A stretch of 64,000 nt of DNA from positions 186,001-250,000 of the forward strand of contig JAVKOQ020000026.1 of assembly GCA_031835245.2 (NCBI GenBank), given 5' to 3'. Every line of letters begins with the position of its first letter. The stretch's first letter is position 1. The DNA comes from Balamuthia mandrillaris (taxonomy: Eukaryota). Below, piece after piece: positions 1-64,000 of this stretch. Made by a program: the position numbers and the translations under genes. Below the pieces are notes generated by a model, which was given only the letters and a program-made list of their open reading frames with translations, was not told where the DNA came from and searched no databases.

Positions 1-56
1 TTCGGTTTTATGGTAGGAGGTGCAAACACGTTTTTGGACTTGCTGCTCATCTACAG

Positions 57-1169
57 AAAACATTTTCAGATCAGAACCTTTTAGAGCTTGGGCTGAAAAG
101 ACAAACAAGACGCACCAACAGCAGCACCTCACAAGTGGCAAGAATAGTTGAAGATGACATCGTTGAAGCAGATGATACTGACTCCCTGGAGCAACGTGTA
201 GCGCCTGTTACCCTTGATGATGAAGATGTGGAAGGAGAGGAGGGAGATGAACAGGACGAGGAACAGCAGGCGCTGCTACTGTTGGAGGAGCCATCAATGG
301 ATGAACTTGGTGAGGACGCCGGCGGAGATCTTGAGGAAGAAACTTCTGAAGGAGAAGAACACAACAATAAGAAAGAAGAGAAGGAGGAGAAGGAGGAGAA
401 GGAGGAGGAGGAGAAGGAAAAGGAGAAAGACAAACTGAATGCAAACAAAAATCAAGGAACAAAGCATCAACATCCAGTGGAGCCAAAAATCGAGTACTCT
501 AGCAAGGAAGAAGCAGAACAAGCAATCGCATATGCTACAGGGAAGTCATCACCTGGGAGGCCGCGCAATACAACAAAGCGGCCGAAAGTAGCAACCAACC
601 TGCGACTCACAGAAGAATGTTTGCTTGAATTAAGTTAGTATCTCTTTTTTTTAAACAAAATCTCTCCCTCCTTTCCTACTTTTAGCTAACACCTCACACA
701 AACACCAGAAACCGAACGTACCTTTCAATCAAAATTAACAAAACCTGAAACAACAAAGAAAAAGGCAGCGGCGGTGGCGGCGGCTGCACCAAAAAAACAA
801 CAAAATCAAAAAACAAAAACGCAAAGTGGTATGTTTGTCACTTTTTGTATCAAGCAGATTCTTTTTCTGAAGTTGATTTTTGTCATTTTTGAAGAGTGCA
901 AAGCAAAGCGTACCTCTCAATGGCAAAAGAACTGTAAAACGGAAGAGATCTATGGCGTCGCACCCGTGGTGAACTACCAGGATCCCCGAGTGGACAAAAG
1001 GAAGCCTCTCTCTCCAAAACGACAACTGAAGCCCAACCCACGGTACCAGAAAACACAGGTCGTGAAGCTCCTCTCTCCTCAAAAAAAAGAACAGAACGAA
1101 GAAAAGGTGCCCAGCGGGACAAAGAAAAGACTGGCCAAAAGAACAAAACGAAAAAAAAAAGCCCCCTAA
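57..1169 (+). CDS. 3' part of a spliced gene for an acidic then Lys-rich low-complexity protein; possibly carried by an inserted element
   Basis: ORFs 135-638 and 774-1169 join in frame through short GT-AG introns (about 635-708 and 829-894). No recognisable domain. 5' end is outside the window. Confidence 0.5.
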
Positions 1170-1282
1170 AAAATAAATTTTTGATTTTTCTGATCCCTTT
1201 TCTCCACTCTCTAAAATAATGGCCAGCGCACGCTTTGGTGGCAAAATAGCACAAAAATAATAGGTTGTTATAAATACATATT

Positions 1283-1363
1283 AGGGTGGGTAAATTACCT
1301 GAGGGGTGGGACGTTTACCGAAGGGGTGGGACTTTTAGCGTTGTGGGGTGGGACGTTTACCCG
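1283..1363 (+). repeat. Four imperfect ~20-bp direct repeats, consensus GGGGTGGGACGTTTACC; possible subterminal repeats of a DNA transposon
   Basis: Units start near 1283, 1302, 1322 and 1344 and are directly visible. Confidence 0.75.
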
Positions 1364-1428
1364 ATTCGCCTGGTTGTTCTGCAGTATAATTGATCAAATA
1401 CCCCTGCTTTCATATTTTATGACGAAAG

Positions 1429-3253
1429 GTTGGCGCAATCTGTAACAACGCCCACCTTCGCGAGGATGGTGTGCTGGGTCAACCCACTGAAGTGGCTCTG
1501 TTGGTATTAGCTCGCAAAGCTGGCATCGAAATCGATCTTCGCACGTTATTTCCTCGTCAGTCGGAAGACCCCTTCACTCACGCCAGCAAACGCATGTCCG
1601 TGCTCTGCGACTTTCCTCCTGACGCTCGCAAGATGACCACTTTTCACGTTTCTTCTTCTTTCTCTTCGTCCTCCTCTTCACAACCCATTTACTTCATGAA
1701 AGGAGCTCTTCCTGTTGTGTTGGATCACTGTACCACCATCAGCAACGCTCAAGGCAACATTATTGATCTCACTCCACAGAAGCAAGAGATGGTCCTCGCT
1801 GCTGAGAAGGAGATGGGAGAAAACGCCCTTCGGGTAGTGGCCTTTGCCTACGGAACTAGCCCGCGGTCCATGAACTTGGCAGGTTTGTGTGGCATCATGG
1901 ATCCGCCTAGAAACGGCGTTTTGGAAGCCATTAGGGTTTGTTCTCTTTCTCTCCCTCTCTCTCTTCTTTATATCATATTTCCCCCCTTAATTTCTCGTTA
2001 ACATTTACGACTCGCTGAAATTAATAAATAGGAAGTACAACAAACGGGCGTGCACGTAGCAATGGTAACTGGCGACTCCCGCGAAACCGCCATCGCCATC
2101 GCCCGCGAGCTCTCCTTCTTCCATCGCGACAGCCTGGCCCTCTCCTCCGCCGATTTACAACGCGTGAGCGAGGAGGAGCTGGCCAGCCAGATCGAGCGGG
2201 TGGCCGTCTTTTATCGCATGTCCCCCGAGGACAAGATGAAGATCGTCAAGGCCTACAAGAACAGGGGCCACATCGTGGCGGTCACTGGAGATGGCGTCAA
2301 CGACGCTCCTGCCCTGAAGATCGCCGACATTGGTATCGCCATGGGCAAAGGAACAGACGTCTGCCGAGAGGCGGCGGAGATGATCCTGGTGGACGATAAC
2401 TTTGCCACTATAGTAGCCGCCATCGAGGAGGGCAAATCCATCTACAACAACATCAAGAACTTTTTGCGGTTCCAGCTAACCACCAGCATTGCCACTCTGT
2501 CCATTATCGCCTCCTCCACCCTGTTTGGTCTGCCTTTGCCCATGAACCCCATTCAGATCTTGTGGATTAATATCATTATGGATGGGCCACCCGCTCAAAG
2601 CTTGGGTGTGGAACCTTTGGATAAGGTTTGTCATTTCCTTTGCTTGTTTGCTTTTCGTGTCTTTGTTTTATCCCTTCTCATTCTAATATATTATTATATT
2701 ATTATCTATTTCTCTCATTTCTAATCCGTTTTTGTGAATACGAAAGGATGCCATGAAGCAACCTCCGCGAGACACCAAGCAACCTGTTCTCTCCAAGCCG
2801 CTCCTCTTCTCTACACTAGCCTGTGCACTGCTCATGCTCTTTGGTACCCTTGGCATCTACCAATCTTACCTCGCGGACCCTTCATATGACATTGGAGAGG
2901 GAGACGAGGAAGCAGCAGCTCAACGCACTCTCAAAGCCTCCACAATGGCCTTTAACACCTTTGTCTTCTTCCAGATGTTCAACGCGGTCAACTGTCGCTC
3001 TGACCACAAGAGCGCCTTCCAGATCAAGTTCATGAACAACAAGTTCTTCCTTCTAGCCATCGGTGGCAGTTTGTTGCTGCAACTGGCGGCCATCTACGTG
3101 CCCATCCTTCAGATGCTCTTCGAGACTACTAGTCTCTCCCTGCACGAGTTACTGCAGTGCCTTATGGTCTCCTCCTCTGTCTTTGGGTTGGACGAGGCCC
3201 GCAAGTACTTCCTCAAAGCCCAGCAGGAAGGCGCTGTTCGATTTAATGTCTGA
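1429..3253 (+). CDS. PMR1: P-type IIA Ca2+/Mn2+ ATPase (PMR1/SPCA type), C-terminal half, 3 exons in window
   Basis: Motifs [74 protein letters not shown]. The DKTGT-bearing N-terminal half is absent from the window. Confidence 0.93.
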
Positions 3254-3883
3254 TACTTGCAAACTACCAATGGTTATATGTTTTGTTCACTTCTTTGCTT
3301 CCTTCTTTCCCTGCTCTCTATTTCATTCTCTCCTCTGCTCTCCTCCCTGTCCCCCGTTCCCCTACTCTTTATCTTAGGAGGGTCCTGACCACGCCGAATC
3401 ACTGCGGATCCTTCCAAGGCATACCCGCAGCAGTGGCTGCACATGCCAACGAGGGCCGTCGCCCTTCCCTTCTCTGCACCTCCTTCCTTCCTTCCCCCCC
3501 CCCCCCAAATCCTTTCTCTCCTCTCGTTGCCTCAGGAAACTACTCTCTTGAGGTAAGGAGTTTATTATTCTAAGGAATAAGGACTTTATTCTTCCTTATT
3601 GAGACTTTGAAACGATTTTTTGGTTTTTCTGGGCCTGGGCCTTGATTTTTAAGGCCAGTCGACACAAAACCCCGAAATCTCCCGGAAAACAACGAATACG
3701 GCCCAGGCCTTGGGTTTGAGAATCCCTCATTCGAGCAGCCTGCCAATAGCAAGCTTGCAATGCTAAAAGTAACGGGTGCGCCTTTTCGTGCTCCTTTTTT
3801 TTTTTCGAACTTGGTGTTAAATTTTTTTTATTAAAAAAGAAAGGTCTGGCAGGCGAACGCTTTGTAGCTCGACTCGTTCAAGC

Positions 3884-5990
3884 ATGCAGATGAGAGGCTT
3901 GTTTGTCTTGGTTGTGATTGGCGTCGTGTTCACGGCCCGAACCCTGGCCCAAAACAGCTGCGGAGGAGAGGCTCGCATAACGGAGACCACCATCCTCCGT
4001 TCTGACTGCAGCGGTTCTCATGCCTCTGGATTTGGTATCGTTTTCTTTTTCCTACGTCGATCTTTGCCATCTTCTCTCTTATCTCTTTCTCAACCCTTAG
4101 CTCCCCTTTCGCTCTTCTAATGGCATATTCTTTTGCATGTGAACGAAAGTTGATGAGCAAACAACAAGCAGCTATATCACCGCATCAGCTAAAGGGGCAT
4201 ATGCTCACGGCTATGGTTCGTAAAATATCTGTTGTCGCCTTCAAGTCCACCTGATTCAGCTGTTAACTATCATGCTGGCATTGTGCAGCTGTTGATGGCT
4301 ATTTGGAAGCATCTTCCGAAGGCGCCTTTGTAGCAGGAAATGGTTGTGTTGGCTTCCTTTCCCTTTCTCCGATTCTCTCTCTCTCTCTCTCTCGCTCCCT
4401 TTTTTCGATTCCCTTACATCAATCTTTTGCTTTATTCATAACATTATGTGCCTCTCCAGTCAACGATGCGACCATAGTAGCAGCTGACTCTGGATCGATC
4501 GCTCTGGGTTATGGTTTGTACTCTCTCCCTCCCTTCTCTCCTCTCTCTCCTCTCTCTTCGCTGAGATTCTATCATTACAACAGCTTCCTCTGGAGGACGA
4601 ATCTTATCTTCCTCTGATGGTGCCCTTGCTAGGGGTTACGGTACGTACAAACGTTATCCACAGACAATTCACGCTCTCTCTCTTTTCTCTCCTTCTCCCC
4701 ATCTTCGCTGAGCTTCTTTCATTACCATAGCTACCTCTGGAGCAAGAATTGAATCGGGTGACAGTGGTGCCCTTGCAGGGGGCTATGGTACGCGCACCCG
4801 TTTACCACAGCAACACTATTCTTATGTATGTATCATCAACAGCCACCGATGGAGGATTAATACTGGCCGACAATGACGGAGCAGTCGCCTTGGGATATGG
4901 TGAGTGAATGAACAAAGAAAGCCAAATAACGCCACAATGACTAACCACATACACAACAGCCACAACCAACAGTACCATTGAAGCTGGTGATAATGGTGCC
5001 GTTGCCATGGGATATGGTAAGTGAGAGCTTATTTTCCGTTTTTAACTGCGTTGATTGTCTTGTTTGGGGTTTGCGTTTTTGTTTCGGTGAGTTTCAGGTG
5101 ATTGAACGAGTGTTCTGTTGTTACCCTTGCACAGCCGAAAATTTTGGACGCTTGGAATCCTTGGAGGATGGCTCCTTCGCTCTGGGTTATGGTTTGTTGA
5201 ATTTGTTTCTATTTAGAAGTGTTTAATTTCATGGGCGCTGGTGGTTTGCTTTTGAAGGAAGGAATGGCACGACTAACCCAAAGTATGTGGTTCACCAGCC
5301 TTAGATAACTCATCCATCTCCGCCACGGGGGATGGTGCTTTTGCTCTTGGGAATGGTGAATTCCCACCCTCTCAATCTCCCTCTCCATCTCTATTGTCAT
5401 CTCACGGGTTTCATTTTGGCATTTGACAGCGGGAGATAATGCGCGGATCCTCGCTACCAACGAAGGCTCTTTTGCGGCAGGAATTGGTTTGGCGTTCTCT
5501 CTCTCTCTCTCTCATCACTCATATCTCCTCTTCTCTATAATGCAGCGAGGAACGGGATCTGGCATCCGAGCACCTCGGCGCTATTGCCCTTGGCATCAAT
5601 GTCGCAACCAGTTTTGATGGTCAAACGGTGGTAGGAATATGCAATGATCCAGCAGTAGACTTGGCTCTTGATACTGCGTTCAGCGTGGGAGTGGGCGCAT
5701 TCTCCACGGCAAGCGGTTGCACTGCCTCGGACACGGGCCTGGTGGTGGATAACCAGGGTAACCTCTACGTCAAAGGCAACGTGTTCGTTCAAGGGGCCAC
5801 AATCTCGCCCAACCAGGCCAATGGCATGCGCAGAAGCAGCGACGACATCAACACCGAAGACCTCCAGACTCAAGGAATCAGAAGCAGCCGAACTACCATC
5901 AACCTGATGGAGGCAGTCGAAAGGATTGCCCTTCTTGAGGCGAAGCTCTGCAAGCTTGTTGGAGACTGCCCCCATCAGGCCGCCAACTAA
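3884..5990 (+). CDS. Secreted beta-solenoid/adhesin-like repeat protein, copy A (12 exons, about 389 aa if an apparent 1-nt deletion at 5554-5556 is corrected)
   Basis: Signal-peptide exon 3884-4034. Phase-1 repeat exons 4150-4215, 4289-4342, 4460-4513, 4584-4640, 4731-4787, 4843-4899, 4960-5016, 5135-5191, 5299-5355, 5430-5486. Last exon 5546-5990. All introns GT-AG. Confidence 0.8.
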
Positions 5991-6411
5991 AAGAGCATTC
6001 CCTCCCAAAAGACCTAACGAGAAAAAGAATGACCTTGGGTGTTGTTACCTGCTAAGGAATAATATTATATTATGTGGTCTTTTCGCCTACACTCAACTTC
6101 TTCTCCGCTGCCCAGATCGATGCACATTGCCTCACTGCTTCCTCTACGTCCTGGAGGACCTCATAGCACCTCTGGTGATACAACGAATACGAGCTTGTTA
6201 TGTCCTACGCCGTGGACGGCTATGGCGAGGACAGATTTTCTGTTACGGAAGGTCTTTTCGAAGCACAATGAAAAAATGCCTTTTCGCCCAACAACAGAGA
6301 AAGAGAAAGCTCAAAACGAGTGAAGTGAGCATCCGGCACTCCCTCAGCTGCGCAAACATTTGTTTTTGTTTCTACCGCCTCGTCCAGGCACACGTAAGGT
6401 TGACGACAAAC

Positions 6412-6949
6412 ATGCCCACCCCAGGCTGTGTGCCTTTGTTTGTTTTGGTGGTTGCGATTGGAGTTGCCTTCCCGGCCCGAACGCTGGCCCAAACAAGCTG
6501 CGGAGGGGTGGCCCGTATCACGGGGACCACCGTGCTCCGTTCTGACTGCAGTGGTTCTCATGCCTCTGGATTTGGTACCGCCAAAACCCCTAGTTGAGCT
6601 CTTCTCTCTTCTCTCTTTCTCATGGGCTATTTCAGTCACTCCCTTCTCTTTGCCCTTCGCTCTTTCTCATCTCTGCGCACTTGTAACGAGCATTCTCTTT
6701 AATGTGAACAGTTGATGAGCAAACGGTGACCAGTTACATCGTGGCCTCGGGTCAAGGAGCCCATGCTTTCGGCCTTGGTTCGTATGATAATTGTTGTGGG
6801 CTTGTTAAAAAAACCGAGTTTCTTCGATTAACTGTTCCGCTGGTTTCTCCTTGTTCAGCTGTAGATGGCTATTTGGAAGCCTCCGATGACGGCAGTGTTG
6901 TGGCTGGATATGGTTTGCTTGGCCTTCCTTCCTTCCGCTCCCTCTCCCT

Positions 6950-6997
<48 letters not shown>

Positions 6998-9691
6998 TAG
7001 CAGCCATGGTTTGTTTGTTTTACGGGTGGCGGGTTACTTTGCTTCTTCTATTCCGCTTCTGATGGTGAATAACAAAACCTGATAACCATCGCGCATTCAT
7101 GCGTCTAGCTCGGACCAGCTCGGAAATCACATCAAGCGGGGATGGTTCCTTTGCCTTGGGGTATGGTAAGTTTGGATATTGTACGGAAGGGACAACTTTA
7201 GTAACCCAAACGCTATGGCCTTCCAGCCTCTGATAACTCATCCATCATCGCCAGAGGGCAAGGCGCTTTCGCTTTTGGTCATGGTGAATTCACTCCCTAT
7301 CTCTTTATCTATTTTCATCTTATGAGCATCGTTTTGGCATTTGTTAACAGCAAAGGATAATGCTCGTATCGTCTCCACCGAGACCGGTTCTATAGCCGCA
7401 GGATTGGGTTTGTACATGCACTCTCTCCCGGTCGTTTGTTGTGTGTTCTTCATCCCGTTCCTTCGTTCTTCTCAACACCCTTTCATTTCTTTTGTGATAC
7501 CAGCAAGGGAAGGAAGAATAATCGCGGATGCCGATGGAGCAATCGCTCTGGGTTATGGTTTGTACTCTCACTCTCACTCTCTCTCTCACTCTCTCTCTCA
7601 GCTAAGCATCCTCTATTACGATAATAGCTGCCTCAAAAGGAGAAATCTGGGCTAGGTCAGACGCCGCATTCGCTTGGGGTTATGGTATTGCATCAGTTAA
7701 CGATAGGAACCAAGCAAAGGGAACATCTGCAAAAAAAAACAAAAAAAAAAACAAAAACAAAAACAAAAAACAAAAAACAAAAACAAAAACAAAAAACAAA
7801 AAACAAAAAACAAAAAACAGTCCATGGCTGCTAACGTTTATAATTGTTCTCTTCACAAAGCGGAAGACGGGCGTATTCTCGCATCTGACACAGGAGCAAT
7901 CGCTTTGGGGATGGGTTTGTTCTCCACCACCTCCAGCAGTTTTGGTTTTACGTACACGTTTCTTGCTGACCGATGCCACTCGCCTTTTTCGATTGTAACA
8001 ACAGTCACCGGTTTTGGTCAGGTAATATCTGAGGATAACGGATCATTCGCTTTGGGAAATGGTGAGTAAAACAACAACAAAGACAATTCATACCTGACTA
8101 GCCACATGTACACTGCAGCCGACACCAACGGCACCATAGAAGCGAGCGGTGACGGCGCCTTTGCTATGGGTTTTGGTGAGTGGAGGGTTATTTTTTTTTT
8201 TTTTCCAAAGGCTTTGGGAACATTTTCTGCATGTCTTTTGTGTTTTGTGTTATTGGTTGGGTGAATGATTGTTTGGTTTGAAATGGACGCACAGCCATTG
8301 ATTATTCGGACTTGTTCGCCGGGGGTGAGGGCTCCTTCGCTATGGGTAGTGGTATGTTTTTTTTTTTTTTTTAAATTTGGAAGCTTCTGTTCCGGCATGG
8401 AGTTAACTTCCTTTAACCGAACTTTCTTTTCACAGCCTATGATAGCTCCCGTATTCGGGCCCTCAAGGACGGAAGTCTTGCAGCTGGTCGTGGTTTGTAG
8501 GTGGTTTGTTGCGTGCATTAATCTTCGGTTCTCAAAGTTGCCCCTTGTTTGTGTTTGTGTTGTTGTTACCTCTTGTTTGCTTATTTAGCGTTTGATTATT
8601 CCACCATCCAAAGCGATGGAATTGGAGGCAGCGTGGCAATGGGTTCCGGTTCGTCTGTCTTTATGTGAAGATCTCATGTTGCCGGTCTTGTTTGAGTTCT
8701 CACTTCTGTCATTTTCTTTCTCACCACCTATCAGCATCAGCGTTCAGCCAGCTTGATGCAAGTGGTGAAGGCTGTTATTCTGTGGGGAGTGGTATCCCAT
8801 TCTCCTGACCTTTCTCTGTTTGACTCTTGGCCCTCAGCGAATGCTTTCTAATTGCTTAATGCTTCCTGTTAACGACAGCCCAATCGAACAGTTCCATCAC
8901 TTCAGTGACCGCTGGTGCATTTGCCATGGGAGCTGGTAAGTTTTGCTATTGACTGAAGGAACAACAGCACGACTAACTCAAATTCTGTGGGTAACCAGCC
9001 TTTGCCAATTCATCCATCCTCGCAACTGCATCAGGCGCTTTCGCCGTCGGTTTTGGTGCACGACCTCTCCCTGTCTCCCTCTCAATCTCTACAGTTTACT
9101 CATGAGTTTCGTTTTGGCACTTGACAGCTTTCGGCGATGCCCGAATCCTCTCCAACTCGGAGGGCGCTATTGCGGCAGGATTGGGTTGGTTTTTTGCTTT
9201 CTCTGTCTCCTCTCTCGCCCTGTGGGAGTTAACATTGCGATGCAGCGAGGAAAGGGGATCTCACAGCCGAGCACAAAGGAGCCATCGCTCTTGGCACCAA
9301 TGTCCAAACAAGTTTTCCCAGTCAAGTGGTTGTAGGTGCATGCAACGATCCGGCGGTAGACTTTGCTCTTGATGCTGTTTTCAGCCTGGGCGTCGGAGCT
9401 TTCACCTACGCAGATGGGTGCACTTCCACAGACACGGGCATGGTGATGGATAACCAGGGTAACCTCTACGTCAAAGGCAACGTGTTCGTTCAAGGGGCCA
9501 CAATCTCACCCAACCAGGCCAATGGCATGCGCAGAAGCAGCGACGACACCAACACCGAAGACCTCCAGACTCAAGGAATCAGAAGCAGCCGAACTACCAT
9601 GAGCCTGATGGAGGCCTTCGAAAGGATTGCCCTTCTTGAGGCGAAGCTCTGCAAGCTTGTTGGAGACTGCCCCGATCAGGTCGCCAACTAA
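6412..9691 (+). CDS. Secreted beta-solenoid/adhesin-like repeat protein, copy B (19 exons, 526 aa)
   Basis: Exon 1 is 6412-6574. Repeat exons: 6712-6777, 6859-6912, 7109-7165, 7227-7283, 7351-7407, 7504-7557, 7628-7684, 7861-7914, 8005-8061, 8119-8175, 8295-8351, 8436-8492, 8589-8648, 8735-8791, 8879-8935, 8999-9055, 9128-9184. Last exon 9246-9691. The spliced length of 1581 nt is an uninterrupted ORF. Confidence 0.87.
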
Positions 9692-9792
9692 GAGGACTCT
9701 CCCAAAAGACCCGTGAAATGAAGTCCTGGGAGTTTGGGGGAGCATGCACCAAATGACCTGCTGAACGAACAGAGAATGAGGCAGAGAGAAAG

Positions 9793-9829
<37 letters not shown>

Positions 9830-9947
9830 GGGAGGAAGGGAGGAAGGGAGAGATTCATCCTTGGGGCGCAGAGGAGCAAGCGAAGCCAAAAAAAAAAAAA
9901 GAATCTACCTAAAAGTTAAGGTGGATCCCCCAAAACAAGAAAATTCA

Positions 9948-9963
9948 ATTTTGTCGACAAAAT
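9948..9963. promoter_or_regulatory. 16-bp palindrome ATTTTGTCGACAAAAT; strongest instance of a recurrent intergenic GTCGAC motif
   Basis: Directly visible. The GTCGAC core recurs upstream of many genes in the window. Confidence 0.45.
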
Positions 9964-10174
9964 ATCCCCAACACGAACCAAAAAAAAAAAGACGACCCGA
10001 AGAAGAACCACACCACAAACAGGGGAGGGGTTTGATTGATTGATTGATTTTTTTTTCCCAAAGGGATTGGGGGGAAAGGGAGGGTGGTTGCTTTTGGCCA
10101 CGTCTCGTCCTTTGCTTTTTTTTGTTTCCTTAAAGGAGAAGGAAGGAACCGTCCCTCTCTCTTTGCTTGGTTGA

Positions 10175-10210
<36 letters not shown>

Positions 10211-10265
10211 AGAAAACAAAAAACCAACAGTAATTAATCGATTAAACCTCCCGAATACAAGTAAA

Positions 10266-10765
10266 ATGGGAGAAGAGGGGACGACTGTTGTGGTGGGCGG
10301 TGGGGAGGGAGGCAAACTGTCGCTAGGAGAGGAGAAAGAGAGGCATGCAAGATTCCTGGCGGACCAAGAGGAGGAAGCGGAGCGAGTCTTCGCGGAGGAG
10401 CACAAAAAGGAGGAAGGGCAACTCGAAGCAGGCGCTGCCGGCTGCCCTTTGCTTCGGAGTTTATCTAGGGAGCTCTGCTGCCTTGTGGCCACTTACTTGC
10501 CGCCCGAGGACCTGGCCCGCCTGGCCCAGACGTGCCGAAGGCTGAGCCTGGTGGCCAGGTGCGTGCGGCAGAGAGCCATCGCCCTCCACCTCTGCAAGGA
10601 GCACAAGGACGTTTGGCACTCCAAGGAAAATTTTGGGGACTTTAGCTTCAAGGAGCGGTCCCTCAGTCTCAGGCAGGACGGCACCTTTGTCTTCAAGTAC
10701 GAGGAAGAGTGGGCCACCGAAGACAATTATCAGTACGTACCATTTCTTGCTCTTTTCTCTTCCTT

Positions 10766-10797
<32 letters not shown>

Positions 10798-11135
10798 GTG
10801 AACCTGGTTGGTATTGTGAAGGAGGGAGAGAGAGGGAGAGACACGAGAAATGAGAAAGAAGGAAGCAAACAGAGGAGAGAAGAAATTACAAAAGAGTGTA
10901 GAAGTGGAGTGTGAGGCATCGTTTATACTTACGTTAGCTTCAAATACCCAGTCACACGGTGAAGAGATCAACGGGAGTGTGGAAGGTGGACAACGTGGCC
11001 GACCCACAAGAGGTCATATTGACTGGCCTCGGGGTATTCAAGTCCAAGGACAACGAGAAGAAAGTGGAGAGAGCTTGGCCCCACCAACAAACGCTTTTGA
11101 TCTCTGAGCTGAATGCTTGGACCAAGGAACATTGA
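10266..11135 (+). CDS. F-box-like protein, 2 exons
   Basis: F-box-like LLRSLSRELCCLVATYLPPEDLARLAQTCRRL. An intron at about 10733-10951 joins to an exon ending ...NAWTKEH*. Confidence 0.7.
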
Positions 11136-11274
11136 CCTATCTTTTTGTTACTTTTTGTTTTACTCTTTTTTCTTTCGCTTTTTTTTGAAAAGACTTACAG
11201 GTATAGAAATAACAAACAAACGTCCTTCTCTCGTTGAAAGGATACAGCATGGTGATAGAGTCCCTCTTGTTTTG

Positions 11275-11309
<35 letters not shown>

Positions 11310-11412
11310 TCCTCTTATTAATGCGTGCTTACTTTTTTGTGGGAGATGGCTTTGGAAAAGTAAAAGCACTTTTGATAAAGCGAGATGCAAACCCTCTTCG
11401 CTGTTGTGCTCT

Positions 11413-13006
11413 TCAGAAGACGACCATTTTCTTGCGATCCGCTTTTATCTTTAGCCGAGTGCTGAGATGCTGTTCTCACAACATTAGAACCAGCTGCGAA
11501 CACAAAGAACGTAAACAGAAACACGCCAGAAAATCATTACCTTTGTGTTACTTTCCAGCTGTGCCTTTTGAGCTTCTAGTTTGTGGATCTGCCGCTTGAT
11601 GGAAGAAGCTAGCTTTGGGTCTCTTCCTCGGTTCCGCTGCAATGACTCTTGCAACCTCTCCAAACGAAGCTCCAGCTCCGTCATCGCTTTCTTCCTCCGC
11701 TCAATGCCCTCTTCCAATTCTTCTTCTTTCATCTTCTTCAACCGCCGTTCCTCCTCTTCTCTCCTCTTTTGCTTTTGTTGTTCGCTTTCCGACTCTGACA
11801 TCAAAGTTTTGTTGAGAATGCCAAAAACGTTTTCTCTCTCGGCCTCTTTTTCTCTTCTTTTTGCTGCTTCATACTTTTGTTTGTTGCGTAGTTTCTCTTT
11901 CTTTCTTTTCTTCCTTCTCTGCTCCTCTCCTGCATCTTCTTCCTCACCATCCTCTTCCAACCTCCCTCTCTTTCTGTCCTCATGTCCCAGTCCCAACAGC
12001 TGTTGCTTCATCGAAGGAGCAGCCAGACTTAGTCCCAGTGGTCTCGCTATGCCTTCACCTTGCTTTCCTAAGCCTGCTCCCTTTTTGTAGCCCATCTTTG
12101 CCAACATTCGCGAAGCAAACCCGGTCGTATGCTTCTCCCAATAAGCAATATCTTTGTGCTCTGACACTTCTTTGCTTTGGTGTTTTGTTGTAGAAGAAGA
12201 AGAAGAAGAAGAAGAAGAAAGAGAAGATGAGTCAAACAGGGCTTCTCGAACTTGACTGTGTTTCAAGGTGACGCCTTTGAACAGAATGTCCTCTGCGCGG
12301 ACTTCGGCTTCCAGCCCACCAAAGGAAGAGAAGCGGACCATAAAAGTGCCTCCCTCCGTTTTGTAGCAAAGGCGAGCGTCGTGCCATCGTCTATCTTTGG
12401 GACAAACGGCCCTGCAGTTGTTCTTGCTGTTCTCTTCTTCCACTTCCTTCTTCGTTGTATCGATGGTTTGCGTGTTTGTTGGTGGGTCGTTCCTGACTAT
12501 ATGAAGGCGAAGAAGAAGAACAAGAACAAGAAGAAGAAGAAGAAGAAGAAGAAGAAGAAGAAGAAGAAGAACAAGAAGAAGAAGAAGAAGAACAAGAAGA
12601 TGTTAACACGCCGATGGTAGCCGAGGTACAAAAGATGAAAAGATGGAAACGTACTGGGTAGGACTTCCCACAGCTCGTCCTCTCCATCCGCGAACATGTC
12701 AGGAACGTCCACCGATGTTCGTTTCCTCTTCTCCTCCTCCTCCTCCTCCGCTTCCTTTTCCTCCGCGGCCTGCAGGAGTTCGGCGGTGAGCTGGATGACT
12801 TCCAGCAATTCCTGCTGCGCTTGCAGCAGGGCCTCCCTCTCTTCCCCTTCTTCTTCTTGATGTTGTTGTTGCCCGCTCTTCTTCAGGAGCTCTTGCAGCC
12901 CTTCCATCTGTTCCCAATGCTGCAGCAGCTGTTGGCGTAGCCGTAGCGTGGTGGTGGCGGAGCCGCCGCTCCCCTCCTCCTCCTCTCTTTCATCTTTTTG
13001 TTGCAT
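11413..13006 (-). CDS. ZGPAT: G-patch domain protein, ZGPAT-like
   Basis: G-patch WEKHTTGFASRMLAKMGYKKGAGLGKQGEGI, a Tudor-like segment, an N-terminal LQAQQELLEVIQLT helix, and a last exon ending RKKMVVF* resembling the ZGPAT C-terminus. No CCCH finger seen. Confidence 0.7.
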
Positions 13007-13299
13007 TTTTTTGTTTGCTTTTTTGATTTTTTCAGAGTTCCCTAATAGGGTGGATAATTATTTGGAACCTAATAGTAGTTAATCATGGACAAATTGTGTA
13101 GTATTATTGAAGAAGTTGAGTTGAGTTGTGTAAGAAAAAGATCAGAAAAATTTTACTATAACGGTTTTTCTTTTTTGTTTTCTGAGAAAGCATTACCTTG
13201 CTCTCCCATACGATTATTTTTTTTTTTGGCTGGCTTCCTTGCAAAGACTTGGCTTATTCTTGGCCGTTCGTCCAGTTCTATCCGACGAGAAGAAGAAAA

Positions 13300-14475
13300 A
13301 TGAAGAGGCAGCAGAGAACGCGCAAACAACAACAAAGGGGAGAAGAAAAGAGGCCTCCCAACATGAAGAAGAAGAAGAAGAAGAAGAACAAGCACAAGAA
13401 GAGGCGGCCGCCAGGCTCTCGTGCCAACACGGCGAAAGAGCAAGCCCAAGAGTTCACCATCGAAAGCTACGCGAAGCTGGGCCTCGGCAACGGTCGCGGC
13501 GGGTGCCTTTGCAACCTCGGCGCCTCCGACTCTTGCCTCTACTTTGACGTGCTGCCCCCCGCCCTGGCCTCCTCCGCCGCCTTTGGCGCCCTGCTGGCGG
13601 GGGAGGTGCCCTGGGAGGAGCTCTTCAACCGAGGGAGGGCCGTGCCTCGCCTGGTCTGCACGCAAGGCGCCCGCACCGCCGCCGTGGAGCCCATCTACCG
13701 CCACCCCACGGACCGCCACTCGGAGGTGCAGCCATGGACGCCCACCGTGGCGGCTCTGCGGCAAGCGGTGGAGCGACACCTGCAAGAGCAGGAGCCGGCC
13801 AGGTCTCATCCGCTGAACCACGTGTTGATCCAATTGTACAGAGACGCCACGGACTTTATCAGCGAGCATGCCGACAAGACGTTGGATGTGCTGAGAGGTT
13901 CTCCCATCCTGAACCTCAGCTTGGGGGCGTCGCGCGTGATGGAGCTGCGCCCCAAGCAAGGAAACGAGGAGGAGGAGGACAAGGAGGAGGGTGAGGATGG
14001 AGAGGGAGCACAGATGCTCCAAAGGCAGAGGATCACCCTGCCGCACAACTCTCTGTTCGTTTTGGGGTGGGAGACGAACCGAAAGTTTCGGCATTCCATT
14101 CCAAAGGAGGATGAGGCGCGTGTGCCAACGGAGAGGAGGGAGGATGAGAACAGAGAGGAAGGCCGGCGCATCAGCCTCACCTTTCGGAGCATCGCCACGT
14201 TCCGGAGGTTCAAGGATGGGAGGCTGTTTGGGCAGGGAGCCAAGTGTAAAACGGAAAAAGAGTTGGACGATGAAAGAGGAGAGAACGCACAGGAGACGGA
14301 GGAAGAGGAGGCGGCCAAGCTGTTGTCGGCGTTCCACAGAGAGAACTCGAGGTCGGATTTTGAGTGGGAGAAAGCGTACGCGTCCGGATTCGATGTCATT
14401 GACTTCAGCATCATCAATAACGGCAGTAACGAAGATGCAAAACCAGATACCACTGTTGTTACAAAGGAAAGCTAA
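13300..14475 (+). CDS. AlkB-like 2OG-Fe(II) dioxygenase, intronless
   Basis: NHVLIQLYRD..D.ISEHADKTLD (HxD), LSLGASR, RHSI (distal His), RISLTFR. Confidence 0.85.
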   Translation: MKRQQRTRKQQQRGEEKRPPNMKKKKKKKNKHKKRRPPGSRANTAKEQAQEFTIESYAKLGLGNGRGGCLCNLGASDSCLYFDVLPPALASSAAFGALLAGEVPWEELFNRGRAVPRLVCTQGARTAAVEPIYRHPTDRHSEVQPWTPTVAALRQAVERHLQEQEPARSHPLNHVLIQLYRDATDFISEHADKTLDVLRGSPILNLSLGASRVMELRPKQGNEEEEDKEEGEDGEGAQMLQRQRITLPHNSLFVLGWETNRKFRHSIPKEDEARVPTERREDENREEGRRISLTFRSIATFRRFKDGRLFGQGAKCKTEKELDDERGENAQETEEEEAAKLLSAFHRENSRSDFEWEKAYASGFDVIDFSIINNGSNEDAKPDTTVVTKES

Positions 14476-14496
14476 AAAACAATCTTTGAAATCTCT

Positions 14497-15068
14497 TCAA
14501 ACTTCTCCTTCAGAGTCTTGTTCGTCTCCGTTTTCTTTCCCTTCAGATTCTGCTGTTTCCTCTTCTTCCCCTTCGGTTTCTGCTTCTTCTTCTTCTTCGT
14601 AGTCTTCTTCGTCGCTTCGGTTCAACAGTTTCTTGCATCGGAACCGCTTCACAAGAACAATAACATTAAACATCAGTTTCCGTTTTCGTGTTGGGCTTTC
14701 CAACGGTTGCTCCACTATTCCTTCTATTTCTTCTTCGTCACCCCTGCCACTTTCTTGTGCTTCTTCTTCTTCTTCTTCTTCTTCTTCTTCTTCTTCTTCT
14801 TCTTTTTCTGCCTCACCACTTTCCTCCTCATCTTCTTCTTCGTCTTCAGGTTTCTTTTTCGCTGTACAAACAAAAGAAGAAGCAGAAGCAGAAGACAGTT
14901 AACAAACAACACCAAATGATTGCCAAGTAATCGACTTACCCATCTGTTGAAACATCCAGTCCCTGTACATGGTTAACTTCTTGTCCGTTGGTCTTATTTC
15001 CTGCCATTCTTTAAAGCAGTCAACAACAGGTGGCGATAAAGAAGCGAAAGATGAATGTAGACGAACAA

Positions 15069-15125
<57 letters not shown>

Positions 15126-15527
15126 AACGACAAGAAAGAAAGAAACGACAAGAAAGAAACGACAAGAAAGAAAGAAACGACAAGAAAGAAAGAAAGAAAG
15201 AAAGAAAGAACGAAGACCGCGGAAAGAAGAGAAACAAACCTCCCAGAACAAACATGCGAAACGAGTCATCCGCATACTTGCCCAAATACTTGATGTCCTT
15301 GGGCGTGGTCCATTCGGCATGATAGTAGGCCAGGGATACGTAGCGGATGGCGGCCGCCCGCTTGTTGGCCAGCCCCAAGGGCCTCAACATGCCCACCATC
15401 TCCGCATGGCTGGCCACGCACATGGCGGAGGGCGTGGGCCACCGCTCGAACAGCCGGAAGATGACCGGCCGGACTTGTCTCTGCCCATGCGTCACATTCA
15501 AACACTGCCAAACGAACTTTCAGCAAA

Positions 15528-15592
<65 letters not shown>

Positions 15593-16149
15593 CGTTGAAC
15601 CATGCATGTGACAAGCATTTTCCATGGGTTTTGCCAAAAGGTCTCCTGTAGGAGGCCAAAGGGAGACTTGGGAGGGCTCCATCCCTCCTTTACCACCCCA
15701 CCCTGCCCCGAGCCACAGCGCCAAGAGGGATGGCCCTCCTTCTTACAATACACACAAATAGGAGTAGCAGCGGGTTGGACTTTGTCACCCACCACTACTT
15801 CTTTCTCTCTTGCTTCCGCCTCTTCCTCATCCTCCTCCTCTTGAGAAAGAGGAGGAGGAGAAGAAGAAGAAGAAGAAGAAGAAGAAGAAGGAGAAGGAGA
15901 AGAAGAAGAAGGAGAAGAAGAAGGAGAAGAACAAGCAGATGAACAAGAAGAAGAACAAGCAGCAGATGATGGATGGTGAGCTTCCTCCGGTGCACAACGT
16001 GGTTGTCCCAGCGAGACCCATCGCCGTTGCCTCGCGGTTTTGAGGCGTTGCACGTAGCCAAGCACTGCTCTGCTTGGTGGACAACAGCACGCAGAGGAGC
16101 CGGGCAGCTCTTCGCCATCATCACTCCCTTCCTCCTGTTTCTTCTCCAT
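14497..16149 (-). CDS. MBD4: MBD4-like HhH-GPD mismatch DNA glycosylase with CCHC zinc knuckle and acidic tail
   Basis: WSPPKSPFGLLQETFWQNPWKMLV, LRPLGLANKRA, LGKYADDSFRMF, PTDKKL..Y.DW. Knuckle CVYCKKEGHPSWRC. 3' exon boundaries are approximate. Confidence 0.85.
15068..15210 (+). repeat. Intronic (AAAG)n microsatellite with AACGAC interruptions; a second (AAAG)n lies at about 15530-15592
   Basis: Directly visible. Confidence 0.9.
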
Positions 16150-16425
16150 TGGGTTGCCAGCTGCACTACTTTTTTCCGGGAAAAAATTCAGGTGGAAACT
16201 TCAGAAATTGATCTCAGATGAAATGATCTTTTATTCAAAGGAATATCCTGATTGGCCCTTGCATCCAACCTAAAACAAAGGCCCAAACCAGGCGGCTCTT
16301 CGCAAAACAACGAAAGCTCTGCTTCGACGTCGAAGACCCCTCCCGCAAATATAAGATCCCCCTTGCAAGCCTTGATAGTAGGGAGGGGGTCAAGGATTGT
16401 TGCTTTCCTCCCTCTCTCTCTCTCT

Positions 16426-16533
16426 TTTCTTCTGAAGAAGAGGTTTCAGTTGAAGAAAACATTGGTTTGAGGTTTTTTCACTCCTTTAAGTTTAGACCAA
16501 TATTTTCAACTGAAACCTCTTCTTCAGAAGAAA
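16426..16533. repeat. Perfect 29-bp inverted repeat (hairpin) in a divergent intergenic region
   Basis: TTTCTTCTGAAGAAGAGGTTTCAGTTGAA (16426-16454) is the exact reverse complement of 16505-16533. Confidence 0.9.
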
Positions 16534-16654
16534 CAAAAAAAAAAAAAACGCCACCCGTCCCATTAACAAAACAAATGCTAGGACGTTACCCCTCCTCTGT
16601 TTTGTTTAAAGCTCAACAACAGGACCTGAACAAACCCCACCAGCAACCATCCAC

Positions 16655-17097
16655 ATGCAACTCACTGTGTTGTTATTGGTCATCATGGGTACGGCAGGCG
16701 GCCTTTCGGCGCTCTGTCACACTGCCTACTTTCTCTACAAGCTCTACACGGCCGGCCGTCGCCAGAGCTCATACTACTACAATCTCGACAACAGGCTGGA
16801 GGCTCACGAAGAGTACGGCAACAACGCCAGTTGTGACGGCGTTATAGAGCTGGATTCTAGTACGTACCCTTTTTTTTTGTCCATGCTTCGTTTCGTTTTT
16901 AACCGGTGTTAACCTCCCTAAAAGTGGAGGTATCATGTTGCATGGGGTGGTTGTGGAACAGCTGCACGGAGAATGGGGCCATGAAGAAGCGCACGTTCAT
17001 TGTTTGGTACCTGGTGGCGCTGGGCGTGGACTGCGTCCTCACCGCTACCCTCTGCCTTGTGGTCTTATTTCTGCTGCCTAGGGGTATCACGGTTTGA
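16655..17097 (+). CDS. Small hypothetical membrane protein, 2 exons
   Basis: ORF from 16655 splices (about 16860-16924) into the frame ending ...LLPRGITV*. Two hydrophobic segments. Confidence 0.55.
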
Positions 17098-17250
17098 CGG
17101 ATATCCTACTCCTCACTTCTGTTTGTTCTTCGACTAATCACCAAAAGAAGTACGCACGTGTTTTTTTTTAATTCGTCGTTGTGTGTTGCTGGGTTATGAG
17201 ACATCCTTTTCTGCACACGGCATCGTTGTCCAGTCTTTATGTTTGCTATC

Positions 17251-20200
17251 TTAGTTATCGTCGTCGTCATCATCTACTCCTTCATCGCCTCGTACCTCTT
17301 CGTCCCCTGCTTCGTCGTTGGCTTCACACAACAAGTAAGCAAAAAAAAAAAAAAAAATAAATAAATAAATAAATAAAAAGAGTAAGTTTTCAACAATAAA
17401 AGATGGTGGTACCTTGAAGAGGAAACTGAAAAGGTATAGAATCCAACGAAATGACAAAGTTAATGCCCTGCTGGATGCCATGCGCGAGACACTGGGGTCC
17501 TTGGCATCGAAAACGTGTCTCCACAAACTCACGGGAGAGCTCTGCCAAGAGGCCGTGATTGACAAACTGCATGGCGTGTTGGATTTCTTGCAGCCGTAGC
17601 TCTTGCTCCCCTGCAAAGCCCAACTCTTTCTCCGCATCCACTTTTGCCTTACCGTCAAGGGTTTTCGCTCTAACGATCGCTCTTCTCTTGTTCTTCGTAT
17701 CCTTCGTAGATTCCACCTCTTCTTTCTCGATTTTCTCGTTTTGATTTGCGATTGTAAAATCAATTTTGTCGGGATCTATAGTAGACACTTGTCCTTTGAG
17801 AAGAAGTCCGTCTTCGTAAGACAGCATAAGAGAAGGTATGTGAATCTCATCTTCAGGGTTGGTGAGACGTGGAATGGCTTCGCCGCCTGACATGGTGAAC
17901 GGCAGTTGATCTTCCATGTGGTTGATGACGACTGCAGCCTTCGCACCTAAGCTCTCCAATGTTTTTAACTTTTCCACAAACGTGCAGTTACCTCTCCATA
18001 TCAATACAAACTTGCCCGCTAGCTCTTCTTTCAACGCGTACCACCGTTCCTCTTCTGCTCCATTTTCATTACTGTTTTTGTCGCTCAAACTCGAGGAAGA
18101 AGAAGAAGAAGAAGAAGAAGAAGAAGAAAGAGAGGATGGAGTTGAATATCCGCACATAGAGCTTGGGATGTGGACTATCTCTCCTTCAAAGTTAGCAGCA
18201 TCACCGCCCACAGATTTTGATGCCATTGCGAAGGTTGGGCCGACAGCAGCTTCAACGCCTACAACAGTTAGTTGAACTTTTCCTTTCTCCTCTGTTTGCC
18301 GTTCTCGCTGTTTTCTCGTGGTTGTCGTCATGTGATGGATTTCTCGTTCTTTGGCTTGTATCAGTTCGTGCATTGCCTCTTCTTTGATATTCTTTTGCTG
18401 CTGCTGTTCCTTTTCTATCCGCTCAAGAACTTCTTGTTCTGCGCTGCTCATGTTGGCTTTCTCCTCTTCCAACTTTTGTTCTTGTGCCAGCTTCTCTTTG
18501 GCCACGTCTTTGATTCTTTCTTTGATTCGCTCCCGCACTCGATCTTCTCTCCTCTGGTTCCATCGTTCTGCTATAACCGTTATCTCTTCTCTCAAATTAG
18601 TTTCTTCTTCATTCCCCTCTTCTTCCAGCTCAACTTCGACAAGTTTTTCACCCCCTTCCCTCTTTGTTTCATCTTTCGTAGTTGCAGTTGTAGCTTGTGC
18701 TTCAATATGTTTCCAAACTCTCCGAAGTGTCAGCAAATCATCTCGCTGTAAGTTAACCAAGTTTTCTTTTCCAAACTGATGTAACTTGTTTGCTACTCGT
18801 TCCACTTTCATTTGTTCGTCTCGTTCCTCTTTTTCATTTCCTTCGTCCCTTCTTTGATCCGTTGTTATCGTCCAAAACCCCTCTTCTTGCATTATCGATG
18901 ATAACAACGAAGAGGCATCAATGTCTGACTGCATCCTGTTGGTCGCTGTACTCGCAGAGCCTGTTGTCTTTAAATAATCTGTTTTAGCTCCTCCAAAGAG
19001 TTCCTCTCGCGTTTTTCGTGGTGTTGCTTTGCTGGTTCTGGATTTTGGTTTTATGCCTTCTTTCTCTACCTTCTGTGCTGCTTCATTCTCTTCTTCGTTG
19101 TCTTCATCGTCTTCAATAATCCTCAATTGGAGTTGAACTAGACTTGGTCCAGTATAAAAATCGAGAGCGTCGACAGTGATCTCTTTCCCCCAAAGATTGA
19201 CAGGAATGTGCCCAACGACCTTCGGTGGCTGCCCCAGCGAATGTAGTTGGGATACTGAATATGAGGTAGAAGGTGCTGTCTCTAATATGAAGAAGGAGAG
19301 GGAGAGCCATAGAGGGTGAAACATCGGTAAGCAAAAAGTAAAACAGAAGAAGAACAAGAAGAAGAAAACCTGAATGAGGCGAAAGTGGAAATTGTTTTTC
19401 TTTTACACCAAGAATGTACAACGCTGTGTCGCGAGCATCTAGATCGTATCCCATAAGATCTCCCATCCAAGATAACGCTGGCAAGTAGCGGGGAGGCAGA
19501 GGACAAATCGGTGATAGCGTAGTGTTATGTTGTTTCTGTCGTTTGGACAATGCCGCATCGTTCGCTCTACCTCCCCTTTCTCCATTTTTTGGACGTGCTG
19601 TGCTGTGTGATGTTGTGTTTGTCTTGATCTGTTTCCCTTCTTCTCCGTTTCTCTCTTTCTCTATTTCGCGTTCTTGTTGCACTGTAGCTGATGGCCGACA
19701 AAGTTGTCCATCGCACATTCCCGTTTCTTCCTTCTCCGCTTCTGCTATAATTTCTTCGTTCTTCCCAACTTTCTTCTCTTCTTTCTCTGCCGTTTCTATT
19801 GTTTTGCCAAATACCGGAAAAAAATGTCCTTCCGTGCTGAATAGGAGGTCCTCTTCTTGTGCGAAGACATTCTTCTCATAGTCGAAAAGAAGGTAGAGAT
19901 ACTTGAGAGTCTCTGAGAGAAAGAAAGAGTCCATTCTGTCTTCCAAACGTGCTTTCTGAACATCTGCAACAGCGGCGTAACCACAAGGTGTTCTTGTTTT
20001 GCGAAGGTTTTGGAGGATGTGCTGTCCTACTTGAAGGTAATGCTTGTCTTTAGTGGCACCATATAGCATAAAGGTACTCTCCACAAGCTCTGGCCGCAAT
20101 GGGTAGCTCTTTCCATGGCCTATTTAATCGATGTAAGAAAGGAACAAAAAACAAAGAAGGAAGCAAGAATACAAGTGGAATAAATATAAATACCAGGACG

Positions 20201-20653
20201 AGCAGTCTTTTTGGATACATGAAACACCTCCGGCGTAAATCCAAACCGACTCCAAATGCTATAATATGCGGAGTGGGCTTCTATTGCTGTAGAAATATCT
20301 CCGTAGAGCACCAACAGACCTGGCCAAAAGGCTTGTAGGCTATCTACAGTTTCATCAACCACACCACCAGTGTCCATCGACACATCAAAGTACCAACTGC
20401 CTTGTTTGGAATATGTCATGATGGCGTTGTATGACTTCAAAGATGTGAAGAGACGTAAGCAGAAGAAGGATGAAGGAAGCAGGAGGAGAAGGACAATATA
20501 ATTACAGTGTTGAACATTTCAAAGTGTTCATCAGCGCCATATAGATAATAGGCTTTGAGCAAATATTCGTAGAAGGAATCAAAACCAGCACCAATTCCAC
20601 TCTTCCGTATTAGCCAAATTCCCTGTTTGGTGCTTCTGGTCAACTTACTTGTT

Positions 20654-20703
<50 letters not shown>

Positions 20704-21960
20704 CTTCTGAGTTACGTTGTGTTTTTTAACGTACGCTATTAACGTCTATAAGATTTCCCAATAACTGCGTTTTGGGTGACCGCCTTGCCCAAAGTTCTTG
20801 TATCGCTCGCTTTGTTACCTCCTCAAATACAGGAACCCCTGATAGCCGGCTCAGAGCCCCAAACTCCACCAGCAGCGTGCCCGCTCCCGCCAGGCATGTC
20901 TGTGTTGTCACTCCTGTTGGAACTCCTTTTCTATGTTTCGTTTCAAGAAAATAAAAGATATTGTTGATGGTAACCTTGAAGAAATGCAAATAGCATGAAG
21001 GAAGAGAGATACACACCTAAGATTTATGAGAGAATAAGGGATGCCAGTGGGAGTGTCGAAAGCAGGCAACAGCCTGTACCCCAAATCCAAAGCCATTTCC
21101 AGCAACACACCTCTGCCGGAACTTCCTCGATCGTAGTGGAAGCCCTGTTCTGGTAAAAGAAACCGTTCTGCCAGAATGTGAGAAGAGAGCAATCCTCCTA
21201 GCATGCGAATGGTAGTTTCAAACAGGGACACCGTCACATCTGTGTCGAATGTGATGGTAGAAGCTGCCAAGTTTACCGCCTTTTCGAACTCGCCCAAATC
21301 TCCAAATACCTGCGTTTTGTATGCAACATAAGGAAAGGGAGCCAATGAATAACAGGTCGCAACGCACCACTAGAGTATCCATGCTATCCACCAGCGTGAG
21401 AGAAAAACTGCGAAACAAGAGAAGGAAAGGAAAAAAGCAAGTAGAAGCAGAAGACGAAGAAGGAAGAAAGAAGAAACAAGAAAGAAAAAAAAAGAAGACA
21501 GAAGATAAGACAGTGTAGAAAAAAGCAATGAATGGAGGAGACAGTACTTGCCGAGTGCGTCATCCAGACTTCCACGTCCATGTTCTTGGCGATACCTGCC
21601 TGTACAAGAAAGAGGTTGTAACTCATCTGCGGGGAAAGCATGCCGTAGGTAGCCGTTCCACGCATGATAAAACATCTCCTTCACTTCCTCCCTGCATTCG
21701 ATTACAAAAACCTTTGAATACCACTGGCAATAGGAGCGAAGAACGAAGAGCCATCACAGTGTTTCACACAAAAAAAAAAGTAGCAACACAATCACAAAAA
21801 AAAAAAAAACGAACCTGAGCCTAGCTTTCTCCCGAGTGGTAAAGTAAGGAGTGCAGTAGCTATGTTGTGGAATGGTCACCGCAGCCAACACCAGCAACAA
21901 GACCAAAGACCTAGAGAAGCGTAGCAAAGGCATGCTGTGCTGGCCTCTCCCTCCGTGCAT
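17251..21960 (-). CDS. EDEM3: ER alpha-1,2-mannosidase-like protein (GH47 plus PA domain), EDEM3-like
   Basis: Signal peptide, [93 protein letters not shown]-domain RGNCTFVEK. Confidence 0.9.
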
Positions 21961-22155
21961 CGTGGGCCAGCCTTGTTTTTTTTCTGTTGCATGTCGACAT
22001 AAACAGTAGTTCCGCTGATGAATGATCGTGTCGACGTGAAACGACTTTAGGCAATTAATTCCCCCTAAGGTCGACAAAAATGATGATAATCTCTTTCCTT
22101 GGCCTTTGTTGTTAGCGGAAGTGTACCCCCCCCCCCCCCTATCTTGCACTCGAAG

Positions 22156-22691
22156 ATGAGCCTACAAGTAACGGTGAAGGAAGCAAAGAACCTCCTTGCA
22201 GCGGATTCCAACGGTACTCCTTCCTTCTTTGGTTGTGGATTTAAGCAGGTTGTCACACCAACCCTTCCCCTCAAACGATACCAAACCTCATAGGTTTCTC
22301 CGACCCGTTCGTTATTCTCTCCCTTCCAGGGCAGACACACAAAACCAAGGTCATCAAAAAGAGTGTACGTATGCTACTTTCTCTATCACTGACAAACAAT
22401 AACTCCTGATAACCCCAACAGCTAAACCCGGTCTATAACGAGAGCTTTACATTCTCCTTAAGTGAGCCTCACCACGACTACAAGAACCAAACTCTAAAAG
22501 TGGAAGTGCGAGACAAGGACTTTTTTGGCTCTGACGCGCTTGGTCAAGTGGACATCCCCTTGATTAGCCTGCCAGTGGATGCTGCGCAAGAGGAGGAGAA
22601 GTGGTACACCTTGAACAGGACCAGCACCGGCCAGATATTGATCGGGTTAAAGTTGGAAAGACCTCTTGCTGGTGTTCATTTCACGCCGTAA
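22156..22691 (+). CDS. Single C2-domain protein, copy 1 (3 exons)
   Basis: LQVTVKEAKNLLAADSNG-SDPFV..KTKVIKK-LNPVYNESFTF..VEVRDKDFFGSDALG. Confidence 0.85.
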
Positions 22692-22929
22692 GCGAAAGTC
22701 GCAACGAACGCTTTTCCCACAGGTCATTTAAATGTCCGGAGTGAAGAGCGGCCAGCGAGAGCCGCTCCCCATCTCTTGCAAAATAAAGGGGTCCAGCATG
22801 AGTCGACAGAAAAAATAAACACACGACACTACAGATTGTTTCGCGAAGCGTCACGATAAACCTGAAAATTATTGTTGTAACAAGAGAACAGAAAAAGAAA
22901 GAAGACCACAACCCAGTGGGGCGAGGAAG

Positions 22930-23609
22930 ATGAGCCTACAAGTAACGGTGAAGGAAGCAAAGAATCTCCGTGCCGCGGATTCCAACGGTACCCCTGTCTT
23001 GTTTTTTTGTAGCGGTCATGGTTGCCTCACATGCCTCTGCTTACCTCAAAGGACTTTCCGACCCGTTTGTAGTTCTATCCCTCCCAGGACAAACACACAA
23101 AACCAAAGTTGTCAAAAAGAGCGTAAGTAAGCAAACCTTTACTTAACCAACACAAAAAAAACAAGTTGAAATTACCAACAGAATGAAAGTCCAAGAGACA
23201 GTAAATGAAAGACATATGCAACATGGATAAAGAGAGCGAAGATACACTAACATTACTATCCCAGCTAAACCCCGAATTCAATGTGAGCTTTACGTTCCCT
23301 TTGAAAGAGCCTCATCATGACTACAAGAACCAAACCCTTCACGTGGAAGTACGGGACAAGGACTTTATAGGCTCCGATGCGTTGGGTCAAGTGGACATCC
23401 CTCTGATCAGCCTTCCGATTGACGCAACGCGAGAAGAAGAGAAGTGGTACACTTTAAACAAGACGGACACCGGAGAGATATTGCTGGGGCTGAAGTTGGC
23501 AAGGCCCATCGCTGGAGTGGACTTCACCCCAGTCTATGCGGCGGAGATCATCGAAGCGCGGCAAGAGGAGCAGCGAAGGAAGCGAAGCGACGCGGGGTTT
23601 CGATCGTGA
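22930..23609 (+). CDS. Single C2-domain protein, copy 2 (3 exons, C-terminal extension)
   Basis: Paralog of 22156-22691 with the same intron positions. VRDKDFIGSDALGQVDIPL. Confidence 0.85.
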
Positions 23610-23752
23610 TCCAATTTCAGATCGCCAATGGAAAATCAGACCCGGATGTCGACAACAATCGAAAAATTGACCTAAATAGGTTCCTCATTACTTTTTAAGG
23701 GAACAGAAAAAACATTGCCCAGTCGACAAAGAGAAACGATTAAACGCACGCG

Positions 23753-25986
23753 ATGAAAGCGGTGAGCGCAACGGTAGGGCAAGGCCTCGGCAAGCCCTTT
23801 GCTCTGCTGCAAAAAATCTATGGGGAGGAGCTCGCGCGAGCCCCTACGTACAAGGCCGTCGGGCTGGACTCTCCGCCAGAGGTCGCCCCGCCCTTTCCCG
23901 ACCTGCCGACCGAACTCTGCTCCCAAATTTTCGCCCTGCTGGAGGCCAAAGACCTCCTTGCCTCCGCCCAACTGGTGAACAGGAGCTGGTTTCAATATTC
24001 TTCTTCGGACGCATTGTACCTTTGCTTCCTCCCTCTCTCTCATCTTTCTTAATTTTAATCCGAAAACAATTATTATAAAAGTTGGTCACAGTTGTGCTAC
24101 TCAAAATGGGGTGCCGTGCAGAAACCTTACTCGTTGACTTGGAAGGAGGCCCATCTGGACATGCTCTTGGAAGTCCACGGCCGAAGACCTTGTCGTAAAG
24201 AACAATGCGAACAGCATAAAAATTCAATCCCGTAAGTAGTACTACGTGCCTCCTCCTTTCACTGCTGCTCCTTGCCTGTTTTCGTTTTTTTTTGGTTTTT
24301 GGAAGTGTTGGTTTTGGGTTTCTTTTTTTTTCTTACCCGTTTGGTTCTGTGTCCAGACCCATGCCGCCCCCAGCATGCGGTTTGCGCGCCCCTCCCATTA
24401 TGAAGCCGCTACGACCGGAACCCAAGGCTGTCGACCTTGTGGACTACCAAAAGGCTCCTGTTGGTGGTTTTGTGGTACCATGATTGCTTGCTTGTGACTT
24501 CCTTTCTTCTTATTTGCTCTTCAGTCTTTTTTGCTCCCTTTTCTCCTGCTCCTTCCTGTCGCTTATCTTCTCTCGGCTTTATGCATGACACGTTTTCTCA
24601 TACGAAAGGTACACCCGGATAGTTCTAAGGACGTAACAGCAAGCTTTGAAGCCCCTTTCTACGATTTAAAAAGTTTAGATGGCGTGTTCATGACATACAG
24701 GGCAGTAATGTATAGACTAGACAGTGAAGAACAAACCCTAAGAGGCATCCATCGCTATTCCAAATTCATGCAACTCAAAGCCAAGCTCCCCAAAGGTACC
24801 ATGTTGGTCCCTACTAACGACATTGAAGCCGTTTGGCTCACCCACATGCTGCGACCAACTCAATACCACAACGAACTCGAACAGCTATTTGGTATTTCCT
24901 ATGTTCTTCCTTTTTCATTGTGGTTCTTTCTCTCATGCCCCTCATTATCATAAAAAACAAAACCCTCTTCTGAACACATAGGTTTGATGGATGTCGAGCA
25001 TAAAATCCTGCTCTCCGACTTTGAGCTTCACCACAAACAACTGGCTCTGGAAGATACAGCGCAACTCTGGCAGACAGCCTATGGAGAGGCCTACTGCAAT
25101 CTCGAGAATGACATTCATGAGGCTCCCCCTCGCCTTCAGCACAACTTTTGGTGCGGCCTCACAGTGGTGAACGAGTGGCAAAGCACATACAACTTTTACA
25201 ATCCCCCAGAAATAGCAATGATAGAACAACAAGAAAACTCTTCACCTATTTCTTCTCCTTTTAGCCAACTGATTCCAAGTGCGCGTCGCCCTGGCCTGAA
25301 GATAAAGAAATCGAATGCTTCAGAGGTTCCTGAAGGCTGGAAGAATCCCTTTGGGTTTGCTATTCCTCGCTCCGCTTTTGTATACTTTTTTTTCTTGCAC
25401 TGTTTGGATTGGTTGATCGTTGTCTGTTTCGTAGCCCTTCGCATTCTTTTGTTTTATTCTTTGTTGTTTGTTGGAAACGCCGTTAACCGATGTCGTAGTT
25501 TCAGTGTTGCAGATGTACAGTATATTGTCATGAATGACCACCCCTATTCTCTTCCGGATATCTCTACTGGCCTTAAAGCATATGAACGCTTCCTGTACCG
25601 TCTCTCTTTCGCCTCCTGTTTCCTTTCTGCTTTTCATTCTAAAGCCTCACTCTTCTCAACCATTCCGTTTTCAACCCAGCTTTCTTTGTGCAAAGTATCG
25701 CGAGAAGATCTTCCAGGAGGATGGAACGCCTGTCCCCTCCTTCTCCCCCGTTCCTGACATCATCTCCGCCCTCTGGCAGTTCCACATGTTGCACCCCACC
25801 GCCTACGCTCACGACTGTCGACGCTTGTTGGGCTTCCAGCTGAACTTTGGTCCCGCTGCTCTCTCCAAAAATCGACTCAGCGGCAAGGCGTCCGTTGTCG
25901 AGGAGCTCTACCTGCAAGAGTTTGGCGTGGACCTGCGGATGGAAGGAATGTATTCTAGGCATTCTGAATTATCACCTTACTTTTAA
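23753..25986 (+). CDS. F-box protein with two GRDP/DUF1399-like repeats
   Basis: F-box FPDLPTELCSQIFALLEAKDLLASAQLVNRSW. Motifs PTNDIEAVWLTHMLRPTQY and PVPDIISALWQFHMLHPTAYAHDC. Multiple introns. Confidence 0.7.
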
Positions 25987-26480
25987 ACCTTTGGCCTGGA
26001 GGTTAACCCTCTCTCTTTACATCGTTTTACTTTTGTTATTCTTCTTTTTATGAGTTTAAAAAAAAAAACTAGAACTTGCCCTTGTGGCCAAAGGTTAAGC
26101 TTTTTTAAGATGGGGTAGACCAGTTACCGGAGCTCATACAAAGGCAAGAACAGCTTGGTTGTGAATACTTCCCGACACCCGCAAATCCCTTTCTTCAAGG
26201 GCTTGTCATACCAGCCCTCTTTCATCTTATGGGATTTTTTTGCCAACATAGGATAATTCACGATAATCCGGTTAAAATTAAATTATTGCGATGTTTTAAA
26301 ATAGTTTTGGAGGACTATAACCTTATTTGGTCTGAAATTCGAAAAAGAAGAACAGAACAAAAAAAAAAGGTAGTGATGAGAGTCTCTTCGGCTGTGGGTG
26401 CTGATCGTTTCGTTTTTTCGACCTTTCGTCCGCAACGAACATGGAGTCCCTGGTCCATCCACGCCATGCATGCCAAGACG

Positions 26481-27395
26481 ATGACCATGTTTCTTCTCTT
26501 TTTCTTCTGCCTCGTCACACTGCTCTTCTTCCCAACAGCAACTGCTGCAGCGTTGTTGGTACTACTTTTTTTTCCGTTCATCACCATTCTCTTCTCTTCG
26601 TCGTTCTCTGCTTCGTTCTCTTCGCTTCATCGTTCTCTTCTCTTCTCTTCTCTTCATAGTTCTCTTTATCGTCGTTCTATTCATCATTCTCTTCGTTCTC
26701 TGCTTCGTTCTCCTCTCTTTGTCGTTCTCCTCTCTTTGTCGTTCTCTTCATCGTTCTCTTCTCTTCATCGTTTTCTTGTCTTCCCTCTACTACTCTTTGA
26801 TTCTAATCACACTTTTTAAACATAAAGGGTGAAGAAAAACAGTTGCCACAGTCTTTGGTTGTTCAACTGGACGAATGGGGAGCTGACTCTTTTCGCGTTC
26901 GCATCACACCCAATGCTCAGGTGGAAGATCCTCCCATTCAAGCCCTGCTGCTCTCTTCTTCTTATGCTTCCTCAGCTTCTCATCGCTTTGTTGTGGTTCC
27001 GACCCAACAACAACAACAAAGCACGACCAATACCACAAACGGCAACCTGATCGCCTCGTTGGACTCTTCCACAGGCCTTCTTACCTTCGTCCGAAAGTCT
27101 GACGGTCGCGTTTTGCTTCGTACGCTTTCTCAGCATTTCTCTTCACATTGGAATGAGAAACAGCCGAAAGAGAAGAACACTTTTTCTTCTTCGTCGTCGT
27201 CTGCGTTGTTGGGTGCGGCTGTTAGCTTTGCGGCAAATGAGAAAGAGCAAGTCTATGGCCTTGGAGAGCATCGTACTGGCAGACTGCAGAACAAACCCAT
27301 TTTCATAAGCTTTCAACAGAGTCAAGTGTGTCTTTCTCTCCTTCTCGTCTCTTGCTGTTCCTCTCCCTCTCTCCCTCTCCCTCTCACTCACTCAC

Positions 27396-27434
<39 letters not shown>

Positions 27435-29601
27435 CTTTTTTGTATCAAGAACAACACTAAAACTTTAAATCTTGTTAGTTATATACACTGTCAAGAGGAG
27501 CAGATATAAGTATTCCTTTTTATCAATCTTCTCTTGGCTATGGTTTCCTTTGGAATTTGCCTTCTTTTGGGTATACCCACTTTCTTCTTGTTCTTCGTCG
27601 TTTTGCTCTGCTTTTTACTTTCATCTTCTTTCATGGTTAATCATACTGCCATGAACAAATTCAAGGTATGTAAATATAAGCGAAGAGCACACCACATGGT
27701 ACTCCAATAGCACCTTCCAGATTGACTATTGGATAACTACCACACCTGATTCTGTTGCCCCATCTTCTCCTCCCTATCCTTATCTATTGCAGCGTTACGT
27801 TCATGCTACTGGTATCAATGCTTCAGTTTTAATTATTATTTCTTTACTCTTTCTTCCCGTTATTTGACGACCAATTTCTTATCCTCTGTTTCAAAGGCCA
27901 TCCTCCTTCCTTTCCATCCTTTGCAAGTGGTTTTTGGCAAAGCAAAAACAGATACCGCAACCAGACGGAACTGCTGTCCATCGGCGCTGGATATCTCAAG
28001 CTCAACTTACCAGTTTCCGTGCTTGTCATTGACTACTACCATTGGAAGAACTACGGAGACTGGTCCTTTGACCATTCTTGTTGGCCCGATCCTTCTTATA
28101 TGACGCAGACGCTTCACGATGTCTATAACATCGATCAAGTGATGGTCTCCGTTTGGCCGGTGGTTAGCAACCAGAGTCATAACTTTGAGGTGATGAAGGA
28201 ACGTGGTTTCCTGGTGAAGAATGCCGAAGGAGAGGCATGGCCTTGTTATGCCGGTAGCAATTATGTTTACGATCCCTTTCATCCTGATGCGCGTGCTTTT
28301 GTGTTTCAGCAGCTGAAGAGCGGATACTACGATCATGGAATTAAGGTTACACCCTTGTTTTTTGCTCTCTGTTTGTTTGAACTTATATGAGAAAATAGGT
28401 TTATTGGTTGGATGCAGATGAGCCAGAACGAAAACTGCCGGATCAAAGTGGCGAGTATTACTACCACATGGGACGTGACTTGCAAATAGGGATGGCCTTC
28501 CCACGAGTCCACCAGCAAATGGTGCATGATGGCTTGACCTCCTTACATGAAACAGATTTCATCATGTTGAGTAGAAGTGCATGGGCAGGTACCCGTCTTT
28601 TTCGTTTTTTTTTTTCTTATGCGCTTTTGTATTTTCTGTTTGTCATTCCTTTCTTGCTTTTCTGGTTTTCTTTCTCCGCTCTTTCCATCCCAACAGGAAC
28701 ACAACGACTGGCAGCAGCTGTCTGGAGTGGAGACATTCCATCCACATTTGAAGAATTGAATATCCAGGTGAGAGTAGCTCAGAACATGGCAATGAGCGGC
28801 ATCTACTGGTGGACAACCGACATCGGGGGTTATGTGAATGGCAACATTAATGATCCCCTCTTTAGAGTATGTCTTGCTTTTGTTCATTTCTGTTGATTCT
28901 TTGCATACGTTTAGTACAAAGATTTGAGGAACCTAACAAATTGTTCAATGATACCAAACTGTTAGGAATTGGTCGTGCGTTGGTTCCAATTTGGAGCGTT
29001 TTGTCCGCTGTTCCGATTGCATGGCAAACGCAGTCCCATCCAAAACGTTACTTCTTGCGGGCCAACTGGAGCACCAAATGAGATATGGCATTTCGGAGAA
29101 CCTGCTCTCTCCATTATTTCTGACCTCATCCATCTTCGCGAGAAGTTACGACCTTATATCATGAAACAGGTTATATTCTTTTTGTCTTTCTGTCTTTCGG
29201 TCTTCTCTGCTTTTCTTTTTCTGATATAGTGCCAACAAACAAAAGATGAGTATAGCTTCTCTTAATGGAGCTCCTCTACTGCGACCGATGGTTTATGCGT
29301 GTGCAGAAGTGGAGTGCCAACAAGCAGAAGACCAGTTTATGTTTGGACCGGATTGGTTGGTCGCTCCTGTGATGCAGCCTTATGCGTCTTCTAAAGCAAG
29401 GAGTGTTTATCTTCCGTCTTCTGAAAATTGGGTTCATTATTTCACTGGAAAGACCTACACAGGAGGACAAACTGTCACTATGTACGACCTAACCTCTTTT
29501 TTCACTTTACCCCTGTCTCTCTTTTCCTGACCCACTTGTTTGCCAGTGAAACACCATTGCACAGCTTTCCTCTCTTTTTCCGACAACAGCGCCACAATTA
29601 A
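26481..29601 (+). CDS. Secreted GH31 glycoside hydrolase (alpha-xylosidase-like)
   Basis: Signal peptide, YGLGEH, GFWQSKNRY, VIDYYHW..GDW, WLDADEPE (nucleophile), VWSGDI, WWTTDIGG, RWFQFGAFCPLFRLHG, QFMFGPDWLVAPV. Confidence 0.92.
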
Positions 29602-29874
29602 ACTCTTTTCTTCCTTTATTCTGTTTACTTTCTCACTTTGGGTTCTTCTTAATCGGAAAGACTCGTTCTTCTTTATCTAACTACAGCCGCAAAAGGTAAC
29701 TTTTCCATTATGGTGTTTTGTTGTAAAGGAAGAAAATCATATTAAAACTTGCTCGTTAATTATTGTTAATTCAGAAAAAAGAATGAGGCAACCGTTTGCC
29801 GGTAAAAGTTGACCATGATGCCGGTTATTTTAACATAACCTCCGTAGAAAACAAAGAGTAAACAAACGAACACA

Positions 29875-30514
29875 ATGTGGCGCTACTTCTCCTTCTTTAC
29901 CAGCCTTCTTCTTATCTTTACCTCATTCTCTGGTTCGTAGTGTTTTTCTTTTCTTTCTTCCTTTCGTTCTTATCGTTTTCTTCTTCGCCAGCTGCTCAAA
30001 GATGTGTTATGTTGGAAGAGTCCATGCACAACCAAATCGATCCCAAGTGTTTGCCTCTTCTTCTGGACCAAAACCAACCTATCTACATACCCGCCAACCA
30101 AACGTTGGCCGATCTCACCGAACAAGCCTCTGCCTCTACTATTTTTTTAGGAGTTTGGGTGCCGCCTGCCTGTCGTGACGCTGCTCTTTTGTTGGCGTGT
30201 CATTACTCGTATAAGATCTGTAACGGCTCTTCCGGTGTGTATTCTTTCTTCTTCCTTGCTTCTTCTTTCTCCCTTATGTGTGCGTAACTTACTGTTTCTT
30301 AACTTGCCTTCATCAGCGGTTTCTCCGTGTTTGTCTCTTTGTAACTCTATGTCAGCTGAGTGCACGGAGTACTTCGAGTCCGTTGGAAGGGCCAACATGA
30401 TCCCACCCTGCACTACTTTCTTATTTCCAAATTCTTCCTGTAACCCAGGAAGCACTGCTAGTAAGCTCTCATTCTTGTCTTTATTTCCTAATCTAACTTC
30501 TTCTCTCGCTCTCG

Positions 30515-30547
<33 letters not shown>

Positions 30548-32535
30548 CTTATTGCTTCTCGTTTCTTTCCCCAAAAAAACAGAGGTGGGTTACAGCCAAG
30601 CAGACTGTCCCTATCCAACCGTCTACAATCCAGATATTACCGACGATATCTGTGCCCTTCCCTGTCCAGGCACCATCTACACTGAGGAACAATGGGACAC
30701 CCTTTATTCTGTCATGACTCTCTTTGGTGCCATATCTTTGGTCGCCTCCACCTTCTACGTCGTGACGAGCTTCTTGAATCCTGATACGAGACGATTTCCT
30801 GTCAACGTTTTGAACTTCTTAACTCTTTCGACCATTCCGGTTTCATTGGGACTTGTCTTTGGAGTATTTGCTGGAGGATCAGAGAACATAATTTGTTCAG
30901 ACAAGGGGGAGTATCAAGGAGTCGGGCGAGGAGATGCTGGTGGTCTTGCTTGCGTTCTTCAAGGTGCGTCTATTGATGCTAAATGTTTTACTTTTGTCTT
31001 GTCTATGTTTTATTTTCTTTTTTCTAAAGTGAGATTTTATATAGGAATTTTGTTGGTATGCGGAGGATTATGTGTTGCTTGTTGGTGGACCATCGCAGCT
31101 TTCAACGTACCTGTTCTTTTCCTTCTTGTTTCTTTTATTCTTCTGCTTCTTCTGCTTCCTCCTCATCCTCCTCTTCCTGTTCTTTTTCTTCTATGTTTGT
31201 CCTTCTTACTAAATCGCTTTTCTTCAGTTGGTCATGTTGATTGTTGTTCAAGTATCTCGTGATAAGCTCCACAAATTTGAAAAATGGTAACTTGTTCACC
31301 TCATTTTTCTATCGTTCTTTTGCTGCTTATTCTATTCTGCAGTCCTAACGTTCATTAAAAAACAGGTATCACATCATAGGGTGGACACTACCAGTACTGC
31401 TTACCATCATTCCTTTGGCCGCAAAGAAGATACAAGCCTCTCCTACCGTTTCGTGGTGCTTCATTTATGATGAAGATACTGATTGGTGGATTTATGGCAA
31501 CTTTTATATTTTATGTATGCACTTTTTTCTCTTGTATGTAGTGTTTTTATTTCCTATTTTAACGAGCCACGTTGTTCCCTCCCCTTCTCTCTCTCTCTCA
31601 TTAGTTATTGGAAGCTGGTTGTTTGGGTCGCTGCTTATCTTGGGTGTGGTCATTACCATTCTTCGGGTAACTTTTTGTTGCATTTATATTCTTCATTTCA
31701 GGTGTTAACAAACATCGCCATCAATAACAGAGAAGTTATCAGTTTGACAAGAAGGGCAACTTGCCTTTTAGGGTGGTCATCCGTTTGTTGGTGATGATGT
31801 GTCTCTTTTGGGGTCTGACCGCCTTTCAGATTGCCTATCGCTTCTACGGCTCTGCTATCAAAGACGACGTTACCGAAGCTCTTGAAGAACAGGTTTGCTA
31901 TTATCTTTTCCTCCTCTTTCTTTTGCTTAACTTTTCTTGTAAAATCAATATTGACTTGAACAATACAGGTCGTATGCAGCGCGAGCACAGGAACGGAATG
32001 TGAGTTAAAGGAGAAACCCAACTTTGGGTTTCTCCTTTGGACTGTATTAGTGATGACCAACTTGGGAGCATTCGCCTTTCTGACGATCGGTTGCACCAAA
32101 ACCACGTTTAACTTTTGGCGAGGACTCATAAAGGATTTGTGGAGGGCGAAAGGCCGCGGCAATAAGATTCAGGTTTGGAGAAATTACACCATCACGAGAG
32201 ATCGTGCTCGTTCACGCTCCGCGTTTAACAGCAATGAGACAAGTACGTTCTTTGTTGTTGTTGTTGTTGTTGCTTTTTTTTACATTCTCTTTCTTGTAGT
32301 TTCTTACAACACTTTGAATTTGCTGCTGTCTCTTTTAAAAGGGTCTCGCACACCAAGCGGATATAACATGGGGGACAGCCCAAGGCAGCACCTGGAGCAA
32401 ATGGGGCTGACGGAGATGTACGCGGGACCGGACTCGGCTGCACCTCTATCCCAGCCGGAGGATGAGGTGGACAGCTCCATCGAGGAAGGAAAGAACTCGC
32501 ATTCCCCTTCGGACTCTGCCAGCTCAGAGGATTGA
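29875..32535 (+). CDS. Frizzled/Smoothened-like 7TM receptor with cysteine-rich domain (Dictyostelium Fsl-like)
   Basis: Signal peptide, CRD-like C..AALLLAC.YSY..C..PC.SLC......C, CPYP..CALPCP, TM1 then RRFP, YHIIGWTLP, WCFI, seven hydrophobic segments. Confidence 0.8.
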
Positions 32536-32877
32536 GTGGTTTTTCTTTTTTCTTTAACTCATTTGTACAGGCCCTTGCATAGCATTTCTTTTCTATCCCT
32601 AAACCAAACCTAAAATTTAAAAACTTTATTCCAAGAAAATATTCGTGTCGACAAATTTGGTTTGATCTTAATTTGTTAAACAAACATAGATATACACACG
32701 TCATCACAGATTCTCGCCACCTTTTGTCGACTTCTTCTCGGGACGACACGTTGAAATATCTCTCGTGAAAAAAAGAAAGAAAGAAACAAGCAGACTACTC
32801 TCATTCTCTTCTCCCTTTTTTTTTTTTCAACAAATCGTCTCCTCTCCTTCTTGCTTCACAAACCAAGCTGAACAAAA

Positions 32878-34110
<1,233 letters not shown>

Positions 34111-34137
34111 GCTTTTCTCCTCAAAGACTCATTCGTT

Positions 34138-34183
<46 letters not shown>

Positions 34184-34330
34184 AGTCTGATGGACCGTAA
34201 CGCGTTGTGAACCCGGACGCCCTCCTCTCTTTACTGTTGGTGAGCGACGTTCCCTTTCTCGCCTCGCCTAAAAGGTGTGGCAACGAACAGTAAGGGCAAA
34301 AGAAAAGAAAAAGGTGCGCACCCCTTGAAG

Positions 34331-35350
34331 ATGATGAGCACCGAGGAAGAAGACAGCGCCTTGCCTCCCGCCGAGCAAGTTCTCGGCGACTCGTCCCTGC
34401 TGTCGCTGATCTTCTCCTTCCTGCCCTCCGCCCCGCGGAGCGTGTTTCGGATGGGCCTCGTCTGCCGCGCCTGGCGAGCGGTCGTCCAGCAGGACCCGAG
34501 CTCCTGGTTTCGCCCTGGCGACCAAGAGAGCAAACCAGACTTTCGCTCGACCTCCTCCTGCCCACCAAAGGCCAAGCGTGCCCTCAAGGCCTTGTTCCTA
34601 AAGGACGGCAAGGAGGAGGGCGGTGACCGCCTCAGCAGCAAACAGATCGTTCAGAGCTTTTGGCCGCACCACCGCCTGTTTTATGCCTATTATTTGGGGT
34701 TTCAATGGGTGAACGACTACCACATGGCGGTGGTGGACAGGAGAACGGGAAGGGCGAGCGCTTTGCGGTTGTCGGACGATGGCACGGCCTTTCTTGCTTC
34801 CACCAGCCACATCTTGCGAAGTTTTCTGCGCGGGTCCGAGGGCGACAGCACGGCAGAATGGTTCGAGCTGACGGAGCTGAAAACGGTTCTTCTCGACTTG
34901 CACCGCCACGGCTTGCTTCTTCGCCTCGGCCCCTGTTCCACCATCCCCAAGGACAAAGCAGGAGGAACGCAAGACCAAAACCTGGAGCTGGTGTTCAACC
35001 TGATGAAGGTGCTGCTTCTCCTGTGTCACCCAGCCGACAATGCGAGGCTGCCGGAGCCGCTGATTGCTTACAAGGCGCTGCCCGATGGCAAGCTTCTCCA
35101 CGGCGTGCAGTCCCCCAACGAGCTGGACTCCCTGCTGGGCGCCCGCGTGGAACCCGCCTCCCCATCGTCGCTTCGCCTCGATGCAGAGTGTTGCATGCAG
35201 GTAGAGTACGGGACGGAATATCACAGCATGGGCGGCCATGACACGCGGCTGTACCACTGCCGGCTCGTTCTGGACGGGAAGAACGACGACTTCCGCTTCA
35301 CCGCCAACCTTGTCCAACGAAGAAGAAAACAAGGCCTCGCCCTCTCTTGA
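34331..35350 (+). CDS. Hypothetical protein with N-terminal F-box-like motif, intronless
   Basis: VLGDSSLLSLIFSFLP....GLVCRAWRAV. Long GC-rich ORF. Confidence 0.65.
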   Translation: MMSTEEEDSALPPAEQVLGDSSLLSLIFSFLPSAPRSVFRMGLVCRAWRAVVQQDPSSWFRPGDQESKPDFRSTSSCPPKAKRALKALFLKDGKEEGGDRLSSKQIVQSFWPHHRLFYAYYLGFQWVNDYHMAVVDRRTGRASALRLSDDGTAFLASTSHILRSFLRGSEGDSTAEWFELTELKTVLLDLHRHGLLLRLGPCSTIPKDKAGGTQDQNLELVFNLMKVLLLLCHPADNARLPEPLIAYKALPDGKLLHGVQSPNELDSLLGARVEPASPSSLRLDAECCMQVEYGTEYHSMGGHDTRLYHCRLVLDGKNDDFRFTANLVQRRRKQGLALS

Positions 35351-35445
35351 AGGGGTCCGTCGGGCCACCTTCCCTTTGGCCAAAGAGATGATCTTTTCTA
35401 CACCAAAAATATCGTTTTTTGTTTTTGTTTTGTCTCTTCTGGTTA

Positions 35446-35926
35446 TTAAGCATAGTACTGGAGGCTCTTCTTCTTCTTGGCCACGACTTGGTTGATGCCC
35501 TCCATAAAGTCCTCGTGCTGCAGCTCGGTGGCCTCCCTTCGGAGGGCCAGCATGCCGGCCTCCACGCAGACAGCCTTGAGCTGCGCGCCGTTAAAGTCAT
35601 CCGTGCAACGGGCCAACTCCTCAAAGTTGACCTCCGGGCTGACGTTCATCTTTCGGGAGTGGATGCGGAGGATCTTTTGACGGGCCTCCTCGTCCGGCAG
35701 AGGGAACTCAATCTTACGGTCCAGACGACCGGAGCGGAGCAACGCTGGGTCGAGAATGTCAATTCGGTTCGTTGCTGCTATCACTGTTTTGTTTTGTTTT
35801 GTTTTGTTTTGTTTTGTTTTGTTTTGTTTTGTTTTGTTTTGTTTTGTTTTGTTTTGTTTTGTTTTGTTTTGTTTTGTTTTGTTTGGTGTTGTGAGCAAAA
35901 GAAAGAACCAAAAGAAAAAAAGGAGA

Positions 35927-35957
<31 letters not shown>

Positions 35958-36961
35958 GAGAAGTATGGAGGAAGAGAAACCTTTGATGCTTGTATCACTG
36001 CTAAAACCATCCAACTGGTTCAACAATTCCAACATGGTCCTCTGCACCTCTCTGTCTCCAGACTTCTCGCTGTCAAAGCGTTTTGTGCCAATGGCATCCA
36101 ACTCGTCGATAAAGATGATAGCGGGAGACTTCTCCTTGGCCAACGCAAACGCATCACGAACCAGCTTGGCGCCATCACCAATGAACATCTGGACCAGCTG
36201 AGGACCGGCCAGCTTCAAGAAAGTGGACTTTGTCTGAGCGGCGCAAGCTCGGGCCATCAAGGTCTTGCCGGTGCCTGGAGGGCCGTAGAGCAACACTCCC
36301 TTGGGGGGTTGAATGCCGATGGTATCAAAGCGGTCCTTTTGGGCGATGGGCAGGACTACCGCCTCCACCAGCTCTTGGATTTGTTTTTCTAGACCGCCAA
36401 CGTCGTTGTATTCTTCGGTAGGACGTTCGTCGACTTCCATAGCTTTGACTCGTGCGTCATATCTGATTGTGTTAAAAGTTGATCAACGGAAGAAAGCAAG
36501 ACTAGAAGGTGAGAAAGGAAACATACTCTGGAGGCAATGTGTCGAGAACGAGATAACTGTCTTTGTTGACACCAATAAGATCTCCAGGAGTCAATTTGGT
36601 GTGATCTACCAGTCCTATCACTGGCAAAAAAATGGTCTGAGTGGAAGTGAGTGTTAGTAAGATAAAAGCAAGTATTTTGCAAAGAGAGAACGAGAAGAGA
36701 AAAGAGAAGAGAAGAGAGAGGGCACAATGGAAGAGAAGAGAGAAGAGAGGAAGAGAAACAAAAGAACAGTGAAGTGAAGAATATGCATACCTTTCTGTCA
36801 GATGTTTTAATCACAGCACACTTGTCAGTGTGGGCATCAGCCTCCATGCTGCTGCCGTCTTCAGTGACTTCAGGCTCCGCATCAATCAACTTGACTCGTC
36901 AGAAAAAAGAAGTGAGTGAATGAAGAATACTGATTTTTTCAGATCTACAAACGAAAGAGAG

Positions 36962-37015
<54 letters not shown>

Positions 37016-37309
37016 CTGTACCTCTACAACGTTGGCTACAAGGTAAGGCAGTTGCTTGTTCAGTTTGATCTTCTCTTTGTTTTCGTTCACTTTTTCCTTC
37101 AACGCGGTTTGTTCATGGTGCAGGCGGTTGATCTCGTGCCTCATGATCTGAATCTCCCTGTCCAGCCCCCTCGTCCTGGCCGCGATCTCCTCCACAGGGG
37201 CGTTCAACACGTCCTCTGGCAGCTCCACGCTCTCCTCCTCCTCCATCGCCTCCTCCAGCGTCTTGGGCTTACCCTGTTCTTTGGGGGGTGCTGCTGTCGT
37301 TGTGGCCAT
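35446..37309 (-). CDS. RPT5: 26S proteasome regulatory ATPase subunit 6A
   Basis: [73 protein letters not shown], HbYX tail LQYYA*. Confidence 0.97.
35786..35884 (+). repeat. Intronic (GTTTT)n pentamer microsatellite
   Basis: Directly visible in an RPT5 intron. Confidence 0.92.
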
Positions 37310-37658
37310 TGCTGCTACGTTTTCTCTACTTTTTTTTTTTTGTTAATCTTTTTTGGGGGAGGAAAAAAAAATAATTTTTTTTGGACTCGAGTCGCTCTGC
37401 CGCCTCCTTTGGTTTGTGAGTTTTTTTTTTTTGCCAACAAATCCTCACGCTGACTTTTTTGTCGACTTTAAGGGAATTTTCGATAATCATGCCGACGTGA
37501 AAAACTTCCGCATCCACAAAATGATCATTCTTTGGCAACAAAACTCATTTGCTCGCCCTTGGCAGAGGAAGGAAAAGACTTCCTGGCAGCCAGAAGGAGG
37601 AGGGAGGATACGGAAAGAAGGAGCAAAAAAATAGGGTTCGTTCTTTTGAATCTCGCGG

Positions 37659-38836
37659 TTAATAATTGACATACTTTTCTCTGACCCTACCACTCAAAAA
37701 CTTATCCACCTCGGTGAAGTTCTTGCACGCTCCCGAGCCCTTCAATCCTCCTCGTTCCTCCGCGCAGGGCACCTCCTTGCGCGTTTGGGCAAGCGCCTGC
37801 AACCGCTGCTGCATCCTCTCTCGCCCAAAGCGCTCCACCCGCTGGTCCAACTTGGCCATCGCCGCCTCATACAACCGAATGTCCAACTCCAAGAACTCGC
37901 GCAGCTTCTCCTTCACATCCGACGCCAAGCTCTCCACCTTGGGTCTTCCTTGCACCACCCCATAGTTGCTGTAGTTCCTGACCACCTCCGGGCTGATCAC
38001 TCCATCCGCTTCCAACAGTATGAGGGACTCGTCGAAGCGCTCCGCTACCACCACCATCTCGAAGGTGTCCAACACCGCCAGTAGGCGCTGGAATTGCCGC
38101 TCCGTGTGTAACGTGCGAAGGGTTCTCATGCCGCGATGTCCCTTGCGAACAAAGGCCTCAATGTCGTTGCCCCACTTGACGTTGGCCACGCGCAACTGCT
38201 TGTAGTAGAAGCGAGACATGAAGCGGTCCAGCGGGTCCCGTTGGGAGAAGAGCCAGTAGCACAGCTCCTTCTTGAACTTCTTCTCAGCGGTGCGGTTGAA
38301 CTCCAACATGGGCAAGAGCTTGTCGATCTCCACGTGGCCGCTGAGGAAGTCAGCCTTCACGCGCAAGCCACCCTTCAGCTCCTGAGAGAAGGTCTTGTTC
38401 CAAAGCTTGGTCGTGCCCTCCAAGATATGGTTCAGAGTGGTTCCTCCTGTCTTTTGCAGATGCCAGAAGAGCAAACAACGGTCCAAAGGCTTTGGCGGGG
38501 GTTCGTATGGCTGTTGCGGAAGATCTTTGTAACCTAAAGAGTGCCGCCGACGCCATGAAGCCAAGGAAGCAGAAGCGTTTGAGGAGAAGGCGGTGACGGG
38601 AGAGGAGGATAGGGAGAACGTCGACGAAGAGGTGAGAGAAGAAGGGAAGAGGAGGTAAGACAGCAGCCACAGGAAGTAGACCGAGAAGGCCGCGATAAAG
38701 CTTTGGTGAGGAGAGAGTAGAATTGTTGAAAAACAACAATGGTTTAGAGCACCGGTCGAAAGAAAAAAAAATGCTGGTTAACGCACCAAAAGTAGCCACA
38801 GTTCCTGAGCATGGCGGGAGAATACTCTTTTCCCAT
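37659..38836 (-). CDS. Type II membrane Golgi-type sulfotransferase (Gal-3-O-ST/Sulfotransfer_2-like), copy 1
   Basis: 5'-PSB FWHLQKTGGTTL, 3'-PB RDPLDRFMSRFYY, ERFDESLILL, LDIRLY. A short 5' exon plus one intron gives the TM anchor CFIAAFSVYFLWLLSYLLF. Confidence 0.85.
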
Positions 38837-39138
38837 GGTCGTGTAAGCGTCGTTCAAAAAACGAAAATAAAAATAATAACAAAACGACGGTCGTTTTGAA
38901 GCAACAACACAAACAAACGTGGGTAACAGACAAGGCCACTTCACCAAAAAAATCCTTAGCAGCACTGCCTGCCACCTTGGGTGTGTTTGAATTCTCTGCT
39001 TTAGTTACCTGGCTTGGAGCAAACAAAAGGCCATTATGTCAACAACAACAGACAACCACTATAATGCATTCCAGTAAATATGGGTATGTAATTAATTAAT
39101 TACCGGGATCGTTGGCCCACAACCGGTAGTCTCGTGCA

Positions 39139-40380
39139 CTAAAGGTTGGCATACTTTTCTTTGGCTCTACCGCTCAAAAACTTATCCACCTCGGTGAAGT
39201 TCTTGCACGCTCCCGAGCCCTTCAATCCTCCTCGTTCCTCAGAGCAACGTGCCGTGTGCACCGCTGCAAGCGCCTGCAACCGCTGCTGCATCCTCTCTCG
39301 CCCAAAGCGCTCCACCCGCTGGTCCAACTTGGCCATCGCCGCCTCATACAACCGAATGTCCAACTCCAAGAACTCGCGCAGCTTCTCCTTCACATCCGAC
39401 GCCAAGCTCTCCACCTTGGGTCTTCCTTGCACCACCCCATAGTTGCTGTAGTTCCTGACCACCTCCGGGCTGATCACTCCATCTTCCATTAACAGTATGA
39501 GACATTCGTCGAAGCGCTCCGCTACCACCACCATCTCGAAGGTGTCCAACACTGCCATCAGCCGCTGGAGTTCCTGCTCCGTGTTCAACGTGCGAATTGT
39601 GGCCATTCCAGGGTGTTCCTTGCGAACAAAGGCCTCAATGTCGTTGCCCCAATTTAAGTGGGGCAACCGCAGCTGCTTGTAGTAGAAGCGAGACATGAAG
39701 CGGTCCAGAGGTTCTCGTTGGGAGAAGAACCAGTAGCATAGCTCGTGATTGTGTGCCGTGCGGTTGCGTTTGCGCGTTTTCTTGGAGTTGGCCTTGAGAT
39801 TGTTCTCGGTGGCAGCTTTGGTTCTACGCTCGCTCTCCAACCATTCCAACATAACACTCAATCGAAAGTGACCACTGATGTAGTCGGCATCCCTCACGTC
39901 ACGCTGGTGGGGCAGAAAGCTCTTGTTCCAAAGCTTGGCTGTGTCCTTCAGGATGTGGTTTAGTGTGGTTCCACCAGTCTTTTCAATATGCCAGAACCTC
40001 ACACATCTATCTAAATGCTCCACCTCTTCATGGGAGGTCGAGATAGCTTTGGAAAGAGAATCGAAGGAAGAAGGAGAATAGGAAGGAGGAGAAAAAGGAG
40101 GAAAAGAAGGAGGAGAAAGAGAAGGAGAAGGAGAGGAAGGAGCGGGAGGTGGAGGCGAGCGATTCAGAAAGGGGGCAGGAGTTGAAGTTAGGGTTGGGCC
40201 TCTCTGGTCAAAGTAACTCTTGTCCCAGCTAGATTTGGATGTATTAGAAGTAGAGGGGAGCGAAGTTGTTGGTTTGAAATAGTCGTCGTGAGAGATGTAC
40301 TGCAACAATAACCCAAGAAGATAAGCCAATGGGACAGCGAGGACTTGCTGTTGGTATTTTGCGTCGACGTGGTAAACCAT
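39139..40380 (-). CDS. Type II membrane Golgi-type sulfotransferase, copy 2, intronless
   Basis: TM anchor, Pro/Ser stem, FWHIEKTGGTTL, REPLDRFMSRFYY. C-terminal part nearly identical to copy 1. Confidence 0.87.
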   Translation of the reverse strand: MVYHVDAKYQQQVLAVPLAYLLGLLLQYISHDDYFKPTTSLPSTSNTSKSSWDKSYFDQRGPTLTSTPAPFLNRSPPPPAPSSPSPSLSPPSFPPFSPPSYSPSSFDSLSKAISTSHEEVEHLDRCVRFWHIEKTGGTTLNHILKDTAKLWNKSFLPHQRDVRDADYISGHFRLSVMLEWLESERRTKAATENNLKANSKKTRKRNRTAHNHELCYWFFSQREPLDRFMSRFYYKQLRLPHLNWGNDIEAFVRKEHPGMATIRTLNTEQELQRLMAVLDTFEMVVVAERFDECLILLMEDGVISPEVVRNYSNYGVVQGRPKVESLASDVKEKLREFLELDIRLYEAAMAKLDQRVERFGRERMQQRLQALAAVHTARCSEERGGLKGSGACKNFTEVDKFLSGRAKEKYANL

Positions 40381-40410
40381 TGTTTTGTTTTTATGTTTAT
40401 TGTTTCCGTT

Positions 40411-41212
40411 TTATGTGTCCGTTCTATGAAAGGCAGCTCGCTCAAACGGAGAAGTACCAGAGGCATGATAATACAGCGGAGACGTTGCTTCCATGGGAGG
40501 AGCACTGGCGTCCTGGTTAAAATACTGGTGAGGAGAATGAAGAAACCCTTGGGGTTGTGGTTGTTGCTGGTGTTGCGTCATTCTTGGGGCATCACCTCCG
40601 CCTCCGCCTTCCAAACCACCGTCCACAAACGAAAAAGACTTGGGCGGCAAGTCGCTGTCATGAAGATAGGCCTGCTCCTTCGGTCCCGCGCAGCACCTTC
40701 TCAGCTCCTTGAACAACAACCGGCTCAGTAGCAAGGCACTCGCCCCACACATCCCCATCAACATCCAAAATACTCTATCCCAACCGTCGTGCGTGCTGGA
40801 CAGCCAACCCGTGATAAAAGGCCCAACGGCCGCTCCCATGCTCCCTGTTCCATCGATGATAGCCGTAACGGTGGCCAAGGCCTTAGCATCCCCTTTCAAG
40901 GAGCTGTGCGTGCCGAGGTCAGCCGAGACAGCTGTCGTGATGAGGGAGTACGGCCCGTTGACAAAGACACCAGCCACCAGCATGAGCACAATGTTGAGGG
41001 CATAGCTATGGTCCCCAAAGGCGCGATAGCAGTAGAGAGCTGGCACGGAGATGTACATCATCACGGCAGAGGTGGTGGCCTGTGCGGGGAGCCAGTCAGA
41101 GATGAGGCCGGCGATGATGCCGCCAATGATGCCGCCCACATCGAAGAGAGTGGATAGGTTGCCCGATTCCGAGGTGCTCAGTTTGTCATCCCCAATCTCT
41201 GTTGATATGAAG

Positions 41213-41244
<32 letters not shown>

Positions 41245-42571
41245 TTAAAAGAAAGCAAACAAAAAAAAAAGAAAAGAGAAAAGAACAAGTACCAGTATGG
41301 TTAAGGTAAAAAGGCAACCAGTAAAGAAAGGTATAGCTGACCAACTTGCAAAAGAACAACGCCATAGCAAACTCAGCCACACCAGGTATCATCCACGCTC
41401 TGAAAAAGTTAATGCCTTGCTTCTTCTGTTTAGCGGCAGACAACAAGATAGTGTCCTCTCTTCCTTCACCATCTCCTGCGCCGCTTCCTTTGATCTTCTT
41501 ATTGGTAGGGTTGATGGAGCCGGAAGTAACAGCACCATAGCCAACCCCATAAGAACCAACGTCAGAGTCTGTCTCTGTTTCTGTGATCACATTTTCCTCT
41601 TCCTCTTCATCTCCTGAATGATGGTTTGGTAGCAAGACCACTGCATTCGGCGAGTCGAGTCCTACGTCCTCCGGAGTTACCACTAAGAAGAGGAAGATAG
41701 CGACACCAAGAGCGCCAATAATGCCGCCTGGGATGATGAAGGAGTAACCCCAACCGATGGCCAAGGCAGCAGAGCATATGGCCGAGCCCAGGATGTTGCC
41801 CACCGAGGTGTGTGCATTCCAGACGCCCATGATGAAGCCTCTCTTGCCCTTGCCGAACCAGTAACCCACCACGCTGACCACCGCGGGCCAGCCGGTGGAT
41901 TGGACGATACCGCAGAGGACTTGCACCACCACAAAGTACCAGAACATGTGCAGTTTCCAGATGTAGGCCATGCCAAAAAGCGCTGTGAATACACCGGTCA
42001 ATATCATTCCTGCACTCAGGAAGTATCTGTGGAGTAGTTTTCAAAGTTAGAAAGATGGAAAAGCGAGAGGAGAGAGGCGAGAGGAGGAGAGAGCAGAGAG
42101 CAGAGAGCAGAGAGCAGAGAGCAGAGAGCAGAGAGTAGAGAGCAGAGAGAGACTTTGGGATAGAATAAATAGAAAAGAGGAAAGGCGAGGACAAGGACAA
42201 AACCTGAGGTTCAGGCGGTCACCAAGATGTCCACTGAAAAACATGCCAACAGCGTAAGAGAAAAGAAAAGCGGTATCAAGGGAACCAAGTAAGCCCTCTC
42301 CTTTTGAAGTATTAAAGGGAGCCCAACCGTCATAGGGCTTCTCGTGATCGGTGCTGTTGTTGTGCGTGTGAAGAGTGGACTTGACGATGCTCGGTGCCTT
42401 GCGAGCCAAGTGATAGGACATGTAACAGAGAAAAGTGAGGAGGAGAACAGAGGCCTGCATCAAGATCCGCTTCCGCGACGTGCTCAACGAGGGACAACAG
42501 CCACAACATGCTCGCAGGATAATCACACCGAGAGGCACGTTCTTGGTATGCTTTTTCTTTCTGACTTCCAT
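40411..42571 (-). CDS. SLC37A: MFS sugar-phosphate/glycerol-3-phosphate exchanger (SLC37A1/2-like)
   Basis: [87 protein letters not shown]. Confidence 0.93.
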
Positions 42572-43014
42572 CTGTTTTTTCTTCCTTCCACCAAGTGTTC
42601 TCTGTCTGCTCTCCACTGTTTTTGTAACCTTTAATATGAACCATTTTCGTTAGTGACACGTATGACAATAATAACAAAAAACCCCTGTAAGAGTACCTTT
42701 TGTTTTTCGCGTTCTCTCAGCGCACGTCCATACACCGGTCACTCGCGCCGCAGCACACAACCAAAGACAACCTATAACAACAACGTTGTTTTTGTTTAGC
42801 GAGGGAGAGGAGGAGCCAAAGAAAAAGAGGAGCTGGTCTGCTTCTTCTCCGCCAGAGTTGTTCCGGTTGAGTTTCTGCTTGAGGAGTTTAATTAAAGAAA
42901 TTTTGGCGATCAAATTACCAAATTAGTAAGATACACGTCACTTTATATCTTTAATTAGGTATATAAATCCCCAGCTTACGTGTGTTACAGTTTTAGTTTT
43001 ATTTTGTTTTGGCT

Positions 43015-44178
43015 CTATGGATGCTCTTCCCCCCCAAAGGTGGCGTTGTGCCTCCGCCAAAACAAGTCACGGGCAAACTCCCAAAGCTCGATGTCCAGGT
43101 GGTTGATCTCCTTGATCATCTCCACCACCTCCTCCGGCACCTTTTGCTGCGACACAAACTCCGGGAAAGCCTCGAAGCAAAGCTGCGGGAACTTGTGCCG
43201 CAGCATCTGCCACAACTCCGTTGGCGCTTCGTAAATGCCCACCACATGAAGCTCCTCCAGCAGGACCCGCTTGGCATCCTCTAAAATAAGTCTCTCGTGC
43301 TCCGGGTTGCCCAACTGCAGGCCGCCCTCACAAAGGGAGGGCACCAGTGTGCTCAACATGATGGTCTGGCGGTTGCGCCCGGCGTTGGTCTCATGTGAAG
43401 CCCAGCTCTTAAAATCCTCCAGGTTGCCCTGAAAGGGCGGGTACCGTCCTCTTACGTACTTTCGAGGGTCAGGCGGACGGGTGTCGATGACCTTGCCATT
43501 ACAGTCGGTCGGCCAGAAGACATGCCACAGCTGAAAGGTGCCTTGCGTCTCGAGGTATTCATGCCAGAAGCGCTCCACAGGATGCCGCACCTGAGTGATC
43601 CAAAGGGGATTCCGGTTGCCAAACTTGGTCGACAGGCATTGGTTCCACCGTGTGTAGCTTGGGTGCACACCACAACGCCACTTGGTGGTGGAGCGGCTGA
43701 GAAGCCAAGTGGAGCCCTGGAAGAAGCTAGGTGAGAGACAAGAGCCTTTCCCTTCCTGTGCACCGCTTTCGAGCACCGAGTTGAACGTTTTGCCGCCGCT
43801 CTTTTGGAGGTGAACGTGCACCAGGAGGTCCTTTGGGCTAAGGGTTATGGGCTCGACTTTGTCGCTGATACTTGCTTCCTCTTCTTCATCCTCGTCTTCT
43901 TGGTATTTGTAGTGGTATTGAGGCCCTTCGTATTGGTATGGCTGATCTTCTCCGTCGTGTTGCTCGTTGTTGTTGTTCCCTTGTGTCACAGGCGGCGCGT
44001 CAGAGACGCCGCTCTTCTGCCCCCGCGTCGTCGTTTGTTCTTGGGTGCTTGTCACAAAAACACGCTCCACGTTCTCAGTGCACCGCGAGCCGAGCTGCAG
44101 CCACAATGAAAAGCAGAGAAAAAGAAGGACAGCAATCAAAAGGGACTTGGGGTCCATTCGAACCCCTGCCACATGCAT
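43015..44178 (-). CDS. HS6ST: Heparan-sulfate 6-O-sulfotransferase-like protein, intronless
   Basis: TM anchor, VHVHLQKSGGKTF, TWLLSRSTTKWRCGVH, ITQVRHPVERF, NRQTIML, LEDAKRVL, INHLDIELWEFARDLF. These match HS6ST motif order as I recall it. Confidence 0.8.
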   Translation of the reverse strand: MHVAGVRMDPKSLLIAVLLFLCFSLWLQLGSRCTENVERVFVTSTQEQTTTRGQKSGVSDAPPVTQGNNNNEQHDGEDQPYQYEGPQYHYKYQEDEDEEEEASISDKVEPITLSPKDLLVHVHLQKSGGKTFNSVLESGAQEGKGSCLSPSFFQGSTWLLSRSTTKWRCGVHPSYTRWNQCLSTKFGNRNPLWITQVRHPVERFWHEYLETQGTFQLWHVFWPTDCNGKVIDTRPPDPRKYVRGRYPPFQGNLEDFKSWASHETNAGRNRQTIMLSTLVPSLCEGGLQLGNPEHERLILEDAKRVLLEELHVVGIYEAPTELWQMLRHKFPQLCFEAFPEFVSQQKVPEEVVEMIKEINHLDIELWEFARDLFWRRHNATFGGEEHP

Positions 44179-44345
44179 TTCTTCCTTCCTTCGCGCCTCT
44201 GCTCTCTCTTTCTTTCTTGTCACAACAATTATTTGTGGTTGCGTTTTAATTTGGGATGCATTACCCTCGTTTAGAAAGACCTACGAGGTTGGTAGTCGGC
44301 CTGACTTTGCTTGAATAACTCAAAGAAGGCGAGCATGATATTAAT

Positions 44346-45329
44346 ATGAGGGTTTTACATTTCGTGGTTCCCTTTGGTCTTGGGATTTGGTTCTGTCTGA
44401 TTATGACCTCGTTATGGGGCCAGAATTGTTCGCCCAATGCCACTCCTGAGCAAGCAAATTGTGAAGTTCAACACTATTCACCGCTAGCGTACTCCAGCGG
44501 TATCTGTCTCCGTACCAACGACAACAACAAATACAAGGACGAGAGCCAGTCCCCAGTCCAGACCGCAGCTTGCCTGAGTTGTGCTGAACGATTAACCATA
44601 GGAAAAGAGCTGGGATACTACTTTGACGACCTCCGTGGATATCCCTCGAAACCGAGCAGCCGCGCCGTCAATGTCTTTGGACTAGGACTATCCAAGACTG
44701 GTACGACCTCCCTGACCGCCGCTCTGAAAGAGCTGGGCATTCGTTGCTGGCACACACCAATGGAGACAACAGAAGACCTCCTTTTCATGACCACCGCAGA
44801 CAAAGTGTCTCCTCTTAGCGTGGATATCGTGAGACGCTGGGACTCATCCCGTGCGGTCACCGACACCCCAGTTCCTTACTACTTTGAGGAACTGCTGCTC
44901 ATGTATCCCAACGCCAAGTTCATCCTGACAGTGCGAGATGCCGCTGCGTGGTGGCGGTCCTGGAAGGCCCACATGGAGAGGCACCCTCAACCGATTCAAT
45001 TCTCAAACGTCACAAGAGTGCTCCACTACGGAAGTCGGTGGCCCAACGAGTACTCATCCATTAAGGCTTTCCTGCGGCACAACAGGTTGGTGCAGACCAT
45101 CATTCCTCCAGAGCAGCTGTTGGTGATGGATGTGGCAAAGGGAGACGGATACAACAAGCTGTGTGCGTTCTTGAGCATAGCGGAGCACAAGTGCCCTCCG
45201 GACAGCGAGTTCCCGGTAACACACACAAGAGCACAAGCCGAGGTGAGGCGCCAGAGCGTGGCCGCACAGGTTTCCGAACAGTCCCGCAAACGACGGGCAG
45301 GAGACCCCTGGTTCCTCAAACGGCGATAG
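44346..45329 (+). CDS. P-loop sulfotransferase family protein (Sulfotransfer_4-like) with N-terminal hydrophobic anchor, intronless
   Basis: VFGLGLSKTGTTSLTAAL, DTP, YPNAKFILTVRD..WW.S, HN..V...IPPEQLL, G.LC.FL..FP. Confidence 0.87.
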   Translation: MRVLHFVVPFGLGIWFCLIMTSLWGQNCSPNATPEQANCEVQHYSPLAYSSGICLRTNDNNKYKDESQSPVQTAACLSCAERLTIGKELGYYFDDLRGYPSKPSSRAVNVFGLGLSKTGTTSLTAALKELGIRCWHTPMETTEDLLFMTTADKVSPLSVDIVRRWDSSRAVTDTPVPYYFEELLLMYPNAKFILTVRDAAAWWRSWKAHMERHPQPIQFSNVTRVLHYGSRWPNEYSSIKAFLRHNRLVQTIIPPEQLLVMDVAKGDGYNKLCAFLSIAEHKCPPDSEFPVTHTRAQAEVRRQSVAAQVSEQSRKRRAGDPWFLKRR

Positions 45330-45926
45330 GCACAAGCAATTATCCTTAATAATTTGCCGCACAAATTTAACATATCCTCGCAAATTTTTCGATTCGTGGA
45401 AATTTTTCGAGTTTTCGTGGTTTCGCGCCTTTTTTTTTTTGCTCCCCAAACCGTGTCTACGTGGCATCCTCCTCCTGCTGCTGCGCGAGGAACAAACTTG
45501 CCAGCAATGAAAGGCAACGAAACCGGCAAAAAAAAATAAATCGGGTGAGCGGGTGCGTGGAGGTGGCAGAAAATCAGAAGCCAACTTCCGCGTGCCCCCC
45601 AAACGCCTTTTTGTTACTGGGGGGGGCGGCGGGAACGCGTGCGAACCAACCGCAACTCTCCATAAGGGGCGATGGAGGTTTCCGATTTTTCGGTTTTAGG
45701 GCATGAAAGGGCCGACCTTTCCTCTCCCTTTTCCTCATGGGGGGCAGGCAAAAGGAAGAAGAAGAAGGAACTCTTAATGAATGAGCTTTTAATGGGGTTT
45801 TTTTTTTGTTGTTTTAAAGAAAGTCTCTTCAACAACGAAAACCCAAAAACAAAAACATTTTTGAACTGTTGGAAGGATAAACAAAGTGCCAGCAAAGGTC
45901 AACCTTTTTTTTATATATAAAAAGTA

Positions 45927-47378
45927 ATGCTTCATACAGGAGGAAGAAGACGACGTCAGAGAATGCGTTCGCAGCAACCATTGGCGCAGATACCGCAGCC
46001 GAACCTGCTTGAGGAGGAAGCGGAAGAGGAAGGCGACGAGACGCAGTCCTCGGAAGGCGAGGAACAGGCGGAGGAGCTGCTCTTTGGCCCTCGTCTCCAC
46101 ATCCTCGAGCAGCGCTCCCTGGCCAAAGAGGAACAGACCATCGAGGATGGCACAGCGACAACGGAAGAAGGAGCCCCCGCAACGAGGACCAAGGTGGTTC
46201 ACAACGTAGTGAAGAACACCCCATTCGTGGTTCGTGTTGGCCTTCAAAGCTGCGAGGAGGCGGCCCCTCTCGCTTTCAACTTCAACACCACGCACTCGTT
46301 GGAGGTGGCGCTCTGCTTCGACTGCGAGGAGCTCAAAGAGGTCCCTTTCCTGAACCAAAAGCCGGTCGACTACAGGGTTCGCAGCGTCACCAACGCAAAC
46401 AAGGAGGTGGAGCTCAACGTGGACGTGAAGATCAGGGTGCTGTCGAGCCACTGCGAGCACATGATGTTTCGTCTGCGCTTTCGCTTGGTGGACGTTGTGA
46501 CGGGAGAGGCGGTCCTCCTCATGAGTGAAGGACGAAACGGAGGCCATTGCGAAGTCTTCTCGGAGGCCATTCGAGTGGTGAGCAAACCGGAACAGATCAA
46601 GACGGCGGTGCAACAGCAACAACAACAAGGACAGCAACAGGGAAAGAATGCCACCACCGCCACAAAGAAGAAGAGCACCAAACGAACCGTCAACGACAGA
46701 ATAGAGGAGATAGTGATGAGAATGGAGAGCGCACAGCGAAGACAGACATGCTTGTTGGAGCAACTCTTTGCAGAGAAACAACAACGGACGAAGGCTGAAC
46801 AAGACAACGAGAACGAAGTTGAGAGCTCTTCTTCTCGCTACCACAAACGACGGAAGCTATCTCCTTCTGAATATCACCATGAAGTTGTAAAGACCGAAGC
46901 TGTGGACAATGAAGAAGAACAACAGCGTCAACTGGAACAAGCGATGGACAACCTGTTGGATGTCTACCAGCGACTCGACTCGGAGAGCAAGCCACGCGCT
47001 CTCCGGCGGTTGCTTCGCAAGACATCGGCACGACGGACCTCCTCGCTATGCGAGATGGTCTCCCTGTTGGACTCTCAGGGCTTGGCCATGCCTCACAACG
47101 AAAGTCTTTTGCTTTCTTCGGCTAACAGCGAACAACAACAACAACAACAACAACAACAGAAAGAAGAAGAGAACAACTTCCTTCCTCCTCCTTCGTTGGA
47201 AGCATCATCTGCAACAACAGCGATGCCTATGACTTCGTTCTTTTGGTTGGAGGAAAACTTGTCTGCGAATGGAGGAATACGAAACAAAGAAGAACTACTG
47301 CAACGGAGTTGTTGGGATGAGGTGATTCTTGGAGGAGAGTTTGACTTGTTTCAAGAGTGCTTCTCAACAGTGCTCTGA
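45927..47378 (+). CDS. cudA: CudA-family transcription factor, intronless
   Basis: VHNVVKNTPF, KEVPFLNQKPVDY, VKIRVLSSHCEHMMFRLR, SEAIRVVSKPEQ followed by a basic stretch and a coiled coil. Confidence 0.75.
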   Translation: MLHTGGRRRRQRMRSQQPLAQIPQPNLLEEEAEEEGDETQSSEGEEQAEELLFGPRLHILEQRSLAKEEQTIEDGTATTEEGAPATRTKVVHNVVKNTPFVVRVGLQSCEEAAPLAFNFNTTHSLEVALCFDCEELKEVPFLNQKPVDYRVRSVTNANKEVELNVDVKIRVLSSHCEHMMFRLRFRLVDVVTGEAVLLMSEGRNGGHCEVFSEAIRVVSKPEQIKTAVQQQQQQGQQQGKNATTATKKKSTKRTVNDRIEEIVMRMESAQRRQTCLLEQLFAEKQQRTKAEQDNENEVESSSSRYHKRRKLSPSEYHHEVVKTEAVDNEEEQQRQLEQAMDNLLDVYQRLDSESKPRALRRLLRKTSARRTSSLCEMVSLLDSQGLAMPHNESLLLSSANSEQQQQQQQQQKEEENNFLPPPSLEASSATTAMPMTSFFWLEENLSANGGIRNKEELLQRSCWDEVILGGEFDLFQECFSTVL

Positions 47379-47500
47379 AAGATGAGGTGTTGTTCTGTAT
47401 GTAAATTTGTAAATATTGTTTATAATATTATTATTATTGTTTATAATACTTGTTTTTTCACCAGTCGTTCTCGCTTCTTCCACATTCAGGGGATCATGTC

Positions 47501-48882
47501 TCAAAAGGAAGAGTGGTGAAGGTGTTCAGAAGAAGGGTCGTAATATTGTTGGTACTGGAGTTGTTGTAATTGTTGTTGTTGGAGAGCAGCTGAGTGATGG
47601 TGGTGTTGTTGAGGATGATGAGAAGCAACCGGAGAGAGAGAAACCATTCCTGAAGCACCAGCTGAAGAGACATGAGATTTGGGGGAAAGTCCAGCCGCTC
47701 CCCCGCCTCCGCCGCTGCCGTAGTCCAGCGAGCCACTGCTACTGCGATATGTATAATACATTGGCATCATCTGTTGTGGTAAAGAGTGTCAGGTCAAGAA
47801 CAGGGAGAGAGCAGAGGAGAGGATACAGAAAGGAGAACATAAAATAAAGAAGAGACAGGGGACCTGAGGATCGGATCTAGGAGGGGAAGGAGAGGAATGA
47901 GGAGGAACGGCAGGGTTGTATTGCATGGAGCCATAGAATTGGTTTGCTTGTTGGGCGGTCATCATGTACTGAACGGGCTGCCAGGTGCCTTGGGGACCTA
48001 CTGGCATCATCACTTGTACTGGATAAAGCGTTTGCGAGCCTGATCTATTTACACTTCCTCCATTGCTGCTATGTCCTGTAGAAGGAGCATAGGCAGTGAG
48101 ACATTAGATGAGTCTCAAACGGAAAGGAAAAAGTAAAGTACCAAGACGGCGATTGTGCTTGGGTTTTCCTTTGGGGCTTCTCACGTTGGTGGTGGTAACG
48201 CGTTTCTTGGTGGTTGGCTTCTTTCCAAAGTTGCATTGAACTTTCACTCCACAAATCTCCTTATCATTAAGATTTGTAATAGCCATTGCGGCCGCATCTT
48301 CTCCTTCATCCGTGTCTTCATAGTAGATGAACCCAAATCCACGCAATTGCCCTTGCGAACGAGGAAGGTTGACGCTGATAATAGTTCCAAACTCCTCGAA
48401 CTTGTTGATTACATCGCTTTCAGAGAGTTTGTCGGAATCGGCCGCATCGAATTGAAGATGGACGCAGTGACGTTGATAGTTGGCTTCTCCCCATCCGATA
48501 CGAATGGCTCTCGATCCTTTGTTTTTTTTAAAAAAAAATGAGAAAATGAAATGAGAGAAGAGGAGAGAGGGTGTACCTAAAACTTTGCCATCCATTTCAC
48601 GCTTGGCCTTTTCGGCATGTCTCCGATGTCTGAAACGAACAAAACCATAGTTACGATTTTTCACAAAAGTTTCTTCATCGTAAATAGGTCCGAATTCTCT
48701 GTTTTGTTGTTTGTTTGTCTTAGAAAAAATGCTTTCTTTTCTTTCTTATTTTTGACTCTCTTCTTTCTTACCGAAATATTTCTCGAAGCTGTTCGTTGCT
48801 AATAGAAGGATCCAAATCGCCAATAAAGAGATTCGTGTTCTTCTGAGCCCATCCGATACGAACTGCTCTTCCCCCAATTACT

Positions 48883-48920
<38 letters not shown>

Positions 48921-49238
48921 GAATGAAAGAAGGGTGTGGTATTTGCAAAGAAAAGTGGTACCGCTGCGATGAAGAGCTTTCTTTGCTTCAGATGCTTGCA
49001 TTCGAGTCTAAAATTGCAAATAAATCAAAGGAATCTTAAACGTGAGAGAGAGAGAGAGAGAGAGAACGAACCTTGAAAGTAATGAAACCATAGCCCAAAC
49101 TGAAGCCCGTTACTTTGTCTCGTTTTATTTCGATGTTGGCAACGCCAAACTGCTCAAAAGGCTCTCGTAGTTGTTCCTGCACAAACGCTTTAACGTAAGC
49201 TCAAGAAGTGGAGACAAGAGAAAGAAGAAAAACAAGAG

Positions 49239-49274
<36 letters not shown>

Positions 49275-49425
49275 GAGAGAGAGACTGAGAGAGAGAAGAG
49301 GACAGAGAGCAAATGAGAAGAGGGATAACGGTTCTAAACCTCATTCAAGCCACGCGCCAAATCACCGATAAATAAACAACCTATTTGTTACGTTAGTCAT
49401 CTCTGTGAGTGAGAGAGAGAGAAAG

Positions 49426-49470
<45 letters not shown>

Positions 49471-49903
49471 ACAGAAACACCAAACACGTACATTCTTCAG
49501 GAAACTCATCTTCGCTTCCCTCTTCATCTTCTCCTTCTCCAACCTCTCCAATGTGTTGTTGTTGTTGTTCTTCTGTTGTGGTGTTCTCTTTCTGTTTTTC
49601 TTTCCATTGAGCTTCTTTGGCTTTGGCCTCGTCCTCCTCCTCATCCGCGTGTGAAACTTTTCTATCTTCTGTTCACATTTTTTGTTTGCATAAAATGAAA
49701 CGAAAAAAAAATGAAATGAAAAATATTAAAACAAAAAAAAAAGAAAAAAAGAAAAAGAAAAAAAGAAAAGAAAAGAGAAGAAAGAAACCTCTGTTTTCTT
49801 TGCTCAGGTCCTCTTTCTTGTTGAGCATAGGGGGGCTTGCTTCCTCGTTGACGCTGACGTTGGAGAGAGAGTCGCCAAGCTTGTCCACTTCCGTGTGATC
49901 CAT
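47501..49903 (-). CDS. Multi-RRM RNA-binding protein (three RRMs) with Q/P/Y-rich C-terminus
   Basis: LFIGDL (RNP2) twice, and RNP1-like GYGFITF, NYGFVRF, RGFGFIYY. Many introns. Confidence 0.85.
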
Positions 49904-51064
49904 TTGTGGTTGCGTTACGGTTGTTTTTTTTTCTTTCTTTCTTTCTTTTTTTTTTTTTTACAGTCTAACAAAGCGAAGAGAGGAACTTTGGAAAAAAAAC
50001 TAAACAGCTCCTCCTTTTGAAGAAAAAAAAATTTAACAAGTCCCTGTTTTTTTTTTTTTTCTTCCCCCCAAATCTTTAAAAAAAAAAACCTCTCTCAGAG
50101 ATATGGGCTTTAAAAAAAAATAAAAGACAGAGATAAAAAAAATAGACTACCAGGTGAGTCTATAGGGCCTTGGAGAGAAGAAAAGGAGGAGGTCTAAAAC
50201 GGCAAAAAAAAAATATAAAATGGAGAGAGAGAGCGAGAGAGCCTTTAAAACTAATGAAAAAAATGAAAGCCTTGACTTCCTTCCCCCCCCTCAAACGAAC
50301 CTTTTTTTTTCCTTCTTGTGTGGTGGCAGCTGCTTTTTTCTTCTCTCTCCACAAGATTTCTCGGCCAAATTAATTAAATTGAAGTTTTGACCAATCGCGA
50401 TGGAGCTTTGCGTGAAATTTCGTAGAGTACCGCTTTATTCCCTTTCGCCCGGTTGCTGAGGTCACCGTTTCCCATAATGTAATACCGGAGGACCCCTGGC
50501 CCTTTCCATAAGTGGGTTTGATCTGTGATTGGGCGGAAGTTTACGCCTATTAGTGTCGACAATTATTCCCGAACGAATGGATTAAACAAAAATGCACTCA
50601 TCTATTAGTCAATCCCCCCTCCGCCAATTCTCCCCTTTTAAATTTTTTTCTTCCTTTTGCTCTTCTCAAAAGAAGAGAGAGAGTTTTTTCTTTTGCGAAC
50701 GCAACTGCTGCTACTTCCTTCCACTCGGTCGTCTTTCGTTTGTTCGTTTAGTACTACTTCCTTTGGGCAGACTCTTGCGTCGTCTGCTGGCTTCGGGTTT
50801 TTTTTCCCTTGTTGCTTATCTCTCTCTGTGAGATATTGGGGGGCGCCCCCCCCTTCCTTGCATCGATTGAGGTTTTTCTTTCTTTTTTTTTTGCCTTTCT
50901 TTCTTTTCATATTCGCTGTTGAAGGTACCTCTTCACTACCCTTTTTTTTTTTTGAGTCTTTCTTTTCTCGATCCAAACCCTCTTTTTCTCTTATTCTTTT
51001 TTTTTTTGATTAGGCAAACAAGATTAAGAAAGATCAGATTCCAAATCCCTACGCGAAAAAAAAA

Positions 51065-51833
51065 ATGACCACTACTCCCTCCATGTTGGCCTTCTCTTCT
51101 TTTGCTGAATCTGCCCTGCCCTTCAGCGCCGCTGCTCGCCGCAGCAGCTATTCTATTTTGCCCGCTACCTTTTCTCGGCGTCGCCTCCCTCTTCCTGCTT
51201 CTTCCCTCTCAGCCCAGCCTAATCGAACTCTCCTTTGCGCAAACCAGTCCTCTCCTTCCTCCTCTTTTTCTTTTTTTTCTACTACCAACACAACAAGCAC
51301 CAACCATAGTCGGTTCCCTCCGTCTGCATCGCGGCACCTCCACACACGGCACGAGAGATGCCTCCCTTGTGCCTCTTCATCTTTTTCATTTCCTTCCTCC
51401 CCTACTGCCCTCCGGTACTATCGCCGTTGCTATTATTCTGTCTCCTCCGCCTCTGTTACCTCAGCGGCCACTTCAGCCGCCTCTTCTCATGACCTCGAAC
51501 CCAACTATGCTACTACTCCCTCACAACACAACCAATTCGCGGACTCCATCCGTGAGTTTTTTTTCTCTTAGCTGCTTCCTCTCTTTGTTGCTTTGTTCTG
51601 TCTTTCATTTGTTGTATTCTTCTTTTCTAACGACGCTGCCAATACAATGATGATGAAAATAGGACGGGCAGCTACTAACCAACTTGGTGCAACGCTGCAG
51701 CACGTTTGGGAGTCGGTGAGGTTCGACTCTGGAGCGTACATCATTCCGCATCCAGAAAAGGCGCACAAAGGTGGTGAAGATGCCTACTTCATCAGTCTCA
51801 GTGGTAGAGTTATTGGTGTCGCTGATGGCGTAA

Positions 51834-51864
<31 letters not shown>

Positions 51865-52944
51865 TCCTGCTTCTTTTTTTCTTTTCTTTATTTTCTCAAG
51901 TGTTAACTTGCTTATTCCTCTTTGAACAAAAGGTGGGAGGTTGGGGTGAAGTAGGAGTGGATCCTGGTCTATTTTCTAGGACTTTGATGTCAGGTACTTT
52001 TCTCCTCTTTGTTCGACCTGCCTTTTACTATTCTTCTAGCTCTCTTTCTTTCTTTCTTTCTCTCTCTCTCTCTCTCTCTCTCACTATTTTTCATTTTCTT
52101 TCTCTTTTTTCTTTTTTCCTTTGCTAACCGACACAAATATCATAATTTGCAGAGGCACAAAAGATAGCGGACGAGGCATTTGCGGCGGGCATAGAGCCCA
52201 CCCCAAGCCAAGTCCTGGAGGAGGCCTTTGAGCTGACAAAGGGCATCGAGGGCAGCTCCACCGCCACCGTGTTGCTCCTCGCCAGCGACAACAAGCTGCA
52301 CTATTCCTCCGTTGGGGACTCTGGTTTCCTCATCATTCGCGACGGTGAGATTATCTTTCGTTCAGAGGAGCAGCAGCACGATTGGTATTCTGCCTCTGTT
52401 TTCTTTTTTTATTTTTCGTTTCGTTTGCTTTTTCGTTTTCTTCTCTTCTTTCTCTTCTTGTCGCTCTCTTTTCCTTCTCTCTTGTCGTTTCTTTCCTTCG
52501 GTTTCTTTTTGTTTTTTTTAACACACCCCAACAAAAAGGAACCAGCCCTACCAACTGGGCACAGGGAGCGACGACACGGTGGCGCAGGCGGTGGTCGGCT
52601 CCGTCGACGTGAAGGAGGATGATATCATCATACTAGCCTCGGACGGCCTCTTCGACAACCTCTACGAGGACGAAATCCTGGACCTCGTAGCCCAAGGCCA
52701 ACCTAACCCCTCACCAGCCAATGGGAGCTCGTCCCGTCGGGAGCACGCCTATCCCCCTCGGTGGAATGCCAAGGCGTTGGCGGAGGCATTGGCCGCCGAG
52801 GCGCACAAGCGGGCCGGCAAGAGCGAAGGGCGCGTTCCCTTTGGAGAGGAGGCCGGCCGCTATGGCGTGAACTACATCGGCGGCAAGATGGACGACATCA
52901 GCGTCATCGTTTCTCGCGTGCACTTGACCCTTCCTGTGGCTTGA
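51065..52944 (+). CDS. PTC7: PP2C-family phosphatase PTC7, with mitochondrial-presequence-like N-terminus
   Basis: IPHPEKAHKGGEDAYF, GVADGVGGW, GSSTA, VGDSGF, PYQLG, ASDGLFDNL, GGKMDDISV. Confidence 0.92.
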
Positions 52945-53276
52945 AAAAACAACACACGGGTGGCGGCTTGCAAAAAAGTTCCTTCTCTTGTTTGGATTTA
53001 TTTGACTTTTATTTATTTATTTACTTTCTTAATTGTTCTCTTTATTTGTAACTTACTGTATATGAATTAATTAAAACAGCTGATGTGTCGATAACTTCTT
53101 GGTTCTTAAACTCCGACTATTTTTAGCCGAGCACCAATCACTCGCTTTTACCTTTATAGGGTAACGCTCCCCAAAAATAACCAAGCATTACACACCACAA
53201 AATAAAGTTACCTTTTTTTTTTCCTTTACTTTCTTTCTTTCTCCTTCACCAACTACAACACAAAAACCCACAAACA

Positions 53277-53687
53277 ATGAACAAGCTCGTGATCGTTTTG
53301 GTTGCCACTTTGGCCCTCTTGGCATCTTGCCAGGCTGCTGCTCCCATCACCCGCGAGACCCGCAACAACGCCGAGGCCGCCTGCCTGGAGGCCTTCCCCC
53401 AGCTGACCCCCGAGCAGTGCTCCGAGCTGGCCGACACCGTGGCCGAGCTGTGGTTCCTCAACGAGGACTCCCCCAACGCCCTCTCCCAGAACCTCCAGAC
53501 CTACGCCGATAACACCCTCACCGGCGGCGACTGCGACTTTGGCGTCCTGCTCACCTGCGCCACCAAGATCGGCGGCTGTGCCGCCCAGTGCCACGACGTG
53601 CCCTCCTGCATGTCTTGCCTCGGCGAGTCCTGGACCACTTGCTGCCCTTGCATCAAGGAGGTCATCCACGTGGACATCAACTGCTAA
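53277..53687 (+). CDS. Small secreted cysteine-rich protein (136 aa), intronless, strong C-ending codon bias
   Basis: Signal peptide, acidic middle region, C-terminal domain with 10 Cys. A TATA-like TTTATAG lies at about 53153 and AATAAA at about 53752. Confidence 0.85.
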   Translation: MNKLVIVLVATLALLASCQAAAPITRETRNNAEAACLEAFPQLTPEQCSELADTVAELWFLNEDSPNALSQNLQTYADNTLTGGDCDFGVLLTCATKIGGCAAQCHDVPSCMSCLGESWTTCCPCIKEVIHVDINC

Positions 53688-53923
53688 ACCAAAAAAAAAA
53701 AAAAATCGACCCCAGCTTTTGTTTGGGTCTGGTTTGATTTCATCAAAATAATATAAAGTGTAGTTTTTAACACCATTCAAGTACCCCTCCCTTTGATTTA
53801 CGCTGCGAGAGAGGGATTAGATTCGAGGAGCGCTGTTTGATCTTTGTCGTTGAAAACTTTTTTCATTCTTTTGTTCTTTTTTTTTTGGGGGTTTTTTATT
53901 TTCGAAAGCGAAAAAACAGAAAG

Positions 53924-54053
53924 ATGGAAGAAGAGAGAAAGTTGGTGGCAACGACGAAAGATTTGATCCAACGCGAGTTCCCTCCCGTGGACTTTGCCGT
54001 TGGGTATGGCTCTGGCTTTGTCGTTCAGTCAGGATACTCTCTACATCAGCAAA

Positions 54054-54092
<39 letters not shown>

Positions 54093-54451
54093 TTGGGATT
54101 TTTAACGAAGAAAGCAAAACAAATGAAAAGGAAGTGATGATGGATTTGATCTTTGCGGTGAGAGAGCCGAGGGAGTGGCACGAGGCCAACATACTACGCA
54201 ACAGGGAGCACTACTCATTTTTGGCGAGCTTGGGCGGCCGAGTGGTCTCCTTCGTGCAGACTGGCTTTGGGGCTCGCATCTACTACAACCCCTTTGTGCA
54301 AGTGGGAGAACAGGTAGGGAGAGGCTGTTGTTGTTTCACTCTTTGTCTCTGTTCTCTATTGTCTCATTCGCTCCTGTCGCCTACTGTTCTCTTCTCTCTT
54401 TCTCTTTCGTCGTTTCTCTTTCTCTTCCTCTCCATCTCTCTCAGTCTCTCT

Positions 54452-54495
<44 letters not shown>

Positions 54496-54631
54496 CTCTT
54501 CGCTCAATTGCTTGTTCGTTATGTGACCGAACAGCGGGTAAAGTATGGTGTGATTGGCATGGATGACCTTCTCTCTGACCTTCGGCACTGGAACACCTTC
54601 TACGTCAGCGGCCGCCTTCAAAAACCTGTTC

Positions 54632-54670
<39 letters not shown>

Positions 54671-55509
54671 CCCTAATCTCCTCTCATTCCCTCCAACTGT
54701 TCACTTTGTTATCTTAACATACAACATGAAAAACAGACCAAAGTGCTGCAAGAAAACGCAGAGGTGGAGGCAGCCAACCAGCAGAACCTACACAATGCCC
54801 TGCGCATGGCGCTGCTTTTGCTCCCCCAACAGACGGTGTTGACGGAGCGTCAACTCTACACAACGATCGCCAGTTTGTCGTACATGGGAGATGTTAGGAT
54901 GGGGTGGGCGGAGCATAAGAGAAAAGCGGAGAACATAGTTACGGACAGGAATGTGGTCGCCTTTCGTGAACTGTACAGACGAAGTTTAGAGGAGGTGGAA
55001 GGTGTTCGTTGTAAATTTGTGGAAGCTGATGGCATCATGTTAGAGGTACTCTTTCCAAGATCTTCATTTTGTTTTTCTTCTCTCTCATGCGTTCTGATAA
55101 CTTTCTTCTTTCTTTCTTCTTCTCTTCTTTCTTCTTCGTCATCTTCCCTGTGTTGATGATACGTTATGCGTTTGTCGTTATCAAAATACCAGCAAGAGGA
55201 GGGTGAAGAAACAAGACGGAGGCGAGTGGAGGCATTGCCATTGGCTCTACAGAAAAATATAATAGCTAATCCAGAGGTACTGAGCTGCCAACAACGCACA
55301 GCTCAACAACTTCGCTCCAATTTGCAAGCTATCACCGCCAAGTACAGTCGTGCCCAAACCTTTAAAGGTATTTGTTGTCTTGAGTTTAAAAAACACAACA
55401 AAAGTGCTTCTTTTCTGACTTATACAACTGAGAAACAGGTTTGTTAACGGCAGGTTTCAGCAAAAGTATGATCTATGCATCACAAAAACTTGGCAAGCGA
55501 TGGCGCTAA
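53924..55509 (+). CDS. TAM41: Mitochondrial phosphatidate cytidylyltransferase
   Basis: FAVGYGSG..Q, MMDLIFAV..WH..N...N..HYS, IYYNP, VKYGVI, DL..W..YVSGRLQKP, SLSYMGDVRM, QTFKGLLTAG. Confidence 0.95.
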
Positions 55510-55565
55510 ACTTTTTATTCTTCTTAGCAAGCAAGACACTACAAACTCACCGCCTAATTCTTGTT

Positions 55566-56522
55566 TCAATGACCTTTTGGCACGAGAGTGGCCACAACGA
55601 GGGTATGCCATCCCAGCTCCTTCTCCAACTGACGAAACAGCTTCTCCGGAACGTCCTTCCAACAATCCTCCTTCACATAACGATACTGCTTATACTCGTC
55701 TATATTCCACGCGAATATATGATCCTTCTTCATCTCCACTATTTGCCATCCATACTCATCTTCTTTCTTTACCTTCTTTTCTTCCTCTTCATTTTCACCA
55801 CCCAACAGCTCGTTCTTGATTTCATCAAAGGTATAAGTAAAGGTAACAGGACATCCCGTTTGTGCCTCGGAGTACTGAGCGATAAGTTGCGACATGCGTG
55901 CAAAGTCCCACTGGCCGGTCTCCCTCATCAGGAAGAAGAGCTTGTAGCTCACCTTGGAGTAGACCATCATGCGGAGCTCCCCTGTGATCGGACGGAGATA
56001 CCTCTTTACCTGCGCGATGACTCTCTCCGGATGTGGCGTGTGATGAATCACTCCAAAGCTCCAAATGAGGTCAAACTTTTTGCACTCTCCGTCTTCCTCT
56101 TCCTCTCTGTTGTTCTTTTCAAGAAGAAGGTGAAGTTCCTCGGCGTTTCCCAAAAGGAACGTTGCCGACAGGCCAAACACTTGAAAGCGTTGTTTGCAGA
56201 GTCGAAGGCTCTCCTCGGAGAGTTCGAGGACGGTGAGGTCGGCCCCTGCCCTGGCAAAGTTGATGCTCTCCGTGCCGAGGCCACATCCTATCTCCAGCAC
56301 CCGTTTGCCTCTCCAACGTTGAAAGTCGGCAAAGGGAGGAATGTGAGGCTCCACAAAATACTTTCGTTGCTCCACTTGGTCAAAGTATTCTTTGGTGCCG
56401 ACGGGTGCGGGTGAGTGGCGAAGGTTGCATGGACGGCTGTCCCAATACCGTTGCACTTCGGTGATTGCTACCTCTCTAAAGTTTTTCTCTTCTTCTTTCT
56501 GGACTGGCACAAACTCTTCCAT
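55566..56522 (-). CDS. Class I SAM-dependent methyltransferase, intronless
   Basis: Motif [25 protein letters not shown]. Confidence 0.88.
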
Positions 56523-56746
56523 TCTTTTTTTTTAATGTGTTTGTGTTTCTTTTCTTCTTTCTGCGACGCTTCACTTTTTAGTCGATTATTTTGACCAATC
56601 ACAACATGCTTAGATCGACATTGATCTAACCAATGAAAATTCAAATATGTGCGCTTTTTTTTTTTTTTTTGGTTTTGCAGAGAAAAAAGAAAAAAAGAAT
56701 AAAGAATAAAGAAAAGAAAAGAAAGAAACGAAACAGCAGCACCGAG

Positions 56747-58789
56747 TCAATGACCAGAAGGAGAATAGACCGATGGTGGAGTGGGTAGGGGTCCTCTCGT
56801 CGATGACGGGGAAGACGAGGAGGAAAGATTCCGTTTGGCCCATCGATCCACCAAAAACCGACCCAACAATGATTTTGGCTGTTGCGAAGAGGAAGGAGAA
56901 GGAGAAGGGGAGGAAGGAGGAGAAACAGAAGAACGCGGCGAAGAAGAAGGAAGCAGATCATTAAGGGAGTAATGCCCAACTTCGTAGATGAAAGGAACGG
57001 AGCTGATGCTAAAGATGTATTTCTTCTGCTCGTACTTTCGGCGTATTTCGTTGCTGTTGGCTTTGCGTAAGGCCTTTGTGTGATTGTTGAGTGCTCCGCT
57101 GAACAATCCGTTGTTCATGCTGGATTTTCTGCGTGGCATCATCGAGTGTCTGTTATTCACGTTTATCGTTTGGAGTTGCTGTTGTTGGTGATGTGGTTCT
57201 CGCGAAGAAGAAGAGGCAGAAGGAGATGAGGCAGAAGAGGGAGAAGAACAGGAGGAAGAAGAGCCATTTGCTAAAGAGTGAAGGACAGAAGTTTGTGGAT
57301 TCTTTTTGGGGGAAACAAGAAGATCTGTTGCAGTTGAAGAAGATGAAGGACAAGTAGAAGTTGAAGATGGAGAAGGAGGTTCACCACGCGGTGAGGACGC
57401 AGCGGAAGAAGTTGGAGACGTGGAGGAAGACGATGGGGATGATGAAACACGAGGAGAAGCTGGACCGGGTGAACGTGAAGAAGCGGCAGCCGCGGCGGCG
57501 GCAGCGCTCAAAAGAGAAGCAGAAAAAGAAGCAATCTCATCACGGGAGACGCTGTGAACTGGGTGTTGGTGTTGGTGCTGTTGTGGGTGATGTTGTGATT
57601 GTTGATGGTGTTGTTGGCGTTCGAAAAAATTATTAAGAGATTGTCGCCGATGGAGAGGAGAAGAAACAGCAGAAGAAGGAGCCGAAGAACTAGATGAAGA
57701 ACCAGCAGATATAGTTCCTGCTCCACTTCGAGAAGGAGAGGAGGAAGGCTGTTGACTATTATTGTTATTGTTGTCACCGCCAAGACTCCATCCTCGTTTG
57801 TGTCCTTTAGAAAGAACGGGGTCGGAGAAAGCTAGCTGAGACCGAGGAACGGTTGGCGAAGTCGGCGAAGAAGCAGAGGGGTAAGGAGTGGAAGGGGGAG
57901 AAAGAAGAAGAGGATTGCGTGGGGAAGTAGTGCTGGAGGCAGCTCCGCTTCTCGGACTAACTTCTCTCGAGCTATCGCTGTCAGAGTCAACACTGTAAGC
58001 AGGACCTTCTCCGGAGCGTTCTCGACGATGACCGCGTAGAAACTCACGGACGCCGTTCCGAAGCTCTTGGGGGTCGATGTAGAGTTGAGGGACGTGAAGG
58101 TCCGGAGCGGTGTGGCCTCTGGGAGGCAAACTGCTGGCGAGGGAGTGTGAGGAATGAGAGGACATGTCTGCTGCAGATACGCTTTGGGTGATCATTCCCC
58201 GCTTGGAGGGGGTGCGTTCTAAAGGCTTGTTCATGTTGTTGTTTTCATCTAGTGATGTAGTTGACGCTGAGAAGTTTGTTTCGAGGATGGAATGTTCGTT
58301 GTCCTTTTTCTTGTTCCCTTTTCTGCTGTTTCTTCCATCATAGCTCTTTCTTTGTTTGGTCTTCTCCTCCTTCTTCAGCTTCTTCTTCCTCTCTTTCTCC
58401 TCCTTCTTGGCCCTCTTCCTCATCGCTCTGGAGGCGGAGGAGTCCTTCTCCAAGTTGTCCTCCATCACCTCCGCCGAGGAGCCTCCGCTCTCTTTCCCAC
58501 TTCCGCTCGCTGCCCCATTGCCTCTCCCGTTCTCATAGGAGGAGGCGGTGGCGGAGAGCTCCAGCTCTGCTGTCCTGGTGGACTTGGTTCGTTGCACAGC
58601 CTTTGGGGAGCTCATGCTTCGTCGTCGCAGCGGACTGAGCCCGTTGTGGTTGGCCAGCCTTGTGGGGTCGATCTCCACCAGCGCCGCTATTTCTGGCTCG
58701 GAGGAGGCGGACAGAGTGGCGGCGAGGGAATCCGGCAGGTCCCATTGCTTGGTCGGGTCGATCGACTTTCTGCCCAGTTTTTTCAACAT
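56747..58789 (-). CDS. Ser/Pro-rich, largely disordered hypothetical protein (680 aa)
   Basis: Long stop-free ORF with trinucleotide-type low complexity. No recognised domain. Confidence 0.65.
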   Translation of the reverse strand: MLKKLGRKSIDPTKQWDLPDSLAATLSASSEPEIAALVEIDPTRLANHNGLSPLRRRSMSSPKAVQRTKSTRTAELELSATASSYENGRGNGAASGSGKESGGSSAEVMEDNLEKDSSASRAMRKRAKKEEKERKKKLKKEEKTKQRKSYDGRNSRKGNKKKDNEHSILETNFSASTTSLDENNNMNKPLERTPSKRGMITQSVSAADMSSHSSHSLASSLPPRGHTAPDLHVPQLYIDPQELRNGVREFLRGHRRERSGEGPAYSVDSDSDSSREVSPRSGAASSTTSPRNPLLLSPPSTPYPSASSPTSPTVPRSQLAFSDPVLSKGHKRGWSLGGDNNNNNSQQPSSSPSRSGAGTISAGSSSSSSAPSSAVSSPLHRRQSLNNFFERQQHHQQSQHHPQQHQHQHPVHSVSRDEIASFSASLLSAAAAAAAASSRSPGPASPRVSSSPSSSSTSPTSSAASSPRGEPPSPSSTSTCPSSSSTATDLLVSPKKNPQTSVLHSLANGSSSSCSSPSSASSPSASSSSREPHHQQQQLQTINVNNRHSMMPRRKSSMNNGLFSGALNNHTKALRKANSNEIRRKYEQKKYIFSISSVPFIYEVGHYSLNDLLPSSSPRSSVSPPSSPSPSPSSSQQPKSLLGRFLVDRWAKRNLSSSSSPSSTRGPLPTPPSVYSPSGH

Positions 58790-59523
58790 TGGGTTGGCGG
58801 GGGGAGGAGAAGGAGTTGGAACCGAAGAAAAGGGTCCCCCTCTTCTTTTTTTTTTTCAAGCTGAAGAAGACGAGAAGAAAGGTGTGGAAAAAAAAACCTA
58901 CTACTGAAGATGAAGAGAAGGGCCTTGGGAAAAAATAAAATAAAATAGAAGCAAGCACAAAATGAGTAACGCTAAAAACTTTTTCTCAAACAACAACATA
59001 ACCAAAGAAAGGAATTTTAAAAAGGAGAGGAGGAGAGAGGAGAGAAACAAAACCTAGTAGTTTTACTGGAAGCGAAGACAGTGCGGACGACCCACACACC
59101 CTCTTTTCGTTTGTTTGTTGTCTCCACTCGCACACACAAAACAACAAAAAAAAAAATATCTATCTTGTTGGCCTACTTTTTGGATAAACTGCGATTAGAA
59201 TTCCAAATGAAATTAATGATTTGGGCGGGCAAGGGCTCCTCGGACGCGCCAAAGGGAGGGCCCGCCCGTGTCCAAGGTGCACCCGTTGCTGGGACACCCG
59301 CTGGAAGAAGGGCGGAGAAAGCTGACGTCGTAGCAGGAACGGTGTTTCGGGTGCGTTACGAACGGGTTCCGATCAGGCCTGCCCATGGATTATTCGATGG
59401 TTTGATTTTGGATTGGGTGGAAGGCCTTTGGTGCTGATGTCAGAGATCACAGAGAAGAAAAAAAGAACACAGAAGAAAGTAACAGAAAAATAAAAAAAGA
59501 GTAGCAGTGGAGAGAGAGGAACG

Positions 59524-60733
59524 ATGATAAGGCTTTGCGGAGGAATAGCTGCCCTGCTGTTCAACCCGTTTGCGGACTTTATACCAAGCAAAAGACCCAG
59601 CTCGGCTTCTCTTTGGCAGGCTCGCAGCCTGGAGATCGCTGCACTGCTTCTCATCGTAACGGATTATTTCTTTTCGTTTTTGATTTTTTTTTTCTGTCTC
59701 TTTGCGATTGAGTTATTGCTCATCTCTTTCTCTCTCTCTCTCTCTCTCTCTCCTTTGGCCGAACAGATTTTACGGATTCTAGACTCTTTCTTGAACTTTG
59801 ATGGCATCCTTCGGCTGTTCTCGTACTACTCTTTGCAAGCCTTCCACCCGACCGCCTGTTCCGTGATGGTCGCCCTCTACTGCCTCGCCTTTGTTGCTGC
59901 CCTCAAACGCCATAAGCCTTCTTTGCGGTTGGTGAGAAACACCTCTTCTCTTATCGTCGTTTCTCCCCTCCCTCATTCTCTGTTCTCTTCTCTCATCTCG
60001 CACAACGACCATAAGTACATGGTGTGCCTCTTTCTTAGCTTCTTTTTAGGGGCTCTCTCTTTGTTGATGTTGGGCATCGTGGTGGCCAAGGAGGGAGGCG
60101 ACGTGGAGAAGGAGCACCCAGAGGACACACCGCCCTCTCTCTTCATCTTTAGCGTTCTCAGCTCCTCCGTTTGTTTGCTTCTAGAGGTATTTTTTGGTTT
60201 TTTTGGTTTCTCTTTCTTCTTCATCTTTTTTTTTGTCTCACTTTTTGGTTTTGTTTTGCTCAGTCAACCACGTTGTATTGTGGCTTCAAGTTACTGAGCG
60301 TCGAAAAGCTTTACTTTGGTAACGACCAAGTCTTTCTTGCTAATGGTTCCTCTTCCGTAGTAACTTATATTGTTTTCTCGTTTTCCTTCATACTAACAAA
60401 ACAGCGCAACGGTTACCTTCACGGATGGACTTTGTTGAAGGTGAGGAAGATGAAGAAGAAAACGAGCGAGCATATCAACGACAAAGAGAAAGTAGAACGT
60501 ATTTTGGAGAGGAGGATGAAGAAGATGGAGAAAGAGTGAGAGAAGAGTTTGTGGCAGGGGCATTCGCTTTCAGTGGAAGACAAGTCTTCATCGAAGAAGA
60601 GGACAAAGAATTAGATGATGAAGAAGAGTTTGACGAAGAAGAAGACAGGAGGCAAATGCGGAGGGAAGATAAAAGCAAAGGAAAAGAATTGGAACATGCG
60701 CGCAATGACGAGGAAAAAGAAGAACTGCTGTAA
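59524..60733 (+). CDS. Hypothetical multi-pass membrane protein with acidic C-terminus
   Basis: Hydrophobic exon segments joined by GT-AG introns to the acidic ORF ending ...EEKEELL*. Confidence 0.55.
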
Positions 60734-60790
60734 AAGTTTTGAAGGTTTAAAAAGAAAGAAAGAACGAAAGAAAGAAAGAAAGAAAGAAAC

Positions 60791-61890
60791 TCAGTCACGA
60801 GACGTTTCTTTGCTGCGAAGATAATCGATCCAATCGTACACTACTTTGCGTTTGTAGATGGTGGAGACTTGGGGTCGTCTCTCCGCGATGAACTCTTGAG
60901 CCTCTTTTGCATCCATTTTGTAACGTTGGATGAGATAACACAATACGATTGTGGTGGAACGACCTCTTCCTGCCTTGCAGTGCACTATTGTCGTTGGAAG
61001 AGGAAAAGGAGATGAGCGTCGGGCAAGCAAACAAAACAACAAGGAAAAAGGAGAGGAGAGAGACTACAAAAAAAAAAAAGACAGAGAAAAGAAAGAAATA
61101 CCATAGACAGACTCTCCTCGTTCCTGAAACTTGCGAATGAAAGCCACACCTTTCTTCACGTCAGACAATGTTGGTGGAAAGTAGTCCACAATCGGGATCC
61201 TGATGCACGATGTTTATGTAAAAGTTAAGAAAGATGAGAAATGAGAGCAAAACAAAGAGCGAGGGAACGAGAATGACAAGAGAGAAAGAAGAGAGTGAGA
61301 GAGAGAGAGAGAGAGGTGGTAAAAGCAAAAAAATAAAATAAATATGAAACCTGATTTGTTCCACTTTGTGTTGTTGATAACTATCACAGAAGCAATGAAA
61401 GATAGATGACTTTGGTTGTTAGAATACAAGCAACCAAACCCAAGAAGACACAAACGAAGCTCAAAGCGAAAAGGAGGCAAACAGAAAGAGCGACGAGGAA
61501 GAAGAAAGACAGGAGGCAAATCCACGGGCTTGCAACGCAACCAGAGTACACAAATGGATGGGGTTACCTTCTCCAGGGTCCAGCGTACTCATCGCAAGTG
61601 TTGACGACCCCCCTGACGCCCTCCCGGAAAAGGGCGGGGACGTACCAGTAGAGCGGCAAGGCGCCCAGCAGCACGGTGTCGTCGATGCGGTTCCACCAGC
61701 TGCAAAACTTCCAGGGCATCAACCAGTAGAGCACGATGTTGTAGAAGAGGGTGGGGAAGAAGAGGAACCTGCCCAACACGACGGCCATCCAGAAGGGCAT
61801 CCATGCCACGGGCTCCAGTCGGTAGTCCCGCTTGATGATTTGTTGTTGCTTTTTCTGCTCCGCTGCTGAAGCATTGCTCGCCGGCTCCAT
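60791..61890 (-). CDS. PTPMT1: Phosphatidylglycerophosphatase / dual-specificity phosphatase PTPMT1
   Basis: RFLFFPTL.YN, WWNRIDDTVLLGALP, GVVNTCDEYAGP, VHCKAGRGRST. Confidence 0.92.
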
Positions 61891-62412
61891 GTTTTTTGCT
61901 CTATGTACTAGTTTATTTTTTTTGTTGTTGTTGTTCAGTTAGAAAGGGATAGCGTCGTCGGCCAAAGCCCAAGCAAGAGCAGCTGTCCGACACGGTGTGC
62001 GAATAGCAAAAGAGATTCGTGAACCATTACCTACCTTCCGGCCCCGCGGCCTTTCGTTGTGCGCTGCTGTGTTCCTTTGGGTCTTTTTCAGGGTAAACAC
62101 TATCGGGACGACGTGGAAATTATGTGATCGACGGCTCCGATCATTGATCTCAGCACATTATTTTTGATTAATTGATTGAAAAGAAATGGCAAGGGAATGT
62201 AAGCCAGCCAGCAACGTCCCTGCTCTTCCCTGCTCCCTTTGGCGGGGGAAAATAGGTGTCGACAAGGACTGATGTCAAACCAACCCATTGCGCGTTGGTC
62301 AATTAATCAAGAACAGTGCCTAAGTTTGCTTAGGGGGAGCGCCTCGTGCCAAAACTCTTGCTCTTTGACCCTCTTGGGTGTCTTTTGCTCAAGAGCGTGC
62401 ACGCAGTCAGAC

Positions 62413-64000
62413 ATGGGTAGGGCTGGTTTGTGTCGCTTAGGAGGCCTGTCGGCGGCCCTGCTTCTGTTGTTTGTCTTGGTTGCCTCCGCCGCCGCAACGG
62501 ACGGGTTTCTGCTGGGGAGACCCAAGGCCTCTCCCGCCGAGCAAGTGAAAGCTGTGCAGGGCCTCGTCTCGCGACTTTTGGGTCCGCAGTACCTCCCCTC
62601 TTTTCAGCTTACCGTCAGCTCCTCGCCCAACTTGACCACCGACTACTTCCAACTCTCCTCGAAGCAGTGAGTTTTCTCTCTCTCTCTCTCTCTTCTCGCT
62701 CTACCTCTTTCTAACATTATGTAAGGATCGATTCGAAAACGGTCATCTTCATTGAAGGATCGTCTGGAGTCTCTTTGGCATCGGGCTTGTACCACTACTT
62801 GAAACACTATTGCAATGCCATCGTGACGTGGGGCGAAGATGGAACTGGGAATCAACTCTCTCTTCCTTCGCCCTTGCCTCCTGTTGTTGTCGACGCGAAG
62901 AAAGGCGAGGGGAGTGAAGAAGAAGAAGAAGAAGAAGGGGAAGACCAGGAGGTGGTTGTCGCCACAGTGCCGTATCGTTATTACATGAACGTGTGTACGG
63001 TCAGTTACTCATCGGCGTGGTGGCAGTGGGACCGATGGGAGAAGGAGATTGACTGGATGGCATTGCATGGTATCAACCTGCCACTTTCATTCACGGGACA
63101 AGAGTACATATGGTCACTGGTAGCTATGATTGCTTCGACTTGCCCAATCTTCTCGTTCTTCTTGTTCTGTGACTTTTGGAAGTTATTGTGTCTGACCGTG
63201 TGCTTTTAGGTTTACACAAAACTTGGTTTGACAGAGGAGGAGGTTGCAGAGTATTTAGGCGGACCCGCCTTTCTAGCTTGGACTCGGATGGGTAATGTTC
63301 AAGAGTGGGGAGGGCCTCTTACTTCAACATGGCAGTTTGCTCAAGTACTATTCTCGTCTTCTTTGAAGAATCCATACTTCTGATTACTAACGGTTGCTTT
63401 CGTTGTGAAGGCACAATTGCAAAAGAAAATCCTTCAACGACAACGCCAGTTCGGAATGATTCCTGTTTTGCCTGGATTTGCTGGTCTCTCTCTCTCTCTC
63501 TCTCTCTCCGTGGTTATCTCTTTCTTCTATTTTTTTCTCACTCGTTCTCTTCTCTTCTTTCTTGTTCTTGTTCTTCTTCGTTCTTCTTTCTTCGTTCTTC
63601 TTCGTTCTTTAGTTGTCTGTGCTAGTTCTATTCTCCATTCTTTCCATCTTCTAAAGTCCGTCTCATTAAAACAGGACATGTTCCAAAAGCCATTCAACGA
63701 ATCTTTCCAAAAGCCAATCTTACAGAAGGTTACTGGAATAGCTTTACTTCCCCTTACAACCCGACTTATCTGTTGGATCCATTGGACCCAGCATTCCTTC
63801 AAATTGGCAGCACGTTCATTAAACTGCAAACCAGTTACTTTGGCACAGACCACATCTACAACGCCGATACCTTCAACGAAATGACTCCCGTCTCAAGCGA
63901 TGCCTCTTACCTCGCTGCCACCAGCAAAGCTGTCTTGCAAGGAATGAAAGTAGCAGATCCGTCCGCTAAGTGGTTGATGCAAGGATGGCTCTTTTTGAGC
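62413..64000 (+). CDS. NAGLU: Alpha-N-acetylglucosaminidase (GH89), 5' part
   Basis: Signal peptide, RYYMNVCTVSYSSAWW.W.RWEKEIDWMALHGIN, GPAFLAW.RMGN, GMIPVLPGFAG, DHIYNADTFNEM, WLMQGWLF. Confidence 0.95.

Follow-up and report, generated by a model that had tools for sequence, protein, structure and literature searches.

Balamuthia mandrillaris carries, within the 64,000-nt stretch of DNA analysed here (the window; GCA_031835245.2 JAVKOQ020000026.1:186001-250000), two neighbouring rows of very short exons, each of which appears to encode one repeat of a protein. What would genes of this kind encode, and is their product diversified by combinatorial splicing or by remodelling of the exon rows in DNA?

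Two adjacent genes built from one-repeat exons

Gene A (3884-5990, plus strand) comprises 12 exons, 10 of them internal (66, 54 and 54 nt, followed by seven of 57 nt), and gene B (6412-9691) comprises 19, of which 17 are internal (66, 54, 57, 57, 57, 54, 57, 54, four of 57, 60 and four of 57 nt; Table 1). All 29 introns begin with GT and end with AG, and they range from 55 to 196 nt with a median of 84. The longest contains, past a CT tract, sequence resembling the intron downstream of A3 and B6. Every one of the 27 internal exons is in phase 1 at both ends, has a length divisible by three, and encodes a single 18-22-aa repeat within a near-constant size of 54-66 nt, just as a first-pass annotation had described, including the AG/GT borders and the repeats that it quoted. 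Its spliced model of gene B is likewise intact on paper, with 1581 nt encoding 526 aa and no internal stop. Using a motif picked after the exons had been seen, we counted 28 motif-bearing AG..GT exons in 3884-9691, compared with a mean of 0.015 and a maximum of 2 in 200 Markov shuffles; there were none elsewhere on the plus strand of the window, and two on its minus strand.

Table 1. Features of genes A and B, numbered from the first nucleotide of the window.
Feature	Position	Strand	Remarks
Exon 0 of gene A, encoding an N-terminus like a signal peptide and a Cys-pair N-cap	3884..4034	+	possible alternative ATG at 3890
A1 repeat exon, 66 nt	4150..4215	+	
A2 repeat exon, 54 nt	4289..4342	+	
A3 repeat exon, 54 nt	4460..4513	+	homologue of B6
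A4 repeat exon, 57 nt	4584..4640	+	
A5 repeat exon, 57 nt	4731..4787	+	A4 duplicate including flanking intron
A6 repeat exon, 57 nt	4843..4899	+	
A7 repeat exon, 57 nt	4960..5016	+	homologue of B10, mis-read in NCBI model
A8 repeat exon, 57 nt	5135..5191	+	
A9 repeat exon, 57 nt	5299..5355	+	A9-A10 block has homologues in B4-B5 and B16-B17
A10 repeat exon, 57 nt	5430..5486	+	
Last exon of gene A, encoding a terminal rung, a neck domain with two Cys, a linker and a C-terminal helix	5546..5990	+	one base short
Exon 0 of gene B, encoding an N-terminus like a signal peptide and a Cys-pair N-cap	6412..6574	+	
B1 repeat exon, 66 nt	6712..6777	+	
B2 repeat exon, 54 nt	6859..6912	+	
Longest intron, 196 nt	6913..7108	+	between B2 and B3
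Inverted repeat, left arm, 14 nt perfect (24 nt at 88%)	6996..7009	+	brackets B3-B7
B3 repeat exon, 57 nt	7109..7165	+	
B4 repeat exon, 57 nt	7227..7283	+	
B5 repeat exon, 57 nt	7351..7407	+	
B6 repeat exon, 54 nt	7504..7557	+	
B7 repeat exon, 57 nt	7628..7684	+	
Inverted repeat, right arm, 14 nt	7822..7835	-	
B8 repeat exon, 54 nt	7861..7914	+	
B9 repeat exon, 57 nt	8005..8061	+	
B10 repeat exon, 57 nt	8119..8175	+	
B11 repeat exon, 57 nt	8295..8351	+	
B12 repeat exon, 57 nt	8436..8492	+	
B13 repeat exon, 60 nt	8589..8648	+	
B14 repeat exon, 57 nt	8735..8791	+	
B15 repeat exon, 57 nt	8879..8935	+	
B16 repeat exon, 57 nt	8999..9055	+	
B17 repeat exon, 57 nt	9128..9184	+	
Last exon of gene B (446 nt), encoding a terminal rung, a neck domain with two Cys, a linker and a C-terminal helix	9246..9691	+	

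Some points of the first-pass annotation needed correction, among them the start of gene B, which lies at 6412. It described a shared C-terminal exon, but the two genes end in separate homologous copies, identical at 387 of 446 positions; and it held that the ORF track misses the genes completely, but the public NCBI models P0001 and P0159 contain most exons of both, in part wrongly joined. The start of P0001 is identical to gene A exon 0, and the models reproduce six of nine internal junctions in A and four of five in B among those that P0159 fully spans (junctions that probably derive from prediction on the same DNA). The last exon of gene A has 445 nt rather than the 446 of gene B, and the missing base, near the exon start, causes loss of the frame. 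Contigs from a DNA run of another study (X3) contain gene A without this shortfall, indicating either that the assembly is wrong here or that this strain carries a variant allele. The neighbouring genes (P-type ATPase, F-box-like and G-patch) are eukaryotic and contain introns, and a viral gene context was rejected on that basis. Judged by sequence, A and B are two tandem paralogous amoeba genes.

The products are predicted to be secreted, trimeric fibres

Both products are likely secreted-type proteins, as had been proposed from the sequence: the N-terminus is hydrophobic, no other hydrophobic segment is present, even at the C-terminus, and the gene B protein has five N-glycosylation sequons. 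An AlphaFold2 model of P0159 (37 sequences; pLDDT 81.7) ends in a soluble helix, and its best eight matches among 48,161 chains (VIA) were all YadA-type heads (Z 10.0-12.0, rmsd 4.2-5.4), including YadA itself (Z 12.0, rmsd 4.7, 139 aligned), BoaA (Z 11.4), EibD (11.1) and UspA1 (10.1), although Z scores of 10-12 are within reach of repeat proteins by common arrangement alone. Ice-binding and curli solenoids scored 7.7-8.7. Neighbours in the ESM Atlas carry YadA_head and Peptidase_S74, the repeat profile matched UspA1 weakly (E 1.3), and Foldseek returned nothing at E ≤ 0.001 from the PDB or viral models. A low-confidence, single-sequence model of P0001 (pLDDT 54) best matched TibA (Z 14.9, rmsd 3.7, 195 aligned), which belongs to a beta-helix class other than YadA-type heads. 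Overall, the models favour what had been envisaged, a predicted beta-solenoid with one rung per exon and a fibre- or adhesin-like fold.

The trimer model that had been suggested as a check gave a score of 0.84 for positions 24-165 of P0001, compared with 0.00 for the best of three controls, with at least 90% of contacts agreeing between runs and pLDDT of at least 82; this pass may stem from likeness to solved YadA heads. Among microbial proteins, 21 of 30 solved homo-pairs and none of 23 single chains attained the mark; the corresponding figures for eukaryotes are 17 of 29 and none of 30. In each of six exons the predicted interface coincides with positions -9 to -5 and -3 to -1, such that the conserved second half of the exon (G-A/S-x-A-x-G-Y/F) is predicted to pack within it and the first half to lie outside. 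Introns are predicted to fall at the turns between rungs; gain or loss of one exon would therefore add or remove one rung.

YadA-type heads (YadA, BoaA, EibD, CbpF, BpaC, UspA1 and AtaA) are the closest structural matches of the amoebal model, and, like them, the amoebal protein is predicted to form its trimer interface from a G-x-x-A-x-G strand. The heads differ in rung length (about 14 aa, versus 18-22 in the amoeba; PF05658 spans 27 positions, two copies), and the amoebal proteins have a eukaryotic signal peptide, Cys pairs, sequons and an intron at every rung. A trimeric autotransporter adhesin was rejected because there is no beta-barrel membrane anchor, the terminal helix is soluble, and the last exon and P0001/P0159 have no Pfam match.

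Relatives form an unnamed fibre family

When 1.84 billion representatives were searched for further family members, 134 matched at E ≤ 1e-3, more Balamuthia loci and a Pellita catalonica transcript among them. The Pellita transcript encodes the same repeat and neck domain, and approximately 140 unnamed database proteins have the same 18-20-aa period (945 of 1689 motif spacings, with 26 at 13-15 aa). About a dozen of these relatives contain a neck segment homologous to the amoebal one, 15 of 78 scanned contain Peptidase_G2 or Peptidase_S74, 10 of 27 have matches to tail or pre-neck families of PHROG, and the N-terminus is hydrophobic in only 20 of 140. The metagenome fibres are single long proteins as called, some with an intramolecular chaperone of the phage tail-fibre or pre-neck appendage type, whereas the amoebal members end in a short helix, and a Pfam scan found neither chaperone in them. 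The amoebal proteins have no sequence match in Pfam, NCBIfam, PHROG or PDB; for P0001, P0002 and P0003 no Pfam family appeared at E ≤ 10, hence neither PF05658 nor Ice_nucleation, and an ice nucleation protein was rejected. The family tree is unrooted and weak.

Exon rows are remodelled in DNA

Among 406 intron pairs, the best-scoring were A8-9/B15-16 (z 15), A9-10/B16-17 (12.3) and A9-10/B4-5 (10.5), followed by A3-4/A4-5 (8.7) and B4-5/B16-17 (8.0). The paralogue P0002 has its repeats in the order of B1-B10 plus one extra, A3-like repeat located where gene B has its 196-nt intron. Between the last exons of A and B, dS is 0.60 over the first 65 codons and 0.04 over the last 77, and the 3' ends have likely undergone gene conversion. 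Together, the exon-plus-intron duplicates, the extra P0002 rung and the converted-looking 3' ends support diversification at the DNA level, the form of exon shuffling that the first-pass annotation had foreseen. The difference in repeat number is, by sequence comparison, one between paralogues, and P0002/P0003/P0040, the second locus, may represent a diverged haplotype.

Twelve homologous exon pairs (217 codons) gave dN 0.39 and dS 0.81, which points to coding constraint, or purifying selection, on the micro-exons. Six conserved columns gave 0.07 and 0.67, but they were chosen by low entropy and only the all-column ratio is free of circularity. Overall diversifying selection was not seen in the pooled variable columns (dN/dS 0.65); pN/pS was 0.81 (95% 0.61-1.04) in the outer half of the repeat, and dN exceeded dS in one of the 12 pairs (A8/B11).

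Splicing is probably constitutive for the most part

In arthropod Dscam1, an extracellular recognition protein, tandem homologous exons form clusters from which one exon each is chosen. The proposed resemblance to Dscam was not supported: A and B lack alternative clusters with docking/selector pairing, all exons fit one open frame, and nhmmer and PWM scans of the introns found no pseudo-exons and no spare non-coding or antisense exons. Three RNA runs contributed 4, 4 and 0 reads on A/B, with no splice joint listed. According to two studies, exon skipping is raised in bilaterians alone among 65 species (PMC6142364) and intron retention predominates in Acanthamoeba (PMC12404691), and constitutive splicing is favoured a priori on these accounts. 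Introns B2-3 and B7-8 contain the two arms of an inverted repeat, perfect over 14 nt, whose duplex amounts to -34.3 kcal/mol when the flanks are included. Its 14-nt length was attained in 5 of 300 shuffles; it is the single complex one across both genes and brackets five exons, and gene A has no comparable one among perfect inverted repeats of at least 12 nt.

Discussion

With a probability of roughly 0.66, we favour tandem paralogues with one rung per exon that are spliced mostly constitutively, encode secreted, YadA-like trimeric binding fibres, and undergo exon remodelling in DNA. Frame-neutral repeat exons would be joined into one message, the product would trimerise as a beta-roll fibre, and the rows would have been reshaped as exon-plus-intron units were duplicated, lost and, likely, gene-converted. 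The fold may come from a prokaryotic or viral gene, onto which signal peptide, disulfides and introns would have been fitted within the amoebal lineage. The fibres likely bind an outside partner; candidates are prey, substratum, cell coat and host matrix.

Alternatively, combinatorial skipping of frame-neutral exons could allow one gene to produce a repertoire of fibres with varied rung sets, as in schistosome MEGs or brown algal ROCO genes. Phase symmetry does hold for all 27 internal exons, but it is also the automatic outcome of duplicating one exon-intron unit. The inverted repeat could allow B3-B7 to be looped out together, yet gene A has no comparable one among those perfect over at least 12 nt, and one letter within the left arm is changed in run X3. 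Up to seven skip variants are described in MEGs (PMC4015677), and ROCO LRR exons undergo shuffling as well as alternative splicing (PMC11378527); against this, the introns here are short, spare, decayed or inverted exons are absent, and unequal rung sets would presumably upset an in-register trimer. We consider such skipping unlikely, and slightly less likely still a domesticated viral or bacterial trimeric fibre, with an intron per rung, in which shuffling and RNA-structure-guided skipping (of B3-B7, for example) would create a variable secreted repertoire for anticipatory recognition in a protist.

The fibres could instead be structural, forming a coat or cyst wall or an ice- or surface-ordering solenoid; their length would then follow from the number of rungs, and variable residues would be tolerated without a specific ligand. 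The ratios at variable columns and in the outer half, which indicate relaxed rather than positive selection, fit this reading, as do the ice-binding and curli matches, the thick cell coat of Pellitida, the group of the transcribed relative (PMC6492006), and the mention in a preprint (10.1101/2025.02.25.640156) of a 63-intron Balamuthia transcript whose repeating exons are ice-nucleation-like. Adhesin heads are nevertheless the top structural matches, relatives contain phage tail-fibre parts, Ice_nucleation is absent from the Pfam results, and all four listed differences between exon A8 and run X3 change the amino acid, making a purely structural role decidedly improbable. That A and B are decaying or silent relics, no longer expressed, is suggested by the shortfall in gene A of this assembly; its absence from run X3, the 29 canonical introns, an open B frame, purifying selection and the transcribed Pellita relative make this very improbable.

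The one-repeat-per-exon layout itself is already known from the LRRs of brown algal ROCO proteins, which are intracellular. The Ectocarpus and Saccharina genes likewise have one solenoid repeat per short symmetric exon, shuffled arrays, a conserved core and variable exposed positions (PMC3341825, PMC11378527); they differ in exon length and phase (72 nt, phase 2, versus 54-66 nt, phase 1) and in encoding LRR-GTPases that have sites under positive selection, spare exons of inverted and non-coding kinds and, as reported, splice variants, whereas the product of A and B is of secreted type and predicted to form a trimeric beta-roll, and the two genes lack spare exons and gave no overall sign of positive selection in the pooled columns. 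MEGs, according to PMC4015677, also encode secreted proteins with a signal-peptide exon and runs of short symmetric exons; their skipping is shown in transcripts, while in A and B each exon is a homologous rung of a predicted solenoid. In the literature searched we found no trimeric beta-roll of prokaryote or virus type on this layout in an amoeba. Two features known apart, repeat-per-exon shuffling (ROCO, MEG) and the YadA/phage-fibre trimeric beta-roll, are now joined. A prokaryotic or viral origin would mean that every intron was acquired later and multiplied along with the repeat, which would be a clean case of intron gain and exon duplication building a repeat protein. The locus also points to an unnamed family of 19-residue-rung fibres, with more than 100 database proteins and no solved structure. 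For B. mandrillaris, a human brain pathogen, it reveals a multi-locus family of secreted adhesin-like candidates, split and mis-joined in public annotation and unrecognised by Pfam, that may be tested as surface antigens, diagnostic markers, and feeding or adhesion factors.

Exon anatomy of genes A and B

The window is short-intron eukaryotic DNA, and the micro-exons described in the first-pass annotation were all recovered by a scan for open stretches that are bounded by AG and GT and are phase 1 at both ends. The 27 internal exons of the tandem paralogues A (A1-A10) and B (B1-B17) measure 54-66 nt, all multiples of three, and each encodes one repeat, or rung, of 18-22 residues; the introns, 55-196 nt long, are GT..AG in 29 of 29 cases. 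Spliced on paper, B is the intact frame that had been proposed (1581 nt, 526 aa). The micro-exon pattern is far beyond chance: the exon motif, which was picked after the exons were known, gave 28 hits against a mean of 0.015 in shuffled sequence. The last exon of A is one base short near its start in the assembly. Since contigs from X3, a DNA run from another study, do not have this shortfall, the species most likely carries an intact gene A. We regard the one-repeat-per-exon observation as real.

Eight ordinary genes share the window with A and B (see table), and none contains an array of this type. Two tandem Gal-3-O-sulfotransferase-like genes, both on the minus strand, form, with a Sulfotransfer_4 gene and a look-alike unmatched ORF, a small cluster around an MFS transporter, and a Frizzled/Smoothened-family membrane protein (PF01534) with a Cys-rich N-terminal region is encoded in this amoeba.

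Features of the window and their coordinates
Feature	Position	Strand	Remark
P-type cation ATPase	1423-3253		
Gene A	3884-5990		12 exons
Exon A8	5135-5191		
Gene B	6412-9691		19 exons
Inverted-repeat arm	6996-7019		
Inverted-repeat arm	7812-7835		
Linker with RR and SSDD	9518-9560		last exon of B
F-box-like	10134-10772		
G-patch	11484-12602		
2OG-Fe(II) oxygenase	13186-14475		
GH31	26807-28896		
Frizzled/Smoothened-family protein	30151-32535		
AAA ATPase	35446-37342		
Sulfotransferase cluster	37659-40410		
Sulfotransferase cluster	43015-45329		
Methyltransferase	55566-56531		
NAGLU	62203-63884		

Predicted fold and trimer

The N-termini of the A and B proteins are strongly hydrophobic, with no later hydrophobic segment, and the B protein has Cys pairs at the N-cap, the neck (the two-Cys segment encoded by the last exon) and the C-terminus, as well as five N-glycosylation sequons. 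Two NCBI protein models correspond to these genes: P0001, named Balamuthia mandrillaris, is letter-identical to gene A in nine of the ten repeat exons, and P0159 is the 3' portion of gene B. The proposal of a beta-solenoid with one rung per exon is supported by predicted structures of both. The single-sequence model of P0001 is a solenoid with two strands per repeat (pLDDT 80-93 at residues 61-150, poor elsewhere) that loosely matches TibA and many beta-helices, and the better model of P0159, built from 37 sequences (pLDDT 81.7), has YadA-type heads as all eight of its best matches among 48,161 chains (for YadA, Z 12.0, rmsd 4.7, 139 aligned). Foldseek returned no match at E<=0.001 for either model; YadA_head and Peptidase_S74 (S74) are present among ESM Atlas neighbours.

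A trimer model, also suggested in the first-pass annotation, scored 0.84 for three copies of P0001 residues 24-165, against 0.00 for the best control, with at least 90% contact agreement between runs and pLDDT of at least 82. The score mark was reached by 21/30 homo-pairs and 0/23 single chains from microbes and by 17/29 and 0/30, respectively, from eukaryotes, and the pass may reflect resemblance to solved heads. Each of the six repeat exons in the model contributes the same positions to the interface, -9 to -5 and -3 to -1 (numbered back from its end), such that the conserved G-A/S-x-A-x-G strand is predicted to face the other chains while the first half of each exon is not, and the intron position would fall at the turn between rungs. 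The protein would act like a YadA head but is not a trimeric autotransporter, because a beta-barrel anchor is absent from it. The last-exon linker, present also in A, carries a dibasic RR preceding SSDD. This site lies where chaperone-bearing fibres self-cleave; a host protease might, speculatively, trim the C-terminal helix at RR.

Family members and relatives

A family search of 1.84 billion representatives returned 134 matches, and the further members that the first-pass annotation proposed to look for include additional Balamuthia loci and a Pellita catalonica transcript (P0091), along with an unnamed transcript-type record (P0042) and unnamed database proteins. Balamuthia and Pellita both belong to Centramoebia (PMC6492006). 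A second tandem Balamuthia locus, on another contig, comprises a B-like gene (proteins P0002 and P0040) and an A-like gene (P0003), and other Balamuthia proteins among the matches are P0050, P0055 and P0039. The last, from a different contig, is 2919 aa long, has a signal-like N-terminus and is built from modules of repeats plus a two-Cys neck, 11 in tandem, several of them near-identical and ~258 aa long; here the amplified unit is the entire head-neck module and not the individual rung. A second motif is common to P0039 and two unnamed relatives that bear the Peptidase_G2 (G2) chaperone, P0004 and P0041.

Searches of Pfam, NCBIfam, PHROGs and PDB sequences with the amoebal proteins gave no significant match. 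The exon profile matched at least three times in 138 of 140 non-amoebal relatives, in which motif spacing was 18-20 aa in 945 of 1689 cases. A G2 or S74 chaperone lies at the C-terminal end of 15 of the 78 non-amoebal relatives scanned, and PHROG matches to tail-fibre or pre-neck families were obtained for 10 of 27 relatives and lay for the most part outside the repeats. The two-Cys form of the neck is common to amoebal members. One ESM Atlas cluster among the nearest by features is 91% eukaryotic, most commonly Haptophyta, with YadA_head in 13% of its members; similar fibres may occur in other protists.

Scans for the DNA context of relatives were blank for metagenomes (last exon), genomes (P0007) and viruses (P0010, P0008), as was tblastn of P0002 against phages. 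The matches of viral loci found via P0004 and P0045 rest on the G2 chaperone; among the contigs fetched, weak repeat matches occur in one only (L015/L082). A tree of neck segments (24 rows, including five of the 11 P0039 modules and excluding P0160), unrooted and with unsettled bootstrap, sets ten unnamed rows apart from the amoebal rows (97/98) and places two long-branch unnamed rows, in unsettled positions, among them. Because the context scans gave no source organisms and the tree is unrooted and weak, we treat a prokaryotic or viral fibre gene as the inferred ancestor.

Remodelling of the arrays

The exon shuffling that had been proposed is supported at the DNA level by copies of exon-intron blocks and by an extra repeat in P0002. 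Introns adjoining homologous exons of A and B are homologous too, the block A9-A10 has further copies at B4-B5 and at B16-B17, and A4 and A5 represent a duplication in place. P0002 keeps the order B1-B10 with one additional A3-like repeat after B2. The B2-3 intron is the longest in A and B and, after a CT tract, resembles the intron usually found 3' of an A3/B6-type exon, which is suggestive of loss of an A3-like exon by recombination between CT tracts; no decayed exons scored within it. Between the last exons of A and B, dS is 0.04 over the last 77 codons versus 0.60 over the first 65, a drop that probably marks recent conversion or unequal crossover.

With dN 0.39 and dS 0.81 (0.60 and 0.91 at variable columns), the repeat exons are under purifying selection overall, strong at core columns and weak at variable ones. 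Positive selection was not shown in them, hints at A8 aside: among the differences listed (40 of 71), A8 has four relative to X3, all amino-acid-changing, and its flanking introns on the same contig have one. That comparison spans 3800-7715, as far as exon B7, and some of its contigs may be paralogues.

The first-pass annotation alternatively envisaged combinatorial splicing of the exons, likened to Dscam. The likeness fails in layout, because the genes contain no clusters of alternatives and no spare or antisense exons, and we consider such splicing unlikely. The literature bears on it in both directions: exon arrays of this sort can be alternatively spliced, as in brown algal ROCO genes (PMC11378527), but exon skipping is low outside bilaterians (PMC6142364) and intron retention is the dominant mode in Acanthamoeba (PMC12404691). 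RNA runs X7, X8 and X9 gave 4, 4 and 0 reads over 3800-7715, from 12.9 million records each, too few to bear on expression or skipping; these eight reads supported no splice joint that satisfied the listing rule, and two X7 reads that connect intron-side positions of B and A appear to be unspliced paralogue sequence. The only hint of regulated skipping is a perfect 14-nt inverted repeat around B3-B7 (-34.3 kcal/mol with flanks; 14 nt reached in 5 of 300 shuffles), whose arms lie in the two longest B introns, each adjoining a simple-sequence tract. The 14-mer has no other copy in the window at <=2 mismatches, and X3 has one change inside one arm. The repeat could be an RNA stem, a small-inversion relic or a mobile-element relic.

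Relation to known systems

Exon layouts of the same kind as in A and B are described for ROCO LRR exons of brown algae (PMC3341825) and for schistosome MEGs (PMC4015677), and the YadA-type head is a known kind of fold, although the A/B rung is longer. One sentence of a preprint (10.1101/2025.02.25.640156) mentions a 63-intron Balamuthia transcript whose exons repeat in a manner reminiscent of ice-nucleation repeats; this transcript may belong to the A/B family. Searches of the accessible literature on Balamuthia with trimeric autotransporter, with YadA or with broader terms turned up no case of this layout and fold combined in an amoeba. What appears new, within that literature, is the pairing, in an amoeba, of a known exon layout with a known fold.

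What the first reader, a model, noticed from the sequence alone, without database searches (positions are those of the whole stretch)
37659..45329. Sulfation island: four sulfotransferases of three types around an SLC37 sugar-phosphate transporter
Seen: two Gal-3-O-ST-like paralogs, SLC37, an HS6ST-like gene and a Sulfotransfer_4-like gene lie contiguously in 7.7 kb. All four sulfotransferases have N-terminal membrane anchors and are intronless or nearly so, unlike their neighbours. The HS6ST-like and Sulfotransfer_4-like genes are head-to-head with only about 167 bp between start codons. Non-paralogous enzymes that share PAPS chemistry are not explained by simple tandem duplication. Inference: a eukaryotic biosynthetic cluster for a sulfated glycan or glycolipid (surface coat or cyst wall).
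Basis: partly seen in the sequence, partly recalled or inferred. Interest (0 to 1): 0.72.

Follow-up and report, generated by a model that had tools for sequence, protein, structure and literature searches.

The report
Amoeba sulfotransferase neighbourhood with HS6ST relative
The amoeba Balamuthia mandrillaris keeps four sulfate-transfer genes from three different families side by side, one of them a relative of an enzyme family listed as animal-only, but they are likely separate Golgi glycan-decorating enzymes around a probable bystander transporter rather than one self-contained biosynthetic pathway.

Summary
This Balamuthia mandrillaris stretch has four anchored sulfotransferase genes around an SLC37 gene, and the ST3 and ST4 start codons are 167 bp apart.

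The genes belong to three lineages. ST1 and ST2 are Gal3ST-like tandem copies sharing a 218-bp identical tract. ST3 is a full-length relative of heparan-sulfate 6-O-sulfotransferase (HS6ST). ST4 is one of at least 14 sequences of a dispersed Balamuthia Sulfotransfer_4 expansion.

Random placement makes three lineages in four gene units unlikely (P about 0.001 for 50 loci, 0.012 for 100). The genome-wide count was unavailable, and an old ST1/2-ST3 duplication was not rejected (p 0.16).

A biosynthetic cluster is weakly supported. No glycosyltransferase, PAPS synthase or PAPS transporter was found nearby, and SLC37 is a sugar-phosphate/phosphate exchanger. Raw RNA reads cover ST1, SLC37 and ST3 but barely ST2 or ST4. 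The head-to-head spacer differs completely in another strain.

The more surprising part is ST3. HS6ST was listed as animal-specific, yet ST3 keeps its signature Lys, His and Cys residues, while the PAPS-helix serine (64 of 64 relatives) is histidine. Verdict: a real sulfation neighbourhood, pathway unproven.

The parts
37659..38836 (-). ST1, Gal3ST-like type II sulfotransferase, 363 aa; exons 38836-38787 and 38700-37659; PSB Lys (HLQKTGGT), SGH histidine and PB Arg/Ser present
   Evidence: Pfam PF06990 E 6.9e-12; intron seen in RNA; model; NCBI KAL6074075.1/KAL6055990.1; motifs in alignment
37789..38006 (-). 218-bp tract identical to 39266-39483 in ST2; likely gene conversion between the tandem copies
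   Evidence: the copies are otherwise 71% identical in protein
39139..40380 (-). ST2, tandem paralog of ST1, 413 aa, intronless, longer Ser/Pro stem; nearly no raw RNA reads
   Evidence: Pfam PF06990 E 1.6e-8; alignment; RNA
40381..40410 (-). 30-bp spacer between the SLC37 stop and the ST2 start codon; leaves no intergenic promoter for ST2
   Evidence: reads of X6 and X8 at depth 2 over 40399-40407
40411..42571 (-). SLC37-family MFS sugar-phosphate/phosphate exchanger, 629 aa; exons 42571-42204, 42026-41293, 41198-40411; 5' UTR intron 42696-42629
   Evidence: human SLC37A2 E 3e-60 and rice Os08g0156600 E 6.6e-53; NCBIfam GlpT/UhpT-type hits below cut-off; splicing in X1; model
43015..44178 (-). 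ST3, HS6ST-family protein, 387 aa, intronless, N-terminal anchor; Lys126, His172, Arg198, Glu207, Asn269-Arg270 conserved
   Evidence: PDB 5t03 E 2.1e-17; model pLDDT 85, TM 0.74-0.76 to 5t03/5t05; X1 contig covers 42976-44186 unspliced
43561..43563 (-). ST3 codon 206, His where the family has the PB-helix Ser
   Evidence: Ser in 64 of 64 aligned relatives and 142 of 149 hits by motif, none with His; His in both Balamuthia alleles P0001 and P0002
44179..44345 (.). 167-bp divergent spacer between ST3 and ST4; length and sequence differ in another strain
   Evidence: joints 44186-44344 with 255-256 other letters in X4 and X5
44346..45329 (+). ST4, Sulfotransfer_4 (PF17784) protein with N-terminal anchor, 327 aa, intronless; member of a dispersed Balamuthia expansion
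   Evidence: Pfam E 6.3e-36; homologs; tree; PDB 9kf1 E 1.8e-20

Best explanation
Four sulfotransferase genes of three lineages sit together in Balamuthia mandrillaris and likely act as separately controlled Golgi tailoring enzymes that would add sulfate from PAPS to secreted or surface glycans built by genes elsewhere, with SLC37 likely a bystander. Shown: ST1/ST2 are tandem copies sharing an identical tract; ST3 is an HS6ST-family protein without close paralogs; ST4 is one copy of a dispersed Sulfotransfer_4 expansion; ST1, SLC37 and ST3 are transcribed. Inferred: type II Golgi topology, glycan acceptors, gene conversion as the cause of the identical tract, a silent or conditional ST2 with no promoter space of its own, arrival of ST4 as a dispersed duplicate next to ST3's promoter, and altered or reduced activity of ST3 because of His206. 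The neighbourhood probably grew by local duplication plus paralog insertion, with at most weak selection for linkage.
For: No glycosyltransferase, PAPS synthase, SLC35 transporter or sulfatase among 97 ORFs of 75 aa or more at 27-64 kb or 25 further window ORFs; the flanks carry a proteasome-type AAA ATPase, F-box, RRM and Tam41 genes. SLC37 matches glucose-6-phosphate exchanger SLC37A2, a family described at the ER and lysosomes (PMC6929180 passages; listing). Raw reads summed over X6-X8 in read-equivalents: ST1 58, SLC37 36, ST3 34, ST4 2.4, ST2 about 2 with about 0.5 in its unique part. The ST4 family has 14 Balamuthia sequences in one clade (SH-aLRT 99) at 7 or more loci, with two other consecutive-accession pairs; 11 of 14 have an N-terminal hydrophobic stretch of 1.8 or more, against 4 of 110 non-Balamuthia hits. 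The spacer is replaced in another strain. Upstream regions share no excess 7- or 8-mers (p 0.33-1.0). Sulfated N-glycans are known in Dictyostelium species, so ordinary acceptors exist in Amoebozoa (PMC11795075 passages).
Against: Random placement of three independent loci in four gene units has P 0.001 (50 loci), 0.012 (100), 0.036 (150) among 16,000 genes, which points to some non-random cause. ST1/2 and ST3 are each nearer to a different animal family and align over only 87 columns at 18%, which argues against a local duplication. Gene order is kept on a second Balamuthia contig (consecutive accessions KAL6055986-90) and in the X4/X5 strain. RNA depth is low (3-5% of each run read, one study, conditions unknown). 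ST4's second allele differs at 82 of 904 nt, so the 90% filter may have dropped ST4 reads, and an X1 contig does cover ST4. ST2 keeps its frame in X4 (9 letters deleted, 7 of 16 listed changes synonymous).
Confidence: 0.55

Rival explanations
1. A co-regulated tailoring cluster: ST1/2, ST3 and ST4 sulfate different positions of one surface or cyst-wall glycan, selection keeps them linked, ST2 and ST4 are stage-specific, and SLC37 exports lumenal phosphate released from the PAP by-product.
For: Low chance of three lineages in four units unless there are about 170 or more loci. All four are anchored and keep the PSB Lys. ST3-ST4 are head-to-head. Order is kept between haplotypes and strains. A eukaryotic precedent exists: the brown-algal ST plus FK-GFPP syntenic region (PMC11468063 passages). 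SLC37 proteins are proposed to move phosphate out of the ER (PMC6929180 passage).
Against: No backbone or donor gene nearby; uneven RNA depth; spacer not conserved; no shared upstream words; 0 of 80 HS6ST-family metagenome loci had an SLC37, ST1-like or ST4-like neighbour, although only 24 were 5 kb or longer and none is an identified amoeba.
Confidence: 0.27
2. Mostly chance. ST1/2 and ST3 descend from one very old local duplication and ST4 landed next to them at random, or the genome holds so many sulfotransferases that the grouping is expected in a scan of this size.
For: p-AU 0.161 for ST1+ST2+ST3 as one clade. With two lineages, the expected number of adjacent pairs is 0.05 (30 loci), 0.15 (50), 0.62 (100). 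About 61 comparable gene classes of 100 loci, or 503 of 50 loci, give an even chance of one such triple. Widespread family expansion is reported for the species (bioRxiv section 7).
Against: Searches found no close Balamuthia paralog of ST3 among the best 150 of 252 hits and none of ST1/2 beyond the pair. Free trees place ST3 with HS6STs (SH-aLRT 97-98), though one FastTree run drew it towards the outgroup.
Confidence: 0.13
3. A block acquired horizontally from a bacterium or giant virus, which would explain intron poverty and co-location.
For: The closest non-Balamuthia relatives of ST4 (about 32-40%) and of ST1/2 (24-27%, E 0.012 or weaker) are metagenomic, and several named ones are bacterial; 3 of 4 genes are intronless.
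Against: GC3 of 0.62-0.76 matches neighbouring genes at 0.59-0.77. ST3's named relatives and nearest Atlas clusters are eukaryotic. SLC37 has introns and sits in the middle. No viral relatives of ST4 or of the HS6ST alignment were found. ST4 is nested in a Balamuthia expansion. A single old transfer of the ST4 ancestor remains possible.
Confidence: 0.05

Closest known systems
Animal heparan-sulfate 6-O-sulfotransferase (HS6ST3, PDB 5t03/5t05/5t0a; InterPro IPR010635)
   Same: Full catalytic-domain homology with ST3 (E 2.1e-17; TM 0.74-0.76); PSB Lys, the W-x-C-G-x-H histidine, Arg198, Arg203, Glu207, Asn269-Arg270 and four invariant cysteines kept; N-terminal anchor.
   Different: Best identity to any representative is 28-37% over long matches. 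PB-helix Ser is His. Columns that are mostly Arg/Lys, Arg and Thr in the family are Leu209, Gly213 and Leu217 (that these contact heparan sulfate is recalled, not checked). Host is an amoebozoan, whereas the family is listed as core animal-specific (PMC6040629 Table 1).
Galactose-3-O-sulfotransferases (GAL3ST1-4, PF06990)
   Same: ST1/ST2 pass the Pfam cut-off; nearest Atlas clusters are GAL3ST (feature score 0.95, TM 0.79); type II layout.
   Different: The Pfam match covers only about a quarter of the profile; bacterial and haptophyte clusters score almost as well; no sequence relative at E 0.01 or better besides the pair; acceptor unknown.
Sulfotransfer_4 / S. mansoni-type sulfotransferases (PF17784; PDB 9kf1, 5tiv, 8y9p)
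   Same: Domain match with PSB and PB motifs intact.
   Different: The solved members match from their first residues, with no anchor or stem, while the Balamuthia clade has an N-terminal anchor and stem, suggesting a move into the secretory pathway.
Brown-algal ST + FK-GFPP + hydrolase microsyntenic region (PMC11468063)
   Same: A eukaryotic sulfotransferase gene grouped with unrelated genes and linked by inference to a sulfated glycan.
   Different: That region holds one ST plus a donor-sugar enzyme and is conserved across orders; this one holds several STs, no donor or backbone enzyme, and conservation is shown only within one species.
SLC37A2 / plant Os08g0156600 exchangers
   Same: Clear homolog.
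   Different: No difference found; not a PAPS transporter (SLC35B2/B3, recalled).

Membership tests
Eukaryotic biosynthetic gene cluster | Genes physically contiguous | tested here: met
   Gaps of 30-442 bp; bridged by independent contigs
Eukaryotic biosynthetic gene cluster | Three or more non-homologous enzyme types | tested here: inconclusive
   Three families of one PAPS-fold superfamily; p-AU 0.161 for ST1/2+ST3; 18% over 87 columns
Eukaryotic biosynthetic gene cluster | Backbone-forming or donor-supply enzyme in the cluster | tested here: not met
   None among 97 + 25 ORFs scanned; exons under 75 aa and low-complexity ORFs were not scanned, and 1-27 kb was only partly scanned
Eukaryotic biosynthetic gene cluster | Co-expression | tested here: inconclusive
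   ST1, SLC37 and ST3 covered, ST2 and ST4 barely, in 3 of 3 raw RNA runs at low depth; allele divergence biases ST4
Eukaryotic biosynthetic gene cluster | Synteny conserved across species | not testable with these tools
   No genome held; no amoeba ortholog with context found
HS6ST (ST3) | Full-length sequence and fold homology | tested here: met
HS6ST (ST3) | PSB-loop lysine and catalytic-type histidine | tested here: met
   Lys126 (K in 61 of 64), His172 (64 of 64); roles from PMC11625862 section 4
HS6ST (ST3) | PB-helix serine | tested here: not met
   His206; Ser in 64 of 64 and 142 of 149 by motif
HS6ST (ST3) | 6-O-sulfation of glucosamine in heparan sulfate | not testable with these tools
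   Needs an enzyme assay; nearby basic residues differ
GAL3ST (ST1/ST2) | PF06990 above cut-off with PSB Lys, His and PB Arg/Ser | tested here: met
GAL3ST (ST1/ST2) | Orthology with animal GAL3ST1-4 | tested here: inconclusive
   Atlas likeness only; no animal hit
GAL3ST (ST1/ST2) | 3-O-sulfation of galactose | not testable with these tools
   Needs an assay
Sulfotransfer_4 (ST4) | PF17784 domain with PSB and PB motifs | tested here: met
SLC37 exchanger | Homology to SLC37A2 and GlpT/UhpT across an intact MFS ORF | tested here: met
PAPS or nucleotide-sugar transporter (SLC35) | SLC35-type domain | tested here: not met
   Only MFS-type families matched above or near cut-off

The most novel reading that the evidence does not exclude
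Balamuthia carries a co-regulated, multi-family sulfation cluster, a kind I did not find described in Amoebozoa. An HS6ST-family protein with a rewired PAPS pocket, two Gal3ST-like enzymes and a membrane-anchored Sulfotransfer_4 would pattern one heparan-sulfate-like surface or cyst glycan, implying that the HS6ST family is older than animals.
Probability: 0.12. Interest if true: 0.75.

Novelty: new variant of a known kind. Interest (0 to 1): 0.45.

Why it matters
[quoted passage not shown] Full-length relatives in Balamuthia, Vermistella antarctica and the choanoflagellate Salpingoeca kvevrii suggest that the family is older or wider than that, and ST3 offers a natural variant of an otherwise invariant active-site residue. 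The locus also gives three testable candidate enzymes for glycan sulfation in an amoeba; I found no paper holding both 'Balamuthia' and 'sulfotransferase'. If co-regulation were shown, it would be a rare protist glycan-tailoring cluster and a handle on the surface coat or cyst wall of a poorly treatable pathogen.

Tried and rejected
Whole-genome count and synteny: no genome held. The supplements of PMC8569187 and PMC10471605 hold no sulfotransferase term. The supplements of the bioRxiv encystment study, which may hold stage-wise expression of these genes, are closed, so they may bear on co-expression.

Run search: no RNA holder listed. X2 and X3 had small shares and gave only short pieces; not used. 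X1 contigs leave ST2 uncovered; contigs show presence only, so this is not counted as evidence.

Complex prediction of ST3 with ST1 and ST4: no verdict.

SLC37-ST2 read-through fusion: considered because stop and start are in frame 30 bp apart. Disfavoured, as X4 shows at least 13 inserted letters there (table truncated).

NCBI's 36-nt intron removing ST3's anchor (P0001/P0002): rejected, because an X1 contig crosses it unspliced. Host contamination of ST3: rejected (37% or less identity over long matches, linked to amoeba genes, two alleles).

Plant tyrosylprotein-sulfotransferase-type identity for ST3: a Streptophyta cluster scored TM 0.61 against 0.79 for HS6ST; that this cluster is TPST is my assumption. 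Shared promoter words: none. Viral origin: none found. The fold of the neighbouring 45927-47378 protein was unusable (pLDDT 42) and had no PDB sequence hit.

PMC5331487 and PMC10753775 were not held, so HS6ST substrate-contact residues are recalled. Five look-ups of earlier findings gave nothing bearing on this locus.
Full report
Organism and anatomy. ST3's only hit among 1,956 candidates was a Balamuthia mandrillaris protein, and window proteins match NCBI Balamuthia records on a 328,395-bp contig. No whole genome was held. The five gene models are given under parts. ST1's intron and SLC37's introns are seen in spliced RNA, and both models translate without internal stops. A second Balamuthia contig carries ST1, ST3 and ST4 alleles at accessions KAL6055990, 87 and 86, mirroring KAL6074075 and 78. 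I read this as a second haplotype, not independent synteny. Contigs of runs X4 and X5 bridge most junctions in a diverged strain.

ST1/ST2. These are 71% identical over 294 residues with a 218-bp identical tract, which fits an older tandem duplication with later gene conversion (inferred). Both keep the PSB Lys, an SGH histidine and the PB Arg/Ser. They pass PF06990 on a C-terminal quarter of the profile. A review notes that this profile derives from three sequences (PMC11625862, passage). Of 7,989 candidates scored, 5 other proteins matched at E 0.012-1.7, all 24-27% identical. The Atlas places ST1 nearest GAL3ST clusters, with bacterial and haptophyte clusters close behind. 'Gal3ST-like' therefore names a fold, not an acceptor. 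ST2 starts 30 bp after the SLC37 stop. In X6-X8 its unique part has about 0.5 read-equivalents against about 58 for ST1. It keeps its frame in X4, so it is silent or conditional rather than dead (inferred).

ST3. It aligns over residues 20-285 of the 294-residue query to HS6ST3 (E 2.1e-17). An unindexed search gave 252 hits at E 0.001 or better. Of the 150 listed, only its own allele scored below 1e-30, and the best others were 33-37% identical, so no close paralog appeared. The model (pLDDT 85) matched HS6ST structures first (E about 1e-15) and HS2ST far behind. Of 10 divergent relatives looked up, 2 carried names: Salpingoeca kvevrii and the amoebozoan Vermistella antarctica (that Vermistella is an amoebozoan is recalled). 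The Vermistella protein is 29% identical over 275 residues to a canonical member. ST3's place within the family is unstable. It grouped with the Salpingoeca protein in one tree (78 of 149 hits considered), sat unresolved at the base in another, and was drawn towards the outgroup by FastTree. Richter et al. list HS6ST 1-3 among core animal-specific families and call their count method-limited (PMC6040629, section 8 read). The PB-helix serine, one of the defining sulfotransferase residues (PMC11625862, section 4 read), is Ser in 64 of 64 aligned relatives but His206 in both Balamuthia alleles. ST3 works like an HS6ST in fold, but it fails one defining feature and should not be filed as a functional HS6ST. 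Of 23 listed differences against X1, 13 are synonymous (table truncated), which suggests it is maintained.

ST4. Of 282 hits, the best 10 are Balamuthia clusters, 14 sequences in all. They form one clade at 7 or more loci, including two pairs with consecutive accessions. Most are anchored, unlike outside relatives (11 of 14 versus 4 of 110 at the same threshold). ST4's anchor is thus a family trait. The ST3-ST4 spacer is replaced by 255-256 other letters in X4 and X5.

SLC37 and flanks. The transporter is an SLC37A2-type exchanger. Papers seen place the family at the ER and lysosomes (listing; PMC6929180 passages). No sulfation or glycan-building gene turned up in the flanks.

Chance. Assuming 16,000 genes per haplotype (half of 32,503; bioRxiv 10.1101/2025.02.25.640156, section 7 read), three independent loci within four units occur with P 0.001, 0.012, 0.036 and 0.084 for 50, 100, 150 and 200 loci. 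My searches show only about 9 loci, a lower bound, as other sulfotransferase families were not searched. If ST1/2 and ST3 are one lineage, which the AU test did not reject (p 0.161, quick tree, 26 rows, no animal GAL3ST rows), the expectation rises to 0.05-0.6. Look-elsewhere across gene classes and windows weakens the three-lineage figure further.

Mechanism and verdict. Most likely (0.55) these are independent Golgi tailoring enzymes that accumulated locally, acting on glycans made elsewhere. Sulfated N-glycans are documented in Dictyostelium species (PMC11795075, passages). A co-regulated tailoring cluster remains open (0.27); its nearest precedent is the brown-algal ST plus FK-GFPP region (PMC11468063, passages).

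Literature searched. No paper held both 'Balamuthia' and 'sulfotransferase'. Searches for HS6ST in protists and for eukaryotic sulfotransferase clusters listed nothing on this locus; I saw these as listings only. PMC10471605: first part of the text and a supplement search. PMC8569187: term searches of text and supplement only. Interest 0.45: the cluster reading is unproven, and the HS6ST relative with a substituted invariant residue is the more solid surprise.

Noticed in passing
window 45927-47378 (+): Unbroken 483-aa ORF with no Pfam hit and the highest RNA depth in the laid stretch in X6 and X7; its central domain recalls amoebozoan CudA-type transcription factors (recalled; the fold model was unusable).
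   Followed up: partly
window 44095-44130 (-): The NCBI gene models of ST3 splice out 36 nt encoding the membrane anchor; an X1 contig shows no such intron, so the public annotation probably mis-predicts a soluble protein.
   Followed up: yes
window 62203-64000 (+): NAGLU (alpha-N-acetylglucosaminidase), a heparan-sulfate-degrading enzyme in animals (role recalled), 17 kb from the HS6ST-like gene; probably coincidental.
   Followed up: no
window 17390-22161 (-) and 26807-29527 (+): A GH47 mannosidase with PA domain (EDEM-like) and a GH31 glycosidase lie 8-20 kb to the left.
   Followed up: no
window 29834-32535 (+): Frizzled/Smoothened-type membrane protein (PF01534).
   Followed up: no
window 5541-5990 and 9233-9691 (+): Two closely similar ORFs without a Pfam hit, a second local duplication.
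   Followed up: no
P0131 (KAL6048324.1): Named 'Glycosyltransferase, GT2 family' by NCBI but holds only a Sulfotransfer_4 domain; a GT2-Sulfotransfer_4 fusion occurs among the hits (P0068).
   Followed up: partly
P0022, P0023, P0039 and others: Many prokaryote-like Sulfotransfer_4 relatives are fused to a PF00459 PAPS 3'-phosphatase-type domain.
   Followed up: no
window 37659-45329, alleles: ST1 is identical on the two Balamuthia contigs, and ST2's exact sequence is also recorded on two contigs, while ST3 (97%) and ST4 (89%) differ, suggesting a heterozygosity boundary inside the cluster.
   Followed up: partly
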